This document shows, one piece after another, positions 1 through 64,000 of a stretch of 64,000 bases of DNA. The notes below the pieces were generated by a model. The model ran no database searches and was not told the DNA's origin. It saw nothing but the letters and a program-made list of their open reading frames with translations. The stretch is taken from positions 264,962 through 328,961 of the forward strand of contig JBAZTA010000003.1 in assembly GCA_041662125.1 (NCBI GenBank). The letters are read 5' to 3'. This DNA is from Candidatus Omnitrophota bacterium (GTDB lineage Bacteria; Omnitrophota; Gorgyraeia; Gygaellales; Profunditerraquicolaceae). How positions within the stretch are numbered: position 1 is the stretch's first letter; each line of letters starts with the position of its first letter. The translations under genes and the position numbers were made by a program.

Positions 1-28
1 GGGATCTTGGCTGGTGTTATTCATACGC

Positions 29-466
29 CTATTTCCAGGTGTAAGGAATTCTCTTATCGGAAGGCTCTGTCCTTATGATTTCATCCGGGTCGTGAGGAAT
101 ATCTGCGCAGTTGGCGATCAATGAAGGAATTTCTGCTGTGCCTTTAAATCCATACCATAATAGCGCGGGTATCTTAACTAAACAATAATTATCTTCCCCA
201 ATTTCCAGCTCCATACAAACCCCTTGACTGGAAGACTGCGCCCGGTCATCGTATATAACCAAGGCGATCTTTCCTACGGGGACCGCGAAATATTGTGTCA
301 TTTTTAAATGTTTTTTCCAGGCTTTTACTGCACCGCTGTTCACGGTAGAAAAATATATTTCTCCGAATTTGCTAAAATAAGGTGAATCACAACGCATCAT
401 ACGCATGACCTTGCCGCGTTCATCCTGAAGAATTTTTAGTTTTTCTACCAAGACACCATTAACCAT
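29..466 (-). CDS. Small cupin-fold sugar-nucleotide 3,5-epimerase / 3,4-ketoisomerase-like protein (RmlC/FdtA superfamily)
   Basis: 145 aa. 'LQDERGKV' resembles the DxRG substrate-binding motif of the RmlC family. Size and beta-rich pattern resemble FdtA/RmlC-like cupins. Lies directly downstream of CDP-glucose 4,6-dehydratase. Confidence 0.5.
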   Translation of the reverse strand: MVNGVLVEKLKILQDERGKVMRMMRCDSPYFSKFGEIYFSTVNSGAVKAWKKHLKMTQYFAVPVGKIALVIYDDRAQSSSQGVCMELEIGEDNYCLVKIPALLWYGFKGTAEIPSLIANCADIPHDPDEIIRTEPSDKRIPYTWK

Positions 467-469
467 AGG

Positions 470-1600
470 TCACTCTTTTGCCCAGGGAAGATTAACTCTC
501 TTTGCCACAGACACATAAAATTCAATTTGTTTAATGGTAAACTCCAGCATATTGGCATTATTATTCTTGTGTTTATAATATTCTTCATACCATTCAGCTG
601 CCATCTTAATAGTATCGGAAAAAGGAAGCAGCGCGTACCAATCTAAGTATTTAAGAGCTTTATCACTGGAGACTTTTAAAAAAATGCATTCTTTCGTAAC
701 TGGCTGCTGCTTGGAATACTTCCAATTATTAGTGCCACTAAAATATTTTGAGAATGTTTTAATCAGCTCGCCTACTGATTTGCTCATCTTATAGTCAGGC
801 CCGAAATTAAAAGATTCACCGCTTAATTTATTAGATTCCGCGCATTTAGCTCCCAGCCATAAATAACCGCTCAAAGGCTCAAGGACATGCTGCCAGGGCC
901 TGGTCGCCTTAGGATTGCGGACATAGACTGTCTTATTCTGGCTCCATGCCCGAACACAATCAGGCACCAAACGGTCAGTTGCCCAATCACCTCCCCCGAT
1001 AACGTTACCAGCACGGGCGGTAACCATTCTACCCCGTTTATCAAGCCTGTTAAAAAAAGATGAGTGATACGCAAAACTCACCAGCTCAGCACACGCTTTT
1101 GACGCGCTATACGGGTCTTTTCCGCCAAGTACGTCGCTCTCACGGTACCCCCAACTCCATTCCATATTCTTATAACATTTATCACTGGTAATGATCACGG
1201 CAACCGCATCGGATACGTATTTACGCATACATTCCAAAACATTAACCGTCCCTAAAACATTAGTCTCAAATGTCAATTTTGGGTCAGTAAACGCCTTACT
1301 GACGATCGGCTGGGCGGCAAGGTGAAAAATAAAATCCGGTTTATACTGAATAAAGACCTTCCGCAACGCTTCAAAGTTCCTCACATCGCCGTTAATATGC
1401 TTAATATGCTTGTCAATAGAACAGACCGAAAATAAACACGGGTTTGATGGCAGGTAGGCTGAATATCCAATGACCTCTGCCCCTAATAACTTCAGCCAAA
1501 TCGAAAGCCATGACCCTTTAAAGCCGGTATCACCGGTAACTAAAACCCGTTTACCTTGATACGCATTCTTAAATATAGATTTGTTATTTTTTTTCTTCAT
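470..1600 (-). CDS. rfbG: CDP-glucose 4,6-dehydratase
   Basis: 376 aa. N-terminal 'GKRVLVTGDTGFKGSWLSIWL' Rossmann motif is typical of CDP-glucose 4,6-dehydratases. Extended SDR with YxxxK ('YSASKACAEL'). Confidence 0.8.
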   Translation of the reverse strand: MKKKNNKSIFKNAYQGKRVLVTGDTGFKGSWLSIWLKLLGAEVIGYSAYLPSNPCLFSVCSIDKHIKHINGDVRNFEALRKVFIQYKPDFIFHLAAQPIVSKAFTDPKLTFETNVLGTVNVLECMRKYVSDAVAVIITSDKCYKNMEWSWGYRESDVLGGKDPYSASKACAELVSFAYHSSFFNRLDKRGRMVTARAGNVIGGGDWATDRLVPDCVRAWSQNKTVYVRNPKATRPWQHVLEPLSGYLWLGAKCAESNKLSGESFNFGPDYKMSKSVGELIKTFSKYFSGTNNWKYSKQQPVTKECIFLKVSSDKALKYLDWYALLPFSDTIKMAAEWYEEYYKHKNNNANMLEFTIKQIEFYVSVAKRVNLPWAKE

Positions 1601-1648
1601 ATTTTAGCTCCTGAATGCATTATATCGAGTAACGACGAAACCGACAAG

Positions 1649-2779
1649 TCATTTTTTACTAAAGAAATCCTTGATTTTCTTTATAATAAACGCTTGGGTA
1701 TTATTCTTTATATCCGGATGAAGCGGGATGCTCAGCAATTCCTCGTAAATTTCTTCGGTTACCGGTAAATGCTTTCCCTTTGAACCAAAATATGTAAGCA
1801 GATGATTCGGATAATAATGCACGCCGCATTCTATACCGCAACCAAGCAAATAACTCCTTAAATCGTTTCTCTTTCCTTCACGTACCCGGATAGAAAATAT
1901 ATGCGGGACAATTTTCTCATAATCATCAGGAAATAACGTTAATTCTTTTATTGCCGATAATGCCTGAAAATACCGTTTTGCCAGTTTTTGACGGCTTGGT
2001 TTAAATTCATTTTCAAACCTTTTGAATTGCGCAATGCCTATTGCCGCAAATAGATTGCTCATATGATACCGGTACCCCTGGTGAAAAACATCAAACTTCC
2101 AGCTGCGCTCTCCAGAATACCTTTTTTCAGTATCGTTATGCACTCCTAAAAGTCGGGCATCCTTGATTATTCTGATAACTTTTGCATCTTTAGTTACTAT
2201 CGCCCCCCCCTCACCGCAGGTAATATTTTTTATACCATCAAAACTAAAACAAACCACATCTCCAAAAGAACCAACCAGCCTGCCTTTGTAAAAAGTTCCA
2301 AACGCGTGAGCCGCGTCTTCAACAACTCTCAAGCCATGTTTACGGGCAAACGCGTATACCTCATCCAGATTCCCTGTCCTGCTGGCATAATGGACAGGCA
2401 TGATTGCTTTAGTCTTCTTGGTTAATCGACCAGCCGCATCCTTAAGGTCAATAGTCACAGTTGCGGGGAGGATTTCGCAGGGAACAGGCCGCGCGCCTAC
2501 CGCGCTGATAGCCTGAAAACAAGCAACAAAGGTAAGCGACTGCACCAAAACTTCATCTCCGGGCCCGATACCAATGCCCATGAGCGCCAGATGCAATGCC
2601 GCAGTGCCCGAATTAACACAGATGACCTCTCTGCCGCCAAAATACTCACCGAGTGTTTTCTCAAACTCACAGACGAACTTCCCCATACCCAGGTAAGATC
2701 CATCGATAACCTTACCGAGTGCTTTTTTCTCAGCTCTGCCAACGACCGATTTCGAAAGCCGGATCATTTTATTTTTCAT
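1649..2779 (-). CDS. DegT/DnrJ/EryC1/StrS-family PLP-dependent sugar aminotransferase
   Basis: Typical N-terminus 'MIRLSKSVVGRAEKKALGKVIDGSYLGMGKFVCEFEKTL'. Active-site lysine context 'FSFDGIKNITCGEGGAIVT' has Lys rather than His, so aminotransferase rather than E1 dehydrase. Start set at the ATGA-coupled Met; the alternative ATG at 2767 is equally possible. Confidence 0.75.
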   Translation of the reverse strand: MKNKMIRLSKSVVGRAEKKALGKVIDGSYLGMGKFVCEFEKTLGEYFGGREVICVNSGTAALHLALMGIGIGPGDEVLVQSLTFVACFQAISAVGARPVPCEILPATVTIDLKDAAGRLTKKTKAIMPVHYASRTGNLDEVYAFARKHGLRVVEDAAHAFGTFYKGRLVGSFGDVVCFSFDGIKNITCGEGGAIVTKDAKVIRIIKDARLLGVHNDTEKRYSGERSWKFDVFHQGYRYHMSNLFAAIGIAQFKRFENEFKPSRQKLAKRYFQALSAIKELTLFPDDYEKIVPHIFSIRVREGKRNDLRSYLLGCGIECGVHYYPNHLLTYFGSKGKHLPVTEEIYEELLSIPLHPDIKNNTQAFIIKKIKDFFSKK

Positions 2780-4275
2780 CGTACTTTTGACCAATCCTTC
2801 CTGCTGATAAAATTAAATATCTTTTTAAGGAAATACCCTGGATCTTTCAATAATTTTGATATAACCACCGCAATAAAACCAAGAGGATCCTTTTTTAGGA
2901 AAGTAAGTAAAAGAAACCGCTGTCCCTCAGCAAGGATTTTCTTGAGTTTTGTGCCATCCATCACTTCAGTTGAAATAGAGAAACTCCTGATATAAAGGTC
3001 ATCAAGTGAAAAATCAGGCCGCAGGAACCCTTTCTCTTTACATAATTTAAAAAGTTCCGAACCGGGATATGGAGTGGCTATCGATATATGCGGAGTAAAA
3101 ACCCCCAGGCTCGCGGAAAAACGAAAACTTTCCCATATTTGCTCTTGCGTTTCGTACGGCATGCCAACGACCAGAAAAATCCCGATACGCAGCCCTATCT
3201 TTTTCGCATACCTTACCAAGGGCGAGACTTTTTTAAGGTCAAGCGGCTTTTTGATGATCGTATTAAGGACTTTCTGGCTCCCGGACTCAAGAGCGAAATT
3301 AAGAGAATGGCAACCGCTTTGCTTCATTTTATTAATAAGGCTTTCATTTAATGTCCACGCGGCGATTCCATTAGGAGTATCCCAAACCAATCCCAATTTA
3401 TCCCTGCACATCCCCTCAAAAATATTATATGCGCGAGAAGGATCCAGGGTAAGGTTATCATCTTCAAACATAATTTCTTCTATCCCGTATTGAGTTTTCA
3501 AAAAGCTCAGTTCACGCAAAACATTTTCCGGTGAACGCGTGCGAAAAGCGCGCCCCCATACCGCGTAGGCAGAACAGAAAGTGCACTGCGCGGGGCATCC
3601 GCGCGAAGTTATAACAGGCGCGAATCTTTTTTTTCGCCTTTCACCGTGAGAAGACTTTAATCCAAAATACTTCTCCATGCTCAAAAGATGCCAGGCAGGA
3701 AACGGCAGAGCGTCAAGGTCTTCAATGAACCTCTTTTTCGGTATTACCTTGACAACACCCTTATCTTTATATCCGACGCCATCAAGCGTTGAAAAATCTT
3801 GATTTCCCTCAATACATGCTATCAAATCAAGGAGAGTTCTCTCACCTTCCCCCAGAACGACATAATCAACAAACTCATCTGCAAGGACCAACTCGGGCAT
3901 CACCGTAGGATGAGCGCCTCCCGCAAGGGTTATGGTTGCCTGGTCAATTTTCTTAGCAATTTCATAAATTTTATGCGCGCATTTTCGCTGTTTCGTAAAT
4001 AAATTGTTAACGCCAACAATATCCGGCTTGTAGTCGCTGGTAATTGCTTCTATCGTCTCAAAAGGCAAACCGATACGGATTGAGTCTTCCGACACACTGA
4101 CTCTGGTATCCCAACCTTCAATCAAAGCATCAATTATCTTTACTTCAATCCCTTTTTTTTCAAGAACCGCGGCTAAATACCCGAGTCCTAAAGGCGGCAT
4201 AGGATTAATATCGATCCTGTCTTTAAAGGTAATCGCAGGAGGATTAAATAAAAGGACTTTTTTGATCTTTTTCAT
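2776..4275 (-). CDS. B12-binding-domain radical SAM enzyme (class B, putative methyltransferase/other radical tailoring)
   Basis: 499 aa. N-terminal cobalamin-binding-like domain followed by radical SAM CxxxCxxC 'CPAQCTFC'. Confidence 0.75.
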   Translation of the reverse strand: MKKIKKVLLFNPPAITFKDRIDINPMPPLGLGYLAAVLEKKGIEVKIIDALIEGWDTRVSVSEDSIRIGLPFETIEAITSDYKPDIVGVNNLFTKQRKCAHKIYEIAKKIDQATITLAGGAHPTVMPELVLADEFVDYVVLGEGERTLLDLIACIEGNQDFSTLDGVGYKDKGVVKVIPKKRFIEDLDALPFPAWHLLSMEKYFGLKSSHGERRKKRFAPVITSRGCPAQCTFCSAYAVWGRAFRTRSPENVLRELSFLKTQYGIEEIMFEDDNLTLDPSRAYNIFEGMCRDKLGLVWDTPNGIAAWTLNESLINKMKQSGCHSLNFALESGSQKVLNTIIKKPLDLKKVSPLVRYAKKIGLRIGIFLVVGMPYETQEQIWESFRFSASLGVFTPHISIATPYPGSELFKLCKEKGFLRPDFSLDDLYIRSFSISTEVMDGTKLKKILAEGQRFLLLTFLKKDPLGFIAVVISKLLKDPGYFLKKIFNFISRKDWSKVR

Positions 4276-5486
4276 AACAAATTATAGTATTTTTCAGCCA
4301 TAACCCCTGCTTGAAACATATGATTCAACCGATCATAACCCTTTTCAACCATAGTATTGGATAGAGTAGCATTATTCAATATTTGTTTCATGGCGCAAGC
4401 TAATTGTTGAGAATTATTTGGTTCAACAATTAACCCTGCATCACCTAATACTTCAGGAATACCGCCAACGTCAGAAGCGATTACAGGTTTTTTATAAAGC
4501 ATTGCTTCAAGTAAAACCATTCCAAAACTCTCATAATTAATTGAGGGAAAAACAAACACATCAAAGCATTCAATGTATTCCCAGGCAGCATCGAGATACC
4601 CGGTTAAAAAAACCTTTTTTTCAAGGCGAAGCTCTTGGATAAGTTTATTTAAAGTAATTGCGTGCGCAAAAGCATCACTTCCTATAATAACTAGTTTTGA
4701 GTGCGGAAATTCATCCTGAATTTGATAAAACGCCCTGATAAGATATTCGTGGCCTTTTCTTTCCTCATAATCGCCAATGCAACCAATAATTTTGCCTGCT
4801 CCATCTAATTTCAGCGTATTCCTTTTATCTCTCAGGGATAAATGAGCGGTTCTCTCAGTAATAATGCCATTATATATATACGTTATTTTCTGGGCAGTCA
4901 GAAACCTTGTTTCTTTAAGCTGCTTGGCGCAAGAAGAAGAAACACAAATAATTTGCGAACAAGAATGATCAATCCACGCATCTATAATTCGGTCAAAAAT
5001 TCTAAAAGGCCACTGAGAGATCGTAGCGTTGTTGTGGATAACAAGAAATATCTTTTTTATCCTCGCCAATCGAGCGGCAACCACAAAAGAAAGACTTAAT
5101 TCAGCTGCCGGATAGCCGCCATTATGAGAAAATACAACTTCGAATTTATCTTTTTTTAATTTAAAATAGAATATGATTATTGAATATAAAAAAATAGGAA
5201 ATTTTAATACACTCGCTATTTTTCGCAGCTTCCAGCAAAATTGAGAGAAGCCAGAGGTTGCCCCTCTCTTAAGACTTGTGAAATTAATATCGCTCGTAGC
5301 CAATACATGAATTTGTTTTACCTTCAGGCCCCCGGCATCATAGACATACTTTCCTTTATGGCCTTTATTAAGCCACACCTCACAATGATCATTTTTAGCC
5401 GGCCATGCCTTAATCAAATTTACTAAAACGGTATCTACTCCTCCTATTTCCCGGCTCGAATAAAAGAAAACGATTTTTTTAGCCAT
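4272..5486 (-). CDS. Glycosyltransferase family 4 (GT-B, retaining)
   Basis: 404 aa. C-terminal EX7E-type motif region 'FPSINYESFGMVLLEAMLYKKPVIASDVGGIPEVL'. Confidence 0.75.
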   Translation of the reverse strand: MAKKIVFFYSSREIGGVDTVLVNLIKAWPAKNDHCEVWLNKGHKGKYVYDAGGLKVKQIHVLATSDINFTSLKRGATSGFSQFCWKLRKIASVLKFPIFLYSIIIFYFKLKKDKFEVVFSHNGGYPAAELSLSFVVAARLARIKKIFLVIHNNATISQWPFRIFDRIIDAWIDHSCSQIICVSSSCAKQLKETRFLTAQKITYIYNGIITERTAHLSLRDKRNTLKLDGAGKIIGCIGDYEERKGHEYLIRAFYQIQDEFPHSKLVIIGSDAFAHAITLNKLIQELRLEKKVFLTGYLDAAWEYIECFDVFVFPSINYESFGMVLLEAMLYKKPVIASDVGGIPEVLGDAGLIVEPNNSQQLACAMKQILNNATLSNTMVEKGYDRLNHMFQAGVMAEKYYNLL

Positions 5487-5498
5487 CTATGCTTTATA

Positions 5499-6383
5499 TT
5501 AACAAACCAAACATTGCCAACCCCATTGCTTAAATTCTGGAACGCTAAAAGAAGATTCTAAAGAAGCAAGATAATTAGGCGCTCCCGGATTGAGCGCTTC
5601 AAGTGTTTTAAGAGGGATCAATTTCACGCCTTTTATTCCCCAGGATATATAGAAAATAGTATACCCGAATCCCTCTAAATACTTATGCACAGAATCTCCG
5701 GCTCCAACAAGATTTTCATAGACGATATTTTTAATCATCTTTTGCCGTAACAAATTCTGCGCACCTTCCAACACTCTTAACTCATGCCCCTCGACATCAA
5801 TCTTTACCAATGATACGCTCTGCTTTGAAACAATTTCATCTAAGGTAGTTGTCATGGCAGGAATCCCTTGAGATTGATCATCTGAAAGATACGATGTACC
5901 CCAACTTTTCAAAATGTCGTCTTCATTAAAAGAAACAAGGCGTTGTTCTTTTCTTGCATTACTGAGCGCAGCATTAAATATCGTTATTTTTCCTGCTTTT
6001 TTGTTTTGCTTGAACAATTGAACATTATCCTTCAATACACTAAATACAAATTGATGCGGCTCAAAAGCTAAAACAGTCCCGGTTGTCCCACAGCGGCTTG
6101 CCATAATACTCGTCATATACCCGACATTGGCTCCTACATCAATAACCAGATCTCCCGGTTTGATAAGCCTCCACAACACTTCGCTCACCTCTAATTCAAA
6201 AATACACCGGTACCATAACGATAGCCCAACCGCTTCCCGGACATCAACCTTAATTTCCATGCCCCAGGGTAAAGCAAGTTTTCGCATTCTTGCTTTTTTA
6301 CAGAATGTTCCGCGCAACAATCGAATAAACAGTTGTTGCGGCCTGAATACGTAATAAGGTTGAAAAGGATTTCGAATTTTCAT
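5499..6383 (-). CDS. FkbM-family SAM-dependent methyltransferase
   Basis: 294 aa. 'LVIDVGANVGYMTSIMA' is characteristic of FkbM-family MTases. Confidence 0.7.
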   Translation of the reverse strand: MKIRNPFQPYYVFRPQQLFIRLLRGTFCKKARMRKLALPWGMEIKVDVREAVGLSLWYRCIFELEVSEVLWRLIKPGDLVIDVGANVGYMTSIMASRCGTTGTVLAFEPHQFVFSVLKDNVQLFKQNKKAGKITIFNAALSNARKEQRLVSFNEDDILKSWGTSYLSDDQSQGIPAMTTTLDEIVSKQSVSLVKIDVEGHELRVLEGAQNLLRQKMIKNIVYENLVGAGDSVHKYLEGFGYTIFYISWGIKGVKLIPLKTLEALNPGAPNYLASLESSFSVPEFKQWGWQCLVC

Positions 6384-6407
6384 ATAAAAGCAATGTAAGT
6401 ATTGCGG

Positions 6408-7148
6408 TTATTTTTTCAACATAGCTTGCCTTACTCCATACCGTATATCAAGCAACAGCTCCCAGGCATAACGCAAGAATACAGTTACAAGCCTTTTAAG
6501 CTTTTGCGCGATAACCTGTTTTCTTGACATCTTATCAATTGGGTTTTGCGGCTCATCAGAAGTTTGCTGTTGAGGAATTACAAATTTACCGATGCTTTTC
6601 AACTTCTTCGCAACGATCCAGATCACAATATCCTCTCCGCGGGCAGGATCCTTAATAATATTTCCATAAACCGTACTGAACTTTAAATATATGACCTGAA
6701 AATTATTTGATTCCAGCGCACCTCGTATCGCTACAGGATTTAACACATGCAATCCGTGTCCGAAAAATCCGTTTACCGCTGTAACCAACACGTAAGCGCC
6801 GCCAACTTTTACCATACGCAAGCAATTCTCAATGCACTGCCTTGTGTCAAAAACATGTTCTAAACATCCTATATCGAAAACGACATTATATTTCTCATTT
6901 TCTTCTCGGGGAACAGGCAAATTCATATCATATTTTAAATCTGCCCTCTCATCAAAATAATCCAATGTCGAAATCTCAGATACTCCTTTTGCAACCAGCA
7001 ACTCCTTAACATCTTTGTATTCAAATTCATTGGAAGCACCACTTGCGTCAAAAACCTGATACCCAAACATCAAAAAAGGCCCTTTTAAAATTCCCGGGAT
7101 ACTGAATATTTCGTTACAAATAGGCATAAGAGCTTTTGATAACGCCAC
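6408..7148 (-). CDS. Hypothetical protein, methyltransferase-like with degenerate motif I
   Basis: 246 aa. 'VVFDIGCLEHVFD' resembles class-I MTase motif III, but no clear GxGxG. GTG start preceded by strong SD 'AGGAGGAG'. Confidence 0.35.
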   Translation of the reverse strand: MALSKALMPICNEIFSIPGILKGPFLMFGYQVFDASGASNEFEYKDVKELLVAKGVSEISTLDYFDERADLKYDMNLPVPREENEKYNVVFDIGCLEHVFDTRQCIENCLRMVKVGGAYVLVTAVNGFFGHGLHVLNPVAIRGALESNNFQVIYLKFSTVYGNIIKDPARGEDIVIWIVAKKLKSIGKFVIPQQQTSDEPQNPIDKMSRKQVIAQKLKRLVTVFLRYAWELLLDIRYGVRQAMLKK

Positions 7149-7217
7149 AGTTCTCCTCCTGAAATTATTCCAAAACTTTTGTTTCTTAACTCGAGAACGA
7201 TCCCTTGTAAAAACGGC

Positions 7218-8150
7218 TTAATTTTTTTTCATAATAAGTGAAAATAACGCCCCCCCGTAAGGAGAATTGTTTTTAATTTTCCTTGAGAAAAACTTATTAA
7301 TTCCGTTACTACTCTCATTGACCCAAGCTCCTAAATGTTTATAGGTATTTACCGAAATTATCTTAAAATCAGGGAAAAATCTTTCATGCAATTTAAAAGG
7401 GTCAAAACCTTCACCCTTTTCATCAGGATCATGAATATCGACAATTGCGTTTATATCCTTAATAGTCAAATCTTGCCCAACAAGCTTCTTTTCCTTAACA
7501 GCCCAATAAACCTTCTGATTAAAATCCTTTCCTGGCCCAAGCCGTTTACGGAACATCCCCAAAAATATAAGGATATTGCGCGCGATTCTCTTTAATACCA
7601 TCCTTACTTTCACTAAATTTTGGTAAACAAACAAAATAAACGACCTGTTTTGAGAATGTAGTTTATTTCTCTCATGCATTATTATAAAAAGACCTCCCTT
7701 AGTAACATGTTTCCCCAGCCCTGACAAAACTTGCGGGTAATCAGGGATATGATGCAAAACTGAATTCATCGTAATACAATCAACTTTTAAGTCCATCTTG
7801 GAAATTTCAAGCGCGTCGGCTTTTATAAATTCTTTCTTAATCTTATTCAGCGATGCTAAATGTTCTTGTGTAATCTTAAGCATTTTCTCAGATAGATCCG
7901 TACAAATTATCTTGTCGTTTTCTTTCAAATACCCGGATACAAGCATAGGAACAAATCCGGTTCCGGTGCCGATATCAAGGATAGTAAGTTGCTTATCACT
8001 TTTTAAAAAGGTTTGCCCGATCTGTTCCCAGGCGGATTTTTCATCTACATATATTTCCGGATGCCTTTGCACATAATATTGGGCTTCCAGATCATGATAG
8101 ATCTCGTTAACTTCCTTAACTTGAGCGTCGTCTAAAATTATTTTAGCCAT
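7218..8150 (-). CDS. Class I SAM-dependent methyltransferase
   Basis: 310 aa. Motif I 'ILDIGTGTGFVPMLVSGYL'. Confidence 0.75.
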   Translation of the reverse strand: MAKIILDDAQVKEVNEIYHDLEAQYYVQRHPEIYVDEKSAWEQIGQTFLKSDKQLTILDIGTGTGFVPMLVSGYLKENDKIICTDLSEKMLKITQEHLASLNKIKKEFIKADALEISKMDLKVDCITMNSVLHHIPDYPQVLSGLGKHVTKGGLFIIMHERNKLHSQNRSFILFVYQNLVKVRMVLKRIARNILIFLGMFRKRLGPGKDFNQKVYWAVKEKKLVGQDLTIKDINAIVDIHDPDEKGEGFDPFKLHERFFPDFKIISVNTYKHLGAWVNESSNGINKFFSRKIKNNSPYGGALFSLIMKKN

Positions 8151-8181
8151 TATTCAACCCACTAAATCCACGTATCCCGTT

Positions 8182-9318
8182 TTAAGATTCTCTTAATGCC
8201 TGGACAACAATATCTTTTGAAAAACGATTTTCGCTTTCTTTCGAAGTAAGACAACTATACTTATATTTATCATACAAAACCGCATTAACAGCAGGGACCT
8301 GCAATGTTTTAATGCATTCTTCTGAGTCAATATTATACGCCTTTGACCCTAGTGACTTTGAAAGAAATTCCAGGGTCCTGAAGTTGGCCTTTCTCTTAAC
8401 CCGATATTCCTGAGTATAAACAAATATGATCGGTTTACGGTAAAGCACGGCGTATGAAGTAGATGTACTTGACTGCGAAATAACAAATCGGGAATCTTTG
8501 ACCAACTCGCATGTCTTTCCTTCATAACTTAAGCGACCCTTAAAAATATTTTTTTCATACGTAATGCCGGGATGCGCAGCAATGACAACCTTTACTTTAA
8601 AGCTTTTTTCGATAACACTAAAAAAATTATTCAATGATTCATAAAACTTTATAAAATCAAGTTGCTGCATGTTCAAAAGCGACACATCATCATTATACAC
8701 AGGCCCTTCATCTAAAAAAACACAATATTCACCGGCAACGACCCGTTGCGACATATTTTTAGTCAGTTGATAATAATCATAATCCTGATAATTAATATTG
8801 ACTACATGGAAATGATCCTTGAAAGCATCGCCGGTCAAGCGGCCGGCAACAAACACAAGGTCATATTTTCTTATTAAACCTGCCCTTTTGCATACATTCG
8901 CGATGAGGTTTAAAAAAGTTTGGAAAAAAACTGCCGGCCTGATCTTATCGATTATTTTCGTAGTCAAATCCTCTCTCGCATACGCCACCCAGGGAAAATA
9001 AACAGTCTTACACCTTAAACGCGTCATAAGTAAATAGAGAGATATGACCTGCCATCCAAAGTATACCTGCAAAACAAATACGGTACTTTTTAAATCCTCG
9101 TTCTTTAAACGCACTTTCAACTCGTCAAAAGAGTTAATTTCTTTGACATATTCCCGGGATAACGTGTTCTTAAAATGACGGCCTTTAAAATAAATACCTT
9201 TTAAATCCCAATACTCAACAGGTATGCCCGCATCAAGCACATCCTGAATTAACAGGTATCTTTCGATCTGGGGTGTTAAAGCAAAGATTGTGATATAAAT
9301 AACCTTTTTATGAGCCAT
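8182..9318 (-). CDS. Hypothetical GT-B-like transferase (TagF/KpsS/sialyltransferase-like pattern)
   Basis: 378 aa, no canonical motifs. C-terminal half 'KVKVVIAAHPGITYEK...FVISQSSTSTSYAVLYRKPIIFV' resembles the TagF/Capsule_synth family pattern. Confidence 0.3.
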   Translation of the reverse strand: MAHKKVIYITIFALTPQIERYLLIQDVLDAGIPVEYWDLKGIYFKGRHFKNTLSREYVKEINSFDELKVRLKNEDLKSTVFVLQVYFGWQVISLYLLMTRLRCKTVYFPWVAYAREDLTTKIIDKIRPAVFFQTFLNLIANVCKRAGLIRKYDLVFVAGRLTGDAFKDHFHVVNINYQDYDYYQLTKNMSQRVVAGEYCVFLDEGPVYNDDVSLLNMQQLDFIKFYESLNNFFSVIEKSFKVKVVIAAHPGITYEKNIFKGRLSYEGKTCELVKDSRFVISQSSTSTSYAVLYRKPIIFVYTQEYRVKRKANFRTLEFLSKSLGSKAYNIDSEECIKTLQVPAVNAVLYDKYKYSCLTSKESENRFSKDIVVQALRES

Positions 9319-9348
9319 TATGATTATGTGTTTTTTTCATAAAGAACC

Positions 9349-10737
9349 CTACGTTTGCCTAAAACCTCGAAAATCCCTGTTCTTTTTTAAATAGAGATTT
9401 TCAGCCTCTAAGATCATAGCCTTGCATTTTTTACTATAATAGTTTTTCAATAACACCGAATTAGCTTCAAGCAAACAACGATGAAAGTCATCAGCAGAAA
9501 GTTCGGTAAAATTTACGGTTAAAAGATCAGAATTAATATGTTTGTTTTCATAAAAATCCTCGCAATCTCTCAATAAACCTTTTCGGATCGCATAGTAATA
9601 CAGCGGAGACCCGGGATACGGAGTTACCGGCCGGATCGTGCGCATCTGTGAACAATCGTCATATTTCAGCAAGAATTCAACCCCTTTAAACAATGTTTCT
9701 TTGTTTTCTCCGATGTTTCCGAAAATAATGTTATAGCCTGGGCTTATTCCGGCTTTCAAAGTCGCTTCTATCCCCTTGATGATCTGTTGCGTCGTTAATG
9801 ATTTATTCATATTTTTGAGTATCCGGTTATCCATGGCTTCTATGCCATAATTAATAAAAACGCAACCGGATCTTTTCATCAGTTTCAAAACTTCTGGCAG
9901 GGCAAAATTGAGCCTGCCGCAACAAGACCATTTAATATGTAATTTGTTTTTAAGAAAATCGTTGCACAGGCTGGTTATTCGTGCGATCGAAGTCATCAAA
10001 AGTTCGTCAGTGAAAACAATATACTGTATACCGTAATCTTTCTTTAACAGCTTTATTTCTTCAATAATGCCGGCACTGGAGCGGATGCGCAGGCCTTCAT
10101 CCATCCGATAACAAAAATTACATTTAAAATTACACCCTCTGCCGGAAAGAACCGGCATCGCAAAATCACTATTCAATGCGTGAGGCATTCTTAAAAGCCT
10201 ATAATGGTCAATGGGAAACAGATTAAAAGCAGGAAATGGTATGCTGTCAATATTTTCTATAAGGGCACGCCTGGGGTTAATCACAACTTTCTGACCTTCC
10301 CTAAACGCTATTCCCAAAACATTCGAAAACGATGTTTTGTTCTTCAAAGCATTCAGCAATTCAATAACAGTGATCTCGCCTTCCCCCATCACCACAGCAT
10401 CCGCTTGTGTTTTTAAAAGAAAATATTCCGGTTCAGGGGTCGGCCCATGGCCGCCGATAACAAAAAAAGGCCGTTTACGAAGCTCGCGTATTACACGCGA
10501 TATCTTTAACAACTTTCTATATTGATAATACCCCGCGATCACACTAACCCCAACAACATCAAAATGATTCTTTTTCAAATATTCCTTAAGATGCTCTTCC
10601 GGATAATGGGATATGTCCTGATTATAAATTTCTACCTCATGCCCGTTTTGAGATAAAACCGCAGCAATATATGCAAGTCCTTGCGGGAAGAAATGAATAT
10701 AGGCTCCGTTATCATAAATAACCAATAAAATTTTCAT
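9349..10737 (-). CDS. B12-binding-domain radical SAM enzyme (class B)
   Basis: 462 aa. N-terminal B12-binding-like domain and radical SAM 'GCNFKCNFCY'. Paralogous architecture to 2776..4275. Confidence 0.75.
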   Translation of the reverse strand: MKILLVIYDNGAYIHFFPQGLAYIAAVLSQNGHEVEIYNQDISHYPEEHLKEYLKKNHFDVVGVSVIAGYYQYRKLLKISRVIRELRKRPFFVIGGHGPTPEPEYFLLKTQADAVVMGEGEITVIELLNALKNKTSFSNVLGIAFREGQKVVINPRRALIENIDSIPFPAFNLFPIDHYRLLRMPHALNSDFAMPVLSGRGCNFKCNFCYRMDEGLRIRSSAGIIEEIKLLKKDYGIQYIVFTDELLMTSIARITSLCNDFLKNKLHIKWSCCGRLNFALPEVLKLMKRSGCVFINYGIEAMDNRILKNMNKSLTTQQIIKGIEATLKAGISPGYNIIFGNIGENKETLFKGVEFLLKYDDCSQMRTIRPVTPYPGSPLYYYAIRKGLLRDCEDFYENKHINSDLLTVNFTELSADDFHRCLLEANSVLLKNYYSKKCKAMILEAENLYLKKNRDFRGFRQT

Positions 10738-10747
10738 AAAATATCCC

Positions 10748-12259
10748 TTAATGTATCGCAGGTTGCTTTAGAAATAATCTTTTTATATCCTGCCTATCTA
10801 ATTCACTCAAACTGGCATAATATAAACTTAACGAAACGCAATAGATAACAGACATCTCAATAAGTACTGCAAATATGTTCTGAGGGTACCAATACTTCAG
10901 CATAACGGCAGAAGCTAAATACACAAACACATATATCAGCAGATTACCGCGAATTGACCTTTTAAAGTACTCAACAAACTTAATTTTCAGATTTATGAGT
11001 GATATTCGCAGAGTAAAAGGGAAACCTATCAATATCATTGAAACTGTCAAGCCGGCTGCAGGCGCGATGATCCCCAATCTTTTTATAAAAGTAAGGGTCA
11101 AAACTATATTTGCGGCTACAACTCCCAATTGAATAAAAAGAGGTTTTTTCACAACTCCCTTAGCAGAAAGCATACTGCTTGCTAACTCCAAGGTCCCGTT
11201 AAAAAGCCAGAATACTATAATGATCTTTGCGGGCAGGATACTTTCGCGAAAAGTATCCCCCATCCAGTATATAATAAACGGCTCGGCAAAGACAAAGAGC
11301 ATAAGAATGACCGGTAAAAAGGCCGCAGACATATACTTGGTCCCTTTAAAGACAAGCTGCCGTTGTAATTCATGTTCTCCCCTTCCTTCCATTTCAGACG
11401 CTATTGTCCATGGCGGCGCACCGATCGTAGAATTAATTACCCTTAAGTACGATTGAATATTATAGGCAACCGCATAGGTAGATACCGCAGAAAGCGAGAT
11501 ATAATATCCAATAATGAGGTTATGGATTTGAAATAAAAAACTACTAAGCAATGCGCTGACAAAACAAAAAAAACTGAAATTAAATATGAATTTGAAAGTT
11601 TTAAGTTCTGTATAGGGGAAAGTTATCCTAAAATCATACCTTTTCTTGACAATACAATACAAAACCGTACTCCCCAATATGGTTAAAACCTGATTCACGA
11701 TGAATAATTGAACTATCCCGCACCCTGACATCAAGAGGGCATACGTACATATACCATTTAAAATTTGAACGGATATATTAACCGAAGCATCTAAATCCCA
11801 TAAATTTAATCCCTGGATGAAACCGCGGAATGTATTGATCGGCCAAACCAGCAATGCTGACAAAGCTGCTACTATAAAGAGGTCTCGAGCAACAGCAATA
11901 TTCGCAGGCAGAACTTTAAAGAATTTGACAAAGAATACTGAGAAAAAAAACAATAATAACGATACCGTGATGCCTATCAGCACATAAAAGGTGAACGATG
12001 CATTAACGATCTTATTGACACTCTCGTTGTCCTTTTTTCCGTTATACTCGGAAACATACTTAGTCAATGCCGACATTACGCCAAGATCTAAAAGCCCGAA
12101 ATATCCGGTAACAGTCATGGCAACCAAGTAAACTCCGTAAATTTCTTTTCCGACATATTTAACTATAAAAGGAAAAAGAAAGAAAGAGATCGCAACGCTG
12201 GCGATTCGGTTTGCCGCTAAAAAACTGATATTTTTTCCGATGAGGCGTATTTTCGACAT
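10748..12259 (-). CDS. Polysaccharide biosynthesis protein / Wzx-like oligosaccharide flippase (MOP superfamily)
   Basis: 503 aa, about 12-14 predicted TM helices, typical Wzx/MATE-like topology. No soluble domains. Confidence 0.6.
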   Translation of the reverse strand: MSKIRLIGKNISFLAANRIASVAISFFLFPFIVKYVGKEIYGVYLVAMTVTGYFGLLDLGVMSALTKYVSEYNGKKDNESVNKIVNASFTFYVLIGITVSLLLFFFSVFFVKFFKVLPANIAVARDLFIVAALSALLVWPINTFRGFIQGLNLWDLDASVNISVQILNGICTYALLMSGCGIVQLFIVNQVLTILGSTVLYCIVKKRYDFRITFPYTELKTFKFIFNFSFFCFVSALLSSFLFQIHNLIIGYYISLSAVSTYAVAYNIQSYLRVINSTIGAPPWTIASEMEGRGEHELQRQLVFKGTKYMSAAFLPVILMLFVFAEPFIIYWMGDTFRESILPAKIIIVFWLFNGTLELASSMLSAKGVVKKPLFIQLGVVAANIVLTLTFIKRLGIIAPAAGLTVSMILIGFPFTLRISLINLKIKFVEYFKRSIRGNLLIYVFVYLASAVMLKYWYPQNIFAVLIEMSVIYCVSLSLYYASLSELDRQDIKRLFLKQPAIH

Positions 12260-12282
12260 ATACGGGTAAACGTCTTTTAAGA

Positions 12283-13302
12283 TTATTGGTCAGCTCGATT
12301 AGCAGCTTTATTAGACAGAGAAATATTATGAGCGCATATCCGACACATAGGACTGAGATAATAATTCCCTGACTTGTGCTGACCGCGAAGCTCTTGTATC
12401 TTAGGGCAATTCCAGAGATCTTTCAAACTCGCAGTATTAACGTTGCCTATAGTAATATTGCCTGCTACATCAGTGGCACAAACACAAACCGTGCCATCGG
12501 TCATGACAACCAAACGTTGAAAAGGCTGTTTACAGCAATACTCATGGAGCGGAACATTGAACGGATTGTTTTTCTGAATTGACCCGAATTCCTGGCAGTA
12601 AGAAATAGTAATTTCATCTACCCTTTTATGCCAATACTCATAGAACTCTCTTGTCTCATGCCTGTTTATGCCGGATTCAGTATACTGCAATCGAATGAAC
12701 GGTTTTCTTGATTTTCCCCGTATATCGATCAAGTTTTTAATATTCTCAATGACCGCATCATAATCGGCGCCAATTCTGATCTTTTCATACGTCTGCTTGG
12801 TAAATCCATCGATTGAAATAATAAGTTGATCCAGCTTTGCTTCTACAATTTCACGGCCTATATTTTGATTCATCAGCGTCGCGTTCGTTAACGAGGTAAC
12901 TTCCAAAATACCTTTAGATTTCGCATAACGCACCATATCCATAAAGTTTTTATTCAGCATAGGCTCACCCCGCCAGCTTAATTTCAAAGCGGGGATCCTA
13001 TATTTTGCGCATTCATCGGCAATTTTTTTAAAAGTATCCATCGCCATAAGGGGAACTTTCGTAGTCTTTGCTACGGGGAGCGTTTCATCACTCTGAAAAC
13101 ACATAGAACACCGCAGGTTGCAAACATTGGAAGCTTCTGCGATGACATCCAAAGGGTATTTTCCAACTTTAAATTTACCCGGGTAAGCGTTAAAACGATA
13201 ACGATAGATATAAAATTGAGGATTGAATCCCCCTTTTTTGTAGAGGTTAGCTACCTTTGTAAAGAAACCTGCTTTAATCTTCCAGTTTTTCTTAAGTTTC
13301 AT
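12283..13302 (-). CDS. Radical SAM / SPASM-domain protein (paralog A)
   Basis: 339 aa. 'CNLRCSMCFQ' radical SAM motif. C-terminal cysteine-rich SPASM-like region 'CCKQPFQRLVVMTDGTVCVCATD...CRICAHN'. Confidence 0.75.
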   Translation of the reverse strand: MKLKKNWKIKAGFFTKVANLYKKGGFNPQFYIYRYRFNAYPGKFKVGKYPLDVIAEASNVCNLRCSMCFQSDETLPVAKTTKVPLMAMDTFKKIADECAKYRIPALKLSWRGEPMLNKNFMDMVRYAKSKGILEVTSLTNATLMNQNIGREIVEAKLDQLIISIDGFTKQTYEKIRIGADYDAVIENIKNLIDIRGKSRKPFIRLQYTESGINRHETREFYEYWHKRVDEITISYCQEFGSIQKNNPFNVPLHEYCCKQPFQRLVVMTDGTVCVCATDVAGNITIGNVNTASLKDLWNCPKIQELRGQHKSGNYYLSPMCRICAHNISLSNKAANRADQ

Positions 13303-14300
13303 TGCGTATCTCTTTTTGAATCAAAAGAATCGGGACAATCAGCGCATAGATGCATTTTTTTGAAACCTCCCTGCCGGTGAAGCTTTCTTACCTTCTGCAT
13401 TATTTCTCCCGTCCAGATATCGGGAACCGTTTGAGTCAAAACATCGCCGATAACATACCCCTTTTTCATATCCCGAGGACAAAGCGTTGCAGTACCATCA
13501 CTCAATATGGTCAGCCGCCGCCATAATTCCGCGCAACAAAAATTATCATCCTGTTTATAATTTTCCCTATGATAAAGCCTTTCTTCTCCCGTTTTACAGT
13601 CAAGATAACGTAAGATCGCTATACGGTTTAGTTTACCCGCCCAATAAGCTATAAACTTGTTTTTCTCGGATGGGTCATCTTCATCCATTTCAATAAAATT
13701 CGCCTTAATATGCAGCCTTGACTTAGGGTTCTGGTTACGCTGCCTGATCAAATCTTCAACCGCTTGCATGACCTTTTCAAATCTTGCCCCGATTCGTATT
13801 TTTTCGTATCTTTCTTTATCGGCGCTATCCAGAGAAATAATAAGCCTGTCAAGGCCGGATTCGATAAGTTTACGGTTAAAATCATGCCCCAGGAGAGTGC
13901 CATTGGTATGCATGTTCACATCAATAACTCCCTTTTCTTTCGCATATCTGATTACTTCAAAAAGTTGCGGGTACAGGGTCGGTTCTCCTAACCCGGTCAA
14001 ATTAAAAGCGCATAATCCATGCGTGCACGCTTGGTCTAATATTTTTTTTACCAAATTAAGATCCATATATCCTTTACCGGGGATATATGCCTGCCGGGGA
14101 CACATAGGGCATTTTAAGTTACAGACGTCAACCGCAAAAAGGTCTATCTGCAACGGAACCTTATCAACGATCCCGGCTTGCGGATACTGGTCCCATTTCC
14201 TTCGGTATTCGATCCACTTTTTATCATGGAATACCAAACCCGTTTTTTTGTCCGTGCCTAAAACCTCCGGAGAAATACTTTTTACCTTAACCCGTATCAT
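13299..14300 (-). CDS. Radical SAM / SPASM-domain protein (paralog B)
   Basis: 333 aa. 'CNLKCPMCPR'. C-terminal 'CCAELWRRLTILSDGTATLCPRD...CADCPD'. Shares 'YEKIRIGA', 'RYAK.KGV', 'DRLIISLD' with paralog A. ATGA overlap with paralog A. Confidence 0.75.
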   Translation of the reverse strand: MIRVKVKSISPEVLGTDKKTGLVFHDKKWIEYRRKWDQYPQAGIVDKVPLQIDLFAVDVCNLKCPMCPRQAYIPGKGYMDLNLVKKILDQACTHGLCAFNLTGLGEPTLYPQLFEVIRYAKEKGVIDVNMHTNGTLLGHDFNRKLIESGLDRLIISLDSADKERYEKIRIGARFEKVMQAVEDLIRQRNQNPKSRLHIKANFIEMDEDDPSEKNKFIAYWAGKLNRIAILRYLDCKTGEERLYHRENYKQDDNFCCAELWRRLTILSDGTATLCPRDMKKGYVIGDVLTQTVPDIWTGEIMQKVRKLHRQGGFKKMHLCADCPDSFDSKRDTQ

Positions 14301-14312
14301 GTATTAAACACC

Positions 14313-15374
14313 TCAAGGATTTAACGGCGAGCCTTCAATCATGTTCCACCCTAATGGTGTCCCTTTTTTTATATCCTTACGCGCTTTTTTTCCCAGGACC
14401 CTTTCCCAATAACGGGGATGTAAACCGTGCCCGGGCCTTATAGAGCGGATATTATCTTTCGAAAATTTTTCACCTTTAAAGATATCTTTCACTACAAAAA
14501 CAGACCTGCGAAAGACTCGATTTTCTTTTTGTTTTTCCGTGAGTTCATATGAAACCTTTCCTAAAGCTTTTTCTGCGGTTCGTATATCAGAGACCATTGT
14601 CCTGAATTCTGCCGGTTCAGTCGAGAATGAGCAGTCGGGGCCGGGATCTTTTCGGGAAAGCGTAAGATGCTTCTCTATGATACATGCACCCAGGGCTATT
14701 GAGGCTACGGCAACAGCACTGCCTAAGGAGTGGTCGGAAAGCCCAACAGGAAAGCCGTATACTTTTGAAAGATCAGGAATCGTATTCAAATTCATTTCTT
14801 TAGATGGTGCAGGATACGCGCTGGTACACTTAAGCAAAGCTATTTTCCTGTTTCCCTCATTAAGGACAGTTTGAACTGCCTCATCTATTTCTGGCCTAGA
14901 GGCCATGCCGGTTGAGATGATGATAGGCTTTCCGGTTGCAGCGACCTTCTTTAAAAAAGGAATATCTACCAGCTCAAATGAAGCGACCTTATATGCGGGC
15001 ACTTTCATTTTTTCCAAATAATCAACCGATGTAAAATCAAAAGGGGTTGAGAAAAAGTCAAGCCCAAGGCTGTCACAGGCCTTCTTTAATCGGGGATGCC
15101 ATTGCCAGGGCGTAAACGCTTCTTGATAAAGCCGGTAAAGATTTTTTCCCGCCCAAACTGTCCCTTTAATCTTAAAATATTTGTTTTCACAATCGATAGT
15201 CATAGTATCCGGAGTATATGTCTGGATCTTTACCGCATCCGCGCCCGAATCGGCAGCGGCCTTTATAATACGGAGGGCTTTATTAAAACTCATAGCATGA
15301 TTCGCTGACATCTCAGCAATGATATATACCGGCTTCCCTGGGCCTATAGTTTTCTTATTGATCTTTATGTTCAT
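14313..15374 (-). CDS. pseI: Pseudaminic acid synthase (NeuB/PseI family nonulosonate synthase)
   Basis: 'IIAEMSANHAMSFNKALRIIKAAADSGADAVKIQTY' NeuB-family TIM barrel. C-terminal SAF-like domain. Start trimmed to 'MNIKINKK' with an upstream SD-like AAAGG. Confidence 0.8.
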   Translation of the reverse strand: MNIKINKKTIGPGKPVYIIAEMSANHAMSFNKALRIIKAAADSGADAVKIQTYTPDTMTIDCENKYFKIKGTVWAGKNLYRLYQEAFTPWQWHPRLKKACDSLGLDFFSTPFDFTSVDYLEKMKVPAYKVASFELVDIPFLKKVAATGKPIIISTGMASRPEIDEAVQTVLNEGNRKIALLKCTSAYPAPSKEMNLNTIPDLSKVYGFPVGLSDHSLGSAVAVASIALGACIIEKHLTLSRKDPGPDCSFSTEPAEFRTMVSDIRTAEKALGKVSYELTEKQKENRVFRRSVFVVKDIFKGEKFSKDNIRSIRPGHGLHPRYWERVLGKKARKDIKKGTPLGWNMIEGSPLNP

Positions 15375-15390
15375 GAATTTTAACCTTTCA

Positions 15391-16089
15391 TCACCCAAAA
15401 ATACGCAGAGCCATAAATGCTTCGGCAAATAAATAGCCTGATTCTGAACCTCTAACCTTCGCCAGTGCCCTTAAAACTTCAGGCGACCGAGGATGAGGAT
15501 CCAGGCGCGCTTCACCTTTGTAAGTTTGCATTGAATTGATCTTTGCAGTAAGATCTGCTTCGGAAACCTCAACATAGACGTTTGGTTCCCATTGCGCTGG
15601 ACGCAGGTACCCGGTGCTGCTGGGGACTTCACCGCATAAAACAGAGATATGCGCATCGGCCGCCGGCCGCGCAGCAACAACGACCGCATTATGGCAATAT
15701 TGATGGTCAATATTCGTACAATAGCGATGATGGGTCAAGATCAAGTCGGGTTTTACGCGGGCAATAATTGCCTCCATCCAATGGACTATTTCTAACAATG
15801 AACTTTTATCCATTTCATTATCAGCGAATTTCCCAAGATAAATATGTTCCTTTGAAACACCTAAGACAGCACAAGCCTTCTGGCAATCTTTTCTTAATGC
15901 GGAGAGTGCGGCTTTCCTTGATTTTAATGATGCTGCGTTTCGACGGCCATGAATGCCTGTCGCGGGGATCGCGACATGAACCTCTGCGCCAAGACGGGTC
16001 AGTTTTTTGATAGTCGCACCTGCCGCTAATGTCTCATCGTCGGGATGCGCGAAAAGTGTCAAAATGGTAGAATAGTCCTTCAGGATCAT
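15391..16089 (-). CDS. PIG-L/LmbE-family N-acetylglucosaminyl deacetylase
   Basis: 232 aa. 'FAHPDDE' zinc-binding motif of the LmbE/PIG-L family. Confidence 0.75.
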   Translation of the reverse strand: MILKDYSTILTLFAHPDDETLAAGATIKKLTRLGAEVHVAIPATGIHGRRNAASLKSRKAALSALRKDCQKACAVLGVSKEHIYLGKFADNEMDKSSLLEIVHWMEAIIARVKPDLILTHHRYCTNIDHQYCHNAVVVAARPAADAHISVLCGEVPSSTGYLRPAQWEPNVYVEVSEADLTAKINSMQTYKGEARLDPHPRSPEVLRALAKVRGSESGYLFAEAFMALRIFG

Positions 16090-16787
16090 TTCCCTCTCCT
16101 TGATTTAGATTGAGTGATTTTAGCTCGGGCATAAAGCGCGCCTTCGCGCATTACAGGGTGAGAAAATTCATACCGTAAACCACCCTGTTCAATAAATGCC
16201 TTTGGATATTCGTCTGCGTCCAGCATGCGGATATGATCGTAGATCTTTCCCAAGGTTTTATGCTTGAGCGCTATCTTACTTTGATCAGGCCGGCGCCGTA
16301 AAAACATTACCGCTTTACCCTGCTGAGCAACTGGCTTTGGTTCCTGCATGATTATTTCCTTGATCATTTTCGCGATGATCTTTGAAGAACGGATATAAAT
16401 ATCCTGGGCCCTTCCTCGCAATGAAAGCTGCCGTTTAAAATAAACCGGCCCGGCATCTAAGACGCCGGTCATTCTTAATGCCGATATTTTAGTGTTTGTA
16501 AACCCGCGGACGATCAAATTCTGTAGAGGGCTGCCCCCCCGCCCAAACGGGACATCTGTCTCGTGAAAACAAACACATTCATAAGAATTCACGATCGAAG
16601 ATGGCACTCGCTTGCTCCAGTGGGGGAAAAAAATATAACGCGGTTTAAAGCGTTTTATTCTTTCAAGTGTTAAATCTTTTGCAGCGGTAATGAGATGCCA
16701 ATTACCTGGATATTTGCTAATACTATTCCTGTAAGCTTTAATATTCCACGGACGTATTGTTGCAATAATATATACTTTTTTACTCAT
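16086..16787 (-). CDS. Formyltransferase-family protein (putative sugar N-formyltransferase)
   Basis: 233 aa. 'HETDVPFGRGGSPLQN' matches the H-x-S/T-x-L-P-x-x-R-G formyl transferase motif. Lacks the Fmt C-terminal tRNA-binding domain. Confidence 0.65.
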   Translation of the reverse strand: MSKKVYIIATIRPWNIKAYRNSISKYPGNWHLITAAKDLTLERIKRFKPRYIFFPHWSKRVPSSIVNSYECVCFHETDVPFGRGGSPLQNLIVRGFTNTKISALRMTGVLDAGPVYFKRQLSLRGRAQDIYIRSSKIIAKMIKEIIMQEPKPVAQQGKAVMFLRRRPDQSKIALKHKTLGKIYDHIRMLDADEYPKAFIEQGGLRYEFSHPVMREGALYARAKITQSKSRRGK

Positions 16788-16799
16788 GGCATCATATTT

Positions 16800-17519
16800 C
16801 TATTGCTGTTTTTGTAAAGGCACATCATAGTCTAGGCGCCCGGAACGTATGATCGCAAGGCTTTTTGGCCCTTCATTGAAAAGAAGATCAATTGCCGACA
16901 TATGCGATATAAAACCTTCAAACATTTGCTTATATACCGGATGCTCATATCGATGATATACCAGGGTTATCCCTTCTTGAGCAAAGACATTATCTTGTTC
17001 TATATAGTCAGCTGCACGTACGGGAGAAAGATATATGTCAGCCTCCAGATAATGACAAATATTTGTCAACAACTTAACCTTTTCGCCGGAAACTGGGATT
17101 TCGGATGCTCTCATAAGCTTTGTTTTGACTCCAAGCTGTTTTTTTAAGAAATTGATCGTGGCTACGTTTAATGTTAAAAGATACTCCCATGATTGATCAT
17201 AGAGCGCTTTCAACTCATCACAATACTGTTTCCAGTACTCAGCACGTTTATAATACTGTTCAATGGTCCCCCAGTGTTTCCTGCACCACGGTGAAGAATT
17301 GCCGGTCTTTACCTCGTTCATTTTCTGTCCCAAGTTTTGAATAACCGGAACGGTTAACCATTTCGACTGATTTTCTGCCGTCTTAATTCTATTGCGTTGC
17401 TGCCACGCCTGTTTTTCGAACTGAACCGTATCCAATAGTACGAACACATCCGCCGTATCCATGAGGTCAAAATACCCTATCCAGGGCAGATATGTCGGCT
17501 GCATGATTACCGCTATCAT
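16800..17519 (-). CDS. WbqC-family protein (function unknown, O-antigen/nonulosonate clusters)
   Basis: 239 aa. N-terminus 'MQPTYLPWIGYFDLM' is the hallmark of the WbqC-like family. Confidence 0.6.
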   Translation of the reverse strand: MIAVIMQPTYLPWIGYFDLMDTADVFVLLDTVQFEKQAWQQRNRIKTAENQSKWLTVPVIQNLGQKMNEVKTGNSSPWCRKHWGTIEQYYKRAEYWKQYCDELKALYDQSWEYLLTLNVATINFLKKQLGVKTKLMRASEIPVSGEKVKLLTNICHYLEADIYLSPVRAADYIEQDNVFAQEGITLVYHRYEHPVYKQMFEGFISHMSAIDLLFNEGPKSLAIIRSGRLDYDVPLQKQQ

Positions 17520-18559
17520 CTGCGCGCCTCTCTCTTAAGATATGCCAGTAATCTTGAAGCAATACGCACAGTGCCGTTGGACGCAATAAGGTTTTTCCCT
17601 TTATAAGCCATATTTTTTCTCATAGGATAATTTTCTAATAACTCTTCTGCGGCATGTACTATTCTTTCGTCTGAAACATCGCTATGCATTCCCAGGCTTA
17701 CAACAGCACCTGCCGTATCAAAAATCCTCGCCTCTTTCTCCTGTTGCTCGTTTTGTGAAACAACCAGCGCAGGGACACCTAAACAACATGCTTCATACAA
17801 TAACGTACCTGCGCTCAGAAACGCAACGTCCGCTTGAGATAGCGCATCAGCAATGTGAGCTATATTACGGCTTATTATAAATCGGGCATCATTCTTCAGA
17901 ATTGAAGTAATTTTACCAACCTGCGCAACTGCAGCGCCAAGAATGACATGAAACTTGATCGAATGTTTAAGTTTTTTCAACAGAGGCACTACACGTAACA
18001 TTAAATTGCCGGAGTCGCTACCGCCAAAACAGACAAGGACCTTTTTGACTTTCGCGGATATTTTATTTTTTTTAAACGCCAGAGCCGCGAAATCAGGATG
18101 CATGATAATGTAGTCACGCCCGGTTAGATATTTATCTGACGGTATGCCTGGCGTTTTAGGTAAGCCAAGGAGATTAGGGCGAATCAGGTAATCCTGGCCG
18201 TTAAGACCGGGGCCTTCATCGTCAATACAAACGGTCATTCCTGATAATCCTTTTATATGTTTTGCTTCTTTTTGATCAATAGTAAGCAAATCGGCTATTG
18301 CCATATCAAAACGAGCTTCCTTTGGAGAATTCCGCCGGACATAGATATCGTAATCTATATCAGGGATAAACTTCCTGACAACATCTTTATTATTGGTCTC
18401 AATGGTAAAATGGCATTTCGTTAAATTTAAAAAACCCAACATCAATGACCGGCAACGGGACAGATGCCCCAACCCGGTTTTTTTATCAGCATCAACTCTG
18501 AAATATACAGAAACAACCCCTTGAGTGATATGCCCTTTCTTTTTTGTATCATTCACCAT
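17516..18559 (-). CDS. pseG: UDP-2,4-diacetamido-2,4,6-trideoxy-beta-L-altropyranose hydrolase (PseG/SpsG family)
   Basis: 347 aa. 'VYFRVDADKKTGLGHLSRCRSL' matches the GxGHxxRC motif of the PseG family. GT-B-like fold. Confidence 0.75.
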   Translation of the reverse strand: MVNDTKKKGHITQGVVSVYFRVDADKKTGLGHLSRCRSLMLGFLNLTKCHFTIETNNKDVVRKFIPDIDYDIYVRRNSPKEARFDMAIADLLTIDQKEAKHIKGLSGMTVCIDDEGPGLNGQDYLIRPNLLGLPKTPGIPSDKYLTGRDYIIMHPDFAALAFKKNKISAKVKKVLVCFGGSDSGNLMLRVVPLLKKLKHSIKFHVILGAAVAQVGKITSILKNDARFIISRNIAHIADALSQADVAFLSAGTLLYEACCLGVPALVVSQNEQQEKEARIFDTAGAVVSLGMHSDVSDERIVHAAEELLENYPMRKNMAYKGKNLIASNGTVRIASRLLAYLKREARR

Positions 18560-18568
18560 TTTATGGAC

Positions 18569-19342
18569 TCATTGAGCGCTTTTTTTTAAAAAAGACCTGT
18601 CTTTTTCCTTTGATTTCATCAATCCTTCATTCCTCAAAAAACCCTGATTTAATACAGAGAGCCCCGGATTCTTTTCAAGAAGCGCCAAAATATCGTTCAT
18701 ACCAAAACATGGATTGAGTGGATACAACTTTTCATATATGGTTTTTACAAATTCAAAATCTTCTGGTTCATCAACAGTCCAGCGTAAAGCGGAAAGATCC
18801 TTATTCGATGCAAGATTTACTATTTTAAAACGTTTGGGTTGTCCTTCAAAAAAAAGCGAGATGTGTTCTAATTGAGATGGCAATAAAGCCTCACTATGAG
18901 CCTCCTGAAGAGCTTTAAAAGCAAATATCTCTGCATCAAGACCATCGGGATATGTTGGCGGCATACAATTAGTGCCATAATCGCCTTTTTTATTCAGATA
19001 AATGCGCACCAACGCGTCAATAACGCTCATGTCGATCAAAGGGCAGTCTCCGGTAAGGCGGACGATGTGATCGGGTTTAAACTTGAGCGCTGCCTGATAA
19101 AACCGGTCAAGGACATTTTCCAGATTTCCGCAAAAAACGCTCACTTTAAGGCGTTTCCCTAAATCAACAATCTGTCTGTCCTCGGAAGAAGTACTCGTGA
19201 GAACAACTACGCGGTCAATTGTTTCGCAAAGTTTAACACGCTCAATTTCTAATTCTAACATCGGCCTTCCCAAGATCGGTTTGAGGACTTTATTAGGAAA
19301 ACGCTTTGATGACATTCTGGCTTGAATAAATGCTGCTATCAT
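18569..19342 (-). CDS. pseF: Acylneuraminate/pseudaminate cytidylyltransferase-family protein (PseF/SpsF-like)
   Basis: 257 aa. 'IQARMSSKRFPNKVLKPILGRPML' matches the CMP-NeuAc synthetase family N-terminus. Confidence 0.65.
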   Translation of the reverse strand: MIAAFIQARMSSKRFPNKVLKPILGRPMLELEIERVKLCETIDRVVVLTSTSSEDRQIVDLGKRLKVSVFCGNLENVLDRFYQAALKFKPDHIVRLTGDCPLIDMSVIDALVRIYLNKKGDYGTNCMPPTYPDGLDAEIFAFKALQEAHSEALLPSQLEHISLFFEGQPKRFKIVNLASNKDLSALRWTVDEPEDFEFVKTIYEKLYPLNPCFGMNDILALLEKNPGLSVLNQGFLRNEGLMKSKEKDRSFLKKSAQ

Positions 19343-19345
19343 TAC

Positions 19346-20248
19346 TTACCTCATCCAAAGGGTAGGGTTTAAAATCTTTTCATCTACTTGATCAAAATAC
19401 TGCGAGACTAAAGGGAGTAAATTGCGTGCCGGTTTTCTTCCCCAGCTTCCCAGATTCTCCTCTAGCTGTTCAGGTGTTTCTACCCCGATAACCAGTTTTG
19501 CCGTAGGAAATCTTTCTTTTAGATATCCCAATGCTAATTCATGTTTCGTGACATTAAGCTGTTGGGCAAGTGATTTTATTTTTTCAAGCACCGGCTTGGC
19601 AAAAGACATTTGCCCAGAAAGCTCGTTTGGATCCATAAGAATAAGACCCTGAAGAAAAACACTCCGGATATATATCTGCCGGCCCGCTTTCTCTGCCAGT
19701 TCAAAAACTCTCTGCTTCTCAAATCTGCTGTCCAGGATATTAGCAGGTAGTTGCACCATATCAAACCCGTTAATAAGCAACGCTTCTAAAGCTCTTTTGG
19801 GAGAATAAACCGAAACACCTACCTTTTTGATCTTTCCGGACTTAACAAAACTATGCAAAATCTCACCAAGGCCGTTTGGCAACTGACTCAAAAGGTCTTC
19901 TTTATGAAGCATCAATCCATACAAAGATGAAACCCCTAATCTTTCTAAAGACCTATTCAAGGCTTCAGACATGATCTGAGGATCGCAATGGTTGAGTTCA
20001 GGATTGATTTTACTGATAACTTGTGCCTCGTGCGAAATGCTCAGTTGAGAAAATGCCGTTCCCAGCATTTTCTCGCTTCCTCCATAGTCTTGTGCGGTAT
20101 CAAACTCTCTAATCCCATTTTCCCAAGCTGTCCGTATTATTTCAGTCACCCTCGCCTGGTCAGGTTGACCAGTTTTGTTGGCTACACCATACAAAAGTCC
20201 AAACTGTACGGTCCCTAACACAAAGGGATGAAAGTTTCCTGGATTCAT
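19346..20248 (-). CDS. Aldo/keto reductase
   Basis: 300 aa. 'EFDTAQDYGGSEKMLG' AKR signature region. Confidence 0.7.
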   Translation of the reverse strand: MNPGNFHPFVLGTVQFGLLYGVANKTGQPDQARVTEIIRTAWENGIREFDTAQDYGGSEKMLGTAFSQLSISHEAQVISKINPELNHCDPQIMSEALNRSLERLGVSSLYGLMLHKEDLLSQLPNGLGEILHSFVKSGKIKKVGVSVYSPKRALEALLINGFDMVQLPANILDSRFEKQRVFELAEKAGRQIYIRSVFLQGLILMDPNELSGQMSFAKPVLEKIKSLAQQLNVTKHELALGYLKERFPTAKLVIGVETPEQLEENLGSWGRKPARNLLPLVSQYFDQVDEKILNPTLWMR

Positions 20249-20263
20249 AATAAAGAATAATGC

Positions 20264-21580
20264 TTACGTCAGGCGTTTAAAGCCGGCAGTTGACGGTTTT
20301 CCTCTTAATTGAAGCTCAACATCCCCTGTTCTCAAAGCTTTTGAAATATGGGCAAATGTCTCATCGACTGCAATAAGATACCGCTTCACGTGAGACGGCT
20401 GATGTGCGTACATGGAATAAAACGATGTAGACGCCAAAAATCCTCTTTCGAGCATTAATTGTACAAATAACGCCTTTAAAACTAACGTAAAGTCGTATTC
20501 GAACATAAAATGGCTAAGCGGGGCAATCCCGGCAACATGGATCTTTATCCCATGTTTTTCAGCCAGCATCTTCCAGCCTTCCTGGACCTGCTTTCCTACC
20601 AATACCAGATGCTTTCCTACGTCGCATACCTGATGTTTCTTTATGGTCGCCAATGCAGCAGTAGGCCCAATGCGTTCTGTCCACATAGTACTGCTGATAA
20701 ATGTCTTTTGCGCAGCATCCATAAAGCGTTCTTTGCCTATAATCGCAGCTATTGGATAGCCATTGCCTAAAGCTTTTGAGAATACGGCTATATCTGGCTC
20801 AATATCATAAACTAAGTGTGCTCCGCCTGAATTCAGTCGAAACCCGGCAGAAATCTCATCTATCACAAAAACAGCTTTTGTCTTGTCTGCAAGAGAACGA
20901 ACCTCTTTAAAAAACCCCGGTTCAGGCTCATCATCCCGTATGGGCTCCATAACAATAGCAGCCAGATCTTTTCCATGCTGAGCTATAATAGTATTAAGCT
21001 CATCAATATGATTATATCGAAAAGGAATTGCTGTCCCGGTTAAACCTTTCGGGACTCCGCGTGGATCCAATCCTGATAAAAGATGCTCACCTAATGAATC
21101 TTTAGTTCCTAAATTCGCCGAAAGATACCAATCATGCCACCCATGATACCCGCAAAAAGCCACGACATCTTTACCCGTATACGCCCGGGCGATCCTAACA
21201 GCTATAGCCATTGATTCTCCACCAGTGCGGGCATAGCGCACTTTATCTGCCCACGGATGAATCTGACACAGCAAATCAGCAAGTTCAACTTCTTCCGGGC
21301 AATTTAAAGAAGAGCTCGATCCTTTTTTTATCGCTTTACACACAGCTTCATCAACATCATCATCGGCGTAGCCAAGCACATTTGCACCAATGCCGCTGAT
21401 GCTCATGTCAATATACTTATTCCCATCTAAATCCCAAACGTGCGCTCCTTTTGCCTTACTATAATAGCCGGGCCATACTCCGAGTGAAAACTGATCAGGC
21501 CGTTTTGAAAGAAGCTGGGTCATACCGGGTATACGCTGCTTTGCGCGCTGCTGCATTAATTGGCTTTTGCTGGTATTCAT
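20264..21580 (-). CDS. Class III (GSA-aminomutase-like) PLP-dependent aminotransferase
   Basis: 438 aa. 'GAHVWDLDGNKYIDMSISGIGANVLGY' is typical of the class III aminotransferase N-terminal region. No heme-pathway context. Confidence 0.7.
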   Translation of the reverse strand: MNTSKSQLMQQRAKQRIPGMTQLLSKRPDQFSLGVWPGYYSKAKGAHVWDLDGNKYIDMSISGIGANVLGYADDDVDEAVCKAIKKGSSSSLNCPEEVELADLLCQIHPWADKVRYARTGGESMAIAVRIARAYTGKDVVAFCGYHGWHDWYLSANLGTKDSLGEHLLSGLDPRGVPKGLTGTAIPFRYNHIDELNTIIAQHGKDLAAIVMEPIRDDEPEPGFFKEVRSLADKTKAVFVIDEISAGFRLNSGGAHLVYDIEPDIAVFSKALGNGYPIAAIIGKERFMDAAQKTFISSTMWTERIGPTAALATIKKHQVCDVGKHLVLVGKQVQEGWKMLAEKHGIKIHVAGIAPLSHFMFEYDFTLVLKALFVQLMLERGFLASTSFYSMYAHQPSHVKRYLIAVDETFAHISKALRTGDVELQLRGKPSTAGFKRLT

Positions 21581-21597
21581 AATTAACTCCGGGTATT

Positions 21598-22635
21598 TTA
21601 AAGCATACGATCTTTGATCACAGGCCCCTTGGGCAGAAATTCCACACGAGTTCTCATAGCTGTTTCCAAATATTCAGCTGGAGTATAGAGGCGCTCGCCT
21701 ATAAGATTACTCTTGTATTCTATTGGTTTGATGCCATCTTTACGAAAGAGAGAACAACGCAGAGAACCATTTTTACACGCCACATAGACGCCATTTTCAA
21801 AAAGGCGGTAAATAATACCGTATTGAAACGGGTGGAATGTTCCATCAAAAGTAACTGAAGTGGCGCTACGAACTCTGACCTGCTTTCCCATGAGAAACGT
21901 GCTTGCGCCCTTGTAGGGACGGCCAAATGCCTGAGCAAACCGCTCAATTTCTTGGCCAGACCACTTCCAATCAATAAAACCATGTACATCAGTAAGCAGC
22001 CGGGGCATATAAATACTCATATGCTCAGACTGTCCATTACGCTGCAACGGCTTTTTTAATTTTATATCTTGCAGGAGGCTTTTAAATACCCCGTACTCAT
22101 GGATTGATTTTTCATTAAGATAGTCTTCTGGGTATTGGCAACTTACCGGATATTCGAACTCTTTAAGAGCAAGTATATCTCCGTTATCGATCCCCTCATC
22201 AACCAAGTGCCATACTGCATAGCCGACGCGATTACCCTGCATGATCATCCAAGAATAACCTCCACCGCCTCTCTGCTGAGGAAGACGGGAGGAGTGGCCA
22301 TTAATTATCCTGTGGCCAAATCGTTCAATAATATCTTTGCTAAAGATATACGGAGAACCGCTTGAGATGCCGATAGTTTGATCAGTAATAAATTTAAAAA
22401 GGCCGGGGCATTTCTGAAGTGATTCGGCAAAAAAACATTTAATTTTCAGACGCTTAAGAAAAACTTCCCACGTCTCTCCCGTATGAGCAAGCATCTCTGC
22501 CTGACGAGGCCCTGTCAAAACGAGGATCTCATCAAAATGTTTTCCCATAATTATTCGGGACAGAGTTTGACTTGCCCCAAAGAGGACTGCTCGCGAGATA
22601 GTGCCGAAATCGAAATTGCGTTCTCTCATAATCAT
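21598..22635 (-). CDS. Formyltransferase-family protein with C-terminal extension (putative sugar N-formyl/acyl transferase)
   Basis: 345 aa. 'IINGHSSRLPQQRGGGGYSW' formyl transferase catalytic motif. C-terminal about 120 aa of unknown function. Confidence 0.6.
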   Translation of the reverse strand: MIMRERNFDFGTISRAVLFGASQTLSRIIMGKHFDEILVLTGPRQAEMLAHTGETWEVFLKRLKIKCFFAESLQKCPGLFKFITDQTIGISSGSPYIFSKDIIERFGHRIINGHSSRLPQQRGGGGYSWMIMQGNRVGYAVWHLVDEGIDNGDILALKEFEYPVSCQYPEDYLNEKSIHEYGVFKSLLQDIKLKKPLQRNGQSEHMSIYMPRLLTDVHGFIDWKWSGQEIERFAQAFGRPYKGASTFLMGKQVRVRSATSVTFDGTFHPFQYGIIYRLFENGVYVACKNGSLRCSLFRKDGIKPIEYKSNLIGERLYTPAEYLETAMRTRVEFLPKGPVIKDRML

Positions 22636-22667
22636 ACCTCAAATTTTAAATTAAAATTATTAAATAC

Positions 22668-23825
22668 CTATAGTAGTTTAAGGACCGCTAAAATAACCCG
22701 GGCAACATCATTATCTGTCATCGCGGGAAAAAGAGGCAAAGACAAACATTCTTTATAATACTTTTCAGCCTCGGGAAAATCCTTCCTGGAAAAATGAAAA
22801 TTCTTTTCATAAAAAGGTTGGCGGTACACAGGGATATAATGCACCTGGGTGCCGACACCTTCCCAAGTGAGCTTCTCAATAAACTCCTTCCGTGACAACT
22901 TTAGCTTCGCAAAATCGATACGCACGACATATAAATGGTACGCGCACAATGCATCATCCGTAGTAACCGGACGCAGGCAGGAATGTTTTTTGAACGCGGC
23001 ATTATAGAGTGAAACAATATGCCGGCGCCGGGCAATAAAACTCTCGATCTTCCTTAATTGGCTTATCCCCAGGGCAGCTTGAATATCCGTCAAACGATAA
23101 TTAAACCCCAGTTGGCGCATCTCATAGTACCAGGGCCCGGGGCTATTTTTTATTAAAAGAGGGCTTCTCGTAACTCCGTGCGACCGCAGGCAACAAAGAA
23201 AGTCATACAATTTTTTATTATTCGTCATGACCGCCCCCCCCTCACCGGTCGTAATCGTTTTAACCGGATGAAAAGAAAAAATAGTCATGTCTGAATATTT
23301 ACCATTACCGACTCGACTGCCGTCAAGATAGCGGCTGCCGATCGCATGAGCGGCATCTTCGATCACAAAACAATTCTTACGTTTGGCAAAAGCGGATATT
23401 TCTTTCATCAGAGCAGGACGTCCTGCAAAATGGACAGGGATAATGACCTTGGTATCCTTTCGAATAACGCCTTCCAGGGCCCCCAATGATACATTCACCG
23501 TTTCTGCATCGATATCCGCAAACAAGGGAATAATACCGTTATACACCAAAGCATTCACCGACGCCAAAAAAGTGATCGGCGATGTAACACCAGTCGCCCC
23601 CTTCTTCAGGCCAAGTGCAGCTACTGCCAAATGAAGGGCGGCTGTGCCGCTGGAGACAGCAACACAATACTTCGCGCCAGTATATGCGCACAACGCGCGT
23701 TCAAATTCAAAAACACGCGGGCCTTGCGTTAAAAATTGACTTTTAAGAACCTTCACTATTGATAGGACATCATCATCATCGATCAGTTGTCTTCCATAGG
23801 GCAGGCAGGAACGAATGCGTTTCAT
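22668..23825 (-). CDS. pseC: UDP-4-amino-4,6-dideoxy-N-acetyl-beta-L-altrosamine transaminase (DegT family)
   Basis: 'LPYGRQLIDDDDVLSIVKVLKSQFLTQGPRVFEFE' and Lys motif 'FSFHPVKTITTGEGGAVMT'. Immediately follows pseB. Alternative upstream Met at 23840. Confidence 0.8.
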   Translation of the reverse strand: MKRIRSCLPYGRQLIDDDDVLSIVKVLKSQFLTQGPRVFEFERALCAYTGAKYCVAVSSGTAALHLAVAALGLKKGATGVTSPITFLASVNALVYNGIIPLFADIDAETVNVSLGALEGVIRKDTKVIIPVHFAGRPALMKEISAFAKRKNCFVIEDAAHAIGSRYLDGSRVGNGKYSDMTIFSFHPVKTITTGEGGAVMTNNKKLYDFLCCLRSHGVTRSPLLIKNSPGPWYYEMRQLGFNYRLTDIQAALGISQLRKIESFIARRRHIVSLYNAAFKKHSCLRPVTTDDALCAYHLYVVRIDFAKLKLSRKEFIEKLTWEGVGTQVHYIPVYRQPFYEKNFHFSRKDFPEAEKYYKECLSLPLFPAMTDNDVARVILAVLKLL

Positions 23826-23826
23826 A

Positions 23827-24828
23827 TCAGTGTGCCTCATTTTTTAGATTTTTAACCATATCGGCAAGCTCATCAAGGCTGAGGCGCTCCCGATTCAAGT
23901 CACTGCGGTACTCAAAACCACCCGGTAAAGGTTTTCCGCGTTTATATTTCGAAAAGGCTTCATCTAAATACAAAAACTGCGGCAACACAACATAATATTC
24001 CTTAAGATCAAAAGCTATGCGCGCCTCGTCTTCAGAAATCAATGTTTCATGGATCTTTTCACCAGGACGGATACCGATCGGTTTTAATCGGCACTCCGGC
24101 TCAATAGCCTTTGCTAAATCCACTACCCGCATAGACGGGATCTTAGGAATAAAAATCTCACCGCCAACAGATTCGTCCAATGCTTTGAGCACCAAATCAA
24201 CGCCTTGATCAAGTGTTATCCAAAAACGCGTCATTCGTTCATCGGTAATTGGAAATTCTTTAATACCCCGATTCTTGAGCTCTAGGAAAAAAGGGATCAC
24301 ACTTCCCCTGGACCCGACAACATTTCCATAACGCACGACTGAAAATTTTACCCGGGCGCCGCCATACGCATTCGCCGCGACAAAGAGCTTCTCAGCAACA
24401 AGTTTGGTAGCGCCATAAAGATTAGCCGGGCTAACGGCCTTATCCGTTGACAAAGCGATAACTTTCTTAACTCCAGCGTCAATGGCCACATCAACGATAT
24501 TATTAGCGCCATCGACATTGGTTCTGACCGCTTCAGTGGGATTGTATTCCAAGGCAGGTACCTGTTTCAAAGCAGCAGCATGAATAATATAGTCAACTCC
24601 TTCAAAAGCGCGGTGCATACGATTTTTATCGCGGATATCTCCGATAAAATAACGCATAGATGGATACTGTTTATCCGAGAAAATCTTTTCCATCTCATGC
24701 TGTTTATATTCATCACGGCTGAAAATGATCAGTTTTGCCGGTTTATACCGTTTGAGCACTATTTCTGTGAATTTATGCCCAAAAGACCCTGTTCCCCCAG
24801 TAATTAAAATAGTCTTATTATTTAACAT
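23827..24828 (-). CDS. pseB: UDP-N-acetylglucosamine 4,6-dehydratase (inverting), PseB/FlaA1 family
   Basis: 333 aa. 'MLNNKTILITGGTGSFGHKFTEIVL' PseB/CapD-like N-terminus. Strong SD 'AAGAAGGGG' upstream. Confidence 0.85.
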   Translation of the reverse strand: MLNNKTILITGGTGSFGHKFTEIVLKRYKPAKLIIFSRDEYKQHEMEKIFSDKQYPSMRYFIGDIRDKNRMHRAFEGVDYIIHAAALKQVPALEYNPTEAVRTNVDGANNIVDVAIDAGVKKVIALSTDKAVSPANLYGATKLVAEKLFVAANAYGGARVKFSVVRYGNVVGSRGSVIPFFLELKNRGIKEFPITDERMTRFWITLDQGVDLVLKALDESVGGEIFIPKIPSMRVVDLAKAIEPECRLKPIGIRPGEKIHETLISEDEARIAFDLKEYYVVLPQFLYLDEAFSKYKRGKPLPGGFEYRSDLNRERLSLDELADMVKNLKNEAH

Positions 24829-24848
24829 AAACCCCTTCTTTTTTAGAT

Positions 24849-24866
24849 TTACTCAAAATTGAGTAA
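24849..24866. promoter_or_regulatory. Perfect 18-bp palindrome TTACTCAA-AA-TTGAGTAA in the pseB leader (candidate operator)
   Basis: Read directly: 8-bp arms are exact reverse complements. Located about 20-40 nt upstream of the pseB ATG and downstream of a TATAAT overlapping the upstream stop. Confidence 0.35.
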
Positions 24867-24916
24867 TACAAACTTAACCTCGCCCCGATTTATGGTTTAA
24901 TTATATCATATCTTCT

Positions 24917-26362
24917 CTATTCCTTGATCTCAGGCTTACCTAAACCTTTTTTTTCAAAAACAAAATAGAGAATAATGCCCAAGAAAATAGGCAAAATCTG
25001 CATGCGGTAACGGCAAACGGTACCCAAATTATAACCGACAAACCCATAAGCAATTGACCAAACCACAATTAAAGAAATTGCCCATATGAAAAAGGGGGTA
25101 AATAATTCACGCCAGCGAACCTTAAAAACAGCAATAATAAATAAAATCAGTAAGACAGTGTCTTCAAGGCCAGCCATGAGCCCGAAAATATTTTTAACCT
25201 CTCCCGGCAAAGGCCTGAATAAAACCGTAAATACCCCGCGAGGGACAAAAAGAGCCAAATCTTTGAGTCCTCGGTATTTAATCTTTACAGTCACCCCTGA
25301 ATTTTCATCAATTGCAGTCTCATACGCCGGCTTATTTTCACCCACAGGATCCTTAGGATCACGAGCCAAAGCGTTATCACCGGAATCTGCTTTTTTAAAC
25401 ATTTTACCATCAGGTTTTGCTTCAAGCAGACTACCCCCGATTGAAAATGTTGTGAATCTTTTATTAGCAAAAATTGAAAGATCCTTGAACGATTTAAGAT
25501 AAAATATCTTCGTGACCCCATGAGTTGAAAACACCAATATTATGATTGAAGAAACAAAAACTAACACATAACCTATTTTTTTAAAACTATTTCTATTCAA
25601 ACACATCATACGGACTACCATTAACAAAACGGGCAAGCCTAAAATAATTCCCAGCCATAAGCGGATATATACCGAAGTGATCAACCCCAAAATTATAAAC
25701 ACGGAAGAAGAAAACGATTCAGTTCTTATTAACTTGACGACGCCATAGCTATAGACGGCTATGGCGATAAGGAGAATCGGTTCTTTGCCGATAACAGAAG
25801 ACCAAAAAAGTATCGATGGGAATAATGCAAAGACGTATAAAAGGCGCACGATATCTCTTCGCAAAAACTCAGCCGCAGCAAGATAAAAAACATAGCAGGC
25901 AAAAAGGCCGATCATTCCAAAACTTGCCTTTATAGCATGAAACGAGTCAAGGAAACTGTTACGCAGGACCTGAATAAGTAATATCACCGGATTGGATGGC
26001 CCCAGGACCTCCATCCTTCTCCATTCGCGGATATGATGCGTAGCAGCGTTAAAATACCCATATGAATCAACCTGATAATGGTGCTCGTAAAAAAGCATCA
26101 AACCAAGCATGACAAAACACTTCACCATCCAAATATAGCCGAGAGCTTTCTTATGAGCTGATGGCACAGGCCAAAAATATATCGTAACTCCCAAAAAAGC
26201 CGCCCATGCTACCCCGATCACATAATCTAAACGGATATTCTTTTGCGGTATACGTTTACCCAAAATCTCAACCAGCTTTAAAAAATGCGGCAGCGTATAA
26301 ACAAAAACTAAAAACCCGACCACTATTAACAAAATTAAAAAAAGATTATTCTTTTTCAACAC
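24917..26362 (-). CDS. Polytopic membrane protein with large soluble loop (possible Wzy-like polymerase/ligase or membrane glycosyl/acyl transferase)
   Basis: About 480 aa with at least 10 hydrophobic segments and a roughly 130-aa hydrophilic loop. No ATG near the 5' end, so GTG/TTG start at about 26362/26359 was inferred just after the upstream stop. Confidence 0.35.
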   Translation of the reverse strand: MLKKNNLFLILLIVVGFLVFVYTLPHFLKLVEILGKRIPQKNIRLDYVIGVAWAAFLGVTIYFWPVPSAHKKALGYIWMVKCFVMLGLMLFYEHHYQVDSYGYFNAATHHIREWRRMEVLGPSNPVILLIQVLRNSFLDSFHAIKASFGMIGLFACYVFYLAAAEFLRRDIVRLLYVFALFPSILFWSSVIGKEPILLIAIAVYSYGVVKLIRTESFSSSVFIILGLITSVYIRLWLGIILGLPVLLMVVRMMCLNRNSFKKIGYVLVFVSSIIILVFSTHGVTKIFYLKSFKDLSIFANKRFTTFSIGGSLLEAKPDGKMFKKADSGDNALARDPKDPVGENKPAYETAIDENSGVTVKIKYRGLKDLALFVPRGVFTVLFRPLPGEVKNIFGLMAGLEDTVLLILFIIAVFKVRWRELFTPFFIWAISLIVVWSIAYGFVGYNLGTVCRYRMQILPIFLGIILYFVFEKKGLGKPEIKE

Positions 26363-26372
26363 AACACCTTTT

Positions 26373-27413
26373 TTAGTTGTCCTTGCATAAAAAATGCCAA
26401 TATGGCAGTGTATCAGAAATAACCACACTTTTAAATGAATCCTGCAACGCGGCAATATCTTTCTTACTAAACCGTTGTTCTATACGCGTAAAAAACCGGT
26501 CATAAACATCTTGACGGATCCGCGCAAGCGTTTTTCCTCTATAGCCTTCATACAGCGGGACAGAACAACGCAAATTCATTTTATGCAACAAAGCTCCGAG
26601 TGAAATTAACGGAAGATACACGGTAATTGCGACAACACTGGTAAATACTGACCGGAAAAATTCATTTCTAACATGCGATACCGCTAAACGGACCATGGTT
26701 ACCAGGGAAAGTAAAACTTGGAAAAATCTCGGCCGGTTATCAAGTGAATAATACAAATATATCAAAAGAGCAGGTGAATAACTTTTAAGTTTTCTGACGG
26801 TTGCCAAAGCGTTAACCGGCATATGGTGCAAAACACCAAGACAAAACAGGAAATCAGCGAACGGGGTTGCAAAGGGGAGACAATTGATATCAGCCATAAA
26901 AAAAATAGCATTATCGCGGCGGCGCAGGTTCCTGCGGGCCACAAAGATCGCTTCTGAAAAATCAACAAGCACCAATTCACGGCAGGCATCCCCAAGGAAA
27001 TAACTCCAGCGGCCGATACCGCAACCTAAATCGCAGACACGCGCATGCTTCAAATCGTCAATATTGACGAGGTCAAAATATTGTGAAAACTCTTCTCTAT
27101 GCTCAGGTAAAATATCGGGAAACTGCTGCCATTCTGACCCAAAGGTAAATTGGATATCTTCCGCGAAATCAGCTGAAACAGCAGTTTTTTTAATACTGCC
27201 GGCCAGCCTTTTTTGAAGCGCAGGCGGATATTGATCAGGCTCAAGCAAGATAATAACATCATCAACAATCGGATACCTGCGATTGTTGACAATAAGTAAA
27301 TCACCTTTAAGCTCGATATTGCGGGTTCCAAAAATATCTTTCAGGCTAGCGATCTTATTGTCATAAAATAGAGTTTTTCCGGGCTTTACACTATTTTGTT
27401 TAAGCTCGTTCAT
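26373..27413 (-). CDS. Class I SAM-dependent methyltransferase with hydrophobic C-terminal extension
   Basis: 346 aa. Motif I 'VCDLGCGIGRWSYFL'. C-terminal about 100 aa hydrophobic. Confidence 0.65.
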   Translation of the reverse strand: MNELKQNSVKPGKTLFYDNKIASLKDIFGTRNIELKGDLLIVNNRRYPIVDDVIILLEPDQYPPALQKRLAGSIKKTAVSADFAEDIQFTFGSEWQQFPDILPEHREEFSQYFDLVNIDDLKHARVCDLGCGIGRWSYFLGDACRELVLVDFSEAIFVARRNLRRRDNAIFFMADINCLPFATPFADFLFCLGVLHHMPVNALATVRKLKSYSPALLIYLYYSLDNRPRFFQVLLSLVTMVRLAVSHVRNEFFRSVFTSVVAITVYLPLISLGALLHKMNLRCSVPLYEGYRGKTLARIRQDVYDRFFTRIEQRFSKKDIAALQDSFKSVVISDTLPYWHFLCKDN

Positions 27414-28329
27414 GCAATTCCTTTATGGTGCGTTTAATGCCATCTCTCAGAGAAAGCGACGGCGACCAATGAATAAGGTTTTTTAAGTGAGTTACGTCAG
27501 CATAGCTTTGCGGTTGAGCAGGTTCATCACTGCGCATAGGCCGGGCGCCAAATTTTAACTTCTCTCTATCGCCACCAAGCAACTTCCAAAAAAGCAAAAC
27601 AAAATCTTTAACTTTAATAACAGTGCCGCGGCCTAAGTTGACTACGGTTGATCCTTCTACAGAATTGCTTATCTTCAGGAGGCCTTCTCCTGCTTCTGAA
27701 ACATGGATATAATCACGATAGTGTTCACAGGGGCTTAATTGCACATCCTTATTCAGAAGAAACGACTGATATAATTCATTGATGAGAGATCCTGGCCTCT
27801 GCCCTGCTCCGTACACATAAAACGTCCTCACATGAACATATGTTTTTCCATACGCAGAAGCACTTTTTAATCCAAACTTTGCAACTTCAATCTTGGCCTT
27901 TGCGTAATTAGTAAGGCGTCCTTGAGGGAGAGAATCTTCGCACAAAAGGCCGGTGCGTGAACCATACTCATTCATGGAACCGATGAACACAAATTTCTTC
28001 AGGCCAAGCCGGAAGAGCGTTTCTATCAAGGTCTTTGACGCCTGAAGATTCTCACCTAAATGCATAGCAGATTCGGGCAAAGCCATATCTCCCCAGCCCG
28101 AATGGATAAAACAATCCGGCAGGCCAATTCGTTCAACCTTTGATTTAATATCACGCTCGCTTAAATAATCAAGGGTGTGACACAAAAATTCTTTCGCTGG
28201 CGCCTCACTCTTTCCCGGGAGCTGATTTGAAAAACAACTGACTTCTCTACCGGCATTTTTAAGCAGGCGAGCCAAAACACTGCCGATGAAACCTCGAGAA
28301 CCGGTTAACCAAATTTTATGTATTGGCAT
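27400..28329 (-). CDS. NAD(P)-dependent epimerase/dehydratase-family (SDR) sugar-nucleotide reductase/epimerase
   Basis: 'IWLTGSRGFIGSVLARLL' Rossmann motif. 'YAKAKIEV' YxxxK. Confidence 0.7.
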   Translation of the reverse strand: MPIHKIWLTGSRGFIGSVLARLLKNAGREVSCFSNQLPGKSEAPAKEFLCHTLDYLSERDIKSKVERIGLPDCFIHSGWGDMALPESAMHLGENLQASKTLIETLFRLGLKKFVFIGSMNEYGSRTGLLCEDSLPQGRLTNYAKAKIEVAKFGLKSASAYGKTYVHVRTFYVYGAGQRPGSLINELYQSFLLNKDVQLSPCEHYRDYIHVSEAGEGLLKISNSVEGSTVVNLGRGTVIKVKDFVLLFWKLLGGDREKLKFGARPMRSDEPAQPQSYADVTHLKNLIHWSPSLSLRDGIKRTIKELHERA

Positions 28330-28341
28330 ATCTTTTGTGCT

Positions 28342-29280
28342 TCACCCCAGCCCTAACTGACGCATCACCTTCGGATGGTCGATTTCAAACTGATCGGCAT
28401 GAGGACGTAAACACGCATCATCTTTTGTGCGAGTCACTAGTACGACATTACCAGGATTGATTACCTGTTGGGCCTCAACCGCCAGATGCAGCCAGGAACC
28501 GTTCACACTTTTTGAATCATCAAGCACCAGAAGTTTCTTGGTACGCCGGACGTTGTTTAAAATCGTACTCCAATTGACCGGAAGCATGGCATTGACAGAA
28601 AAAAGCGTTGCGTCAAGACCATGTTTTTTTAGGTCATGGTAAAGCAAGAGCCCCTGCGGAAAGGAAAAGTTAAAACAGGCAATCGTCAGGCCACTGCCAT
28701 GGGAATATTGGAATATTTCGGCGTTTTCATCACAGGAAACACCCTCAGTTGTTTCCAAAACCTCCTGGCGGCATAGGCGCTGACTGATACCGATAATACG
28801 AAAACCGGGAGCAATGAGATGTTTACTCAAAATGAATTCCGCGTCAGCTTTATTCGTGATCGCATACCCGGGAATACGGGCAATGGAACAAAAATCAGCA
28901 AAATTATTCAAAGAGGATTGCGGCCCTTCATAGCCGCTATCAACAACGACATTGACTATAGTAAAAGAACTTCGAGCCTTCCTGCCCCTGACCAAGTTAT
29001 AGGTATTCACAAGCTGGTCGATACCCAGGAGCAGGAAATCCTGCTGTTTCATGAAAAATATTGATGAAACCCCGTTCAGCATTAAACCAAACCCCGTCCC
29101 CACAAGGGTATTTTCGCAATTAGGGGTATTCAAAACAAACTGGCCGTCTTGATTTTTGAGGCCTTTGGTCAGGCCTCCGATACAGCTTCCGGCGGCGATA
29201 TTTTGCCCAAACATGACTAATGGCTTAATTTCAGAAACTCGCTGCCGGATCAATCCATTGATGTGCGTAATATAATTCAT
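28342..29280 (-). CDS. Thiamin-diphosphate-dependent E1 component beta-subunit-like protein (transketolase-like Pyr/C-terminal domains)
   Basis: 312 aa. N-terminal region aligns in pattern with pyruvate/acetoin dehydrogenase E1-beta ('...FGQNIAAGSCIGGLTKGL...NTPNCENTLVGTGFGLMLNG'). ATGA-coupled to the E1-alpha-like gene. Confidence 0.65.
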   Translation of the reverse strand: MNYITHINGLIRQRVSEIKPLVMFGQNIAAGSCIGGLTKGLKNQDGQFVLNTPNCENTLVGTGFGLMLNGVSSIFFMKQQDFLLLGIDQLVNTYNLVRGRKARSSFTIVNVVVDSGYEGPQSSLNNFADFCSIARIPGYAITNKADAEFILSKHLIAPGFRIIGISQRLCRQEVLETTEGVSCDENAEIFQYSHGSGLTIACFNFSFPQGLLLYHDLKKHGLDATLFSVNAMLPVNWSTILNNVRRTKKLLVLDDSKSVNGSWLHLAVEAQQVINPGNVVLVTRTKDDACLRPHADQFEIDHPKVMRQLGLG

Positions 29281-30206
29281 CCAAGCTCCTTGCGTACGTC
29301 CGCCAGGACGTTTTTCGCCAGCGTCTTTAGAAAATCATTTTCAAAATGTTTAGTCAAAACATATACGGGATCTCCCTCTGTCTCCTCAATGACCGGCCAA
29401 TCAGATAATTCTACCGTGGGAGCTGCCCCCGCATGATAATTAATATATTTTCCTTCAGGATACTCATCGGTCTTCATACGCCAGTCACCAAGGGTGCGAA
29501 GGGAAACTTCAATGATTACCGGAGTTTTTTCAGCCAGTGCTTTTGCGCGCGCTTTCTCCAGCAGCGGGATATATTCAAAAACGTCATTTCCTTTAATTAA
29601 TTCATATGGTATTTTAAAAGCAGAGGCAAAACGATCGAGCGCTATATCGCATCTGCGCTCATGGATCTCTGTTGCCAAGGACCAATTATTGTTCTCGACA
29701 ATAATCAATGCCGCAGTAGCATATGTCTTCATCATCAGTAAGCTCTCTTGGAAAACCCCTTCTTCAATAGCCCCATCACCGATGACAACGATAGCCACAC
29801 CTTTTGTTTTCTTAACGGTGTTTCCTAAGGCTACACCGGTAGCAACAGCCATTTGGTTCCCCAGGATACTTGAGGTATACAAAACTCTTTTCTCCTCATT
29901 GTAAAGGTTCATGCATCCCAATTGGCCGCCAGCCTCTCCTGAATCAAGGCATAAGTATTCAGCGATCTTTTGTTTTAATGAAGGGCTGAGCGCCAAATTA
30001 TAATGGATATTCCGGTGCGTCAATAATAACCAGTCGTTTTCTTTCATTATAGAAGCCAGCGCTACCGCTATAGCCTCATGCCCTAATGCCAAGTGAACCG
30101 GGATTTTAAATTGTTTTTGTTTATTTCCCTGGTTTACCAGCATCTGGCAGAACCGAAGACGCAAGACTTCCCGAGCATTTTTTTTATTATCTTTTTTAGT
30201 AGGCAT
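29277..30206 (-). CDS. Thiamin-diphosphate-dependent E1 component alpha-subunit-like protein
   Basis: 309 aa. 'GHEAIAVALASI' (GQEA-like). ThDP-binding 'GDGAIEEGVFQESL...ENNNWS'. Confidence 0.7.
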   Translation of the reverse strand: MPTKKDNKKNAREVLRLRFCQMLVNQGNKQKQFKIPVHLALGHEAIAVALASIMKENDWLLLTHRNIHYNLALSPSLKQKIAEYLCLDSGEAGGQLGCMNLYNEEKRVLYTSSILGNQMAVATGVALGNTVKKTKGVAIVVIGDGAIEEGVFQESLLMMKTYATAALIIVENNNWSLATEIHERRCDIALDRFASAFKIPYELIKGNDVFEYIPLLEKARAKALAEKTPVIIEVSLRTLGDWRMKTDEYPEGKYINYHAGAAPTVELSDWPVIEETEGDPVYVLTKHFENDFLKTLAKNVLADVRKELG

Positions 30207-30213
30207 AGGTTTT

Positions 30214-31110
30214 TTATTTTTTATTACGTTTTAACCCTAAAAAATCGCTCACTGATTGAAGGCCAACCGTAAGCCCAATTGAAGGAGAAAACTTAAGCAG
30301 GCGTTTTGCTTTTTCATCGCTGACAATCCGCACGCTTACCTGTTGCGGAGTTTTTTCTACAACACGGGGGTTGCGAGCAAGCAACTTTTTTGCTGTTTCG
30401 ATACAATCACCAAGGCTAACTAGTTCCTGCCCCTGAACATTAATGATCTCAAAGCCCTTCAGGCCGATCGAAGCGATTACCGCAGCCGCAATATCCGTTA
30501 CATGAATAAAACGCCGCCCTGTTTTCAGAGATCCGACTGACACCTCATCTTGAGTCGCAACCGTATTTAAAAGTGATTCGACAGCTGACCAGTTATCTTT
30601 TCGCGGCCCATAGACAATACCAAAACGTAATATCGTAACCGGGCAGAATCCACGCAGATACTTCTGGCGAAGGTTAGCTTCGCTGACTAACTTCGAGAGA
30701 GCGTATTCAGAGCTCAAACGCGCGATATCAATCACATCATCTTCTTTTTTTGCCACACCATCTTCAAAACGGTCATAGACCCATTCAGAAGAAGCAAAAA
30801 TAAATTGTTTAGCTCCTTTTGCCTTTGCCGCATCCATAAGATTAAGCGTGCCCATGACATTAACATCAAAACAGGTATACGCCTTATCCTTACAATCCGC
30901 GTCGCGCGATATTGCTGCTAAATGCACTACAGCATCAACGCCCTCAGGTATGTTTTCCGCGATTTTTCCCGAACGGATATCCGCGACAGAACATCCTGCT
31001 TGAGCTGTATCAACTAAATCTACTCCAACGATCTCAATACCTTGAGCGCGCGCAAGACGTAAAACTTCTTTCCCGATAAAACTTCCACAACCAGTTACAA
31101 AGATTTTCAT
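30214..31110 (-). CDS. NAD-dependent epimerase/dehydratase-family protein
   Basis: 298 aa. 'IFVTGCGSFIGKEVLRLA'. 'YALSKLVSE' YxxxK. Confidence 0.7.
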   Translation of the reverse strand: MKIFVTGCGSFIGKEVLRLARAQGIEIVGVDLVDTAQAGCSVADIRSGKIAENIPEGVDAVVHLAAISRDADCKDKAYTCFDVNVMGTLNLMDAAKAKGAKQFIFASSEWVYDRFEDGVAKKEDDVIDIARLSSEYALSKLVSEANLRQKYLRGFCPVTILRFGIVYGPRKDNWSAVESLLNTVATQDEVSVGSLKTGRRFIHVTDIAAAVIASIGLKGFEIINVQGQELVSLGDCIETAKKLLARNPRVVEKTPQQVSVRIVSDEKAKRLLKFSPSIGLTVGLQSVSDFLGLKRNKK

Positions 31111-31139
31111 TCCAAACTCCCCTTTTCAATAAGACAAGC

Positions 31140-32231
31140 CTACTTTTTAACGCTTTCAAATAATCGATCCCACTGCAAAAGATACTGTTCTTGGCTATAC
31201 TCGGTTTCTGCGATTTTAAGGCCGGCAAGGCCTGCAGCCTTTCTTGCATCCGCGCCAAGGATCAACTTTTCCAATTTTTCATACCAGTCCTGGTTATTCT
31301 TGCAATATAACGGCATCCCGATTTTCTCCATGATGCGCGTGTACGTTGGTATAGCAGAAACAACGCAGGGCATACCCATTCTCCAGAAAAACAATAATTT
31401 GTTTTCCGGTTTACCGCGCATAAGCGGATCAGCGGTGTCCAGAGGAATAACAGCAATATCGCATCCGGTTATCAGGCGGGAAACGTCTTGCTTATTCCAC
31501 TGATAGAGATACACCAAAGAATCATTACCGCTTACCGTATTGGCATGATACTCTGAGCCAAAAATGCGCTGCAGCTGTTTAACCATGGAGACCTTTTTAA
31601 AACGATTCATGTATCGGCCATATTCCAGGTCGGTAATGACATATAAAGACAACGGGTATTTCGCCTTGAGTTGTATCAATACATCTTTTATCCCCGCCAA
31701 TGCTGCCGCATTCTCAGGCCGGCCTTCCCAAACAAGTTTTATCTTTTCCGGTTGCGCGTAATCATTTTTAACGCGGCTTGCGATCTTTTGATGGAATTCC
31801 AAGATAACATGGACATTCCGGCAATATTCCTGAATATCGTGCTTCTGTTCGAGAGTAGAACACATAACCGCGTCGGCGCGCCTGCACATGTCTTTAATGG
31901 CATCAGCGTAATTCAGCCGTAACGACCGGTGTTCTCCGACGCAGAATTTGGCAAAACCCCGCAAAGCTCCTTTGAGGTCAAAGCCGGATACCGCTAAATA
32001 GGAATCTACAAGCATATAAATAAGCTTGGTTTTTCTCCTTGGGAAACGGTTCCAAAAGCTTAAATCGACCTGAGGAGTCAAGACCACAATATCATATTCT
32101 TTATTCGGGTCAGCTATTTCAAATGGAATATTTCGTTTACGCGCGTAATAAACGAAATTCCTCAAGTCAAAAGGATGTAACGATGGGCTTCTGAATGGCA
32201 CATAACCAATGCTAAAACCGGATAAATCCAT
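31140..32231 (-). CDS. Hypothetical protein, possible GT-B-fold glycosyltransferase
   Basis: About 363 aa. C-terminal 'CDIAVIPLDTADPLMRGKPENKLLFFWRMGMPCVVSAIP' resembles the GT1/GT4 donor-binding region. Start uncertain; the ORF-track Met at 32309 would overlap hddA by 50 nt. Confidence 0.35.
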   Translation of the reverse strand: MDLSGFSIGYVPFRSPSLHPFDLRNFVYYARKRNIPFEIADPNKEYDIVVLTPQVDLSFWNRFPRRKTKLIYMLVDSYLAVSGFDLKGALRGFAKFCVGEHRSLRLNYADAIKDMCRRADAVMCSTLEQKHDIQEYCRNVHVILEFHQKIASRVKNDYAQPEKIKLVWEGRPENAAALAGIKDVLIQLKAKYPLSLYVITDLEYGRYMNRFKKVSMVKQLQRIFGSEYHANTVSGNDSLVYLYQWNKQDVSRLITGCDIAVIPLDTADPLMRGKPENKLLFFWRMGMPCVVSAIPTYTRIMEKIGMPLYCKNNQDWYEKLEKLILGADARKAAGLAGLKIAETEYSQEQYLLQWDRLFESVKK

Positions 32232-32259
32232 AGGTATTTTATCGCAGCAAGACTGCGCT

Positions 32260-33252
32260 TTAAACCGCCGATTGATCGTAATAGGTGATCCGCGTTCCTG
32301 CGTTCTCAAATTTAAAAGGAAGGCGATAGAGATTATTCAGGGCATGCGCAACTGCCGGCTGTTTTTTCGGTTCTACAAAAAACAGCAGAAATCCGCCTCC
32401 GCCTGCTCCAAGCAGTTTACCTCCCAGCGCCCCTGCCGATAAAGCACGGTTATAATACCCATCGATTTCCGAAGAAGAAATTTCATCGGTTATACTCTTT
32501 TTTAAAAGCCACCCTTTATGCAATAAACGCCCAAATTCGCGTATATCAGCGCCGCTGGAAAGGATCTCACGCAAAGGAGCGACTAAATCCCTCATTGCAA
32601 CAAGCACATGCCGCTTCTCTTGGGTCTTGGTGTTTTGAACAGATAAAATATCGTGCGCATCGCGCTTTATCGCGGTATAAAACAACATCAGATGATTTTC
32701 AATAGTTTCTTTTATTTCAGGGCGGTAAAAAACCGGGTCGACCGAAACAGTGCCGTCAGTATGAAAGGTAAAGACATTAAGGCTCCCATACGCGGCAGCG
32801 TAATGGTCTTGCTTGCCGATAGTGCGCTTCAAAACATCGATCTCAAGGCGTGAAGCCATTCCGGCTAAGACGCCTTTGGTTACCATTTTCCCTTTTAATG
32901 CAAAAAGCGCATGCAAGAGTCCTACGGCGAAAGAACTCGAAGACCCTAAGCCGGTATTAGCAGGTATATCGGCAAACGTGGAAACTTCAAGCGGAATATC
33001 TAAATCCATCATCTTCAAGGCTTCACGTACGATCGGATGTTCGATATCTTCAATCTTATCCTTAAACTCGACCTTACTCCAATTGATACGGAACTTATAT
33101 TCTGAAATAGCAGTCTGGCGTTTTACCGCCACATAAATATACTTATCAATACCGGTGCTGATGACCTGCCCTTCTTCTTTTAAATAAAACTCCGGCAAAT
33201 CGGTGCCACCGCCGGCAAAACTGATTCGAAAAGGAGTCCTTGATAGTATCAT
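32260..33252 (-). CDS. hddA: D-glycero-alpha-D-manno-heptose 7-phosphate kinase (GHMP kinase, HddA type)
   Basis: 330 aa. N-terminus 'MILSRTPFRISFAGGGTDLPEFY' matches the HddA/fucokinase-type GHMP kinases. ATP-binding 'NTGLGSSSSF'. Confidence 0.75.
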   Translation of the reverse strand: MILSRTPFRISFAGGGTDLPEFYLKEEGQVISTGIDKYIYVAVKRQTAISEYKFRINWSKVEFKDKIEDIEHPIVREALKMMDLDIPLEVSTFADIPANTGLGSSSSFAVGLLHALFALKGKMVTKGVLAGMASRLEIDVLKRTIGKQDHYAAAYGSLNVFTFHTDGTVSVDPVFYRPEIKETIENHLMLFYTAIKRDAHDILSVQNTKTQEKRHVLVAMRDLVAPLREILSSGADIREFGRLLHKGWLLKKSITDEISSSEIDGYYNRALSAGALGGKLLGAGGGGFLLFFVEPKKQPAVAHALNNLYRLPFKFENAGTRITYYDQSAV

Positions 33253-34469
33253 GCGCTCACCAAATTATCAAATGCTTCAGATACATTTTTAAATACATAC
33301 CGCGGCCTTTCATCCGGTTGGAGTTTTTTTAATTCATCGACTGGCCCCGTATAAACACAGGCGCATCCGGCCTGATACGCTGCCTGGCAGTCCCGGGAAT
33401 CATCTCCAATAAAAAAAGTTTTATCTAACCGAAAGAGCCATTTACGGGAGGCCTCAAAGAAAAGCCCTGGTTGGGGCTTACGGCAAAAACATTTCTCTTC
33501 CCAGTGGTGCGGGCAAACAAAAATATCTATAATAGGGATCCCTTGATCTTCAAGAGCCCGCTTCATTCGTTTATGAATATCATCAACTGCTTCCCGCGTT
33601 ACCAACCCTCGGGCTATGCCTGCCTGGTTAGAAATGACAATAAACGAATAACCGGCTAAACTGAGCTTTTTCATTCCTTCGACATTTTCCCGCATGAATG
33701 AAAAAGCATCCCATGAAGACACATATTCACCGCGCAAAGCCTTATTATTTATGACTCCATCACGGTCAATCAGCAGGATTTTCTTTGGGCATAAATACTT
33801 TTGGGCCACCTTCAAACGATCCATGTCTGAGATACTGTAATACGCATCCAAAACGAGCATCCCAGCCACTTCTCCCGCCGATACCAACTTGTTTATTATA
33901 TCAGAAAAACTTACCTTTGAACAAGTATAATATTTGAATATTTTCTTACTGACAACCATATACCCCAGCTCAACCAAATCCAATCCTTGAGCCTGGCGGG
34001 ACGTATCATAAGCTTCTACAATCCCGCATTCTCCCAATCGAATATTGCCGTTTTCTTTAGGCGTAACTATAAAACTAAGCAGCTTTTTGTGCTGATTGTA
34101 AAACGATACGCTTTTTTTTAAGCTAAAGACGAGGAAATTATCACTATACAAAAGTAAAAAATGTTCCTGGAGCATATCCCGGGCTTCAAAAAGCCTTCTG
34201 CCGGTCTCCCATTCTGCCGGCCCATGAGAATAGAGTATCCTCAATCCCAGTTTTTCTCCATCTCCGAAATAATTACGGATCTGCTCTCCCAAATACCCTG
34301 TCATCAAAAGAATTTCGCTAATACCGTTATCTTTAAGCTGCTCCAGAAGATACTGTAAAAAAGGAACGCCGTTAATCATGACCATCGGCTTAGGCATCGT
34401 GTCTGTTATCGGGCGTAACCGTACCCCTAATCCGCCGCAAAATATAGCCGCCTGCTTAGGAGAAACCAT
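33249..34469 (-). CDS. Bifunctional heptose-1-phosphate nucleotidyltransferase (HddC-like) / D,D-heptose 1,7-bisphosphate phosphatase (GmhB-like HAD) fusion
   Basis: 406 aa. N-terminal 'AAIFCGGLGVRLRPITDTMPKPMVMINGVPFLQYL' sugar-1-P nucleotidyltransferase. C-terminal 'ILLIDRDGVINN' HAD motif I. Confidence 0.7.
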   Translation of the reverse strand: MVSPKQAAIFCGGLGVRLRPITDTMPKPMVMINGVPFLQYLLEQLKDNGISEILLMTGYLGEQIRNYFGDGEKLGLRILYSHGPAEWETGRRLFEARDMLQEHFLLLYSDNFLVFSLKKSVSFYNQHKKLLSFIVTPKENGNIRLGECGIVEAYDTSRQAQGLDLVELGYMVVSKKIFKYYTCSKVSFSDIINKLVSAGEVAGMLVLDAYYSISDMDRLKVAQKYLCPKKILLIDRDGVINNKALRGEYVSSWDAFSFMRENVEGMKKLSLAGYSFIVISNQAGIARGLVTREAVDDIHKRMKRALEDQGIPIIDIFVCPHHWEEKCFCRKPQPGLFFEASRKWLFRLDKTFFIGDDSRDCQAAYQAGCACVYTGPVDELKKLQPDERPRYVFKNVSEAFDNLVSA

Positions 34470-35343
34470 GTTTTTTCCTTAATTCCTTGATTGTTTCTTT
34501 AATACCTTTTTCAAGCGGCATCAAAGGTTTCCAACTTGTTTTACCGCGCAAGCGTGAAACATCCGCCCAAAACCCGTCTTTACCATTACCATTTGTTTTC
34601 TCCGGTAATTCACCTTTGTAGCCTGCGGCCTGGGCAACATACTGGCAAACTCGGACAACCGGCGTTTGGACGCCTGAACCTATATTAAAAACACCGTTTA
34701 TGCCTTCAGCCTCAATCAAAGCCTTTATTGCCAGAGCTACATCAGAAACATGAATAAAATCACACACAGTGTTTGGATTCTTAACTACCGGTTCCTTCCC
34801 TTTTGCAAAAGCCGCATAACATAGGGGTATCAATGAAGTTTCTCTTTGTCCGGGGCCATAAACAAAAAACATCCTTCCCCAGATAAAATTAACATTCCGC
34901 TGACGTGATAAACTCTCCCCTACCATTCTTACACTTGTTTTAAAAGAAGCAAAGAGGCTTACTTCCTCAGGAATTTGATCCTCTTTTACAGGGCCGTTGA
35001 GATTTCCATACTCCCAACACGTACCCGCCGAGAAAATCTTTTTACACCCGTTTAAGGTGAGGTATTCAAACAACAAAGCGCTTATAGTAAAGTTTTCCAA
35101 ACAGCGTGCGAAAGAATAGTCAGGCAACCCTTTCCAGGCCAAATGACAACAAGCTTCAGGAGCAAAATCCAAAACAGATTTTCCCCAAGCCGAGATATCG
35201 GCCAAATCCGCCTTAAGAGAGGTGACTTTTCTATTGGGGATAGAGACTTCATTTGTGTCCAGCAAAAGCAGTTCATGGCGTGATAAAAGAGGGACAAGGT
35301 GTTTTCCGATAAATCCCGTTGCTCCCGTGATTAAAATACGCAT
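34456..35343 (-). CDS. NAD-dependent epimerase/dehydratase-family reductase (RmlD/GDP-fucose-synthase-like)
   Basis: 295 aa. 'ILITGATGFIGKHLVPLL'. Paralogous to 41669..42580 ('LAW...GTCxEYG'). Confidence 0.65.
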   Translation of the reverse strand: MRILITGATGFIGKHLVPLLSRHELLLLDTNEVSIPNRKVTSLKADLADISAWGKSVLDFAPEACCHLAWKGLPDYSFARCLENFTISALLFEYLTLNGCKKIFSAGTCWEYGNLNGPVKEDQIPEEVSLFASFKTSVRMVGESLSRQRNVNFIWGRMFFVYGPGQRETSLIPLCYAAFAKGKEPVVKNPNTVCDFIHVSDVALAIKALIEAEGINGVFNIGSGVQTPVVRVCQYVAQAAGYKGELPEKTNGNGKDGFWADVSRLRGKTSWKPLMPLEKGIKETIKELRKKHGFS

Positions 35344-35354
35344 AGATTATTCTC

Positions 35355-35915
35355 TTAAAAAGTATTTTTCGCTTTCGAAACTATCTGTGGGTCAAAATCA
35401 GGATAACTGCGGTCTTTTTCAGAAATAACACGGGGTTCCACAGGCCATGTAAACTTGAACATAGGATCATTATAACGCAATCCTTTATAGGCTTCTGGAA
35501 CATAATATTCAGACATGTAATACAAAATCGAGGTATCGTCTTTAAGCGTTAGATAACCATTCGCGCAGCCTGCAGGAAGGTGCAGGCTCACAGGCTCCTC
35601 TGCATTCAGCTCAACCGATATCCATTTTAGAAAGGTAGCCGAATCTGGCCTTAGGTCGACAATAATATCATAGATAGCGCCGGAAATGCAGAGCATGGTT
35701 TTATGCTCAGAATAGGGTTTAAGCTGATAATGCATGCCCCGCAAGGTATGCGACTTGCTGTTCTGGGAAACATTGGTCTGCAGGATCCTTGCTTCCAATC
35801 CGTTGCTCTCAAATTCTTTCTTGCAGAAATGCCTGAAGAACATACCCCGGCTATCTTTAAACGGCTCTGCTTCGATAAGAAAAACTCCCGGGATTTTTTG
35901 TTTATAAAATTTCAT
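35355..35915 (-). CDS. NDP-4-keto-6-deoxy-sugar 3,5-epimerase (RmlC family cupin)
   Basis: 186 aa. 'GVFLIEAEPFKDSRGMFFRHF' RmlC signature region. Confidence 0.75.
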   Translation of the reverse strand: MKFYKQKIPGVFLIEAEPFKDSRGMFFRHFCKKEFESNGLEARILQTNVSQNSKSHTLRGMHYQLKPYSEHKTMLCISGAIYDIIVDLRPDSATFLKWISVELNAEEPVSLHLPAGCANGYLTLKDDTSILYYMSEYYVPEAYKGLRYNDPMFKFTWPVEPRVISEKDRSYPDFDPQIVSKAKNTF

Positions 35916-35917
35916 AT

Positions 35918-37165
35918 TTAGAGTGAAATAGTGTACGGCTCATGAGGCAACGGTATAATGATCTTACCGTGAAAATGATACTTGTTCTTTAACAGTGCTA
36001 AAATTTCAGATTTAAAGTTCCATGCCAACAAAACAATTGTATCGGGCTTTAAAGCAAAGGCTTCTTGCGGGGAGACGATCAGAATATTTGTCCCTGCCGT
36101 ATAGGTATTATGCTTCAAGGGGTTCTGGTCAGCGATACAAACCAAATATTCATTATTGATCGCGCAATAATTAAGCAGTGTTGAGCTGCGTGCTGAAGCG
36201 CCATATCCAATGATAGTTTTTCCTGTTTTGAATTCTGCATCCAGCAATTTGGTTAATTTCTTACGATGTGCCAAGCAATCGCGCGCAAACGCCTTCCACA
36301 GTGTCAATGTATTTAACCCTATTTCTTTCTCACAGAGGATCTTTTGTTTCAAACCCTTTGAATGGGCTTTTTTCTTGTCGTCATGGGTAAAATAGACCAC
36401 CAAAGAACCGCCGCTGATCGGACTTTTCATGAGGTCATAAACCGCTAAACCATGCTGCCTGAGCAAAAACATAATGCTCTTGAGCGAAAAATAGAACAAA
36501 TGTTCATGATAAATAGAATCATACTGCAGGCCGTTTACAATCTCTTGAGCATAATGAAACTCTATCGCACCAACCCCCTCGCAGCCCAGGCAGCATTTTA
36601 TCCCTGCAATAACTTCATGGATTAAAGCAACATGAGGGATAACATTACGGGCAAAAACAAAATCTGCCGCGCCTTGGGTTGCAACAATCTTATGAGCGAC
36701 CGTTTCATTAAAGAATTCTGCCTGCGTCGGTATGCCCTGCTTTCGAGCAAGAGATGCGATATTCTCGGCAGGATCTATACCTTGAACCTTACAACCCTGT
36801 TCCCGGAATGCTTTTAAGAAGGTACCGTCATTACTGGCAATTTCCACAACAAAAGGTTTGTGTGATTTTAAGTGTTTTTTCGCCGCTTGGAAGAAAATAC
36901 CTGCATACTCCTTTGCAGTGGCAGATGTGCCGGTCACCCAAACATAGTGTTTAAACAAGAGCTCTGGATTAACGGTCTGGGTCAACTGAATAGTAGTACA
37001 ATGAGCGCATCGGCAAAGCGCAAGCGCAAATTTTGGCAGTTCTCTAGAAAGGTTCTTGCGAAGGGTGTTCGCAGGAGGCTGCGCGCCTAAATCAAGAAAT
37101 GTTTTGATCAAACCACTTTTACAGATACGGCAGCGCGTGATCGATTCCGATAACTTTTTTGGCAT
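35918..37165 (-). CDS. NDP-hexose C-methyltransferase (TylC3/NovU-type, zinc-ribbon + class I MTase + C-terminal domain)
   Basis: N-terminal 'CRICKSGLIKTFLDLGAQPPAN' matches the CxxC...LDLG.QP.AN start of the C-methyltransferase family. Start trimmed to 'MPKKLSE' to avoid overlap. Confidence 0.65.
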   Translation of the reverse strand: MPKKLSESITRCRICKSGLIKTFLDLGAQPPANTLRKNLSRELPKFALALCRCAHCTTIQLTQTVNPELLFKHYVWVTGTSATAKEYAGIFFQAAKKHLKSHKPFVVEIASNDGTFLKAFREQGCKVQGIDPAENIASLARKQGIPTQAEFFNETVAHKIVATQGAADFVFARNVIPHVALIHEVIAGIKCCLGCEGVGAIEFHYAQEIVNGLQYDSIYHEHLFYFSLKSIMFLLRQHGLAVYDLMKSPISGGSLVVYFTHDDKKKAHSKGLKQKILCEKEIGLNTLTLWKAFARDCLAHRKKLTKLLDAEFKTGKTIIGYGASARSSTLLNYCAINNEYLVCIADQNPLKHNTYTAGTNILIVSPQEAFALKPDTIVLLAWNFKSEILALLKNKYHFHGKIIIPLPHEPYTISL

Positions 37166-37169
37166 GCTT

Positions 37170-38222
37170 TTAGGCTTCTTCCTGATCTTCAATGCTATAT
37201 CGCAGCTCGTTATCAAGCTGGCGCGACTGAAGCATATACTCCAGCTGTTTTAAACGGTTAGTCATTCTACCCCTGAATTGATCTTCATTGAATTTAACTT
37301 TCTTGAAAAACTCAACCAGCTCTTCTCCGCCTCTGATTAAATCCCATTCAGGCTTAAAATAATCTTTCAAAACTGTCAATATCTTCTTAAAACTGACACG
37401 GTATGTCCGGGAATCTTTCCCGTGCTCGCCGGTAAAAATAAGTTTACTCCCCTTTACGGCCTTCTGCGCTGCTTCCCCAAGGTCTCTGACCGTAAAATTG
37501 CCGTTAGGGATACCGACATTAAATGATTGATTCGCAACCAGGTCTTTTGGCGCTTCTAACCCCGCGATAAAAGCACTTGAAACATCCCTGATATGCACCA
37601 CCGGCCTCCAGGGTGTTCCGTCGCTTTTAATCTCAATCTTACCCGTCGTGTAAGCACACCCTACCAGGCTGTTATAAACAATATCGCAGCGCAGCCGCGG
37701 GCTTGCCCCAAAGACAGTTGATGGACGAAAAGCAACAACTACAAAATCCCGGGTTCCCAGCTCCCGCAGCTTCAATTCAGCAAGCCATTTTGTTTTCGCA
37801 TAGACCGTAATAGGATTCTTTTCACTTGTATCTTCATCCAGCTCGCCTTCTACATTTGAGACCCCATACATACTCTGGGATGATGAATATATAAAGCGTT
37901 TAACTCCCGCCTTTTTTGCTAAAGCAGCTAAGGAAACCGTCGCATGAAAATTTATTTCTTCAGTCAAACGCGGTTCCAACGCGCCTAAGGGGTCGTTAGA
38001 AAGCCCGGCTAAATGGATAACAGCATCAAAACCTTCAACATCCCCCAACACAATATCCCGAATATCTTTCCTGATCATGGTATATGCATGCTTTGCCGGA
38101 AACAGGCTGTTTTGGGCGTAATAATCAACATCATACCCAACAATGTCGTAGCCCTTCTCGATCAACATTCCTGTTAATACACTCCCAATATATCCTCGGT
38201 CACCCGTAACCAGAATTTTCAC
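37170..38222 (-). CDS. NAD-dependent epimerase/dehydratase-family protein (GalE/WcaG-like)
   Basis: 350 aa. GTG start with SD 'GAGGT'. 'ILVTGDRGYIGSVLTGML'. 'YAKTKWLAE'. Paralog of 53447..54454. Confidence 0.7.
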   Translation of the reverse strand: MKILVTGDRGYIGSVLTGMLIEKGYDIVGYDVDYYAQNSLFPAKHAYTMIRKDIRDIVLGDVEGFDAVIHLAGLSNDPLGALEPRLTEEINFHATVSLAALAKKAGVKRFIYSSSQSMYGVSNVEGELDEDTSEKNPITVYAKTKWLAELKLRELGTRDFVVVAFRPSTVFGASPRLRCDIVYNSLVGCAYTTGKIEIKSDGTPWRPVVHIRDVSSAFIAGLEAPKDLVANQSFNVGIPNGNFTVRDLGEAAQKAVKGSKLIFTGEHGKDSRTYRVSFKKILTVLKDYFKPEWDLIRGGEELVEFFKKVKFNEDQFRGRMTNRLKQLEYMLQSRQLDNELRYSIEDQEEA

Positions 38223-38278
38223 GTAATTACCTCGATTTGCTAAAAATCTTTTAACGCTTTCTTTAGTACAAGAATAAA

Positions 38279-38307
38279 ATTATATACCTGCCTTCCGGTA
38301 AAGTCAA
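38279..38307 (-). promoter_or_regulatory. Near-consensus sigma70-type promoter TTGACT-N17-TATAAT (minus strand)
   Basis: Read from the reverse complement of the 129-bp gap: 'ggTTGACTttaccggaaggcaggtaTATAATttt'. The -10 element sits about 57 nt upstream of the GTG of the epimerase at 38222. Confidence 0.5.
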
Positions 38308-38351
38308 CCCCGTTTCAAATATTGGCAGAATGATTTTTCAAGAAAATATTT

Positions 38352-39506
38352 TTATACTGATTCTTTTACGTTTTGCTTATTGATCCAGTCGGCGAATTCT
38401 TTTATATTCGAAATATCTTTCAAAAGGATCGCCCCCTGCCAGAGGCTTTGCACTTTAGACTTCTTTGCGCCTGCCAAGAGAAGAAATAAGCGCTGCCAAC
38501 TCTGCGTATCAAAAAATATCGTCAATACGCACAACCAGTCAAAAAAAGACAATTTTCCCATCCAGCGGATAATATCACCCCCAGAAGCAGCCCGGGAACG
38601 ATACTGCAGATACCAGGAATAAACCTGCCGACGCACGTAATTTGCCCGGCTGATCTCAACAGCACTCAAAAGCTCAGGATAATTAGTCTTGAGAAGTTGC
38701 AGCCACACATACATGCAATTATTAAGCTCAATCCCCGCAAGCCTGCCTTTGAAATCAGAATTTATCCCTAAATATTTCTTGCCTTCATCCTGTTTGTCGC
38801 TATACACGTAATGGCCAAAGGATTTAGGAGAAACCCCGACTACCAGCATTTTTTCAGGAAGAAATACCCAGGAATTAACGGTCAACAATAAAGAATTTAA
38901 CGCGTAATGGTCAGGAAATGGCGGTTGAAAAGCCCCACCCTTGATCGTATTCATTGCTTTGCGCGACATTAATGTCGTCTGCATATTCAGAGGGATACGA
39001 TTACGGAAAGAGAACATGTCACGGACAATTGAAAGCCTTTTTTCCGTTAAAATTAATCCTTCTCTTGTGAAATCCGGCCCAAAATTAAAAAAAGGATCTT
39101 TATAAAAACTATTGGCGTTTCCGCTAATTGAATGAGGCGCTACATAACTATACGCGTTATAGGTGACACAGTCAGGATCATGATACGCATGTAAGACTTC
39201 TGCCATGCGGGAAAAATATCCCGGAAGCAGGCAATCATCATCACCCATCATCAATACATAATCGCCGCGGCTCGACTGGAGCGCACGATTCCAATTCTCG
39301 GTCACACACACCGGTTCTTCTAACGTCACCACTTTCAGGCGCTTATCAGAGATAAAAGAATGAATAACTTTTTTAGTTTCATCGGTATTGGCATTATCAG
39401 AAACGACTAACTCCATATCCTGGTACGGCTCATCTAAGATAGAATGCATGCAATGCGAGAGGAAACGCCCTCCGTTACGAGTAGGCAGCAGCACAGAAAA
39501 TTTCAC
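38352..39506 (-). CDS. Glycosyltransferase family 2
   Basis: 384 aa. 'SVLLPTRNGGRFLSHCMHSIL' and 'VVSDNANTDETKKV' (DxD region) of the GT2 family. Confidence 0.75.
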   Translation of the reverse strand: MKFSVLLPTRNGGRFLSHCMHSILDEPYQDMELVVSDNANTDETKKVIHSFISDKRLKVVTLEEPVCVTENWNRALQSSRGDYVLMMGDDDCLLPGYFSRMAEVLHAYHDPDCVTYNAYSYVAPHSISGNANSFYKDPFFNFGPDFTREGLILTEKRLSIVRDMFSFRNRIPLNMQTTLMSRKAMNTIKGGAFQPPFPDHYALNSLLLTVNSWVFLPEKMLVVGVSPKSFGHYVYSDKQDEGKKYLGINSDFKGRLAGIELNNCMYVWLQLLKTNYPELLSAVEISRANYVRRQVYSWYLQYRSRAASGGDIIRWMGKLSFFDWLCVLTIFFDTQSWQRLFLLLAGAKKSKVQSLWQGAILLKDISNIKEFADWINKQNVKESV

Positions 39507-40756
39507 TTCTTATTCTCCTTATCTTTAAGATTCAGATATATTTCTTCAACATAACCGCTCCTGACCCATGAAGCATTTCTCCCAAGGCGTTTAAAACCCC
39601 CTACCTGAGCAACAACTTCAGGCACCCATACCTGCGGTTTTCCATGCACGATACTATAAGCTTCATGATTATAACTGAAAAATATGCCGCGCAGGCGCTT
39701 TTTCGCAAACGAGATATACGCGCTTACGATTTCTTCCGACATCTCCGGCATGCTGTTTTCATTCACCAACACATCGATATCCTGCTTTATTGCCGGCTCA
39801 AAAGCAACATTCGGCAGGATAGATATACAAGCGCTTGATTGGTCAATTTCTCCGTATAACTTCACCTGCCTTACGGTGAACGCCTGCGATAAAAAATATC
39901 CCTGCAACACGTTTATTAACGGCAAATCAATAATAGTATACGTTCTGATCTTAAGGTCCTTAAGTTTCAACAACCAATACGCTAATCCTCCAAAACCAGC
40001 GCCAATTTCCAGCAGATTGAGCTCATTGCCTGCTGTAACATTCAAATGATCCCGGGCAGCCTGACTGATACGCAGTGCGACATAAAGATGTTCAGGATGT
40101 TCCATAGTTATTAACGAACTATTCGCTTTAACGCCGTAGGGACTGCCTATATCAGGGAATCCTATTGAGATGCCCAAACAGGCTTCGATTTGAGAGACAA
40201 CTGCTGTAATCCCGTCCTTTAAACCATACGCTCTAAGCCCTTGTTGAGTAGATTCAGCGCGTACCAAACCCAAGTATTCCGCCAATGAAACCACATTGTC
40301 TTGATATTTCAATGACCAGATTTTACTTCCTATCCGGCTCTTGGAATGTTCCACTAAACTCCCCGAAGCTAAACCATACACAAAATCCTCCCGGAACATC
40401 CTGGATAAAAGCAAAGCTAATTCGTGCGCGTTTCCTCTCTCAACAACAGTCATAAGCTTCCCGGAATAACGCTTAAGGCCTTCTGACCAGATCAGGCTCG
40501 TATTGTTTTCTGGCGTTGATCTCTCAGCGGTAGCTTTACGATACGCGGCGATCAAACGTTCACATAAAACCACGTCTTCTTGAGATACCTCTTTAGCCTT
40601 ATTGTATATGATTTTCAACGTAGGGACCTTTTTTAAATTAAAAACCCAAAGATAGTGCTTCAAATATTTAAGCAGATCATAATTTATAAGCGAAACCCCC
40701 ATCGCCCGGGAGAGCCTGCTGTTGAGGATTTTTTTTATACTGTTCTTTAAAAACAT
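39503..40756 (-). CDS. Putative SAM-dependent (sugar O-)methyltransferase, large LIC12133-like type
   Basis: 417 aa. Motif I 'LLEIGAGFGGLAYWLL' in the C-terminal half. Long N-terminal domain of unknown function. Confidence 0.45.
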   Translation of the reverse strand: MFLKNSIKKILNSRLSRAMGVSLINYDLLKYLKHYLWVFNLKKVPTLKIIYNKAKEVSQEDVVLCERLIAAYRKATAERSTPENNTSLIWSEGLKRYSGKLMTVVERGNAHELALLLSRMFREDFVYGLASGSLVEHSKSRIGSKIWSLKYQDNVVSLAEYLGLVRAESTQQGLRAYGLKDGITAVVSQIEACLGISIGFPDIGSPYGVKANSSLITMEHPEHLYVALRISQAARDHLNVTAGNELNLLEIGAGFGGLAYWLLKLKDLKIRTYTIIDLPLINVLQGYFLSQAFTVRQVKLYGEIDQSSACISILPNVAFEPAIKQDIDVLVNENSMPEMSEEIVSAYISFAKKRLRGIFFSYNHEAYSIVHGKPQVWVPEVVAQVGGFKRLGRNASWVRSGYVEEIYLNLKDKENKK

Positions 40757-40770
40757 TTTTGTATCTCTGA

Positions 40771-41658
40771 TTAAGGTTTGATTTTTTGAAAAACAACCGT
40801 ATAGGCGCTGCTTTTACCTTTCAGGCGGTCAAACACATTCATGGGCAGGGCAACAAGATACCCCAAACAAAAAGCTAACTTCTGAAACAAACGGCTGGAG
40901 CATCGATTCATCAGATACCGCTGCCAGCCAAATCTATTCCAACTTCGTGCGCCTTTATCATTAAAACTAACCAGCATCGGTTCTAATCCTAAAGGCTTCA
41001 TGTGTTTTATCAAAAGCTCAAGCGGGATCAAACAAAGGTGCCGAGGCGCATCCACATGAGGCCAGCATGCTCCCTGAAACCGGAATTGCGCTGCAGCAGG
41101 ATTCGGCGTTGCTATTAAAAAGACCCCTTTATCATTAAGCTTTTGCGCTGCCTTGGAAATAAATTCCCACGGAAACGGCAAATGTTCGATCACATGCCAT
41201 AAGGCGATCACATCATAGTTTTTTGCCGAGTCAAGGGCTGTATGCGGCGAATTACTTTGTACGGTTTTAACGCCAATGGTGTTACGTAAAAACTCGCAGC
41301 ACTTCTTTTCCTTCTCAATTACTTCCACATCAAAACCTGCAGTTTTTGCCTGATACGCGAAAATTCCAAATCCCGGGCCAACTTCAAGCAGGCGTCCGGT
41401 TTTGACAAAAGCAGTGACCATTGCAAGCTGATACGCCTCTTTACGGGCGACTGATCTTACTTTTTCTACTGTCGGCGGACAATAATACTCATCCCCATAA
41501 TACGCATCAAGGTCAACAGGGATATTTGACAAAAAGATCAATTGGCACTCAAAACACAACCGATAGTCAAAAATTTCGCCGGAAACTTTCCTGTTCACAT
41601 CTTTGGTTTTAAACACGATGCCAGAATCTTTTTTACAGCGGGGACAGGTTTCCTGCAT
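40771..41658 (-). CDS. Class I SAM-dependent methyltransferase with N-terminal zinc-ribbon
   Basis: 'CPRCKK...CFECQ' and motif I 'LLEVGPGFGIFAYQA'. Start uncertain; the track Met at 41724 overlaps the upstream gene by 56 nt. Confidence 0.6.
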   Translation of the reverse strand: MQETCPRCKKDSGIVFKTKDVNRKVSGEIFDYRLCFECQLIFLSNIPVDLDAYYGDEYYCPPTVEKVRSVARKEAYQLAMVTAFVKTGRLLEVGPGFGIFAYQAKTAGFDVEVIEKEKKCCEFLRNTIGVKTVQSNSPHTALDSAKNYDVIALWHVIEHLPFPWEFISKAAQKLNDKGVFLIATPNPAAAQFRFQGACWPHVDAPRHLCLIPLELLIKHMKPLGLEPMLVSFNDKGARSWNRFGWQRYLMNRCSSRLFQKLAFCLGYLVALPMNVFDRLKGKSSAYTVVFQKIKP

Positions 41659-41668
41659 AAACTTTATT

Positions 41669-42580
41669 TTATCCTTTCGGCACCGTAAGCTTCCACCAGG
41701 CAATGGTCTTATCAAGGGCTTCATTCATACTGAATTTAGGTGACCAATTGACTTGGTCTTTTAATCTCTTAACAGAGGCGATCAAAACCGATGGCTCATC
41801 AGGTGAAACCTTAAGTAACCCAAATTTCACTAAAGCAGGCCGGCCGACCTTTCCGGCAATAAGGCCAATGATATCTTTTATTGAAACAGCTTCACCTGAG
41901 CCGATATTAACTGCCCCTTCGATAGTGCTTTCCAGGATGGATACAAACGCTCCAGCGACATCTTCGACGTATAAAAAATCGCGTTTTTGGCTGCCTGACG
42001 AACAAGCCACCTCTTTACCCTGCAAAAGAGAACAAATAACCGACGGCACTAACCGGGCGGGATGTTCTCCCGGCCCGTAAACGAAAAAAATCCTTCCCCA
42101 GGCCCAGCTCAAATGAGTTTCCAGAGAAAATTCTTCCAACTTCCGACGAAACTCATTTTTACACCTACCATATACAGTCGCTGGCGCTAAAGGAGTCGCT
42201 GTCTCATCGCAGCATTCTTTTGTCCAATCATACTCAGCGCAGGTACCCGCCGCAACAACGCGTATTCCACCGTACTTTTGAAAAGTACGGGCTAAAAACA
42301 GGCTTGCCTGGACCCAATCATAATTCTCTTGAGCAGTCCAATATTTTTTATGCTCTGTATACCAGGCTAAATGCAATAAATGAGTCGGTTTTACCTTCTG
42401 CATCAACGCTTCTATATCAGAAGTGTTAAGTAAATCCGCCTGGTGCCATACAATCTCATTCTTTGGAGATTGATCATTGAGAAGCGAAACAGCATGGACT
42501 TCATAGCCTTTTTCAATAAGTAATGGTAACAGGTGTCTTCCAATAAAACCTTGAGATCCGGTAACCAGGATTTTCTTCAT
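41669..42580 (-). CDS. NAD-dependent epimerase/dehydratase-family reductase
   Basis: 303 aa. 'ILVTGSQGFIGRHLLPLL'. Paralog of 34456..35343. Confidence 0.65.
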   Translation of the reverse strand: MKKILVTGSQGFIGRHLLPLLIEKGYEVHAVSLLNDQSPKNEIVWHQADLLNTSDIEALMQKVKPTHLLHLAWYTEHKKYWTAQENYDWVQASLFLARTFQKYGGIRVVAAGTCAEYDWTKECCDETATPLAPATVYGRCKNEFRRKLEEFSLETHLSWAWGRIFFVYGPGEHPARLVPSVICSLLQGKEVACSSGSQKRDFLYVEDVAGAFVSILESTIEGAVNIGSGEAVSIKDIIGLIAGKVGRPALVKFGLLKVSPDEPSVLIASVKRLKDQVNWSPKFSMNEALDKTIAWWKLTVPKG

Positions 42581-42615
42581 ATTCTTTTAAAGCGGCACGC
42601 GCCTGTGATCACGTA

Positions 42616-45270
42616 TCAATCGGCGTCATCGTTTAACAAAAAAGCATATTTTCTTAAAAAATCCCTGCCGATCCTTGATAGCGAACCATATGAATAATGC
42701 GTAGGATTCATCAACGCTTTAAAACGGCTCTGCAGCAGTTCATCTTCTTTTCCATAGGTAAGCAAACCGTCTTTTTTATCTAACATTTCCAAGGCCAATT
42801 CACGGATATCAGCCGGAGTATTTTCGTGAGGGCTGGCCCCGGCCCGGACAAATAAATGGTCAAACAAAAAATGGCCAAGGGGTGATTGAAGAACCTCTTT
42901 GAAACGTAAATAGCGTTTTTCTTTTTCTGACCATATAAGTTTCGGGATTCCGATATCATCGGCCCCGTACGGCAGGGATCCGCAGAGATGCGCGTAATTA
43001 GCGATTGCCGCAGAAACACCAAAAATACTGGCAACGTGGTATAAACCGGAATCACTTCCCAGAAAAAATTTACAACTGGCGCAAAGAAAAACATCAAGCT
43101 GTTGGCTTTTATTTTTTGAATGCGCATAATCGATAACATGTTCCTGGTAAGGCAGCGGCTTCATGGTCGCATCACCCATACGCACAACCCATCCTCCCCT
43201 CTTCACAATAGCCTCAACCGCTAAAAGATAATTATTGATATCGGCGTTACGCAGCGACTGGTTAACCTGGCCAAGATACCCATCTTCCCGGCAATGCAGG
43301 CAGACAAACCATGCACCCTGCGGCATACCTTGTTCCTCAAGAAAGGCCTGCCCGCGTTTACGGTCAGTTTCGCTTAATTTCAGAAGCGGCGGACGGCTAG
43401 CGAATTTCTTTTGAATTTCAGGAAAATACGCTGCCCCTTCAGAAAAAGCAAAACGATACGTTGCATACCCGGTCAGTTGATTACGGGCCAGCGGCTCCAA
43501 TAACGAACAAAGCCAGGCAGAACGAATAATGCGAAGATATTTTTCCCAATATCCTAAAAGATGAGCGTTAGAAACCTTACCAGGATGCGCAAGAAGGATC
43601 GTATTGTATTGAGGCCTCATACCCAGTATACCCTCTTTCAGATAACCATCGATCTCAATACAAAGATGCCCAATCGCCCGCTCAGACAAATAAATAAATC
43701 TTACATTAAACAGCCTGCAGATCGGATAGCAAACGATACCTGCAGCCTGACAAAATACTTTATAAATAATCTGCTGCGCGGCTTTTCCCACACAATATAA
43801 AATCCCTTTTTCTTTTAATCTACGGATAAAATATTCATTCCGCAGCGATAATTCCAGCTGTTCAAGGTTATCCTTATGCCACAACCTTCGGCAGCGCTGC
43901 CAGGTCAATACGACAAAAGGAAAAACAAGCAGATTAACTGCTAAAAAACTCCAGGACATCCCCTCTACCCCATAACGACGCCCTAAAACAACCGTGCAGA
44001 AACCGGTAACAATACCAAAAGTTAATGATATCCATAAAAGCGGTTCTCTCTTATGCGCTCTTAAATAGGCGGAAAGCGGCAAGGTCAATGTTGAGATACC
44101 TTGTGCAGCCAGAAAAACAGCTACAGGTAACGGAGATAAAATACGCGATGAGAATGGGTGGCCCGCCTGGTAAAGCATAAATACCAAGAACCACACCATT
44201 ACAGAAACACCCGCGGTTATAACCGTAAAGATCCTCGTTGTCCTCCAAAAAAGCTCATCAAGTTTTTTATAATCTTTTCGGGCGATCAAAATCCCGAATT
44301 GGGGGACCCGGGGAGATAACCACGCTGCCGCGATACCGGCAATAGCGCCGATAACACTCCAGGTCATGCCAAATTGTCCAGCAATAACCGGCCCGTGATA
44401 CCGAAAAAGTATTGGAGTAAAAAGAGAAAAAACAAAATATCCGCTGATCCAACTCAGCGCTATCCTCCATTGCATAGGAAGGATCTCTTTGCGCCAGTCA
44501 ATACGGCATGCGGATGGCTTGGTAAAAAGAAGTGTTTTAATAAATCCGCTGTATCGATATTTAAAGAATATAACGGAACATATAATAATTGAAGCGACAG
44601 AAAGCGAAGCTGCCCACAATCGCGCGCCGGCAAGTATAGCGATCCAAACAGTTAAACTTGAAACTATTCCCTGCAGGAACCGGTATGTGTAAACCGAGGC
44701 AACTTGATTACAGCCCTCCAAGATTGACCACAGAGGGATGAAACAAACAATAATGCCGGTAAGAAAACACAGCGTAAACCAAGGTAATGGCCAATCCACA
44801 CTGGAAATTGCTGAATGCGAGAAAAAAACATATCCTCCCAGGCCTAAACCAAAAGCAATGATACATCCGCCAACCAGATACCAGCGGCTCGTAATATGCG
44901 CTAAACTGATTAACCGTGATAAAGCAGCACTATCTCCCGTAATACCCCGGTCTTTATCTAAACGTAATTTCGACCACTCGTGACTGGCGAATTGGATAAT
45001 AACGGTCCCCAGCCCTAATTCCACAAAAATTTGCAACGCTAACAAACTGCTGAAAGTATAATAATATCCCTGGTATTCAGGAGAAAAGCGAAGCGTTATT
45101 AATAACGCCGTCAACGGACCGGCAATAATACTCCACCCTCTGCTTAAAATTCCAAAAAAAACAGGGCGGTCAACCTCAAACTTTGACAAAAGATTGATTA
45201 TCCGGTCTTTAAACAAAACTGCGATCGATTTCTTTTTATAGAGGGCCGATTCCATCAGTTTAGATTTCAT
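42616..45270 (-). CDS. Fusion protein: N-terminal Wzx/MOP-like polytopic membrane domain + C-terminal soluble transferase-like domain
   Basis: 884 aa. Residues about 1-480 contain at least 12 hydrophobic helices. Residues about 480-884 are hydrophilic with conserved Cys/His and no canonical motif ('...GAWFVCLHCREDGYLG...FLGSDSGLYHV...'). Confidence 0.5.
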   Translation of the reverse strand: MKSKLMESALYKKKSIAVLFKDRIINLLSKFEVDRPVFFGILSRGWSIIAGPLTALLITLRFSPEYQGYYYTFSSLLALQIFVELGLGTVIIQFASHEWSKLRLDKDRGITGDSAALSRLISLAHITSRWYLVGGCIIAFGLGLGGYVFFSHSAISSVDWPLPWFTLCFLTGIIVCFIPLWSILEGCNQVASVYTYRFLQGIVSSLTVWIAILAGARLWAASLSVASIIICSVIFFKYRYSGFIKTLLFTKPSACRIDWRKEILPMQWRIALSWISGYFVFSLFTPILFRYHGPVIAGQFGMTWSVIGAIAGIAAAWLSPRVPQFGILIARKDYKKLDELFWRTTRIFTVITAGVSVMVWFLVFMLYQAGHPFSSRILSPLPVAVFLAAQGISTLTLPLSAYLRAHKREPLLWISLTFGIVTGFCTVVLGRRYGVEGMSWSFLAVNLLVFPFVVLTWQRCRRLWHKDNLEQLELSLRNEYFIRRLKEKGILYCVGKAAQQIIYKVFCQAAGIVCYPICRLFNVRFIYLSERAIGHLCIEIDGYLKEGILGMRPQYNTILLAHPGKVSNAHLLGYWEKYLRIIRSAWLCSLLEPLARNQLTGYATYRFAFSEGAAYFPEIQKKFASRPPLLKLSETDRKRGQAFLEEQGMPQGAWFVCLHCREDGYLGQVNQSLRNADINNYLLAVEAIVKRGGWVVRMGDATMKPLPYQEHVIDYAHSKNKSQQLDVFLCASCKFFLGSDSGLYHVASIFGVSAAIANYAHLCGSLPYGADDIGIPKLIWSEKEKRYLRFKEVLQSPLGHFLFDHLFVRAGASPHENTPADIRELALEMLDKKDGLLTYGKEDELLQSRFKALMNPTHYSYGSLSRIGRDFLRKYAFLLNDDAD

Positions 45271-46303
45271 TCATTCTAACCAGTACGCGCCCGGCGGCTG
45301 TATGCTCCATGAATCTCAGAGCTTCATTAATATCTTCTAACTCGTAAACGCGGCAAATCAATTTCCCCAGGTTAAGTTTACCTGCAATGGCGAATTTTGC
45401 GAACTTCGGGATATCCCTGTCCGGCTGTGTTTCTCCTCCCCAGCTACCAATGATCCGTTTACCTTTAATAAAATCAAACGGGTCTATGTGGATCTTTTGG
45501 CCTTCACTGAGATTACCAGCAATAACACATAAGCCTCCCTTATCCTTCACTGATTTAAAAGCAAATTCCATCGATTCTTTTTTTCCCGCACATTCAAACG
45601 AAAAGTCAGCTCCGCGAGGCAAAATTAAGCCGAGAGCTGCCAAAACATCTTCTTTTTGAGCATGTATGGTATGCGTGGCGCCAAAAGATCTTGCCAAAGT
45701 AAGCCGCTCATCAGAAATATCAACTGCAATAATAATTTCAGCTTCATTCAAGCAGGCAGCCAGAAGGGCGCTTAAGCCGATCCCCCCCATCCCAAAAATA
45801 ACCACACTGCTTCCTTTTTTAACCTGAGCAGTATTTATTACAATGCCGGCGCCTGTAGGGATCGCACAACCCAACAATGCTGCTTGGTCAAGGGCCAGCT
45901 CATTTGGTATTTTGACTAAGCGGTTTTCAGAAACAACCGCTTTGGTCAAAAACGTAGAGATCGCGCCGGAATTGATCAGCCTTCCGTCAAGCGCCTTATA
46001 CGCAGCCGAGGGAATATCTAACCCATTGCCTTTGATCCAGGTCAAAACAACGCGGTCTTTCGGCTTAACCTTAGTTACGCCCTCTCCAATAGCTTCGACT
46101 ACCCCGGAACCTTCATGCCCCAAGGTATGCGGAAGAAACTTATCTTCTCCTTTTAAACCATGGATCTCATTTAACTGGGAATGACAGATCCCGCTGTAAG
46201 CGACATTGACAAGCACCTGGCCGTGTTTGAGAGGCGGAACATTAAGTTTTTCAAGAATCAAAGGCCTGTTTATTTGAGTTAATACTGCCGCGGTAGTTTC
46301 CAT
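45260..46303 (-). CDS. Zinc-dependent medium-chain alcohol/polyol dehydrogenase
   Basis: 'GICHSQLNEIHG' and 'GHEGSGVVEAIGEGV' Zn-ADH signatures. 'GMGGIGLSAL' Rossmann. Start trimmed to 'METTAAVL' with SD AGGAG. Confidence 0.7.
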   Translation of the reverse strand: METTAAVLTQINRPLILEKLNVPPLKHGQVLVNVAYSGICHSQLNEIHGLKGEDKFLPHTLGHEGSGVVEAIGEGVTKVKPKDRVVLTWIKGNGLDIPSAAYKALDGRLINSGAISTFLTKAVVSENRLVKIPNELALDQAALLGCAIPTGAGIVINTAQVKKGSSVVIFGMGGIGLSALLAACLNEAEIIIAVDISDERLTLARSFGATHTIHAQKEDVLAALGLILPRGADFSFECAGKKESMEFAFKSVKDKGGLCVIAGNLSEGQKIHIDPFDFIKGKRIIGSWGGETQPDRDIPKFAKFAIAGKLNLGKLICRVYELEDINEALRFMEHTAAGRVLVRMNEI

Positions 46304-46334
46304 AGAGTATTCTCCTGCATAAATTAGAGAGTGT

Positions 46335-47006
46335 TTAATCAGCAATAAACCACCAGTAATCACCGTTAAAACCTACTTCTGAAAACAGCTTTTTCCAATC
46401 ATCAACATGCATCATCGTCTCGGCAGTAAGCACCCATTTAAAAAGATTCTCACGTTCCAGGTCATTGCGCCAGGCATCAACAGTAATATAGCTGTGGCCG
46501 CGCGAAACCCGTTCTATTTCACGCAGAGAATTTTTAAGGCGTTCAAGCGGAAGGTTATGTATCGAATTTATGGAAATAACCAGGTCAAAACTTTTATCGG
46601 GAAAGGGCAGTATTTCAGCGCTTGCTATCTTAAGATATGGTTTAACATCTTCCAGGGCATTTTCAATCGCGTAGCGGCTGACATCGACACCGGCGATTGC
46701 AGCTTTCGGCAACGCTACTTTAAAATCATAAAGGAGGAAGCCTTTCGCGCATCCAATATCCAAGACCGCGGCATTATCGGGTAAATGATAATATTCTATC
46801 AAGCGTTTCACGACCAGTTTCCAACGTCCGTCATACTTGTAACCGCCGTACCCGCACTTTCTATCACCGTCAAAAAAATCTTTACCGAACTCTTTAGCGA
46901 GTTTAATAATATCCTTTGTTTTCTCTTGCGCGCGCCGATCATAATCTCGCGCGGTCTTTGGATGTGAATCTAATAAATTGATCTCTTTTCCCATATTCAG
47001 TATCAA
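46335..47006 (-). CDS. Class I SAM-dependent methyltransferase
   Basis: 223 aa. 'VLDIGCAKGFLLYDF'. Confidence 0.7.
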   Translation of the reverse strand: MILNMGKEINLLDSHPKTARDYDRRAQEKTKDIIKLAKEFGKDFFDGDRKCGYGGYKYDGRWKLVVKRLIEYYHLPDNAAVLDIGCAKGFLLYDFKVALPKAAIAGVDVSRYAIENALEDVKPYLKIASAEILPFPDKSFDLVISINSIHNLPLERLKNSLREIERVSRGHSYITVDAWRNDLERENLFKWVLTAETMMHVDDWKKLFSEVGFNGDYWWFIAD

Positions 47007-47027
47007 CGCCTCCCTATCGTTTATCCA

Positions 47028-48812
47028 TTATGTATTAACAGACGATTCGTGGGAGGCAACGATCATAGCTTCCCTGAACTCCCCACGATCCAAAAGCGGT
47101 TCAGAATCTTCTAACGCCCTGCCAAACTTCACTTGAGGCAATACCTTTTCATCAGTATGGATCTCAACATTACAAAAGGCCGGACAGTCTGTTTCAAGGG
47201 TATCGACTATTCCGGCGTTGAGATCCTTTTGAGCAGTGATCTGAGTTGTTTTATAACCATAAGCTTTCGCTACTTTAATAAAATCAGGAAATGCTAAGCC
47301 ACTTTCTACTGTAGAAGCAACATATCGGCTGGAAAACCATTGATCCTGCGTCTGTTTGATCATGCTGTACCCATGATTATTGATCAAGAATATCTTTATC
47401 GGTAGATCATGCCGTATAACAGTAGCAAGCTCCTGGATATTCATCTGTAAGCCCCCGTCACCGGTAACACATATTATACGTTTTTTCCCCAGTGCAAAAC
47501 AAGCCCCGATACTGGCCGGCAAAGCATACCCCATAGGAGTATTATTGAAAGCGCTGAAAAGCTTTTGTTTTTTCTTAAACTCAAAGCCTTGCGACATCCA
47601 CGCCACACTACAGCCGGTATCGAGAAATACAACATCACCTTCTTTAAGTTTTTCTGAGAGTCGTTTAACAAACACATAAGGATTAACTTTCTTTTCTTTC
47701 AACGCCTGCTGGCTGCACACCGGATATTTCTTCTTCCACAGGCCGATCTTTTTTACCCAGTCATGAATATCTTCCGGCACTGCCTGTTGAATTCTTTTAT
47801 GCATAGCCAAAAGGAATTCTTTGGCATCTTGATTGATCAAGAGTTCAACATCAAGGCCTAAAACTTTAAATTTCTTGAGTTCATGGATATCAACATCAAC
47901 AACGATCTTCTTGGCTTCCCGCGCGAATGTTGACAACGGAGAACCGGCTTCACGGGTATCCAGGCGTGCTCCGATAGAAAGGACCAGGTCAGCGTTTTGA
48001 ACAGCAAAGTTGCCATAGCGGCTCCCGTGTGTCCCAAAAGATCCGACTAAGAAAGGATGATGTTCAGGAAATAAATAACGCATAGCCCAGGTAGGAACAA
48101 CCGGGACCCTTACATCTTCGACAAAACGCAACGCTTCTTTTTCCGCGTTGGCAAGATAAACGCCCCACCCCAGAATTATAACAGGCCGTTCTGCTTTATG
48201 GAGCATACCGGCACAGGCATCGATCTGTTTTTGAAAAGCTGCAGTAGCAGTTCTTATTTTCGGAGGGATAAAAGATACTAAGCTATCCGGATCGATTTCC
48301 TGCCTTTGCAGGTTATCGGGAACATCGACCAAAACCGGCCCCGGCCTGCCGGACTTGGCAAGATATACGGCTTTTTCAAGTTCATAACGGATACGTTTAG
48401 CATCACGCACTTTAACCGCATATTTAGTGACCGGTTTAAAGATTTCAACCACATCAGTCTCCTGAAAGCCCAACTGCCGTATCCCTAAATTCCCTTTACA
48501 ACGAAAAGTCGCGACCTGGCCGGTTATAAAAAGCGTAGGAATAGAATCATAATACGAACAACAGACGCCCGTGAGCATATTCGTTGCTCCCGGCCCACTA
48601 GTCGAAATAGCGGCTCCCAAGTTCCCCGTAGCCCGGGAATATCCATCAGCAGCCATAGCGCACGCCTGTTCATGCTGCATGCATATATAGTCGATCCCTT
48701 TGGCCTTGGCAATTGAATCGATCAGATGAGCGGCAGCTCCGCCGGTTACGGCAAAAACATGCCTCATGCCCTGTTTCTTTAAAAAATATGCTATATAGTC
48801 AGACAGCTTCAT
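47028..48812 (-). CDS. Thiamin-diphosphate enzyme of the acetolactate-synthase-large-subunit family (YerE-like branched-sugar synthase candidate)
   Basis: 594 aa. N-terminal 'HVFAVTGGAAAHLIDSI...GPGATNMLTGV' Pyr domain. C-terminal ThDP motif 'GDGGLQMNIQELATV'. No ilvN/ilvC neighbours. Confidence 0.65.
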   Translation of the reverse strand: MKLSDYIAYFLKKQGMRHVFAVTGGAAAHLIDSIAKAKGIDYICMQHEQACAMAADGYSRATGNLGAAISTSGPGATNMLTGVCCSYYDSIPTLFITGQVATFRCKGNLGIRQLGFQETDVVEIFKPVTKYAVKVRDAKRIRYELEKAVYLAKSGRPGPVLVDVPDNLQRQEIDPDSLVSFIPPKIRTATAAFQKQIDACAGMLHKAERPVIILGWGVYLANAEKEALRFVEDVRVPVVPTWAMRYLFPEHHPFLVGSFGTHGSRYGNFAVQNADLVLSIGARLDTREAGSPLSTFAREAKKIVVDVDIHELKKFKVLGLDVELLINQDAKEFLLAMHKRIQQAVPEDIHDWVKKIGLWKKKYPVCSQQALKEKKVNPYVFVKRLSEKLKEGDVVFLDTGCSVAWMSQGFEFKKKQKLFSAFNNTPMGYALPASIGACFALGKKRIICVTGDGGLQMNIQELATVIRHDLPIKIFLINNHGYSMIKQTQDQWFSSRYVASTVESGLAFPDFIKVAKAYGYKTTQITAQKDLNAGIVDTLETDCPAFCNVEIHTDEKVLPQVKFGRALEDSEPLLDRGEFREAMIVASHESSVNT

Positions 48813-49510
48813 CGTTTAATTGCATTATTACGCATACCTGCTCCTAGCGCCCAAATATAATGACACATCGGGGCATAACCGGTATGCACAACTTCATCAT
48901 TCATGCCGAACATAAAAACATTTTTACAATATTTCTCAATAAGGTTCTTCAAAGCGCTCATACTTTTTAAATTTATATGTTGGACTTGGCTGCGGGGAGT
49001 TGCGTACGCAGAAGCAGTAATATTCGGTGTTCCCACGATCAATACGCCATCCGGATTCAAACATCGCACGAGGTTACGCATAAATGCTTTTTCTTTTCGA
49101 GGTTCAAGATGCTCGATCACATCGATCATAAATATGGCATCAACTTTTAAGCGTGGCGAATTTTTATTAAGATCCACGTGCACATACTCTACATTCTTTA
49201 AATGAGCGAGCCTCTGGCGATTGCCGTCTAAGAGGCGCATATCCCAATCAGCCGCGTAAACCTTTTTGACTGCCGCAGATATGATCGAGAGCCCAAAACC
49301 ATCTCCTGAGCCGATCTCCATGACCGTATCTTTACCTTCAAGCATCTTCGCGCAAAATTTATAGCGCGCAAGCACAAAACTCATATGTTTAGGGTCGTGC
49401 ACCAGGCTGTATGATGTCCAAGGCCCAAGCGTGATCTCAGGAGTGTTAAATTGATACTCAGTCCCTTCTGTATACGCCTGTTCTGCTGATTGTATTGATC
49501 TCTTCTTCAT
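48809..49510 (-). CDS. Class I SAM-dependent methyltransferase
   Basis: 233 aa. 'VMEIGSGDGFGLSIIS'. Confidence 0.7.
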   Translation of the reverse strand: MKKRSIQSAEQAYTEGTEYQFNTPEITLGPWTSYSLVHDPKHMSFVLARYKFCAKMLEGKDTVMEIGSGDGFGLSIISAAVKKVYAADWDMRLLDGNRQRLAHLKNVEYVHVDLNKNSPRLKVDAIFMIDVIEHLEPRKEKAFMRNLVRCLNPDGVLIVGTPNITASAYATPRSQVQHINLKSMSALKNLIEKYCKNVFMFGMNDEVVHTGYAPMCHYIWALGAGMRNNAIKR

Positions 49511-49540
49511 ATAAGCCCCTCTTTTGGTAAAGAAATACTC

Positions 49541-50359
49541 TTAAGAATTCTTAAACCGCCTTAACTTAAATTTATTTGGGTCACGCCGTAATTGTTGGAT
49601 CAACGTTTTCCCGCCATTCCTCCAGGCGTCATGCACTACAGAAATATTGCGCCCGCCCATCACAGCCCTGCCTTGTTTTATGCACCAATTAATACACTCG
49701 AAAATATCATCATGAGAAGTCCCCGGGTCAGCCGAACTTAAGAAGTTAATTGTCCGCCCGTAACTTTTACCTGCAGCCTTAGGGTTCTTTAACGTCTGAT
49801 TCAATATCTTAGTCCTGACCCATCCCGGGCCCACAATAAAAACATTTAAACCGGTGTTTTCGTCATCTAAAAGTTCACAGGCTTTCATTAAGAATATCTT
49901 GGAAGCGCAATAGGCGGAATAATGCGTCATCGCACTATTGGTGCCGCCTCCGGTGAAAAAAACAACATGAGCAGTTGCCCTTTTTTTACGGTACTGGTAG
50001 ATACTGTGCAAAAAACGCAGCTGTCCCAGGCAATTGACAGTAACTGATTTCTCCCAGGCATCAAAATCAGTTTTAAAGAAATCGCCAACCGGCTCAAGCG
50101 TGCCGGCACATGATATAAAAATATCCCACCCCTTTTGTAAACGCCCATAAGCGGCAGCGGCCATTTTTATATCCGCCTGAGAAGATATGTCGCATCGAAA
50201 AAGTTTTAAGTTTTTGCCCATGGACAAATCTGCGACAGAAGATTTCCTGCGGTATGTGCCAGCGACATAAAAATTCTCATGCGCCAGATAGCGCTTCGCT
50301 AATTCTTTGCCGATATCGCTTCCAACGCCAAGAATGAAAATATTTTTTTTCTCCATCAA
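49541..50359 (-). CDS. Short-chain dehydrogenase/reductase (classical SDR)
   Basis: 272 aa. 'IFILGVGSDIGKELAKRY' TGxxxGxG-like. 'YCASK' YxxxK. Confidence 0.65.
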   Translation of the reverse strand: MMEKKNIFILGVGSDIGKELAKRYLAHENFYVAGTYRRKSSVADLSMGKNLKLFRCDISSQADIKMAAAAYGRLQKGWDIFISCAGTLEPVGDFFKTDFDAWEKSVTVNCLGQLRFLHSIYQYRKKRATAHVVFFTGGGTNSAMTHYSAYCASKIFLMKACELLDDENTGLNVFIVGPGWVRTKILNQTLKNPKAAGKSYGRTINFLSSADPGTSHDDIFECINWCIKQGRAVMGGRNISVVHDAWRNGGKTLIQQLRRDPNKFKLRRFKNS

Positions 50360-50380
50360 AAACGGTTTTTAGTTTAACTG

Positions 50381-51379
50381 CTATGGTTTATGGATATACT
50401 CTAACGGCTCTTTTATAATATCATTCCAGCTGCCCGTTACCCAATTTACGACTTCTTCGAGGCCATCGTTTAAGGCGATAGTTGGCCTCCAGCCAAGCTC
50501 TTTCCTGGCCTTACTCGAATCAATAACATAGGCGGCATCCTGGCCAAGGCGCTCCTCAACAGATTTTGCCGCTTTTTCAAACGGAACCTTTAATTTTTCA
50601 CACATAGTCTTAACCACATCGCTAACCGCCACCCCTTCATCAGGTGAAAGATGATAGATTTCGCCGGTTTTTCCTTTTTCCATAGCCAAAAGCTCTCCGC
50701 GCGATATATCGCGGATATGGATATATGATTTAACGGCTTTACCGCCGCCATGCAATTCTATCAGCCTGCCTGATTTTATATAAATAGCGGAACGCGGGAT
50801 AATTTTAAATAACTGCTGATGCGCCCCGTAAACGTTGGTGGACCGGATCATGACCAGTGGAAACTTAAAATTCTTTACAAAAGTAAATAATGAAAGGTCA
50901 CCCGCTGCTTTTGAGGCGGCATATGGGGTACTCGGGTTAAGGGGTGCATCTTCCTTAATTGTCCCGCTGCAGGTCCCGTAAACTTCCGGAGAAGAGATAT
51001 GGACATACTTCTTAAGGAAGGAACAGTTTTTAAGGAAATCAGCCAACTCAGTGATAGCAACAGCATTGGTTTGAAACCATTGACCTGGATTTTTCCAGCT
51101 GGGAGCAACTTCACTTTGAGCTGCGAAATTAACCACATACTCAGGCTCAAAATCCGCTAGAGTCTTACGCACGCCGGCCATATCTTTATTGAGATCAAGC
51201 TGCATAAATCTAAAGTCAGGCTGCGCATGCCTTTTATACGCCAGGAACAACGCGCTTTTCTCAGGGGAACGGCTGATACCGACGACCGAATATTGTTTTT
51301 TTTCCAATAACAAGTCGACAAAATCGCTTCCTGAGAATGAATTACTGCCTATCACGACTACTTTAACTTTATTCGCCAT
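50381..51379 (-). CDS. NDP-sugar 4,6-dehydratase-like extended SDR (RmlB/GMD family)
   Basis: 332 aa. 'VVVIGSNSFSGSDFVDLLL'. 'ISSPEVYG'. 'YAASKAAGDL'. 'STNVYGAHQ' parallels the RmlB 'SNNYGPYQ'. Confidence 0.6.
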   Translation of the reverse strand: MANKVKVVVIGSNSFSGSDFVDLLLEKKQYSVVGISRSPEKSALFLAYKRHAQPDFRFMQLDLNKDMAGVRKTLADFEPEYVVNFAAQSEVAPSWKNPGQWFQTNAVAITELADFLKNCSFLKKYVHISSPEVYGTCSGTIKEDAPLNPSTPYAASKAAGDLSLFTFVKNFKFPLVMIRSTNVYGAHQQLFKIIPRSAIYIKSGRLIELHGGGKAVKSYIHIRDISRGELLAMEKGKTGEIYHLSPDEGVAVSDVVKTMCEKLKVPFEKAAKSVEERLGQDAAYVIDSSKARKELGWRPTIALNDGLEEVVNWVTGSWNDIIKEPLEYIHKP

Positions 51380-51390
51380 GCTCTCTCCTC

Positions 51391-52455
51391 TTAAAAAGGG
51401 CCGGTAAAATTCTTATCCGGCACATCAAGGGGCGTTTCAGGATCAATACCCAGCGCTGATTCTGTCAGTTGAGACTTATTCAAAAGGCAGCGCACTTCAT
51501 TAACGATATCGATGGTCCGCGGATAATAATGGTTAGCCAATGCCCAGCTCGTTGGCGTAGGCACGTCAGGAAAAGCCAGGCGGCGCGGCGCTGCCTTAAG
51601 AGCAGCAAAACTCTTTTCTGACGCCAAAGCAATAATCTCAGCAGAAACGCCAAAACTTTTCCATGCCCCATCTACGACCAATAACCGTCCGGTCTTCTCC
51701 AGAGAGGCCGCTATCGCCTCTTCGTCAAGCGGCTTTATGGTCCGCAGATCAACTATTTCGATATCAATGCCATCTTCAGAGAGTAAACGAGCGGCTTTCA
51801 TCACTTCTAACGTCGTGTAGGATGAAGTCACCACCGTCACATCGCGGCCTATCTTCATAATACGCGCTTTTCCGATAGGAACCGTAAACATCTCTTTCGG
51901 GACATCGCCGAATGTTCCATGGAGCCAACGATGTTCAATATAGATTACCGGATTATCATCCTGGATAGCTGATATTAACAATCCTTTAGCATCCGAAGGA
52001 GTCGTGGGCATAACTACTTTAAGCCCGGGGATGTGCGCAAAAAGCGCTTGCAAGCTTTGAGAATGCTGCGGCCCCTGGCCCCATCCTCTGCCGACAAGCA
52101 GGCGTATCACTAAAGGCACGCTCATTTTTGAACCAAACATGTAATGCCATTTCGCGGCATTATTGATTATCTGGTCCAAAGATAAAAGCATAAAATCGAT
52201 CCGCTGGTGCGTCATGATCGGACGCATACCAACCAACGCAGAACCGATAGCTATACCAGTCATTGCGTTTTCTGCTACCGGCATATCTAAGACGCGCACT
52301 CGGCCAAACTTTTCCTGCAGGCCTAAGGTCGTCCCAAAAACACCTTTAGGGTCGGGAACACCTAATCCAATAATATAAACAGACGCATCAGACTCCATAC
52401 ATTGCGTAGTTGCTTCAAGCACTGCATTCGCGTATGTTATTTCTCTCGCCATCAA
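51391..52455 (-). CDS. Thiamin-diphosphate-dependent E1 beta-subunit-like protein (second copy)
   Basis: 354 aa. 'VYIIGLGVPDPKGVFGTTLGLQEKFG..RVLDMPVAENAMTGIAIG' is a typical E1-beta N-terminus. Confidence 0.7.
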   Translation of the reverse strand: MMAREITYANAVLEATTQCMESDASVYIIGLGVPDPKGVFGTTLGLQEKFGRVRVLDMPVAENAMTGIAIGSALVGMRPIMTHQRIDFMLLSLDQIINNAAKWHYMFGSKMSVPLVIRLLVGRGWGQGPQHSQSLQALFAHIPGLKVVMPTTPSDAKGLLISAIQDDNPVIYIEHRWLHGTFGDVPKEMFTVPIGKARIMKIGRDVTVVTSSYTTLEVMKAARLLSEDGIDIEIVDLRTIKPLDEEAIAASLEKTGRLLVVDGAWKSFGVSAEIIALASEKSFAALKAAPRRLAFPDVPTPTSWALANHYYPRTIDIVNEVRCLLNKSQLTESALGIDPETPLDVPDKNFTGPF

Positions 52456-52470
52456 ATATATTCCTCTTGG

Positions 52471-53436
52471 TTACGCATAAACACCGGTAAAAGCTTCACC
52501 CGGCTTCGGGAACGGGCTTTTTTGGGCAAAGCTAACGGCTTCATTGATCTCTAATTGGATACCAGTTTTATATTCATTAATGATCTTAGCAGTGATACTC
52601 CCCTTATGAAGCAACTTTCTCTGGTAGGTTTCCAGCGGACAACGCTTACACCAGCGGGAAAATTCAATTTCTGTCCGATAACCCAGTTCATTATCAAAGT
52701 TTGGGCCACAATGTTCCCTGAAACGATAGGTATCAAACTGCAAATAATACGGGCCCCTGAGGCTACGCGCGTACATAACAGCTTTTTTTGCAGCTTTAAA
52801 AACATATTCGACATCATTGCCGTCACCTTCTTCACCCTCAACACCAAAACCACGCGCAATCGAAAGATTATTACGTTTTTTAGGCTGACGCACGGAAAGC
52901 GGAGAATATACCGAAAAATAGTTATTTTCACAGACAAAGATCACAGGAAGTTTCTTAAGCGCGGCAAAATTCAAGCTTTCCGCGAACACCCCTTCTTCAG
53001 TAGCAGCATCGCCGAAAAATGCAACGCTGATAGAATGCTCTTTTTTCATCTGTATCCCAAAAGCGACACCCGCGGCAACAGGAATAATACCTGCGACAAT
53101 AGGAGTAGACCCCAGTATTCCGGCATCAAGATCAACCAAATGCATGGAACCGCCCTTGCCGCCTGAACACCCATTCTCTTTACCGTAAATCTCAGAGAAC
53201 ATAGCCTTAAGGCTTCCTCCCTTAGCAAGGTAATGGCCATGAGAACGATGATTGCTTAACACATAATCTTTTTTCAACAGATTCGCGCAGAGGCCAGCGG
53301 CAACTGCTTCCTGGCCGATACACAGATGCACCGGGCAGCGCATCTGCCACTGAGTATACACTCTGGCAATTGCCTCTTCAACCATGCGGATACGCAGCAT
53401 TTGGTAATACAAAGAAAGGGCGCTATCTTTTCTCAT
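52471..53436 (-). CDS. Thiamin-diphosphate-dependent E1 alpha-subunit-like protein (second copy)
   Basis: 321 aa. 'GQEAVAAGL'. ThDP motif 'FFGDAATEEGVFAESLN...CENNYFS'. Confidence 0.7.
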   Translation of the reverse strand: MRKDSALSLYYQMLRIRMVEEAIARVYTQWQMRCPVHLCIGQEAVAAGLCANLLKKDYVLSNHRSHGHYLAKGGSLKAMFSEIYGKENGCSGGKGGSMHLVDLDAGILGSTPIVAGIIPVAAGVAFGIQMKKEHSISVAFFGDAATEEGVFAESLNFAALKKLPVIFVCENNYFSVYSPLSVRQPKKRNNLSIARGFGVEGEEGDGNDVEYVFKAAKKAVMYARSLRGPYYLQFDTYRFREHCGPNFDNELGYRTEIEFSRWCKRCPLETYQRKLLHKGSITAKIINEYKTGIQLEINEAVSFAQKSPFPKPGEAFTGVYA

Positions 53437-53446
53437 GAGTGATTAA

Positions 53447-54454
53447 TTATTTTAGTTTTATTGCCTGCATCGTCTTGATATTATAGTATCGCTTATCAAC
53501 GAGGGGATTCGGTATTTTTCCTGCCTTAAAGGCACTGCAGAGATCTTCTACTGCTTCCTGGACTGATCTTTTAGCAACAAACCCAAGCTCTTTTTTTATC
53601 TTTTCAGAGGATACATGGTAGGAACGGTTATCGTCGCTCGGGGTGACCTCGATCTTTAAATCTTTTTTCCCAAGCGTTTTTGATACTACCCGATAGACGA
53701 CATCGGCGATCTCTTTCATCTTCATATTATGGTATCCGGCATTAAATATCTTTCCGTTAATCTGCTCGTCACTATACTCAAGAGTTAAAACATAGAGGTC
53801 AGTCATATCTTCAATATGAATATTAGGCCGCTTCTGTTCTCCTCCATAAACCGGAATATTGCCAAGATTTACTGCTTTATTGGTAAGGATATTGACAGAC
53901 AGGTCAAGGCGCAGCCGCGGCGAATATCCGCAGACCGTTGCCGGGCGCAGGATCAATACCACAAAACCTTTTGTTCGCTCTTTTAAAAGGTAATCTTCAC
54001 AGAGAGCTTTATATTTCGAATAATCAGTCAAAGGCTGGAGCGGCAAGTCCTCAGTGACATTATCTTCTTCTTTGATCCCGTAAACGCTGGAACTTGAAGC
54101 ATAAATAAATCGTTTGACCCCTGCTTTTTTAGAAAGATCCACAAGCGTAACAAAAGCGTCATAATTGATCGATTTGCCGAGCGCCGGGTCTAATTCATAA
54201 CTGGGGTCATTGGAAATACAGGCAAGATGGATCACCGCGTCAATATTTACGAGTTCCCGCTTTAATAGATCTTTATCCCGGATATCTCCTTTAACCTGTT
54301 TGAGCTGCGGATGTCCCTTTACCGAGTCCAAAACATCATCCCCGTAAATATACAGGTCAAGGACACTGACGGAATATCCTTTTTTAAGCAGTTTCGGCAC
54401 TAATACGGCACCCACATAACCGGCTCCTCCGGTAACTAAAATATTCTTAAGCAT
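53447..54454 (-). CDS. NAD-dependent epimerase/dehydratase-family protein
   Basis: 335 aa. 'ILVTGGAGYVGAVLVPKLL'. 'YSKYKALCE'. Paralog of 37170..38222. Confidence 0.7.
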   Translation of the reverse strand: MLKNILVTGGAGYVGAVLVPKLLKKGYSVSVLDLYIYGDDVLDSVKGHPQLKQVKGDIRDKDLLKRELVNIDAVIHLACISNDPSYELDPALGKSINYDAFVTLVDLSKKAGVKRFIYASSSSVYGIKEEDNVTEDLPLQPLTDYSKYKALCEDYLLKERTKGFVVLILRPATVCGYSPRLRLDLSVNILTNKAVNLGNIPVYGGEQKRPNIHIEDMTDLYVLTLEYSDEQINGKIFNAGYHNMKMKEIADVVYRVVSKTLGKKDLKIEVTPSDDNRSYHVSSEKIKKELGFVAKRSVQEAVEDLCSAFKAGKIPNPLVDKRYYNIKTMQAIKLK

Positions 54455-54460
54455 TGGCTT

Positions 54461-55039
54461 TTACTCCTTCTTAGTATCGGCAATACTATCCAGCACATAA
54501 TGTAATAGAGAATGATGCATGATCTCTACATGGCTATATGCCTTTGCAGGCACATAAAAATTCAGGTCACCTGATGCGCGCAGCGGGTTCTCAGGAAGGA
54601 ATCCCGAAAAACTCACTACCAAGACTCCTTTCCTTCTGGCCGCTCTCACCGCAGCTAAAATATTGGGAGATTTCCCTGAGCTGCTGATCGCAACCAGGAT
54701 ATCGCCCTTATCCGCGAAAAGCTCAAGCGGTTTTTCAAACACATGGTCATAACCAAAATCGTTTGAGATACAGGTCAAAAGCGACGAATCATTAAAAGCT
54801 ATACCGCGGATACCCGCGTGCTTGGAAAAATCAACCGCCATGTGGCTGGAAATAGCCGCGCTGGCTCCGTTACCGATAAAGATAAGTTTTTTATTCCTGA
54901 GAGCGCAAGCCATAAACAAATCGGCAATTTTCTCAAAGCCTTTTTGCGTAGTAATTACCTTGCCGGTTTTATCCGTAATTATAATATTGTGCGTCAGCCC
55001 CCGTAAAACTTCATAGTAAGACTCGATTTTCTTATGCAT
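54461..55039 (-). CDS. gmhA: Sedoheptulose-7-phosphate isomerase (SIS domain, GmhA)
   Basis: 192 aa. 'LIFIGNGASAAISSHMAVDF' SIS phosphosugar-binding motif. 'SSSGKSPN'. Confidence 0.8.
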   Translation of the reverse strand: MHKKIESYYEVLRGLTHNIIITDKTGKVITTQKGFEKIADLFMACALRNKKLIFIGNGASAAISSHMAVDFSKHAGIRGIAFNDSSLLTCISNDFGYDHVFEKPLELFADKGDILVAISSSGKSPNILAAVRAARRKGVLVVSFSGFLPENPLRASGDLNFYVPAKAYSHVEIMHHSLLHYVLDSIADTKKE

Positions 55040-55044
55040 ATGAT

Positions 55045-56571
55045 TTATTTTAGTATAGTGGTAATAAATTTCTTAAGATCGATCGGGTCAACCGGGTCAC
55101 GGTTACAAATGATCTGCACCGCCAGCGCCCCGACCGCGTTCCCGATAAAAACGACTAAATCCTGAGGCACCCCCAATGCTACTAACGGCGCGGTAAAAGC
55201 AAAAAAAGCATCTCCCGCTCCGATCGGATCAACGACACTGGTAGCCAAAGCAGGAGCATTTAAAAACTCCTTTTTGTTATTAATGCTCAAAGCCCCAAAA
55301 CTTCCTCTGGTAATGATCAAATTATCACAATGGATCTTACGGGAGACCTTTTTCATGATTCCACCCAGCTCACCAGCCTTATCGTGGGCAGCATAGCGGA
55401 TCTCCAGTTCATCCAATGCCGCGTAATCAACATTAGAATAGCGGGTAATAAAATTAAAGCCCATATTCGCGCCGTTAGTCTGAGTATTCACCGCCAGAAA
55501 CTTTGCCTTTTTGCAGATGGACCGCGCCAGGTTATCAGACAAGAAGCCGTGCCCGAAATCAGAAACAACGACTAAATCATAATCCGAGACCATATGTTTT
55601 AATTTCGCCTGTATCTTCTTTTCCACGTCGTTGGGAAGCGGGGAATCATTCAAATAGCATATTTCAAAAAGTTTTTGGTTAGCGTTCACGAAACGGCGTT
55701 TTACGATCGTCTTACTATCAGGCCTTTCGAAATTAACCAGTTTAACGTTGGCCTTCATTTTCTCGCTCAAAAACCCGGCAAACGCTTTATTGTCGTTGCC
55801 TGAGAGCGTAACCAGCGTCACATCTTTTGCCAATCCCGCGATATGATTGGAAACAGCAAGAGATCCTCCGGCGAACGATTCTTCAGAGGCATACTTATAA
55901 ACAACGACATTGCTCTTGCGCGACTTATCAAGAGCTTCACAATAATGGTATTGATCAATAATAGCTTCCCCGATGACCAGGACTTTGAGTTTCTTGATCT
56001 TTTCCAGCGTTTCAAATATATAATCAAGTGGATACTGAGCTGCTATCCCTTTTAAATAAGCCCTGGTTTCTTCAGGAAAAACCTGCATATGCTCATTGAT
56101 CAATTTTGAAGAGCTAAAGGTTATATCATGGGTAAAAGCGATCCTGCCTCCGACAGAAACAATCGCTTCCTCTTCTTCTGAGATCTTGCCGGTAACATCT
56201 TTGCTCTTATTAACATAATCCTGGCCTTTCACATAGACATGGGGTTTAAGCATTTTTATGCATTCTGTGGCTGTGGGAGCAGGATTAATAGCGACATAAT
56301 CAACCGTACTAAACGCTGCCAAGGTCTCAGCGCGCAGGTTCTCATTAAAGATAGGCCTTCCCGGGCCTTTTCTGACAAACGGGTCAGAGGTTACGGTAAC
56401 GATCAAAACATCGCCTTCTTTTTTCGCGGAAGCAAGGTGACGGATATGGCCCGGATGGATCAGGTCAAAAACACCGTGGCAATGGACAACCGTCTTATTT
56501 TGTTTCTTTAAACCGGCGATAATGGTTTTGAGTTCCTGCAATTTCTTGATCTTCTTGTATATCTTTTCCAT
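55045..56571 (-). CDS. Bifunctional heptose-1-phosphate nucleotidyltransferase / heptose-7-phosphate kinase (HldE-like, inverted domain order)
   Basis: 508 aa. N-terminal cytidylyltransferase-like 'HCHGVFDLIHPGHIRHL' (RfaE domain-II type). C-terminal PfkB carbohydrate-kinase motif 'DPIGAGDAFFA'. Confidence 0.7.
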   Translation of the reverse strand: MEKIYKKIKKLQELKTIIAGLKKQNKTVVHCHGVFDLIHPGHIRHLASAKKEGDVLIVTVTSDPFVRKGPGRPIFNENLRAETLAAFSTVDYVAINPAPTATECIKMLKPHVYVKGQDYVNKSKDVTGKISEEEEAIVSVGGRIAFTHDITFSSSKLINEHMQVFPEETRAYLKGIAAQYPLDYIFETLEKIKKLKVLVIGEAIIDQYHYCEALDKSRKSNVVVYKYASEESFAGGSLAVSNHIAGLAKDVTLVTLSGNDNKAFAGFLSEKMKANVKLVNFERPDSKTIVKRRFVNANQKLFEICYLNDSPLPNDVEKKIQAKLKHMVSDYDLVVVSDFGHGFLSDNLARSICKKAKFLAVNTQTNGANMGFNFITRYSNVDYAALDELEIRYAAHDKAGELGGIMKKVSRKIHCDNLIITRGSFGALSINNKKEFLNAPALATSVVDPIGAGDAFFAFTAPLVALGVPQDLVVFIGNAVGALAVQIICNRDPVDPIDLKKFITTILK

Positions 56572-56575
56572 AACC

Positions 56576-57574
56576 TTATTCCTTACTTAAGAAATGAAAC
56601 CAATCTTTGGTGGCTTCGTTAATGGATTCAGGCGTCCATACCGGCGCCCTTTTCCAATAATCAATATTTTTCAGTAAAATCGAGACGCCTTTTTCCAAAG
56701 AAACTTCAGGCGACCATTTAAGTTTTGCCCTGATCTTTGCAATATCAGCAAACGTGCAATCAGGTTCACCCGGCCTTTTGGGAATATACGTAACCGGCCC
56801 CGCTAAAAGCTCAACCAGCCGCTTGACGCTATAGGTATTGCCGCTGCCAACATTGAATATTTCATTCCTACAATCTGACTCTGCCGCAGCAAGAAACGCA
56901 GATGCAACGTCTCCGGCATACGTAAAATCACGGGTTTGCAAACCATCCCCTACCACCGTAAAAGGTTTACCCGCCAATTTCTGAGCGAGAAATACGCCAA
57001 AAACTGCTCCATAGGTTCCCGAAGTACGAGACCGCGGGCCATACACATTAAACAACCGTAACGATACAACCGGCAATTTATATACCTGGCCCCAATGCAA
57101 CGCAATCGACTCTCCTAAATATTTAGTAAGCGCGTAAGGATACTGCGGCCGGATATCCGCAGTCTCAGGGGTGGGAAACGTATCAGGGATGCCATAACAA
57201 GATGATGAAGCGGTATACACAAACTTTGTAAGCTTGGGGCAAACTTGCCGGACAACTTCCAGGACACTTATTGTCCCATCAACATTAGCACGGTGATACG
57301 TCAGCGGATTAACGATCGAAGGGACAATATCTGCCAAAGCAGCCAAATGGAACACACAAGAAACATCTTTAAAATACGGCTTTATTTTCTTCATATCGTT
57401 TACATCTGACTCTACCAGAGTCAGCGCCGGATTACCTTTCAAAAAGTCAAGGTTATCAGGCCTACCCGTTGAGAAATTATCAATGACGCAAACCCGGTAC
57501 CCTTTTTCCAGCAATACTTCAGTTACGTGGCTGCCGATAAACCCGGCGCCGCCGGTAACAACCGCATTTTTCAT
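56576..57574 (-). CDS. NAD-dependent epimerase/dehydratase (GalE/UXS-like extended SDR)
   Basis: 332 aa. 'AVVTGGAGFIGSHVTEVLL'. 'DNFSTGRPDNL'. 'YALTKYLGE'. Confidence 0.7.
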   Translation of the reverse strand: MKNAVVTGGAGFIGSHVTEVLLEKGYRVCVIDNFSTGRPDNLDFLKGNPALTLVESDVNDMKKIKPYFKDVSCVFHLAALADIVPSIVNPLTYHRANVDGTISVLEVVRQVCPKLTKFVYTASSSCYGIPDTFPTPETADIRPQYPYALTKYLGESIALHWGQVYKLPVVSLRLFNVYGPRSRTSGTYGAVFGVFLAQKLAGKPFTVVGDGLQTRDFTYAGDVASAFLAAAESDCRNEIFNVGSGNTYSVKRLVELLAGPVTYIPKRPGEPDCTFADIAKIRAKLKWSPEVSLEKGVSILLKNIDYWKRAPVWTPESINEATKDWFHFLSKE

Positions 57575-58821
57575 ACTTTCTCCAGCACTTCTTTTGAATG
57601 AATTTTTAATTGAGGAATAGCGGTCACAAATTCACCTCCCCATTCCCGGATAAACGACATTTGTTCCATGATCTCTTCTTTAATGTTCCAGGGCAAGATC
57701 AAGACATAATCAGGCTTGGTTTCTTTTATTTTCTCCGGATTTTCAATAGGGATATGGCTTCCGGGGAGAAAACTCCCTTGTTTATGCGGATTTTTATCTA
57801 CCGTATAGGGAATATCAGCCGTACCTATACCGCAATAATTTAAAAATGTGTTTCCTTTCGCAGGGGCACCGTATCCAACAATAGTCTTTCGCTGGCGTTT
57901 AAGACCGGCGAGAAAATCAATGGTGTCTTGTTTAATCCTTTGCACGTTATTTTGGAATGCTCTATACGCATGAATACTGCCAAAACCGCCAGCCAATTCT
58001 TTAGCCTTGAGAGCAGATACCCTGTTTGAAACTCCTTTTTCCTGATCAGAGGAATGGCGAGCATAGATCCGTAACGACCCTCCATGAGTCGGCAGCTCTT
58101 CGACGTCAAATATCGTTAGCGCCTGTCGCGTAAATATTTTTTCTACGGTAATAAAAGAAAGGTAGGAAAAATGCTCATGATAAATAGTATCAAATTGATT
58201 ACCCTGGACCAGCTGCATCAAATGTGGGAATTCCATCGTAATAACTCCCGCCGGCTTTAAAAGGATCTTCAGGCCTTTGACGAAATCATTGATATCCGGG
58301 ACATGCGCCAGGACATTATTGCCTACCAGCAGGTCGGCAGCAAACCCTTCCTCTTTTAACCGTTTGGCAGTGGCTTCGCTAAAAAAAATCACTTGCGTAG
58401 GAACGCCGCTGCGATTAGCAACTAAAGCGACATTAGCCGCCGGTTCGATCCCCAGGACAGGGATCCCCTTATCGATAAAATTCTTCAACAGGCAACCATC
58501 ATTGCTGGCTATTTCAACAACTCGCGAGGTCCCGGAAAGAGAAAACATGCTCGCCATTTGATCAGCGTAAGCTTTTGTGTGTTTAAGCCAGGTATCTGAA
58601 TAAGAAGAAAAATAAGCATAATCGCTGAAGATCTTCTCCGGGCTTTCATATTCAGGAAGCTGCACCAGGAAACAATCCCCGCAGACATAAACATCCAACG
58701 GGAAACGAAGCTCTTTACGCTGCACATCTTGCTTACGCAAAAAGGCATTTGATAACGCAGACTCCCCCAGAGAGACAAAAAGAGTTTCTAATCTGCTGCT
58801 ACAAAACCTGCACTGCATCAA
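57571..58821 (-). CDS. NDP-hexose C-methyltransferase (TylC3-type), second copy
   Basis: 416 aa. 'CRFCSSRLETLFVSLGESALSNAF' N-terminal zinc-ribbon/substrate region of the C-methyltransferase family. Confidence 0.65.
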   Translation of the reverse strand: MMQCRFCSSRLETLFVSLGESALSNAFLRKQDVQRKELRFPLDVYVCGDCFLVQLPEYESPEKIFSDYAYFSSYSDTWLKHTKAYADQMASMFSLSGTSRVVEIASNDGCLLKNFIDKGIPVLGIEPAANVALVANRSGVPTQVIFFSEATAKRLKEEGFAADLLVGNNVLAHVPDINDFVKGLKILLKPAGVITMEFPHLMQLVQGNQFDTIYHEHFSYLSFITVEKIFTRQALTIFDVEELPTHGGSLRIYARHSSDQEKGVSNRVSALKAKELAGGFGSIHAYRAFQNNVQRIKQDTIDFLAGLKRQRKTIVGYGAPAKGNTFLNYCGIGTADIPYTVDKNPHKQGSFLPGSHIPIENPEKIKETKPDYVLILPWNIKEEIMEQMSFIREWGGEFVTAIPQLKIHSKEVLEKV

Positions 58822-58836
58822 TATATAAAGTAGGAT

Positions 58837-59610
58837 TTATTTCCATATTTTCCAAGGCGCCTCATCAGATCTCCAGAGCCTATCTAACTCAACCTTGTCG
58901 CGCAACGTATCCATGCATTTCCAAAACCCGCCGTGCTTGTAAGCGTTAAGTTGTTTACGCGTCGATAATTGTTCCAAAGACTCTTTCTCCCAAATACTCT
59001 CATCATTCTTGATATAATCAAATACTCCCGGTTCCAATACAAAAAACCCGCCATTAACCCAGTCACCATCTCCTTGGGGCTTTTCCCGAAACGAAAGGAC
59101 ATTATGCTTATCATCTAAAGCCAGCGCTCCAAAACGGGCATACGGTTTGACCGCGGTAACGGTCGCGAGTTTTCCTTTCTTTTTATGAAACTCCACAAGT
59201 TTCTTTATGTTAACGTTGCTGACGCCGTCGCCGTAAGTCAACATGAACGTATTATCCGCGATGTAATTTTTGATACGTTTGATCCTGCCTCCTGTCATCG
59301 TATTTAAGCCCGTATCAATCAGCGTAACTTTCCATGGCTCTGCTTTTGACCCCAAAACTTTAATTTTATTCTTCTCTAAATCAATGGTCACATCGCTGGA
59401 ATGTAAAAAGATATTCGCGAAATATTCTTTGATCATAAACCCCTTATATCCAAGGCATATAATAAAATCGTTAAAACCATAACTTGAAAAAATCTTCATA
59501 ATGTGCCACAGGATCGGCTTCTCTCCAATTTCTACCATTGGCTTGGGCTTTAAATCGGTTTCTTCGCTTAAACGAGACCCGATCCCACCAGCTAAAATAA
59601 CCACTTTCAT
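58837..59610 (-). CDS. rfbF: Glucose-1-phosphate cytidylyltransferase
   Basis: 257 aa. 'VVILAGGIGSRLSEETDLKPKPMVEIGEKPILWHIM' is highly characteristic of the RfbF/DdhA family. Confidence 0.8.
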   Translation of the reverse strand: MKVVILAGGIGSRLSEETDLKPKPMVEIGEKPILWHIMKIFSSYGFNDFIICLGYKGFMIKEYFANIFLHSSDVTIDLEKNKIKVLGSKAEPWKVTLIDTGLNTMTGGRIKRIKNYIADNTFMLTYGDGVSNVNIKKLVEFHKKKGKLATVTAVKPYARFGALALDDKHNVLSFREKPQGDGDWVNGGFFVLEPGVFDYIKNDESIWEKESLEQLSTRKQLNAYKHGGFWKCMDTLRDKVELDRLWRSDEAPWKIWK

Positions 59611-59770
59611 TCTTATGCTCCTTTTAAGATCACAACCTTCTGCACCTCAAAAGATTACAACAAAATTCTCTCCACCGCTTTATATGCTTATTAAATGCAG
59701 CTTAATTTATGCAAGAAAATATCCCTTTTTTTGTTTAGAAACTAACGAGTTTCGAGACAAATATCGTTAT

Positions 59771-59798
59771 ATTATACCGCTCCAAGCAAACAAATCAA
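59771..59798 (-). promoter_or_regulatory. Candidate sigma70-type promoter TTGATT-N16-TATAAT (minus strand) upstream of rfbF
   Basis: Reverse complement of the gap reads 'cTTGATTtgtttgcttggagcggTATAATataac'. Located about 160 nt upstream of the rfbF start. A GAAACT-aacg-AGTTTC hairpin lies in the leader. Confidence 0.35.
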
Positions 59799-59811
59799 GC
59801 TTTTTAGATAT

Positions 59812-59970
59812 TTAGAACAAAGTATAAATAAACGGGGCAACGCTAGAAGACTCAAAGAAAATAATGAGGAATCCAAGCAATAACAACATGATAACAATAG
59901 GGGTAAGCCACCAGCGTTTCCTTACTTTTAAGAAATCCCACAATTCTTTAACTAACGCTATCTTTCCCAT
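59812..59970 (-). CDS. Small single-TM protein, SxtK/DUF5989-like (conserved carbamoyltransferase-associated ORF; absent from the ORF track)
   Basis: Hand-translated 52 aa: MGKIALVKELWDFLKVRKRWWLTPIVIMLLLLGFLIIFFESSSVAPFIYTLF. Conserved '...WxFLKxRKxWWLxPI...APFIYTLF' pattern. Confidence 0.6.
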   Translation of the reverse strand: MGKIALVKELWDFLKVRKRWWLTPIVIMLLLLGFLIIFFESSSVAPFIYTLF

Positions 59971-59981
59971 AAAAACTCCTT

Positions 59982-60383
59982 TTAATACTGTTTTTCAAAA
60001 TTTCCCTCTTCCCCATTTTCAGGATTACTCACCCAGTATGAAGATCCCGGTTTGGCTGTCTTTACATCCAGAAACTCTTTGCGCAGTGCCTTCATCACAA
60101 AACTAAGAGGAAACAATATACCATAAAAAATGCCAAAAAGTATGATCCGAATATTAAGCCAGCTAAGAACAGTACCAATCTTGACTGCCAGGAAATAATC
60201 AAAACGCATGTATCGGGGCAAGAAAACCGCGCAAATCAAAACAACAAGAGCGCAAACATTAAAACAAAAAGACAAAAGCATATTTCCTTGCAGAAATTTA
60301 AGTATACCCCACAATAACAGTAAAACGGCCGTTGATAGACCAAATCTCTTTACTTTAGAAAGTTCAATCCGGTTCAAATTCAT
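59982..60383 (-). CDS. SxtJ-like small membrane protein (carbamoyltransferase-associated)
   Basis: 133 aa, 3-4 TM segments. 'KRFGLSTAVLLLLWGIL'. Overlaps the carbamoyltransferase stop by 20 nt. Sits between the carbamoyltransferase and the SxtK-like ORF. Confidence 0.5.
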   Translation of the reverse strand: MNLNRIELSKVKRFGLSTAVLLLLWGILKFLQGNMLLSFCFNVCALVVLICAVFLPRYMRFDYFLAVKIGTVLSWLNIRIILFGIFYGILFPLSFVMKALRKEFLDVKTAKPGSSYWVSNPENGEEGNFEKQY

Positions 60384-62193
60384 TACTCTTTCCTCTCTTA
60401 TTCAAAGGTTTTTGCTGTTGAGCCTTATCTACCAGAAAACTACCCATCATAAGATAATCCATATCAGTGCGCATAAAACACTCATAGGCTTCTTGAGGTG
60501 AACAAACAATTGGCTCTCCCCGCACATTAAATGAAGTATTGATCACCATAGGGCAAGCCGTCAAAGAATAAAACTCGTTAATCAGATCGTAAAACAACCA
60601 ATTAGATTCTAACGTGACAGTTTGCAGGCGCGCCGAATAATCGACGTGAGTAACCGCCGGGATCTCTGATCTTTTAATCTTCAACTTATTTATTCCCGAG
60701 AGCCTGTTTTGCTCTTCACGGATAGGAAGGCGCAATCTTTCCTTAAGAGGGACCGTCATAAGCATATAGGGGCTATCGCCGTCAAAATCAAAGTAGTCCC
60801 TCGCTTTATCAGCTAATACCGCCGGCGCGAAAGGACGAAACGATTCCCTGAATTTGATCTTAACGTTAAGCATTGACTGCATGGTAAGGCTGCGAGGATC
60901 CGCTACAATAGACCGGTTGCCTAAAGCGCGCGGGCCAAATTCCATTCGCCCCTGAAACCAACCCAAAACTTTTTGCTCGGCAATGATCCGGGCAGCTACC
61001 TTTGCTTGCTGCACCCTTTCTATAGCCTCATAAACAACCCCCTGTTCTTTGAGGAAAACCTCGATCTTGGCATTACTGAACTCAGGCCCCAGTAACGACG
61101 AACGCATCGCGTCATGGACGCCATCAGCAAGCCTTTCTTTTCTTAAATACCCATACCATGCCGCAAACGCTGCCCCCAGAGCGCCTCCTGCGTCTGTCGC
61201 AGCAGGCTGCACCCATATTTTCTTAAAAGGGCCGTCTTTGGCGATCAAACCGTTAGCCACGCAATTTAAGGCGACACCTCCTGCCAGGCACAAATATTTC
61301 TGGCCTGTTTGTCTATAGACATGCCGCGCGATTTTAAGCATTATTTCTTCAGTCACGGCCTGTATTGAACGGGCAATATCCATATGGCGCTGTTCCAGAA
61401 CGTCTTTATCCGGCCTGCGGGGTTTTCCGCCGAATAAAACGTGGAATTTATTATTGGTCATGGTTAAACCAACACAATAATTAAAATATTTCATATTTAA
61501 CTGAAACGAGCCATCTTCTTTTATATCCACCAATTCTTTTTTAATTACGTCAACATAGGCTGGTTCTCCGTAAGGCGCTAACCCCATAAGCTTATATTCG
61601 CCGGAATTCACGCGAAACCCGACATAGTAAGTAAATGCTGAATAAAGCAGCCCTAACGAATGAGGGAATTTGATCTGTTCAACAAGCGATATACGATTCC
61701 CTTTTCCAATTCCAAAACTGGCAGTCACCCATTCACCCACCCCATCCATAGTTAAAATCGCTGCTTCCTCGAATGGGCTGGGATAAAAGGCGCTTGCCGC
61801 GTGAGATTCATGGTGGCCGTTAAACAATATCCGGGGATGGTGTGAAACTTTTTCTTCAATGAGGCTTTTTATGAATAGTTTTTGCTTAGCCCATACGGGC
61901 ATCGATTTTGAAAAAGAAAGAAAACCGCGGGGGGCATACTGAAAATACGTCGCAAGAAGCCTTTCAAATTTTATAAAAGGCTTTTCGTAAAAACTAATAT
62001 AGTTTATTTCTTGGGGACTGATACCTACTTCACGCAGGCAATAGGAGATCGCCTGTTCAGGAAAATCCGCGTCATGCTTTTTACGGGTAAACCGCTCTTC
62101 CTGGGCTGCGGCAATGATCACACCGTTTTTCAAGAGGGCGGCGGCAGAATCATGATAAAAGGCAGATATTCCCAGGATATAAATATCGCGCAT
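60364..62193 (-). CDS. O-carbamoyltransferase, NodU/CmcH family
   Basis: 'ILGISAFYHDSAAALLKNGVIIAAAQEERFTRKKHD' is the canonical N-terminus of the NodU/CmcH/TobZ family. About 609 aa. Start trimmed to 'MRDIYILG'. Confidence 0.8.
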   Translation of the reverse strand: MRDIYILGISAFYHDSAAALLKNGVIIAAAQEERFTRKKHDADFPEQAISYCLREVGISPQEINYISFYEKPFIKFERLLATYFQYAPRGFLSFSKSMPVWAKQKLFIKSLIEEKVSHHPRILFNGHHESHAASAFYPSPFEEAAILTMDGVGEWVTASFGIGKGNRISLVEQIKFPHSLGLLYSAFTYYVGFRVNSGEYKLMGLAPYGEPAYVDVIKKELVDIKEDGSFQLNMKYFNYCVGLTMTNNKFHVLFGGKPRRPDKDVLEQRHMDIARSIQAVTEEIMLKIARHVYRQTGQKYLCLAGGVALNCVANGLIAKDGPFKKIWVQPAATDAGGALGAAFAAWYGYLRKERLADGVHDAMRSSLLGPEFSNAKIEVFLKEQGVVYEAIERVQQAKVAARIIAEQKVLGWFQGRMEFGPRALGNRSIVADPRSLTMQSMLNVKIKFRESFRPFAPAVLADKARDYFDFDGDSPYMLMTVPLKERLRLPIREEQNRLSGINKLKIKRSEIPAVTHVDYSARLQTVTLESNWLFYDLINEFYSLTACPMVINTSFNVRGEPIVCSPQEAYECFMRTDMDYLMMGSFLVDKAQQQKPLNKRGKSNEFEPD

Positions 62194-62198
62194 AAGTT

Positions 62199-63296
62199 TT
62201 ACTTCTTTCGTTTCATACGCTCTTTCCAAGCGGCATAGATCTCTCGCACGGAATCTTCAAGGGTATAGGTATGCTTCCATGCAGGATACTGTTCTTTAAA
62301 CTTGGAAACATCACTGATCCACCAAATATGGTCACCTTGACGAGGTACAGCGGCATAGTGGCAGCTCATTTTATCCCCCGAAACCTTTTCGCAAAGCGCA
62401 CGTGCCTCCCGGATTGAAACATGAGCAAAGCGCCCGCCTCCGATGTTATAAACTTCGCCCTGCCGCGGTTTTTTATAAAACTGATAAAAGGCAGAAACCA
62501 GATCGTAGGCGTGTATAGTATCACGGACCTGTTTACCTTGGTAACCGTTGATCACGTAGGTGCGTTTTGAAATACAGCATTGAACCATATATGACAAAAA
62601 CCCATGCATTTTGACTCCGGACTGAGCAGGGCCACTCACACATCCAAGCCTAAAAACGCCTGTTTTAAGGCCGAAATATTTTCCATATTCCTGAGTCATC
62701 ATATCAGCTGAAAGCTTAGATACTCCCATTAAACTATGCATACATTGATCAACGGGCATTGTTTCATTAATGCCTTTATAATAGGCATGCCTTTTCGACA
62801 GGTCATAACGACTCTCTGATTCTTCAAAAGGCAGATCATTTGGCCTGTCGCCATAAACTTTATTGGTAGAAGTAAGGATAAATACTGCGCGGGGACAATG
62901 TCGCCTCAGCGCCTCTAGTATACCTACTGTCGAACGGGCATTAATATCAAAATCAACCAGCGGCGCTGATGCAGCCCAATCATGAGACGGTTGAGCTGCC
63001 GTGTGAACGACTAATTGTATAGAACTTTTATACTTCTTAAAAAGTGAATTGATCTTATTTTGGTCGCGGATATCAAACCAAGCCTGGCGGTACCGGGGAA
63101 GATCCTTCACAAGCATATCGCGGGTTTTGAGTATACTGCCGCCCTTGCCAAAAAAGGTTTGACGCATGTTATTATCGATCCCAATTACATCAAAGCCTTT
63201 TTCACAAAAAAAACGGGCTGTCTGGGAACCGATGAGCCCGCAAGAGCCAGTAACTATTACGATTGGCACGATTTCAAGTCTCCAGTCTCTGAGCAA
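62199..63296 (-). CDS. CDP-paratose/tyvelose 2-epimerase-family (RfbE-like) extended SDR
   Basis: 365 aa. 'STNKVYGD' and 'NGYQGKQVRDTIHAYDLV...YNIGGG' match RfbE signature stretches. Confidence 0.65.
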   Translation of the reverse strand: MLRDWRLEIVPIVIVTGSCGLIGSQTARFFCEKGFDVIGIDNNMRQTFFGKGGSILKTRDMLVKDLPRYRQAWFDIRDQNKINSLFKKYKSSIQLVVHTAAQPSHDWAASAPLVDFDINARSTVGILEALRRHCPRAVFILTSTNKVYGDRPNDLPFEESESRYDLSKRHAYYKGINETMPVDQCMHSLMGVSKLSADMMTQEYGKYFGLKTGVFRLGCVSGPAQSGVKMHGFLSYMVQCCISKRTYVINGYQGKQVRDTIHAYDLVSAFYQFYKKPRQGEVYNIGGGRFAHVSIREARALCEKVSGDKMSCHYAAVPRQGDHIWWISDVSKFKEQYPAWKHTYTLEDSVREIYAAWKERMKRKK

Positions 63297-63306
63297 ACCT
63301 GAAAAT

Positions 63307-64000
63307 TTAACGGTTCTTGTAAAAAGCTGAAATATCTTCGCGTTTACTCGATAACCACTCTTGATGCTTGCGGCACCAGATGATAGTCGAACGTAATCCG
63401 GCAGGCAAATTAACCCTGGCTTTCCAGGCGATCTGGCGTTTCAGTTTCGATGAATCAAGGCGATAACGTATATCGTGGCCAGGCCTGTCTTTGACAAATT
63501 CTATCCTGCTCTGAGGAAGCGTTAAAATCGATAAGATCATTTTTGCTACTTCAATATTTTGTTTTTCGATACCGCTTCCCAGATTATAAACTTCGCCAAC
63601 GGTACCTTTCTTCATAATAGTAAGGATACCCAAAGCGCAATCTTCAACATAAAGCCATTCACGGACGTTTTTACCGTCCGCGTAAAGCGGCATTTTCTCA
63701 TTATGGAATAATTTCATGACCGAAAGGGGGATAAATTTCTCCGGATACTGCCAGGGCCCATAATTATTGCTGGGCCGAATGATGATCGCAGGAAAACGAT
63801 AGGTGCGCACATATGATTTTATCAGCAGGTCGGCAGCTGCCTTGGAAGCCGCATAGGGGCTGCTCGGATTAAGGGGGTCATTTTCAACAAATTTACCGCG
63901 CGCAATATCGCCATAGACCTCATCAGTTGAAATATGCACAAAACGTTTTACCCCAAACATGCGGGAAACAGCCAAAAGGACTTCTGTCCCGAGAATATTT
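63307..64000 (-). CDS. rmlB: dTDP-glucose 4,6-dehydratase (partial; N-terminus beyond window edge)
   Basis: 'HISTDEVYGD', 'SPYAASKAAADLL', 'SNNYGPWQYPEKFIP' RmlB motifs. The reading frame stays open to position 64000 ('NILGTEVLLAVSRMFG...'), so the gene is 5'-truncated. Confidence 0.8.
   Translation of the reverse strand, partial: NILGTEVLLAVSRMFGVKRFVHISTDEVYGDIARGKFVENDPLNPSSPYAASKAAADLLIKSYVRTYRFPAIIIRPSNNYGPWQYPEKFIPLSVMKLFHNEKMPLYADGKNVREWLYVEDCALGILTIMKKGTVGEVYNLGSGIEKQNIEVAKMILSILTLPQSRIEFVKDRPGHDIRYRLDSSKLKRQIAWKARVNLPAGLRSTIIWCRKHQEWLSSKREDISAFYKNR

Follow-up and report, generated by a model that had tools for sequence, protein, structure and literature searches.

Two TylC3-type sugar C-methyltransferases in a surface-glycan island of Candidatus Omnitrophota, with gene contexts that point to different nucleotide sugars

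What is known of C-methyltransferases of the TylC3 family comes nearly all from the antibiotic pathways of actinomycetes, and the characterised members act on dTDP-deoxyhexoses (PMC3539893). They include TcaB9 (D-tetronitrose), KijD1 (kijanimicin), MtmC (D-mycarose of mithramycin) and TylC3, EryBIII and AviG1, which are 3-C-methyltransferases of antibiotic dTDP-sugars and have a three-domain architecture in common with the two proteins described here, MT1 and MT2. The Cys4 zinc site and a Tyr/His/Tyr/Glu/His residue set are likewise similar in the actinomycete proteins and in ours, and similar chemistry is expected. In contrast, the actinomycete enzymes belong to polyketide and aminoglycoside clusters and act on dTDP-linked 2,6-dideoxy or 6-deoxy hexoses, whereas MT1 and MT2 lie in a surface-glycan locus of an uncultured member of the Omnitrophota, with a CDP-sugar (MT2) and an NDP-heptose (MT1) as their predicted substrates.

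Few characterised glycans of bacteria contain C-branched sugars. 3-C-methyl-mannose is found in Helicobacter pylori and CDP-vinelose in Azotobacter vinelandii, and these sugars, like 3-C-methyl-rhamnose, are hexoses or 6-deoxyhexoses, with C-methyltransferase genes that are mostly undefined; literature searches on "vinelose" and on PF08484/Methyltransf_14 returned no match. 3-C-methyl-rhamnose is present in Burkholderia andropogonis and Azorhizobium caulinodans, and C3-methyl-branched hexoses thus do occur in surface glycans (PMC7203242). In Coxiella burnetii, CBU_0691 is the predicted TylCIII-like enzyme for the virenose (6-deoxy-3-C-methylgulose) of LPS, a Gram-negative surface polysaccharide like the one considered here; as for MT1 and MT2, which we liken to it by description, the assignment is in silico only and the nucleotide carrier uncertain (PMC3539893, PMC5843353). 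In Coxiella a 6-deoxyhexose is formed via Gmd or RmlB, whereas the genes around MT1 supply heptoses and include no dehydratase. A second system for comparison is the capsular GDP-heptose pathway of Campylobacter jejuni, in which GDP-D-glycero-α-D-manno-heptose is converted to its 4-keto form by the C4-dehydrogenase Cj1427, alongside a Cj1430-type C3/C5 epimerase, a Cj1428-type C4 reductase, and heptose supply by GmhA, HddA, GmhB and HddC (PMC10680097, PMC7949155).

The window, the whole 64-kb stretch of DNA that we analysed, is part of a single-strand surface-glycan island of more than 64 kb from a Candidatus Omnitrophota MAG. It encodes Wzx, GT2 and GT4 glycosyltransferases, and a complete set of PseB, PseC and PseI equivalogs (pseudaminic acid), on which grounds an antibiotic gene cluster was rejected; no PKS or NRPS was found among the approximately 60 window ORFs scanned. 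The C-methyltransferase and E1α/β genes, together with a GC content of approximately 43%, had raised the idea of an O-antigen locus of Coxiella-like origin (virenose/dihydrohydroxystreptose), which was also rejected, given identical proteins from a Candidatus Omnitrophota MAG; MT1 itself is 100% identical to a protein from an NCBI Omnitrophota MAG. No RNA elements were detected when the window was searched against Rfam and for tRNAs.

A tblastn search of the window identified exactly two C-methyltransferase copies, which correspond to the pair of paralogues of about 415 aa proposed in the initial annotation. Both ORFs are open on the minus strand, and the plus-strand translation is riddled with stops at both positions. 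MT1 (35918..37165, minus strand, 415 aa) runs from an ATG at 37165, 4 nt past the stop of the upstream gene, to a stop at 35918; its longest mechanical ORF reaches a TTG at 37216. For MT2 (57571..58818, minus strand, 415 aa) there is an alternative TTG start at 58821, and the ATG at 58818 is the likelier start because homologues begin M-x-C-R-F-C. Each gene is the second of its own putative transcription unit, the first genes being SDR-350 for MT1 and rfbF for MT2, with upstream gaps of 129 nt and 371 nt, respectively. The best sigma-70-like promoter match, which falls in the first gap (TTGACT-17-TATAAT, 11/12; 38279..38307, minus strand), and a similar site in the second (TTGATT-16-TATAAT, 10/12; 59771..59798, minus strand) hint at possible starts of the MT1 and MT2 units, under a sigma-70 consensus that may not be that of the Omnitrophota; such promoter-like sites were not enriched overall.

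Both proteins contain the three domains of the family, a Cys4 zinc Methyltransf_13 domain, a class I SAM domain and a Methyltransf_14 domain, with the profiles fully covered and all scores above the Pfam gathering cut-offs (31.3 bits for Methyltransf_13, 23.5 bits for Methyltransf_14). The scores for Methyltransf_13 (PF08421), PF13489 and Methyltransf_14 (PF08484) were 58.5, 44.7 and 147.7 bits in MT1, and 76.3, 34.5 and 218 bits in MT2. This bears out the family signatures read by eye in the initial annotation, namely a class I methyltransferase core and an N-terminal Cys-x-x-Cys followed by an LDLG or SLGE motif (CRIC...LDLGAQPPAN in MT1, CRFC...VSLGESALSN in MT2). Searches against the PDB aligned approximately residues 2-408 of each protein with solved 3-C-methyltransferases: for MT1, MtmC (4rv9, 236 bits), TcaB9 (3ndi, 223 bits) and 5t64 (205 bits); for MT2, MtmC (264.6 bits), 5t64 (230 bits) and TcaB9 (223.5 bits), with E-values of 1e-60 to 1e-77. 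We take 5t64 to be a KijD1-type 3-C-methyltransferase.

The zinc ligands align with the TcaB9 cysteines in both copies (Cys12/15/53/56 in MT1, Cys3/6/46/49 in MT2), and, in each subfamily, 118 or more of 120 homologues retain them. The residues matching TcaB9 Tyr76, His181, Tyr222, Glu224 and His225, which we understand to be the active-site residues of the TcaB9 mutagenesis work, are Y74, H178, Y219, E221 and H222 in MT1 and Y67, H172, Y213, E215 and H216 in MT2, and are invariant or nearly so across 240 homologues of the two types; the +2 offset of the PDB chain numbering for TcaB9 was checked against the sequence. The SAM motif VEIASNDG is also conserved in both copies and their subfamilies. 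These features support MT1 and MT2 as genuine TylC3/TcaB9-type sugar C-methyltransferases at the sequence level, and, by analogy with the solved relatives, SAM-dependent C3 methylation of a 4-keto sugar is the predicted reaction of each. Public annotation of the homologues reads "class I SAM-dependent methyltransferase" or UbiG-like, and an NCBIfam search returned no model matching either protein.

MT1 and MT2 are approximately 32-33% identical to one another over 408 aa (E = 5e-78), and the identity of either one to TcaB9 and MtmC is 31-36%. Identity is 60-70% within each subfamily and 33% between them, a pattern expected of ancient subfamilies rather than of recent duplicates. We identified 35 positions specific to the MT1 subfamily, including a stretch immediately after the Tyr76 equivalent (YVWVTGT versus YPYHSSG) and positions in the GYGAxAKGxT motif (GYGASARSST). 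The description of the family as one mostly of antibiotic deoxysugar pathways holds for its characterised members, but not for the thousands of homologues found in environmental glycan loci, where the TylC3-type family is very common. To this the present data add that the environmental members split into two or more subfamilies distinguished by gene context, of which one goes with CDP-glucose and another with a heptose pathway.

The MT1 unit opens with SDR-350 (37170..38222, minus strand), a candidate non-dehydrating NDP-sugar C4-dehydrogenase. Its best PDB match, over its full length, is to 6vo6/6vo8 (128.6 bits, the next match scoring 81 bits), entries that we take to be Cj1427, and the Asp/Glu pair of dehydratases is missing from its SSQSMYG motif. 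After MT1 follow an RmlC-like cupin (35355..35915, minus strand; PF00908, 191 bits), predicted to be an NDP-4-keto-sugar 3,5- (or 3- or 5-) epimerase, and SDR-295 (34456..35343, minus strand; Pfam Epimerase), a candidate C4-ketoreductase with weak PDB matches to GalE (73 bits) and to GDP-6-deoxy-D-lyxo-4-hexulose reductase (2pk3, 68 bits). The next gene (33249..34469, minus strand; Pfam NTP_transferase and HAD) encodes a fusion of an HddC/MurU-like sugar-1-phosphate nucleotidyltransferase to a GmhB-type heptose-1,7-bisphosphate phosphatase, which matched NCBIfam GmhB (NF006506) at 145.7 bits (cut-off 178) and HddC at 90.5 bits, both below their cut-offs, and whose HAD domain has GmhB entries as its closest solved relatives (72-96 bits). 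The last gene encodes an HddA-like GHMP kinase (32260..33252, minus strand; D-glycero-D-manno-heptose 7-phosphate kinase), for which HddA was the best NCBIfam match at 152 bits against a cut-off of 600, and which scored 129-134 bits against the solved heptose-7-phosphate kinases 4usm, 3k85 and 4n3o versus 60 bits against fucokinase. The only GmhA-like SIS isomerase of the window (54461..55039, minus strand; Pfam SIS_2) lies in the MT2 unit, 17 kb from the MT1 cassette; its top NCBIfam matches were all phosphoheptose isomerases (86-92 bits, cut-offs of approximately 210-276). GmhA, HddA, GmhB and HddC activities are therefore all represented in the window as best matches, each below its NCBIfam equivalog cut-off.

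The genes of the MT1 cassette overlap or are tightly packed, and the same order recurs elsewhere. An SDR of approximately 350 aa directly upstream of the C-methyltransferase (the SDR-350 orthologue), the cupin, the nucleotidyltransferase–HAD fusion and the GHMP kinase were found in all 11 MT1-type contexts, and an SDR of approximately 290 aa lies between cupin and fusion in nine of them. These contexts are the window, L002 (Planctomycetales), L003 (Rheinheimera texasensis), L004 (Lentisphaerae), L005 (Gemmatimonadetes), L010, L011, L092, L093, a Nitrospina contig and the P0118 contig. They derive from at least five phyla and otherwise have different flanks, with the cassette occurring in Omnitrophota, Planctomycetota, Lentisphaerota, Gemmatimonadota, Nitrospinota and the cultured gammaproteobacterium R. 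texasensis DSM 17496. GmhA homologues adjoin the cassette in L004, L005, L093 and the P0118 contig; in L003, one is located approximately 4 kb upstream. Many loci carry, after the cassette, a ThDP E1α/β-like pair or a B12-radical SAM enzyme of approximately 700 aa, and through such interchangeable C–C bond-forming modules the heptose may be branched further.

Because all 11 contexts are heptose supply and modification cassettes, the substrate of MT1 is probably an NDP-heptose rather than an NDP-hexose. The initial annotation, which had considered both proteins to be TylC3-type NDP-hexose C-methyltransferases, was thus right as to the family of each, but its hexose probably does not suit MT1. 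SDR-350 is by itself no sign of a heptose, since members of the same Cj1427-like subfamily (33-45% identity) also partner MT2-type genes beside rfbF, and we have accordingly downgraded its likeness to Cj1427 as evidence. The cassette resembles the C. jejuni pathway in combining heptose-nucleotide supply with a candidate non-dehydrating SDR, a predicted epimerase of the cupin type and a candidate reductase of the SDR type. It differs in the C-methyltransferase placed between dehydrogenase and epimerase, the C. jejuni paper mentioning neither a methyltransferase nor a C-methyl sugar (PMC10680097), and also in its nucleotidyltransferase, which is fused to GmhB, and its cupin, which scores higher against dTDP RmlC (133 bits) than against the GDP-4-keto-heptose epimerases of C. 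jejuni (54-61 bits). The literature that could be searched yielded no report of a C-methyl heptose, which fits with novelty and equally leaves the heptose assignment of MT1 with no precedent.

The cupin is also the starting point for a more conventional account, in which both proteins are ordinary 6-deoxyhexose C-methyltransferases and MT1 acts on dTDP-4-keto-6-deoxy-D-glucose from RmlA and RmlB, with the adjacent RmlC and a reductase of the RmlD type as its partners. This would yield a dTDP-3-C-methyl-6-deoxy-L-hexose of the 3-C-methyl-rhamnose type, a known O-antigen sugar (PMC7203242), and the heptose genes would serve another residue of that glycan. The cupin scores above the cut-off of the rmlC equivalog, although only just (TIGR01221, 156.4 bits against 155.75), its closest solved relatives are dTDP RmlCs, and the characterised members of the family all use dTDP-6-deoxy or 2,6-dideoxy sugars (PMC3539893). 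A partial dTDP-glucose 4,6-dehydratase (RmlB) is indeed present at the window edge (63307..63975), but 26 kb away and in another putative unit, and the MT1 cassette opens with a non-dehydrating Cj1427-like SDR instead of a 4,6-dehydratase. Moreover, an RmlA/RmlB pair beside the cassette was found in none of the 10 other MT1-type contexts, whereas the nucleotidyltransferase–GmhB fusion and the heptose-kinase-like gene were found in all 10, across several phyla and with differing flanks. We therefore regard this account as unlikely, and retain a heptose as the probable substrate of MT1.

For MT2, the gene context points to a CDP-hexose. The first gene of its unit is rfbF (58837..59610, minus strand), encoding glucose-1-phosphate cytidylyltransferase, which exceeds the TIGR02623 equivalog cut-off (427.3 bits against 300); rfbF was thus correctly named as the neighbour of MT2, as the RmlC-like gene was for MT1, in the initial annotation. 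Downstream, a GalE-like SDR (56576..57574, minus strand), with a start that overlaps the MT2 stop, is of the 4-epimerase/oxidoreductase type, its best PDB matches being 4-epimerases (165-171 bits). Its identification as a CDP-glucose 4,6-dehydratase, a guess from gene order, was rejected (TIGR02622, 53 bits against 278), and its motif, ASSSCYG, lacks the dehydratase acid/base pair; candidate roles are those of a 4-epimerase or a 4-ketoreductase of the methylated CDP-sugar. MT2 has no adjacent dehydratase or cupin. An RfbG, CDP-glucose 4,6-dehydratase, is encoded at 470..1600 (minus strand; TIGR02622 equivalog, 447.7 bits against the same cut-off), 57 kb away from rfbF and MT2; it carries the motif ITSDKCY, is 45% identical to the RfbG adjoining an MT2-type gene in L008, and is the likely source of CDP-4-keto-6-deoxy-D-glucose.

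Among 22 well-flanked metagenome loci with an MT2-type gene, 20 have an rfbF homologue no more than 4 kb from it, an RmlC gene was found in 15, RfbG in nine, a Cj1427-like SDR in eight, and heptose nucleotidyltransferase or kinase genes in none. A cassette of rfbF, RfbG, MT2-type gene, RmlC and reductase is widespread in metagenome loci. A CDP-linked 6-deoxy-3-C-methyl sugar exists, and would match this cassette. The MT2 unit of the window additionally holds a second heptose module, consisting of a reversed HldE, the GmhA-like isomerase and a Cj1427-like SDR, and the isomerase may serve both heptose modules. In view of this module MT2, too, could conceivably act on a heptose.

The lack of an obvious dedicated RmlD-type reductase near MT2 would be accommodated if one copy were not primarily a C-methyltransferase, being instead an MtmC-like 4-ketoreductase, a non-catalytic protein, or an O- or N-methyltransferase. 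MtmC is the closest solved relative of both proteins, and additional 4-ketoreductase activity has been reported for an MtmC homologue (PMC3539893); the generic or UbiG-like public annotation is also compatible with such a role. However, the zinc ligands, the SAM motif and the five TcaB9 residues are kept in both copies and throughout their subfamilies, the Methyltransf_14 scores are high, and several ordinary class I methyltransferases elsewhere in the locus could perform O- or N-methylation, so that we consider a different principal function highly improbable for either copy. The initial annotation had further left open whether two C-methyl sugars are made or one sugar is methylated twice, and we give the latter, with MT1 and MT2 acting in turn on one nucleotide sugar (at C3 and C5, for instance), very little credence: both alpha carbons of a 4-keto sugar are methylatable in principle, C5-methylating relatives of the NovU type exist, the JGI name of the MT1 homologue P0020 is "NovU/D-mycarose 3-C-methyltransferase", and metagenome locus L047 has one gene of each type and L073 several, but a distance of 20 kb separates the two genes, which belong to different putative units with a nucleotidyltransferase in each and with differing activation modules (heptose for MT1, CDP-glucose for MT2), and MT1-type genes occur without MT2-type genes in 10 of 10 other contexts, as do MT2-type genes without MT1-type genes in 21 of the 22 well-flanked loci.

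Two separate C-methyl sugars are thus the supported reading. The explanation that we favour, with some confidence, is that both genes encode functional C-methyltransferases and are ancient paralogues, MT2 acting on a CDP-hexose and MT1 on an NDP-4-keto-heptose, to give two sugars of the surface glycan; the substrates are assigned by gene context. In each, a base would take a proton from the carbon adjoining the 4-keto group, and the enolate would attack the methyl group of SAM, the methylated carbon presumably being C3, as in all solved relatives. The substrate of MT2 would most likely be CDP-4-keto-6-deoxy-D-glucose, given RfbF and RfbG, and its product would be processed by the adjacent GalE-like SDR. 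For MT1, GmhA, the HddA-like kinase and the fusion of GmhB with a nucleotidyltransferase would make NDP-D-glycero-D-manno-heptose from sedoheptulose-7-phosphate, and SDR-350 would oxidise this heptose at C4. The 4-keto-heptose would then undergo C-methylation by MT1 and epimerisation by the cupin, in either order, and reduction by SDR-295, to give a C-methyl-branched heptose.

Within the window, the result is mainly an improved annotation of a remarkable glycan island, and not a new kind of system. At the level of the family, there is an even chance, in our estimation, that the MT1 subfamily is the marker of a widespread, uncharacterised seven-gene pathway (GmhA, Cj1427-like C4-dehydrogenase, C-methyltransferase, cupin epimerase, reductase, nucleotidyltransferase–GmhB fusion and heptose kinase) yielding a predicted nucleotide-activated C-methyl-branched heptose. 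The 4-keto group is often supplied, it seems, by a Cj1427-like non-dehydrating dehydrogenase where a 4,6-dehydratase would be expected, which predicts C-methyl sugars that retain O-6. If MT1 does act on a heptose, a new class of monosaccharide would be predicted, and C-methylation of the TylC3 type would extend from dTDP-deoxyhexoses to heptoses. The MT1 cassette is present in the cultured R. texasensis, so this prediction is directly testable.

We recovered both of the sugar C-methyltransferase genes described in the initial annotation, but on the minus strand, which is open where the plus-strand reading is full of stops. The first gene, MT1, runs from an ATG at 37165 to 35918 (415 aa), and the second, MT2, from an ATG at 58818 (or a TTG at 58821) to 57571 (415/416 aa), with the ATG favoured since MT2 homologues begin M-x-C-R-F-C. 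The two proteins are paralogues, as had been proposed (33% identical over 408 aligned residues, E = 5e-78), and no third copy was found in the window by tblastn. The neighbours reported for each gene were also as described, with an RmlC-like cupin (35355..35915) beside MT1 and an rfbF (glucose-1-phosphate cytidylyltransferase) equivalog (58837..59610) beside MT2.

Both proteins contain Methyltransf_13 (58.5 bits in MT1, 76.3 bits in MT2), a class I methyltransferase core and Methyltransf_14 (147.7 and 218 bits). This Pfam architecture is complete, so neither copy lacks the C-terminal domain on which the original assignment had been made to depend. The solved 3-C-methyltransferases MtmC (236 bits with MT1, 265 bits with MT2) and TcaB9 (about 223 bits with each) align end to end, as does PDB 5t64 (205 and 230 bits), which we take to be KijD1. 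For residue mapping, the TcaB9 chain was rebuilt from the printed alignment and a +2 chain offset applied. The residues implicated in the TcaB9 active site by mutagenesis work (Tyr76, His181, Tyr222, Glu224 and His225) then land exactly on Y, H, Y, E and H, and correspond to Y74/H178/Y219/E221/H222 in MT1 and Y67/H172/Y213/E215/H216 in MT2. These five positions and the four zinc cysteines, which are kept in both proteins, are essentially invariant across the 240 homologues collected, and MT1 and MT2 share the SAM motif VEIASNDG. By every sequence-level test of membership, MT1 and MT2 belong to the TylC3/TcaB9 family. NCBIfam has no model for this family, which accounts for their public annotation as "class I SAM-dependent methyltransferase" or under a UbiG-like name (JGI).

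A recent duplication of MT1 and MT2 is ruled out by their 32% identity, and by a mean identity of 33% between the two groups of homologues, compared with 60% among MT1 homologues and 70% among MT2 homologues; identity to TcaB9 and MtmC is 31-36% for each protein. Residues specific to the MT1 subfamily are found at MT1 positions 76-80, 251 and 324-328. Members of both subfamilies are abundant, with >3,500 MT1 candidates and all 8,000 of the 8,000 scored MT2 candidates at E ≤ 1e-20, and at least 597 relatives confirmed in a metagenome scan. We additionally identified more than one Methyltransf_14-type gene in two other metagenome loci, L047 (Ga0268276_1000639; one MT1-like and one MT2-like gene, plus a heptose module with a reversed HldE) and L073 (Ga0180433_10009034; three MT2-like genes), indicating that several C-methyltransferases per glycan locus are a recurring arrangement, not unique to the window.

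The window contains about 60 genes, all on the minus strand, as are all of its features discussed below. It has only four intergenic gaps of more than 60 nt, among them the 371 nt preceding rfbF and the 129 nt preceding SDR-350, the SDR gene (37170..38222) adjoining MT1. Each of these two gaps contains a good sigma-70-like match, that of SDR-350 being the best of a 20-kb scan, which hints that they mark the starts of the MT1 and MT2 units, each methyltransferase being the second gene of its putative unit. GC content ranges from 37-45% and GC skew is uniformly negative, and tRNA and Rfam scans of the whole window gave no matches. The glycan island spans 64 kb or more, extending past both ends of the window.

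For MT1, we compared the ORFs of related loci with the window proteins, giving 11 contexts: the window, MAGs of Planctomycetales (L002), Lentisphaerae (L004) and Gemmatimonadetes (L005), Rheinheimera texasensis DSM 17496 (L003, NZ_KL544006.1), a second Omnitrophota contig (L010), a contig with a C-methyltransferase named Nitrospina sp. by NCBI, and four more metagenome contigs (L011, L092, L093 and the P0118 contig). One cassette is conserved in all 11, in the order SDR of ~350 aa, C-methyltransferase, cupin of ~180 aa, SDR of ~290 aa (present in 9/11; 34456..35343 in the window), nucleotidyltransferase–HAD phosphatase fusion (406-419 aa; 33249..34469) and GHMP kinase (312-342 aa; 32260..33252), and in five contexts a GmhA-like SIS gene adjoins it or lies within ~4 kb. 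The closest solved relatives of the kinase are D-glycero-D-manno-heptose-7-phosphate kinases (4usm, 3k85 and 4n3o, 129-134 bits, against 60 for fucokinase), and those of the phosphatase domain are GmhB enzymes. SDR-350 is without the Asp/Glu pair of 4,6-dehydratases, and among solved structures it matches 6vo6/6vo8 best (128.6 bits, the second best scoring 81), which we take to be Cj1427. Using α-ketoglutarate as co-substrate, Cj1427 oxidises GDP-D-glycero-α-D-manno-heptose to its 4-keto form (PMC10680097, PMC7949155). The simplest reading of these matches is that the cassette forms a single operon that would make an NDP-heptose, then C-methylate and further modify it. All the heptose-pathway matches of the window fall below NCBIfam equivalog cut-offs, and the cupin resembles dTDP RmlC more closely than it does the heptose epimerases of C. 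jejuni. Cj1427-like SDRs are found beside rfbF too, so it is the set of kinase, phosphatase, isomerase and nucleotidyltransferase, and not the SDR, that carries the heptose reading.

For MT2, metagenome contigs were scanned with an alignment of MT2 relatives and 80 loci kept, and genes within 4 kb were counted in those 22 that extend for 3 kb or more to either side. Of these, 20 have rfbF, 15 have an RmlC-like cupin, nine have a canonical CDP-glucose 4,6-dehydratase (RfbG) and eight have a Cj1427-like SDR, and none has the heptose nucleotidyltransferase–GmhB or kinase genes. Two cassettes recur, rfbF–RfbG–MT–RmlC–reductase (e.g. L008) and rfbF–Cj1427-like SDR–MT–RmlC; the order in the window, rfbF–MT2–GalE-like SDR, is less common. 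The GalE-like SDR (56576..57574) was rejected as the dehydratase (TIGR02622 53 vs 278 bits, motif ASSSCYG, 4-epimerases as PDB neighbours), and a true RfbG (TIGR02622 447.7 bits) is found at 470..1600, 57 kb from rfbF and adjoining a DegT-family aminotransferase (1649..2794). Homologues of this aminotransferase come straight after rfbF–RfbG–MT2-type–RmlC in several metagenome loci, a hint that the organisms concerned make a CDP-4-amino-4,6-dideoxy-3-C-methyl-hexose. The MT2 unit also contains an HldE-like bifunctional protein (55045..56571) with reversed domains, the cytidylyl/adenylyltransferase being N-terminal and the PfkB kinase C-terminal. In close relatives (P0123 contig, L006 and L047) it is kept next to GmhA, a dehydratase-like SDR and a Cj1427-like SDR, and these genes form a second, distinct heptose-nucleotide module of the MT2 unit. 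Given this module, a CDP-hexose is the favoured, not proven, substrate of MT2.

From family knowledge and the conserved residues, a dehydrogenase or dehydratase would install a 4-keto group, an active-site base would take the C3 proton, and the enolate would then attack the methyl group of SAM; methylation may take place at C5 rather than C3. For C3 methylation, a passage of PMC3539893 cites TylCIII-type enzymes as inverting this carbon. An epimerase and a ketoreductase would then set the final configuration. The MT1 operon would build an NDP-heptose, oxidise C4 without C6 deoxygenation, C-methylate, epimerise and reduce. Methylation and epimerisation may occur in a different order, and the C-methyltransferases may have an MtmC-like secondary ketoreductase activity.

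Other genes of the window may add further carbon-branching chemistry. Two ThDP E1α/E1β-like pairs of pyruvate-dehydrogenase type (51391..53436 and 28342..30206) and an acetolactate-synthase/YerE-like ThDP enzyme (47028..48812) are present; in yersiniose-type and antibiotic pathways, enzymes of this sort attach a branch of two carbons to keto sugars, so that the locus may produce C-branched sugars of several kinds. The second pair is also found beside MT1 cassettes in L004, L011, L093 and the P0118 contig. A module swap is seen downstream of the heptose cassette, where the interval bounded by homologues of 31140..32309 and 26373..27413 holds a ~700-aa B12-binding radical SAM gene in L002 (5923..8013), L010 (16125..18236) and L092 (13104..15191), these genes being 58-68% identical among themselves. 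The window (27400..31110) has SDR298–E1α-like–E1β-like–SDR309 instead, so that this site is predicted to host two different C–C bond-forming chemistries. Two B12-binding radical SAM and two tandem radical SAM/SPASM proteins are encoded elsewhere in the window (2776..4275, 9349..10737, 12283..13302 and 13299..14300). The two B12-binding enzymes (class B) are candidate methylases of unactivated carbons, and this set may perform C-methylation or unusual sugar chemistry beyond MT1 and MT2.

We also identified a complete pseudaminic-acid-type pathway (14313..24828), with PseB (23827..24828), PseC (22668..23840) and PseI (14313..15428) above NCBIfam equivalog cut-offs and a CMP-sugar synthetase-like gene (18569..19342). 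The same region encodes formyltransferase-like genes, WbqC, a PIG-L deacetylase, a class III aminotransferase and an aldo-keto reductase, suggesting an unusually decorated nonulosonic acid. A 621-aa carbamoyltransferase of NodU/CmcH type and, after it, a small SxtJ-like protein are encoded at 59982..62229, immediately upstream of the rfbF–MT2 unit, and O-carbamoylation of a glycan sugar is likely. The large ORFs 42616..45270, 39503..40756, 31140..32309, 24917..26455, 8182..9318 and 17516..18559 matched no Pfam family, nor did 31140..32309, the single one searched, match NCBIfam; these ORFs may encode polymerases, ligases or novel glycosyltransferases. Among them, the 884-aa protein shares 80% identity with its counterpart in the Omnitrophota locus L010, and a 389-aa protein that follows the heptose kinase is kept in L002, L010 and L092.

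Within the TylC3/TcaB9 family, MT1 and MT2 stand apart in their setting and predicted substrates, and we know of no characterised CDP-linked or heptose-linked member. We found no mention of a C-methyl heptose in the searchable literature. Those C-methyl sugars known from surface glycans, virenose (PMC5843353) and 3-C-methyl-rhamnose (PMC7203242), are hexoses. We consider MT1 and MT2 to be correctly annotated enzymes of a known family, and the conserved heptose cassette to be a moderately interesting, testable extension.

What the first reader, a model, noticed from the sequence alone, without database searches (positions are those of the whole stretch)
45260..54454. Second SDR-E1alpha-E1beta-dehydratase module plus a YerE/acetolactate-synthase-like ThDP enzyme
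Seen: a second E1alpha/E1beta pair (52471/51391) in the same gene order as the first, flanked by an epimerase and a 4,6-dehydratase-like SDR. About 2.5 kb downstream is a 594-aa ALS-large-subunit-family enzyme ('[15 protein letters not shown]') with no ilvN/ilvC. It is embedded among two MTases, a Zn-ADH and an SDR. Established: YerE, an ALS homologue, installs the C2 branch of yersiniose on a CDP-4-keto sugar. Inference: the locus encodes three independent ThDP-dependent branch-forming systems. The analogous but divergent module architecture suggests ancient duplication and sub-functionalisation.
Basis: partly seen in the sequence, partly recalled or inferred. Interest (0 to 1): 0.7.

Follow-up and report, generated by a model that had tools for sequence, protein, structure and literature searches.

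The report
Conserved dual thiamine-enzyme sugar-branching cassette
This stretch is the core of a gene cassette, widespread in uncultured bacteria, that pairs two different thiamine-dependent carbon-carbon bond-forming enzymes with heptose-type sugar-activation genes, probably to build an unknown carbon-branched cell-surface sugar; it has nothing to do with amino-acid or pyruvate metabolism.

Summary

The acetolactate-synthase-like protein is not IlvB. It groups with the characterised ketone-accepting enzymes PpYerE and JanthE (99.5% bootstrap), apart from true AHAS. An Omnitrophota AHAS that does have ilvN and ilvC next door falls in the AHAS clade.

The interpretation needs two corrections.

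- **Not independent.** E1 pair 2 and the YerE-like enzyme are co-conserved in one cassette. All six other long contigs examined carry it, as do 23 of 27 metagenome loci with enough flank. The cassette comprises a GmhA-like isomerase, a domain-swapped HldE-like kinase/nucleotidyltransferase, a likely Cj1427-like C4-dehydrogenase, E1α, E1β, an RmlB-like SDR, a classical SDR, methyltransferases, the YerE-like enzyme and a Zn-ADH.
- **Not a local duplication.** E1β2 is 39% identical to human PDHB but only 20% to E1β1. Each pair belongs to its own widespread family with its own conserved neighbourhood.

Most likely function: ThDP-dependent C-acylation of keto-sugar nucleotides, followed by ketoreduction and methylation. 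The product is unknown. This is a new variant of known kinds (YerE-like, αKADH2) and moderately interesting.

The parts
53447..54454 (-). Extended SDR ('EPI', 335 aa) directly upstream of E1alpha. Likely NDP-heptose C4-dehydrogenase that makes the ketone acceptor.
   Evidence: Pfam Epimerase, 138 bits. Best PDB hit is 6VO6/6VO8 at E 1.2e-42 over the full length; the next hit is 2e-25. I recall 6VO6 as C. jejuni Cj1427; its function is given in PMC10680097. Motif S-S-S-S-V-Y-G has no Glu. Conserved next to E1alpha at 41-80% identity.
52471..53436 (-). E1alpha of pair 2 (321 aa), the ThDP-binding subunit of a heteromeric alphaKADH2-type enzyme.
   Evidence: PF00676, 215 bits. TIGR03182 288.9 bits, below the 393.85 cut-off. 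GDA...ENN ThDP motif is present; 31% identical to human PDHA1. Orthologs at 60-84% identity in many phyla.
51391..52455 (-). E1beta of pair 2 (353-354 aa), with a cassette-specific C-terminal tail ...PLDVPDKNFTGPF.
   Evidence: Transket_pyr + Transketolase_C. 39% identical to human PDHB. The catalytic Glu and the QHSQ His are kept. The tail is conserved in L001, L003, L005 and L087.
50381..51379 (-). RmlB-like extended SDR ('DH46', 332 aa). Role uncertain: keto-sugar-forming or -modifying.
   Evidence: TIGR01181 203 bits, below the 365 cut-off. Best PDB hit is dTDP-glucose 4,6-dehydratase 6BI4 at 1e-42. The RmlB T-D-E triad reads S/T-P-E, conserved in 26 of 28 orthologs.
49541..50359 (-). Classical SDR ('SDRc', about 271 aa). 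Candidate side-chain ketoreductase, analogous to YerF.
   Evidence: adh_short, 72 bits. Found upstream of the YerE-like gene in 53 of 61 metagenome loci with at least 1 kb of upstream flank.
48809..49510 (-). Class I SAM methyltransferase (MT2, 233 aa). Its stop overlaps the start of the YerE-like gene by 4 bp.
   Evidence: Methyltransf_12/23/25/11. Orthologs at 54-72% identity directly upstream of the YerE-like gene.
47028..48812 (-). YerE-like ThDP (probably FAD-containing) carboligase, 594 aa.
   Evidence: TPP_enzyme_N/M/C. TIGR00118 451.9 bits, below the 538.35 cut-off. Best PDB hits are JanthE 8RPH (1e-107) and 5AHK (4e-92), ahead of AHAS. Clade with them at 99.5% bootstrap. Shares a loop insertion and a C-terminal tail with them.
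46335..47006 (-). Class I SAM methyltransferase (MT1, probably 219 aa starting at 46994).
   Evidence: Methyltransf_11/25. Orthologs at 44-79% identity downstream of the YerE-like gene.
45260..46363 (-). Zn-dependent alcohol dehydrogenase (probably 347 aa starting at 46303). Candidate second ketoreductase.
   Evidence: ADH_N + ADH_zinc_N. Orthologs at 37-67% identity in the cassette.
54461..55039 (-).
   Evidence: SIS_2. Best NCBIfam hits are all phosphoheptose isomerase, at about 92 bits and below the cut-offs. Conserved with E1 pair 2.
55045..56571 (-). Fusion of a cytidylyltransferase-like domain and a PfkB kinase: HldE-like, with the domain order reversed.
   Evidence: CTP_transf_like at residues 32-157 and PfkB at 196-486. 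rfaE domain II 108 bits, domain I 130 bits, both below the cut-offs. Present in every long context of E1 pair 2.
58837..59610 (-). Glucose-1-phosphate cytidylyltransferase (RfbF type). Adjacent to the cassette in Omnitrophota-type versions.
   Evidence: TIGR02623 427 bits, above the 300 cut-off. 74-78% identical orthologs next to the HldE-like or SIS gene in L003 and L087. Rarely within the flank elsewhere.
42616..45270 (-). 884-aa fusion of a flippase-like N-terminus and a TIGR04372 glycosyltransferase. Conserved just downstream of the ADH; the likely transferase for the product.
   Evidence: TIGR04372 203 bits (cut-off 45), plus a weak flippase-like hit. 861-862-aa counterparts sit after the ADH.
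27400..31110 (-). First module, for comparison: SDR (30214-31110), E1alpha1 (29277-30206), E1beta1 (28342-29280), SDR (27400-28329).
   Evidence: A separate family with its own conserved context: HddA-like GHMP kinase, HddC-GmhB-like fusion, TylC3-like C-methyltransferase and RmlC-like protein.

Best explanation
The region 45260-54454, together with 54461-59610 upstream and 42616-45270 downstream, is one copy of a widely distributed glycan-biosynthesis cassette. It makes an unusual C-branched sugar nucleotide for a cell-surface glycan.

**Shown**
- The gene content and its conservation.
- The YerE-like affiliation of the 594-aa enzyme.
- The PDH-E1-like but E2/E3-less nature of the E1 pair.
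- The tight linkage of both with heptose-type activation genes.

**Inferred mechanism**
1. A ketose phosphate, most likely sedoheptulose 7-phosphate, is isomerised by the GmhA-like protein. The domain-swapped HldE-like fusion and/or the separate NTP transferase then phosphorylate it at C1 and nucleotidylate it.
2. The Cj1427-like SDR encoded directly upstream of E1alpha oxidises C4 to a ketone.
3. The E1alpha/E1beta heteromer decarboxylates pyruvate on ThDP and adds the C2 unit to that ketone. This gives a tertiary alcohol with an acetyl branch, as AviB1/B2, Pau11/12 and KbDH do in actinomycete antibiotics.
4. The RmlB-like SDR creates or exposes a further carbonyl. The YerE-like enzyme adds a second acyl unit from an alpha-keto acid.
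5. The classical SDR and the Zn-ADH reduce the side-chain ketones, and the two small methyltransferases methylate.
6. The 884-aa flippase-like/TIGR04372 protein transfers the sugar.

Whether both ThDP enzymes act on the same sugar molecule is the least certain step.
For: **YerE-like identity.**

**Cassette conservation.**
- All six other long contigs that carry a 62-79% identical YerE-like gene show the same gene set as the window.
- A family-specific DNA motif retrieved 120 metagenome loci.
- Of the 27 with at least 3.5 kb upstream, 23 have E1 pair-2 orthologs and 25 have the classical SDR.

**Reverse direction.** All three E1alpha2-family contexts examined carry the HldE-like, SIS, EPI, E1alpha, E1beta, DH46 and adh_short genes.
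- One of them has the YerE-like gene.
- In the other two a split transketolase stands where the second ThDP enzyme would be (in L214 only its first gene is visible, at the locus end). This suggests a modular second C-C step.

**Heptose route.**
- EPI is specifically closest to 6VO6/6VO8.
- Cj1427 oxidises GDP-heptose at C4 (PMC10680097).
- The compact cassette L005 has a single activation set serving both ThDP enzymes.

**Other support.**
- No E2, E3, ilvN or ilvC anywhere in the window.
- Literature precedents exist for both enzyme kinds acylating keto-sugars (PMC12247030; PMC9306805; PMC4753412).
Against: - No biochemical data exist for any member, and no glycan structure is known for these organisms.
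- The heptose assignment rests on HMM hits that are all below the curated cut-offs. It also rests on my recollection that 6VO6 is Cj1427; the papers giving the code were not available.
- No GmhB phosphatase lies in the cassette.
- The cassette has two nucleotidyltransferase functions, which a single-sugar model does not need.
- E1 pair 2 keeps both histidines that PDH E1 uses with lipoamide, and E1beta2 just reaches the PDH-beta subfamily cut-off (321.3 versus 321). Sequence alone therefore does not exclude a dehydrogenase reaction.
- The RmlB-like SDR lacks the catalytic Asp.
- I could not compare the E1 pairs with AviB1, Pau11 or KbDH sequences.
Confidence: 0.6

Rival explanations
1. Two parallel sub-pathways that are merely co-inherited. 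The SIS, HldE-like protein, EPI and E1alpha/beta would make a C-branched heptose nucleotide. RfbF, the RmlB-like SDR, the YerE-like enzyme, the classical SDR, the methyltransferases and the ADH would make a separate yersiniose-like C-branched CDP-6-deoxyhexose. Both sugars would end up in the same glycan. This is closest to the reader's 'independent systems'.
For: - The window and the Omnitrophota-type cassettes carry a bona fide glucose-1-phosphate cytidylyltransferase (427 bits, above the 300 cut-off) besides the HldE-like fusion. That explains the two nucleotidyltransferases.
- Characterised YerE-type enzymes use CDP-hexoses (PMC9306805).
- The gene order splits neatly into EPI-E1a-E1b and DH46-SDRc-MT2-YerE-like-MT1-ADH.
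- E1 pair-2 cores occur without a YerE-like gene within the flank examined (L212 and L214).
Against: - RfbF-type genes lie within the flank in only 2 of 27 loci, whereas E1 is present in 23 of 27.
- The compact L005 cassette has no RmlB-like SDR, yet has both ThDP enzymes.
- The RmlB-like SDR has T-P-E instead of T-D-E, and there are no DdhC/D genes.
- E1beta, the classical SDR and the YerE-like gene are adjacent in most loci.
Confidence: 0.25
2. One of the two ThDP enzymes does not touch the sugar but makes the donor or a non-sugar substituent. For example, the YerE-like enzyme, SDR and ADH could form an acetolactate-, acetoin- or butanediol-type unit. The E1 pair, which is related to acetoin-cleaving E1, would then use that unit as acyl donor, or it would be attached as a decoration.
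For: - The set of an ALS-like enzyme, a classical SDR, a Zn-ADH and an E1alpha/beta pair resembles acetoin/butanediol metabolism. Several database sources name E1alpha2 relatives 'acetoin dehydrogenase'.
- Ao:DCPIP oxidoreductase, an alphaKADH2 member, uses acetoin-type donors (PMC12247030).
Against: - The protein falls in the ketone-accepting YerE/JanthE clade, not with catabolic ALS (1OZF, only 4e-39).
- No acetolactate decarboxylase is present.
- Everything is embedded among NDP-sugar SDRs and a glycosyltransferase.
Confidence: 0.08
3. Ordinary central metabolism: a pyruvate or acetoin dehydrogenase E1 and a branched-chain amino-acid acetolactate synthase that happen to lie in a glycan cluster.
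For: - E1beta2 reaches the PDH-beta subfamily cut-off (321.3 versus 321), and the best NCBIfam names for the 594-aa protein are acetolactate synthase.
- The catalytic histidines of E1 are retained.
Against: - There is no E2, E3, lipoyl protein, ilvN or ilvC among the ORFs scanned across the 64 kb.
- The ALS-like protein is below the equivalog cut-off and outside the AHAS clade.
- A genuine Omnitrophota AHAS has ilvN and ilvC adjacent.
- Both genes are syntenic with sugar genes across phyla.
Confidence: 0.02
4. The E1 pair acts before nucleotide activation as a DXS- or transketolase-like chain extender. It would condense a C2 unit with an aldose phosphate to give the ketose phosphate, which the SIS isomerase and the kinase then process.
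For: - Weak DXP_synthase_N hits in E1alpha.
- Split transketolases occur in related cassettes.
- The SIS and kinase genes are always linked to the E1 pair.
Against: - E1alpha is always directly preceded by a nucleotide-sugar-type SDR.
- A pyruvate-derived 1-deoxy-ketose could not be isomerised by a GmhA-type enzyme.
- There is no precedent for E1alpha/beta doing this.
Confidence: 0.05

Closest known systems
YerE-like ThDP lyases of the decarboxylase superfamily (YpYerE, PpYerE/PDB 5AHK, ErwE, MMAR_2332, MyGE, JanthE/PDB 8RPH)
   Same: - Three-domain TPP_N/M/C architecture, GDG...NN motif and catalytic Glu.
- AHAS-like FAD-site motifs.
- Shared loop insertion GQVxTxxxKGxxxIRQxGFQE, and a C-terminal tail shared with JanthE.
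- Clade support of 99.5%.
- Located in an envelope-glycan cluster next to an oxidoreductase and methyltransferases, as in the 'unifying scheme' (PMC9306805).
   Different: - Only 33-35% identical to PpYerE and JanthE. It forms its own tight family (over 60% identity among the top 120 hits, about 593 aa).
- No CDP-3,6-dideoxy-4-keto-sugar genes (DdhC/D) and no aldolase for a long-chain donor in the window.
- Uniquely co-conserved with an E1alpha/beta pair and heptose-type activation genes.
alphaKADH2-type E1alpha/E1beta sugar-branching enzymes of actinomycete antibiotics (AviB1/AviB2, Pau11/Pau12, aldgarose enzymes, KbDH-alpha/beta)
   Same: - Adjacent E1alpha and E1beta genes without E2 or E3.
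- ThDP motif present.
- Embedded among NDP-sugar SDRs that can supply a keto-sugar.
- A downstream ketoreductase candidate.
   Different: - Found here in cell-envelope glycan clusters of uncultured Gram-negative-type and CPR lineages, not in secondary-metabolite clusters. The 2025 review says alphaKADH2 are 'mainly' in specialised natural products.
- Linked to heptose-type rather than dTDP-hexose activation.
- Sequence relationship to AviB1 or KbDH not tested.
Campylobacter jejuni GDP-heptose modification pathway (GmhA, HddA, GmhB, HddC, Cj1427/MlghA C4-dehydrogenase, DdahA 4,6-dehydratase)
   Same: - A GmhA-like isomerase, a sugar kinase and nucleotidyltransferase(s).
- An SDR whose closest solved relative is, as I recall, Cj1427.
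- The logic of making a 4-keto-heptose nucleotide as the hub intermediate.
   Different: - The kinase/nucleotidyltransferase is an HldE-like fusion with reversed domain order.
- All HMM scores are below the cut-offs.
- The 4-keto intermediate is proposed to be C-acylated rather than epimerised and reduced.
Biosynthetic acetohydroxyacid synthase (IlvB/IlvG/IlvI with IlvN)
   Same: Same superfamily and domain order, and about 32-34% identity. Annotation pipelines name it ALS.
   Different: Below the TIGR00118 cut-off, outside the AHAS clade, no small subunit or ilvC nearby, and a different active-site loop.

Membership tests
YerE-like ThDP lyases | TPP_enzyme_N / M / C three-domain architecture with a GDG-X(24-27)-NN ThDP motif and the catalytic Glu | tested here: met
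   Pfam 116.6 / 110.6 / 139.1 bits. '[29 protein letters not shown]' and 'HEQ' (E48) are invariant in the family.
YerE-like ThDP lyases | Groups with characterised ketone-accepting members rather than with AHAS | tested here: met
   NJ tree with 200 bootstraps gives a clade with PpYerE(5AHK)/JanthE(8RPH) at 99.5%. PDB ranking is JanthE 364 bits, then 5AHK 313, then AHAS 290. That 5AHK is PpYerE is my recollection. The JanthE/8RPH link is supported only, which shows that the code occurs in a JanthE paper.
YerE-like ThDP lyases | Encoded with genes for a nucleotide keto-sugar and an NAD(P)H side-chain reductase in a glycan cluster | tested here: met
   The classical SDR is upstream in 53 of 61 loci.
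YerE-like ThDP lyases | Yersiniose-type substrate supply: CDP-glucose 4,6-dehydratase plus the 3-dehydrase system DdhC/DdhD | tested here: not met
   No DdhC/D-like gene in the cassette. CDP_4_6_dhtase scores only 89.6 bits against a 278 cut-off. The DH46 triad reads T-P-E. This lowers 'makes yersiniose', not 'works like YerE'.
YerE-like ThDP lyases | Carboligation of an alpha-keto acid-derived acyl anion to a ketone | not testable with these tools
   Needs an enzyme assay.
Biosynthetic AHAS large subunit (IlvB/G/I) | Reaches the TIGR00118 equivalog cut-off | tested here: not met
   451.9 bits against a 538.35 cut-off. All PRK ALS models score far below their cut-offs.
Biosynthetic AHAS large subunit (IlvB/G/I) | Adjacent regulatory small subunit (ilvN) and/or ilvC | tested here: not met
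   None in the window. The positive controls L042 (Omnitrophota) and L046 (Bacillus) have both.
alphaKADH2 sugar-branching E1alpha/E1beta | Adjacent E1_dh and Transket_pyr/Transketolase_C genes with a ThDP motif and the beta-subunit catalytic Glu | tested here: met
   Pair 2. For pair 1, alpha is met (105.7 bits). Beta has no Pfam hit at 1e-5, but matches PRK09212 at 9e-10 and 1UM9_B at 1e-13.
alphaKADH2 sugar-branching E1alpha/E1beta | No cognate E2/E3; embedded among NDP-sugar enzymes | tested here: met
   Whole-window Pfam scan. Conserved synteny.
alphaKADH2 sugar-branching E1alpha/E1beta | Specific sequence relationship to AviB1/B2, Pau11/12 or KbDH | not tested
   Reference sequences were not obtainable with the tools.
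Pyruvate dehydrogenase complex E1 | Equivalog score, and partner E2/E3 | tested here: not met
   E1alpha2 scores 288.9 bits against 393.85. E1beta2 scores 321.3 against 321, a marginal pass of a subfamily model. There is no E2 or E3.
ADP-heptose pathway (GmhA, HldE, GmhB) | GmhA and HldE equivalog scores, N-kinase/C-adenylyltransferase order, and a GmhB phosphatase | tested here: inconclusive
   - GmhA scores 91.8 bits against 209.
- HldE scores 187 against 521, with the domain order reversed.
- No phosphatase lies in the cassette; a GmhB-like domain exists only in module 1 at 33249-34469.
- The best hits are nevertheless all heptose enzymes.
dTDP-glucose 4,6-dehydratase (RmlB) | TIGR01181 cut-off, and the T-D-E / Y-x-x-x-K catalytic residues | tested here: not met
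   203 bits against 365. The triad reads S-P-E here and (S/T)-P-E in 26 of 28 orthologs. The role of the Asp is from my knowledge of RmlB.

The most novel reading that the evidence does not exclude
A widespread, uncharacterised pathway of uncultured bacteria (Omnitrophota, Nitrospirota, Desulfobacterota/Syntrophales, Schekmanbacteria and others). In it two different ThDP carboligases act one after the other on a single heptose nucleotide. An E1alpha/beta enzyme acts first. A YerE-like enzyme acts second, or in some lineages a split transketolase in its place. The result would be a doubly C-branched or chain-extended higher-carbon sugar of a type not yet seen in any glycan. The second C-C step would be a swappable module.
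Probability: 0.3. Interest if true: 0.7.

Novelty: new variant of a known kind. Interest (0 to 1): 0.55.

Why it matters
Both enzyme kinds are known individually. YerE-like enzymes occur in LPS sugars, and E1alpha/beta 'alphaKADH2' enzymes occur in actinomycete antibiotic sugars. Three things are new here.

- The two kinds are co-conserved in one cassette.
- E1-type carboligases appear in envelope-glycan clusters of many uncultured phyla. Two separate E1 families are involved, each with its own conserved neighbourhood.
- Both are tied to heptose-type activation rather than to the classical CDP- or dTDP-6-deoxyhexose routes.

If the model holds, it predicts a family of unknown C-branched higher sugars on the surfaces of abundant environmental bacteria. 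It also supplies new ketone-accepting ThDP biocatalysts for tertiary alcohols, a toolbox that the 2025 review calls incomplete. Finally, it corrects routine annotations ('acetolactate synthase', 'pyruvate/acetoin dehydrogenase E1') that would mislead metabolic reconstructions of these MAGs.

Tried and rejected
- **Genome-contig scan with the family alignment.** The back-translated patterns ([SA]TSGPGATN, AMAAD[AG]Y[AS]R) are shared with all AHAS. Those loci served as the AHAS outgroup and as controls instead.
- **Biopython bootstrap.** It timed out. I redid it with my own distance code. The tree is NJ on Kimura distances, not ML. The three PDB sequences were retyped from the HMMER alignments and may hold a few typos.
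- **Identity of PDB 6VO6/6VO8.** I tried to confirm that they are Cj1427. The structural paper (PMC7509852) is not held and the held papers do not give the code, so this rests on memory.
- **Literature searches.** I looked for E1alpha/beta pairs in O-antigen or LPS clusters and for AviB1/B2. I found no description of the cassette.
- **'Local duplication' of the E1 module.** Rejected on identities and on separate family contexts.
- **'Housekeeping PDH/AHAS'.** Rejected on context and phylogeny.
- **Presence of the central domain as an FAD test.** It is present, but it cannot discriminate YerE from AHAS, because JanthE (PMC12188165) and, as I recall, YpYerE also bind FAD.
- **Not attempted.** Structure prediction, fold search, and Rfam or promoter scans. 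None would have discriminated between the remaining models.

Full report
**Setting.** The whole 64-kb window is one minus-strand gene array with uniformly negative GC skew. Almost every ORF is a sugar-nucleotide, methyltransferase, radical-SAM or glycosyltransferase gene. The 594-aa protein, E1alpha1 and E1alpha2 all have 100% matches on a 395,841-bp contig annotated as a Candidatus Omnitrophota MAG.

- extended SDR (53447-54454);
- E1alpha (52471-53436);
- E1beta (51391-52455);
- RmlB-like SDR (50381-51379);
- classical SDR (49541-50359);
- methyltransferase (48809-49510);
- a 594-aa TPP_enzyme_N/M/C protein containing [15 protein letters not shown] (47028-48812);
- methyltransferase (46335-47006);
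- Zn-ADH (45260-46363).

A first SDR-E1alpha-E1beta-SDR module lies at 27400-31110. No further ThDP enzyme was found among the minus-strand ORFs of 120 aa or more (100 aa or more above position 30000). No ilvN, ilvC, E2 or E3 was found either.

**The ALS-like protein is YerE-like, not IlvB.**
- It scores 451.9 bits on TIGR00118, against a cut-off of 538.35.
- Its best solved relatives are 8RPH (1e-107) and 5AHK (4e-92), ahead of all AHAS. The code 8RPH occurs in a paper on JanthE, and I recall it as the JanthE structure. I recall 5AHK as PpYerE.
- The alignments show a loop, GQVATFRCKGNLGIRQLGFQE, shared with PpYerE (GQVNTHELKGKRDIRQQGFQE) and with JanthE. AHAS has the shorter GQVPRRMIGTDAFQE. 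A C-terminal tail is shared with JanthE.
- In an NJ tree with 200 bootstraps, the window protein, its family, JanthE, PpYerE and several RfbF-linked homologs form a clade at 99.5%. That clade is separate from an AHAS clade containing four Omnitrophota genes.
- One of those Omnitrophota genes (L042), and the Bacillus control L046, are each followed by ilvN (ACT_AHAS_ss + ALS_ss_C) and ilvC (KARI).
- FAD-site motifs (R-L-D-T-R, G-T-H-G) resemble those of AHAS and PpYerE. JanthE binds FAD, and as I recall so does YpYerE, so this feature cannot discriminate.

**E1 pair 2 and the YerE-like enzyme belong to one conserved cassette.**
- The YerE-like protein defines a tight family. The top 120 database hits are 60-100% identical and about 593 aa long, and the named sources are Omnitrophota, Nitrospirota and Deltaproteobacteria MAGs.
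- In all six other long contigs examined, as in the window, the gene sits in the same set. That set is: NTP transferase, CTP_transf_like+PfkB fusion, SIS, extended SDRs, E1alpha, E1beta, adh_short SDR, a roughly 233-aa methyltransferase, the YerE-like gene, a roughly 220-aa methyltransferase and a Zn-ADH. An approximately 860-aa flippase-like/TIGR04372 protein often follows.
- Many relatives add a B12-radical SAM enzyme and a NUDIX hydrolase. The window lacks both.
- A family-specific motif (M-I-[KQ]-Q-T-Q-D-Q-W) retrieved 120 metagenome loci from lakes, sediments and seawater.
- Of the 27 loci with at least 3.5 kb upstream of the YerE-like gene, 23 carry E1 pair-2 orthologs and 25 carry the classical SDR.
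- Of the 61 loci with at least 1 kb upstream, 53 have that SDR. The commonest order is DH46-EPI-E1a-E1b-SDRc-YerE-like(-MT1-ADH).

**The reverse direction.** The E1alpha2 family is equally tight and widespread. All three of its contexts examined carry HldE-like, SIS, EPI, E1a, E1b, DH46 and adh_short genes.
- One has the YerE-like gene (L213).
- L212 has no YerE-like gene within 9 kb but carries a split transketolase downstream.
- L214 likewise has none, and a Transketolase_N gene begins at the end of the locus.
- L003 has both a YerE-like gene and a split transketolase.

The stable core is therefore the heptose-type activation set plus EPI, the E1 pair, DH46 and the SDR. The second ThDP enzyme looks like an exchangeable add-on.

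**The two E1 pairs are not local duplicates.**

| Comparison | Identity |
|---|---|
| E1alpha2 vs human PDHA1 | 31% |
| E1alpha2 vs E1alpha1 | 26% |
| E1beta2 vs human PDHB | 39% |
| E1beta2 vs E1beta1 | 20% |

- E1beta2 just reaches the PDH-beta subfamily cut-off. E1beta1 is so diverged that Pfam misses it.
- E1alpha1 defines its own family of about 308 aa, at 52-77% identity in Omnitrophota, Nitrospirae, Chloroflexota, CPR and Asgard archaeal MAGs.
- That family has its own conserved context. It includes an HddC-GmhB-like fusion and/or an HddA-like GHMP kinase, a TylC3-like C-methyltransferase, an RmlC-like protein, a CmcI-type methyltransferase and a roughly 290-aa SDR (56-60% identical to 30214-31110). 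The E1alpha and E1beta genes follow these.
- The pair-1 family has lost the beta-subunit histidine (QHSQ becomes QSSL or QAAL) and the alpha YRxxxH region. As I recall, PDH and BCKDH E1 use both with lipoamide. Pair 2 keeps both.
- The flanking SDRs of the two modules are only about 25% identical.
- The shared SDR-E1a-E1b-SDR order therefore reflects a common logic: a keto-sugar-forming SDR placed beside a carboligase. It is built from non-orthologous parts and is not a duplicated block.

**What the cassette probably does.**
- Literature establishes that YerE-like enzymes add acyl groups from alpha-keto acids to CDP-4-keto-sugars in LPS biosynthesis, followed by NAD(P)H reduction and sometimes methylation (PMC9306805).
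- E1alpha/beta 'alphaKADH2' enzymes do the same with pyruvate in antibiotic sugars at C3 or C4 (PMC12247030; PMC4753412).
- Here the SDR directly upstream of E1alpha is specifically closest to 6VO6/6VO8 (1e-42, next hit 2e-25, full-length alignment). I recall that entry as Cj1427. [quoted passage not shown]
- The GmhA-like SIS protein and the HldE-like fusion support a heptose route, although their best hits are all heptose enzymes scoring below the cut-offs.
- Together these suggest: ketose phosphate, then NDP-heptose, then NDP-4-keto-heptose, then E1-catalysed C-acetylation.
- The second half of the cassette is DH46, the classical SDR, MT2, the YerE-like gene, MT1 and the ADH. It would provide a further carbonyl, a second C-acylation, reductions and methylations.
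- The 884-aa TIGR04372 fusion would then transfer the sugar.
- The counts are symmetrical: two keto-forming SDRs, two carboligases, two non-sugar-type reductases and two methyltransferases.

**What remains uncertain.**
- I cannot tell whether both carboligases act on one sugar or on two co-inherited sugars.
  - For two sugars: a bona fide RfbF (427 bits, above the 300 cut-off) lies beside the cassette in the Omnitrophota versions.
  - For one sugar: RfbF is rarely within the flank elsewhere (2 of 27). The compact L005 cassette also has a single activation set and no DH46.
- DH46 is not a canonical 4,6-dehydratase. The RmlB T-D-E triad reads (S/T)-P-E in 26 of 28 orthologs.
- No GmhB lies in the cassette, and the reason for two nucleotidyltransferase functions is unexplained.
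- Pair 2 keeps the lipoamide-related histidines, so sequence alone cannot exclude a redox role.
- I could not compare the E1 pairs with AviB1, Pau11 or KbDH. The identity of 6VO6 rests on memory.

**Verdict.**
- The YerE-like reading is supported at the family level.
- 'Three independent systems' and 'duplication with sub-functionalisation' are not supported as stated.
- The finding is best described as a new variant of known kinds: a phylogenetically widespread, uncharacterised glycan cassette. It couples an E1alpha/beta carboligase and a YerE-like carboligase (or a transketolase) to heptose-type sugar activation.
- The same window holds a second, unrelated E1-type cassette.
- Interest is moderate. 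The chemistry is predictable in kind but the product is unknown, and the annotation correction and enzyme-discovery value are real.

Noticed in passing
window 51391-51480 (C-terminus of E1beta2); L001, L003, L005, L087: E1beta of pair 2 and its cassette orthologs carry a conserved 25-30-aa C-terminal extension ending PLDVPDxxF(T/K/Q)GP(F/Y). It is absent from human PDHB and from the L088 ortholog. Its function is unknown. It could replace an E2 contact or reach the active site.
   Followed up: partly
window 28342-29280 and 29277-30206; L089-L091: The pair-1 E1 family has QSSL/QAAL where PDH-type E1beta has QHSQ. It also has a family-specific insertion (GDWRMKTDEYPEGKYINYHAG) replacing the alpha YRxxxH loop. 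This fits an E1 that no longer serves a lipoyl-E2.
   Followed up: partly
window 55045-56571: HldE-like bifunctional protein with the domain order swapped: cytidylyltransferase-like domain N-terminal, PfkB kinase C-terminal. It is conserved at about 508 aa across the cassettes and usually lies next to a separate NTP transferase.
   Followed up: partly
window 14313-24828: A nonulosonic-acid-type sub-cluster. It holds a PseB-like Polysacc_synt_2 dehydratase, a DegT aminotransferase, two formyltransferase-like proteins, a class-III aminotransferase, an aldo-keto reductase, a CMP-type cytidylyltransferase, WbqC, a PIG-L deacetylase and NeuB.
   Followed up: no
window 59982-62229; L088 12957-15171: A carbamoyltransferase (Carbam_trans_N/C, 621 aa) is followed by a small SxtJ-like protein. 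The same pair sits next to the cassette in L088.
   Followed up: no
window 2776-4275, 9349-10737, 12283-14300: Two B12-binding radical SAM enzymes and two tandem radical-SAM/SPASM proteins lie elsewhere in the cluster. The B12-radical SAM gene that most related cassettes carry between E1beta/DH46 and the classical SDR is missing here, as is the NUDIX gene after MT1.
   Followed up: partly
L001 10001-21788 (Deltaproteobacteria MAG): Three YerE-like paralogs (595, 606 and over 877 aa) sit in one cluster with a TAL_FSA aldolase, a radical SAM enzyme, a DJ-1 protein and a HAD hydrolase. In the tree the paralogs fall inside the YerE/JanthE clade. The aldolase suggests long-chain keto-acid donors, as for ErwE.
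   Followed up: partly
L003 17935-19680; L212 14156-15858; L214 18863-end: Split transketolases (Transketolase_N of about 260-270 aa plus Transket_pyr/C of about 310 aa) occur in related cassettes. In L212 and L214 one occurs where no YerE-like gene is present, although only the N-terminal gene is visible at the end of L214.
   Followed up: partly
window 42616-45270: An 884-aa fusion of an O-unit-flippase-like membrane domain with a TIGR04372 glycosyltransferase domain. It has no Pfam hit and is conserved directly downstream of the Zn-ADH in related cassettes.
   Followed up: no
window 31140-32309, 39503-40756, 24917-26455, 8182-9318, 17516-18559: Several 350-510-aa ORFs inside the cluster have no Pfam or NCBIfam hit, or only a faint Glyco_trans_1_4 hit for 31140-32309. 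They may be novel glycosyltransferases or polymerases.
   Followed up: no

Follow-up and report, generated by a model that had tools for sequence, protein, structure and literature searches.

Flippases of the WzxE type, which belong to the PST family of the MOP superfamily, are found in glycan loci and have 12 transmembrane (TM) helices in two lobes of six, cytoplasmic termini and an Arg-rich C-terminal tail, the latter being vital for the activity of WzxE (PMC11706664). MurJ and TacF carry extra helices, TM13-14, which Wzx proteins are without. TacF, the MOP flippase of pneumococcal teichoic acid, is a ‘gatekeeper’ that lets lipid-linked units out only once they are fully decorated (PMC13385700). 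The fidelity of Wzx for complete repeat units, and whether Wzx proteins work inside complexes with cytoplasmic glycosyltransferases (GTs), are long-standing open questions; the structural study of WzxE raises the possibility of a supramolecular complex (PMC11706664). The characterised Wzx proteins are not known to bear a C-terminal enzyme, and a literature search found no described Wzx-GT fusion. Among GTs, the closest reference set is that of the GT9 heptosyltransferases, represented by WaaC, WaaF and TibC and by PDB entries 2H1F, 1PSW, 4RAP and 3TOV.

The window analysed here, a 64-kb stretch of DNA, holds a gene for such a fusion, part of a very large sugar-coat locus in an Omnitrophota bacterium that is uncultured. 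The gene occupies 42616..45270 on the minus strand, a strand left unstated in the original prediction, and, as that prediction had it, reads without a break through 884 codons to a TGA stop. Its product is identical to NCBI MFA6217316.1, a ‘TIGR04372 family glycosyltransferase’ from a Candidatus Omnitrophota MAG, and matches 8,354 database representatives at E<=1e-3, far above chance. A Pfam search of the whole protein gave no meaningful match, and no paralogue of either half was found elsewhere within the window. The predicted layout of a polytopic first half followed by a soluble remainder is borne out by 12 hydrophobic segments at residues ~35-455. The two modules (aa 1-468 and aa 469-884) follow one another directly, without a linker between them.

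Module 1 begins with a Lys-rich, putatively cytoplasmic N-terminal tail (aa 1-34; 45169..45270, minus strand), and continues into a 12-TM MOP-fold, Wzx-like domain (aa 35-455; 43906..45168, minus strand) recognised by hydropathy, AF2 modelling, Foldseek and the NCBIfam model WZX_like. The even-numbered loops and the termini together hold 43 Lys and Arg residues and the odd-numbered loops 6, so that by the positive-inside rule the predicted topology is N-in/C-in. The AF2 model of the domain has pLDDT >90, and the top four of its five Foldseek matches are WzxE structures (9g9o, 9g9m, 9g95 and 9g9n; E 4.5e-8 to 4e-7, TM-score 0.70-0.73, ~440 aligned columns), ranking ahead of MATE and MurJ. Like WzxE-type flippases, it has no TM13-14. 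In sequence the domain is far more distant. NCBIfam NF041503 (WZX_like) matches with E=2e-12, yet scores 46.8 bits against a cut-off of 300; Pfam Polysacc_synt, Polysacc_synt_3 and Polysacc_synt_C give nothing at E<=1; hhalign of the domain profile is not significant against either E. coli WzxE or the canonical Wzx encoded in the window; and as a single sequence the domain matches no PDB sequence. Beyond the reach of Pfam's Wzx models and of a profile alignment with WzxE, it has a motif set of its own, conserved in its family: QGYYYTF (67-73), SHEW (96-99), LEGCNQV (184-190) and YLRAHKREP (402-410). In Wzx flippases arginine pairs and an acidic residue line the central cavity; the conserved charged residues of this domain, candidates for such a role, are R119, E185, R197, D338, R376, R404 and H406. 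Most members of this family are standalone proteins of ~450-490 aa.

TM12 is followed by an Arg-rich cytoplasmic tail, TWQRCRRLWHKDN (aa 456-468; 43867..43905, minus strand), in which TWQRCRRLWHK spans aa 456-466 and R461 and W464 show conservation of 90% or more among 60 homologues. The standalone membrane homologues stop right after this tail, which therefore marks the fusion junction. Beyond it, a helical hairpin (aa 469-520; 43711..43866, minus strand) opens the second module. The hairpin is also present in standalone members of TIGR04372, where its second helix is more hydrophobic, and it is therefore probably a peripheral membrane anchor. The helix preceding beta1 was considered as a 13th TM segment, which would place the GT module in the periplasm, and was rejected: its insertion energy of approximately +7.2 kcal/mol is worse than that of all 12 TM segments, a K/R-rich stretch precedes it, the module models compactly (pTM 0.92), and a nucleotide-sugar enzyme outside the cell would be without its donor.

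Judged by sequence, TIGR04372, a family already catalogued, is represented in full length by the C-terminal 416 residues, and both NCBI and JGI label the fusion protein accordingly. The NCBIfam model matches aa 653-854 over its full length (model positions 1-207) with E=2.5e-60, the score of 203.5 bits lying above the cut-off of 45. Homology is not confined to this region: more than 100 standalone proteins, 45-67% identical to the module, can be aligned with 96-100% of aa 469-884. The original prediction was mistaken in seeing no canonical GT motif in this half, and its possible novel family is not supported: the match to the named family is accompanied by a GT9-type motif, GSDSGLYHVA. Its proviso that the domain might prove to belong to a well-known family holds in part, for the family is named but its members are uncharacterised in the literature found; a literature search found no mention of TIGR04372. 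The conserved Cys, His and Asp of the original prediction are present. There are 11 Cys and 12 His residues, and family-conserved positions of Cys, His, Asp, Arg and Lys include H535, C657, H659, R661 and C733; an alignment of 75 sequences of the module has 19 invariant columns. Members of TIGR04372 number in the thousands, come from Omnitrophota, Cyanobacteria, Proteobacteria, Planctomycetota and other groups, and are typically standalone proteins of 400-450 aa or multi-GT giants of 1,300-1,550 aa. The flippase-fused architecture occurs in two of the top 150 cluster representatives.

The module adopts a GT-B fold in its model, most similar to GT9 structures. An acceptor-side, Rossmann-like N-terminal domain (aa 521-650; 43321..43710) contains the beta1-loop motif AIGHL (aa 532-536; 43663..43677), with G534 invariant and H535 present in at least 90% of the TIGR04372 alignment. 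The donor-side C-terminal domain, corresponding to the HMM region (aa 653-854; 42709..43314), carries FVCLHCRED (655-663), LCASCKF (729-735) and the GT9-like donor-site motif GSDSGLYHVA (aa 738-747; 43030..43059), all these features being on the minus strand. The last of these aligns with the motif D(S/T)GxxH(L/V)A of WaaF and WaaC; across TIGR04372 the conserved part of the motif shrinks to G, S, G and A (consensus GSxSGLxxxA), with variation at the D and H of DSGxxH. Sequence comparison places GT9 at some distance. PF01075 has no significant match to the fusion protein and touches only two of the 75 aligned modules (E>=0.2), hhalign of the TIGR04372 profile with an alignment of four GT9 sequences reaches E=1e-3 at a probability of 22%, and the module profile detects no relative among PDB sequences. 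A global hhalign of the GT profile with GT9, aimed at the catalytic N-terminal motif, gave no statistically supported alignment. G534-H535 appears to sit where GT9 enzymes have the catalytic Gly-Asp (D13 in WaaC), a positional equivalence that we infer. The module differs from GT9 in its extra N-terminal hairpin, an apparent Gly-His for Gly-Asp, two CxxC-like pairs and ~70-100 more residues. As a His appears to replace the putative catalytic Asp and the D and H of DSGxxH are not conserved, the chemistry and the donor may differ from those of GT9. It is improbable that the module is a GT-B-fold enzyme other than a Leloir glycosyltransferase, for instance a TagF-like phosphotransferase with a CDP-activated alcohol or sugar phosphate as its substrate, or an enzyme that hydrolyses or epimerises nucleotide sugars.

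The original prediction raised the concern that a frameshift error had joined two genes. In several genomes the halves are indeed separate genes overlapping by a few bases, where a single-base error could fuse them, and the window derives from a metagenome-assembled genome. At least 11 other proteins have the same continuous architecture, however, at 42-82% identity and from independent samples and assemblers (JGI, ENA, Logan and NCBI). The junction sequence is conserved among fused homologues, which show three distinct junction types, and the nearest relatives (P0002, L012 and L013; 82% identity) share the register of this fusion exactly. That the fusion is conserved from one independent assembly to another refutes a sequencing or assembly indel, an explanation that deserves next to no credence. 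The separate orthologues that the prediction proposed to look for do exist: in several phyla the flippase-like and TIGR04372 halves are encoded by separate genes that are conserved as neighbours, for example in Syntrophales (L007, 8647..9999 and 10001..11251), some of these pairs being translationally coupled, and the pairing has been fused independently at least three times.

The partnership is not exclusive on either side. In other loci the same membrane domain is fused or adjacent to GT2 or methyltransferase modules instead. The TIGR04372 genes, in turn, lack such a membrane partner in 63 of 76 loci, and at least one adjoins an ABC-2 exporter instead, so the TIGR04372 GT has no intrinsic need for this flippase.

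The surroundings of the gene were compared through the genomes of relatives, and the genes listed here all lie on the minus strand. Upstream is a Zn-dependent alcohol-dehydrogenase-family enzyme (45260..46363), the end of which overlaps the start codon of the fusion by 11 nt and which is a conserved immediate upstream neighbour of the membrane-domain gene in related loci. Downstream is a conserved block (38352..42580) encoding an SDR epimerase/reductase (41669..42580), a methyltransferase (40771..41724), a TIGR04371-type putative sugar O-methyltransferase (39503..40756) and a GT2 (38352..39506). Candidates for nucleotide-heptose synthesis are an HddA-like GHMP kinase (32260..33252) and a fusion of an NTP-transferase with a GmhB-like phosphatase (HddC/GmhB-like; 33249..34469). 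These two genes find their best matches in heptose-pathway families. Elsewhere in the window, 54461..55039 encodes a GmhA-like isomerase and 55045..56571 an HldE-like bifunctional kinase/adenylyltransferase in which the order of the domains is swapped. The GmhA-, HldE-, HddA- and HddC/GmhB-like genes all score below the equivalog cut-offs. Homologues of this pathway lie within 6 kb of 26 of 47 TIGR04372 loci and of 5 of 20 control loci, a modest enrichment over a related control.

The second, standalone flippase that had been predicted at 10748..12259 (minus strand) is a canonical Wzx/MOP protein of 503 aa with matches to Pfam Polysacc_synt (2e-21), Polysacc_synt_3 and MatE. It shows no BLAST-level similarity to the membrane domain of the fusion. 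With a canonical Wzx already in the locus there is no obvious need for a second flippase, and in this co-occurrence the fusion differs from WzxE-type systems.

We favour, with moderate confidence, a two-module inner-membrane enzyme-transporter in which a Wzx-type flippase and a cytoplasmic GT-B enzyme ‘finish, then flip’ a glycan. Module 1 would be a 12-helix MOP flippase for a lipid-linked glycan, with its Arg-rich tail at the cytoplasmic mouth. Module 2 would be a cytoplasmic GT-B glycosyltransferase, its fold and donor-site motif closest to those of GT9 heptosyltransferases, supplied with a nucleotide-activated sugar by the products of the surrounding genes. A modified heptose is a possible donor, as about half of the TIGR04372 loci are accompanied by homologues of the heptose pathway. 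The GT would act at the cytoplasmic leaflet, beside the entrance of the flippase, extending an undecaprenyl-diphosphate-linked oligosaccharide by a late or terminal residue. The diphosphate of the finished unit would then be captured by the Arg-rich tail and the unit flipped, tethering serving to channel the substrate so that completed units alone would be exported. The full-length AF2 model has a pTM of 0.71, with an uncertain inter-domain orientation. The lipid-linked pathway is itself something that we infer, because the window yielded no recognisable initiating transferase, Wzy or Wzz. The original prediction of a coupling between translocation of a lipid-linked oligosaccharide and a transferase or tailoring step gains from the conserved neighbours, the repeated independent fusions and the swapped GT2 and methyltransferase partners; the novel family to which it was attached is not supported. 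The repeated fusion suggests a physical coupling between the addition of the last sugar and export.

TacF offers a parallel in concept, namely the quality control of decorated units, which the fusion would achieve by tethering the decorating enzyme. In TacF there are 14 TM helices, phosphocholine is recognised in the cavity and the decorating enzyme is unfused, and the likeness extends, as far as homology has been shown, to the superfamily fold only.

The presence of the canonical Wzx also fits a different role, in which the Wzx-like domain flips nothing and is a scaffold that anchors the GT and presents it with a lipid-linked acceptor, export being left to the protein at 10748..12259. Such a scaffold would accord with the distance of the membrane domain from recognised Wzx proteins (no Pfam match, a score below the NCBIfam cut-off and no significant hhalign), and the relaxation in fusions of the hydrophobic helix found in standalone TIGR04372 proteins indicates that the membrane domain at least replaces an anchor. 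An anchor needs far less, however, than what thousands of homologues have kept, namely a complete MOP fold of 12 TM helices, an Arg-rich tail like that of WzxE and conserved charged motifs, and the family consists mainly of standalone proteins with the size and shape of a working flippase. Furthermore, within the sequence examined, many loci with the membrane protein show no other Wzx, and a query with the canonical Wzx found no match in any locus bearing it. The scaffold is therefore unlikely.

Still less is to be said for a three-component decoration system, in which the GT would make a polyprenyl-monophosphate sugar and the fused MOP domain would flip it for a periplasmic GT-C enzyme decorating the polymer. 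Fusing a donor-making enzyme to its own flippase would be sensible, and an unannotated 12-TM protein of 512 aa (24917..26455), without a Pfam, NCBIfam or PDB match, could be the periplasmic-acting transferase. The module, however, is GT-B and GT9-like, whereas the polyprenyl-phosphate glycosyltransferases known to us are GT-A (GT2) enzymes, and the GT2 that replaces TIGR04372 in P0040 resembles GTs acting on Und-PP-oligosaccharides (PglI, EpsE and TuaG) rather than GtrB or ArnC. No GT-C family was matched in the window. Nor does a 12-TM MOP domain resemble the donor flippases for polyprenyl-monophosphate sugars, which to our knowledge are small proteins of the GtrA or SMR type and never 12-TM MOP proteins. 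We consider this scheme highly improbable.

A wider form of the finish-then-flip reading can be put forward tentatively, as a possibility rather than an expectation. The divergent Wzx-like family would be a hub in obligatory complexes with whichever enzyme performs the last step, be it TIGR04372, a GT2, a methyltransferase or a 355-aa module, and the independent fusions would be a fossil record of these complexes. TIGR04372 might then be a new GT family, derived from or sister to GT9, with a His-based centre and unusual sugars as substrates, either modified heptoses or branched-chain sugars.

Direct evidence on Wzx-GT complexes is scarce because the partners are separate membrane proteins of low abundance. 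A natural covalent Wzx-GT fusion would be a ready-made system for testing their coupling by cryo-EM, cross-linking and activity measurements, with the added assets of orthologues that are split and translationally coupled, of three or more independent fusions and of interchangeable partner modules. For TIGR04372, the analysis provides a first structural and functional placement, as a predicted GT9-like GT-B enzyme associated with the pathways of heptose-type sugars.

A Wzx-fold membrane domain (aa 1-468) and a GT-B module of the TIGR04372 family whose fold is GT9-like (aa 469-884) are joined in one protein; this fusion is real, conserved and has evolved repeatedly. The gene is, as originally noted, one uninterrupted frame of 884 codons with a TGA stop (42616..45270, minus strand), and the Zn-ADH gene upstream of it ends in an 11-nt overlap with its start codon. 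The protein is identical to NCBI MFA6217316.1, ‘MAG: TIGR04372 family glycosyltransferase [Candidatus Omnitrophota bacterium]’, on a 395,841-bp contig. The same two-part architecture occurs in 11 more full-length proteins (10 of 841-868 aa with 42-82% identity, plus P0211 of 839 aa) drawn from JGI, ENA, Logan and NCBI assemblies and including other Omnitrophota and a Sideroxydans MAG. It is a single open frame in species-representative genomes of Omnitrophota (L012), a ‘Planctomycetales’ MAG (L013) and Sideroxydans (L024), and likewise in metagenome loci L089 and L090, and sequence conservation runs uninterrupted across the junction. Because fusions come from independent assemblies and the junction is conserved, the earlier concern that a sequencing indel had joined two genes can be considered excluded for practical purposes, and an artefact is a minor alternative.

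Hydropathy places 12 hydrophobic segments in aa 40-455. The N-terminus, even-numbered loops and segment after TM12 together contain 43 Lys and Arg residues, the odd-numbered loops 6, so by the positive-inside rule both termini of the membrane domain are cytoplasmic. AF2 modelled the full-length fusion with pLDDT 94.2. [quoted passage not shown] The Wzx/MOP-like polytopic domain originally proposed is thus confirmed; Wzx also has 12 helices, whereas MurJ and TacF have 14. The tie to Wzx at the level of sequence is thin: Pfam gives no match, NCBIfam WZX_like reaches E=2e-12 with a score of 46.8 bits where its cut-off is 300, and hhalign comparisons with E. coli WzxE and with the canonical Wzx of the window (10748..12259, minus strand) are not significant. 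The domain therefore belongs with the recognised Wzx families by fold and not by sequence. A 60-sequence alignment of the family shows motifs of its own (QGYYYTF, SHEW, LEGCNQV, YLRAHKREP) and a conserved tail, W-x-R-C-R-x-x-W-H, directly past which the standalone homologues end. In WzxE, a C-terminal tail rich in Arg lies at the cytoplasmic entrance; it is reported to be essential for activity and has been proposed to recruit the diphosphate (PMC11706664).

The C-terminal half had been thought a possible novel family. It matches NCBIfam TIGR04372 over aa 653-854 (E=2.5e-60), and all 416 aa align end to end with >600 proteins, mostly standalone, of 400-450 aa and 45-67% identity, so it is one complete protein of a catalogued family; as the databases already name the protein accordingly, the reading as a new family fails. 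Pfam, run on the fusion and on family members, has no model covering the family, a PDB search with a 75-sequence profile of the module found no relative, and a literature search found no mention of TIGR04372. Structure prediction and a fold search, both suggested earlier, yielded a GT-B, GT9-like fold: AF2 modelled the module from its alignment with pLDDT 95.9 and pTM 0.92, and Foldseek independently ranked 3tov, WaaF, WaaC and TibC first. The sole sequence-level similarity to GT9, the heptosyltransferase family, falls exactly on its donor-binding signature, WaaF ‘VILIAACKAIVTNDSGLMHVAAALNRPLV’ aligning to ‘VFLCASCKFFLGSDSGLYHVASIFGVSAA’ of the fusion (E=1.4e-3); non-Leloir GT-B chemistry is a minor alternative. 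A four-sequence GT9 alignment gave E=1e-3 over 243 columns versus 0.18-0.6 for non-GT9 controls (GT4, GT8, GT26, GT30, GT56), with two of four single GT9 sequences no better than these controls (WaaQ 0.19, WaaU 0.6). The module resembles GT9/PF01075 in fold and falls outside it by sequence. The catalytic Gly-Asp of GT9 probably corresponds to invariant G534 and near-invariant H535, by position after beta1 rather than by a supported alignment. Two CxxC-like pairs, C657/C660 and C730/C733, are kept in most members; they may, like a Cys cluster in TibC, bind a metal.

The module starts with a helical hairpin. Its second helix is hydrophobic in many standalone members, and for this reason a periplasmic GT needed checking. 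This was rejected: in the fusion the helix has an approximate insertion energy of +7.2 kcal/mol, worse than all 12 TM segments (-1.4 to +5.5), a K/R-rich stretch precedes it, and in the model the module forms a single compact unit. The GT module is most likely cytoplasmic. Across the family, standalone proteins have a more hydrophobic version of this helix (median +2.6, n=33) than fusions do (median +5.3, n=11; p=0.02), which fits a peripheral anchor, dispensable once the protein is tethered.

A search for orthologues with the halves as separate genes, also proposed earlier, found them. A Syntrophales MAG (L007) has a membrane gene of 450 aa (54% identical) that stops 2 nt short of a 416-aa TIGR04372 gene (50%); in a Lindowbacteria MAG (L008) the two adjoin convergently in an otherwise unrelated neighbourhood. 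In species-representative genomes the membrane gene is fused or adjacent in 13 of 76 TIGR04372 loci, including 10 of the 13 closest to that of the window; seven of the loci with the membrane gene are split pairs in the same gene order, their frames often overlapping. Distant TIGR04372 genes have no membrane partner, one lying upstream of an ABC-2 transporter pair (L009). From the RCR of the Arg-rich tail to the IGH motif of the beta1 loop, fusions show three junction lengths (70-73, 55-56 and 49-50 residues). Two homologues, P0010 and P0012, are 57% identical to the window's fusion in the N half and 28% in the C half, and standalone P0091 is 67% identical to the C module, closer than most fused versions; the histories of the halves are discordant. 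The conserved pair, the three junction lengths and these histories together indicate that the halves were fused independently at least three times.

What is joined to the membrane domain is interchangeable. GT2 modules are fused to it in seven cluster representatives, and a methyltransferase, a HAD-like module and a ~355-aa module in others. The last, beginning MRYNLVTVVWGEEHTD... and matching nothing in Pfam or NCBIfam, precedes the membrane domain in P0020, P0017, P0015, P0021 and P0024 (10001..11065 in L001, where the protein has 825 aa), and a standalone TIGR04372 gene follows directly at these loci; in L004 a second TIGR04372 gene comes after the fusion. In L005 a GT2 fusion occupies the exact syntenic position of the window's fusion, behind methyltransferase, NUDIX and Zn-ADH genes, and its GT2 part resembles PglI, EpsE and TuaG, which act on Und-PP-oligosaccharides; a polyprenyl-monophosphate-sugar route is a minor alternative. 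An exhaustive representative search with the fusion returned 8,354 proteins with a threshold of E<=1e-3, and 2,383 with one of E<=1e-30; among the best 150 representatives, only 2 are membrane-TIGR04372 fusions. Two TIGR04372 modules are present in several proteins of 1,300-1,550 aa from this search; giants such as P0212, P0213, P0214 and P0220 (1,337-1,551 aa), with two such stretches, suggest multi-module, polymerase-like enzymes built from the family.

We consider it probable that the fusion couples late sugar addition to flipping. The cytoplasmic GT module would take a nucleotide sugar made by the locus and, where the flippase opens to the cytoplasm, add its sugar as a late or terminal residue to a glycan carried on Und-PP; the junction, rich in Arg, would capture the diphosphate, and the membrane domain would then flip the completed unit, giving built-in channelling and gatekeeping. 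The fusion would work like Wzx plus a GT9-like transferase. TacF offers the same gatekeeping concept, exporting only phosphocholine-decorated teichoic acid units (PMC13385700). In 80 metagenome loci collected from the membrane family, its members are mostly standalone, and 42 directly downstream genes include 12 GT2, ~4 GT4-type, one polysialyltransferase-like and one TIGR04372, besides ~7 methyltransferases and 4 B12/radical-SAM enzymes. These counts are consistent with coupling and not decisive, because GTs are common in such loci anyway. The main rival, which we think unlikely, is that the membrane domain serves only as an anchor for the GT and to present the acceptor, export being the task of the canonical Wzx.

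All window genes of at least 150 aa that look real lie on the minus strand, both plus-strand ORFs that reach this length being nested, each in a longer minus-strand ORF, and GC skew is negative throughout. The 58 credible genes include >40 sugar-modifying enzymes, among them many SAM methyltransferases, three B12/radical-SAM enzymes, C-methyltransferases, aminotransferases and dehydratases. The 60 ORFs of at least 150 aa include no more than three GT modules, two MOP proteins and a single 12-TM protein that could not be classified; an initiating (phosphoglycosyl) transferase, Wzz/Wza and an ABC exporter were looked for among them without success. The protein at 24917..26455 (minus strand), of 512 aa and with 12 hydrophobic peaks, matches nothing in Pfam, NCBIfam or PDB sequences; it is a candidate Wzy-type polymerase, ligase or GT-C-like enzyme, and its identity would bear on the pathway type. 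The only sizeable gap (59611..60363, minus strand), directly downstream of a carbamoyltransferase gene (60364..62229), holds two small unlisted membrane-protein ORFs of 133 and 52 aa. A pseudaminic-acid-type nonulosonic acid cassette (12283..24828, minus strand) comprises PseI (14313..15428; 492 bits, cut-off 340), PseB-like (23827..24828), PseC-like (22668..23840), CMP-sugar synthetase-like (18569..19342) and PseG-like (17516..18559) genes, two radical-SAM/SPASM enzymes (12283..13302, 13299..14300), WbqC, two formyltransferase-like genes and a PIG-L deacetylase.

The fusion's own cassette is common to L001, L004 and the P0002 contig. Before the fusion stand, in order, a PDH-E1 alpha/beta-like pair, dehydratase, SDR, methyltransferase, acetolactate-synthase-like TPP enzyme, methyltransferase and Zn-ADH; after it follow epimerase, methyltransferase, TIGR04371-type O-methyltransferase, GT2, dehydratase, C-methyltransferase and cupin 3,5-epimerase. 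The window has one acetolactate-synthase-like enzyme (47028..48812) and two PDH-E1-like pairs (51391..53436, 28342..30206). As TPP enzymes of this type add two-carbon branches to keto-sugars, as in the yersiniose and aldgarose pathways, this suggests that the locus makes branched-chain sugars. A GmhA-like isomerase, an HldE-like kinase/adenylyltransferase, an HddA-like kinase and an HddC/GmhB-like fusion all have heptose-pathway enzymes as top NCBIfam matches, at scores below equivalog cut-offs (187 versus 521 for the HldE-like enzyme, 55045..56571, minus strand). The latter has its adenylyltransferase N-terminal and PfkB kinase C-terminal, opposite to E. coli HldE, an architecture that Sideroxydans (L003) shares, two genes upstream of its fusion. 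With equal 6-kb flanks, at least one heptose homologue occurs in 26/47 TIGR04372 loci versus 5/20 membrane-domain loci without TIGR04372 (Fisher p=0.03). Given this enrichment and the GT9-like fold, a heptose-type donor is a reasonable but unproven guess.

Beyond the database name, the searchable literature yielded no Wzx-GT fusion architecture, split/fused pattern or GT9-like placement of TIGR04372. Among loci from Microcoleus and other Oscillatoriales (L036, L043, L045-L049, L060, L067, L068, L078, L083, L084), those of Microcoleus, from cultured as well as uncultured strains, have between one and three TIGR04372 genes each, usually with a GmhA-like gene no more than 10 kb away, and Microcoleus strains could be tractable hosts for studying the function of TIGR04372.
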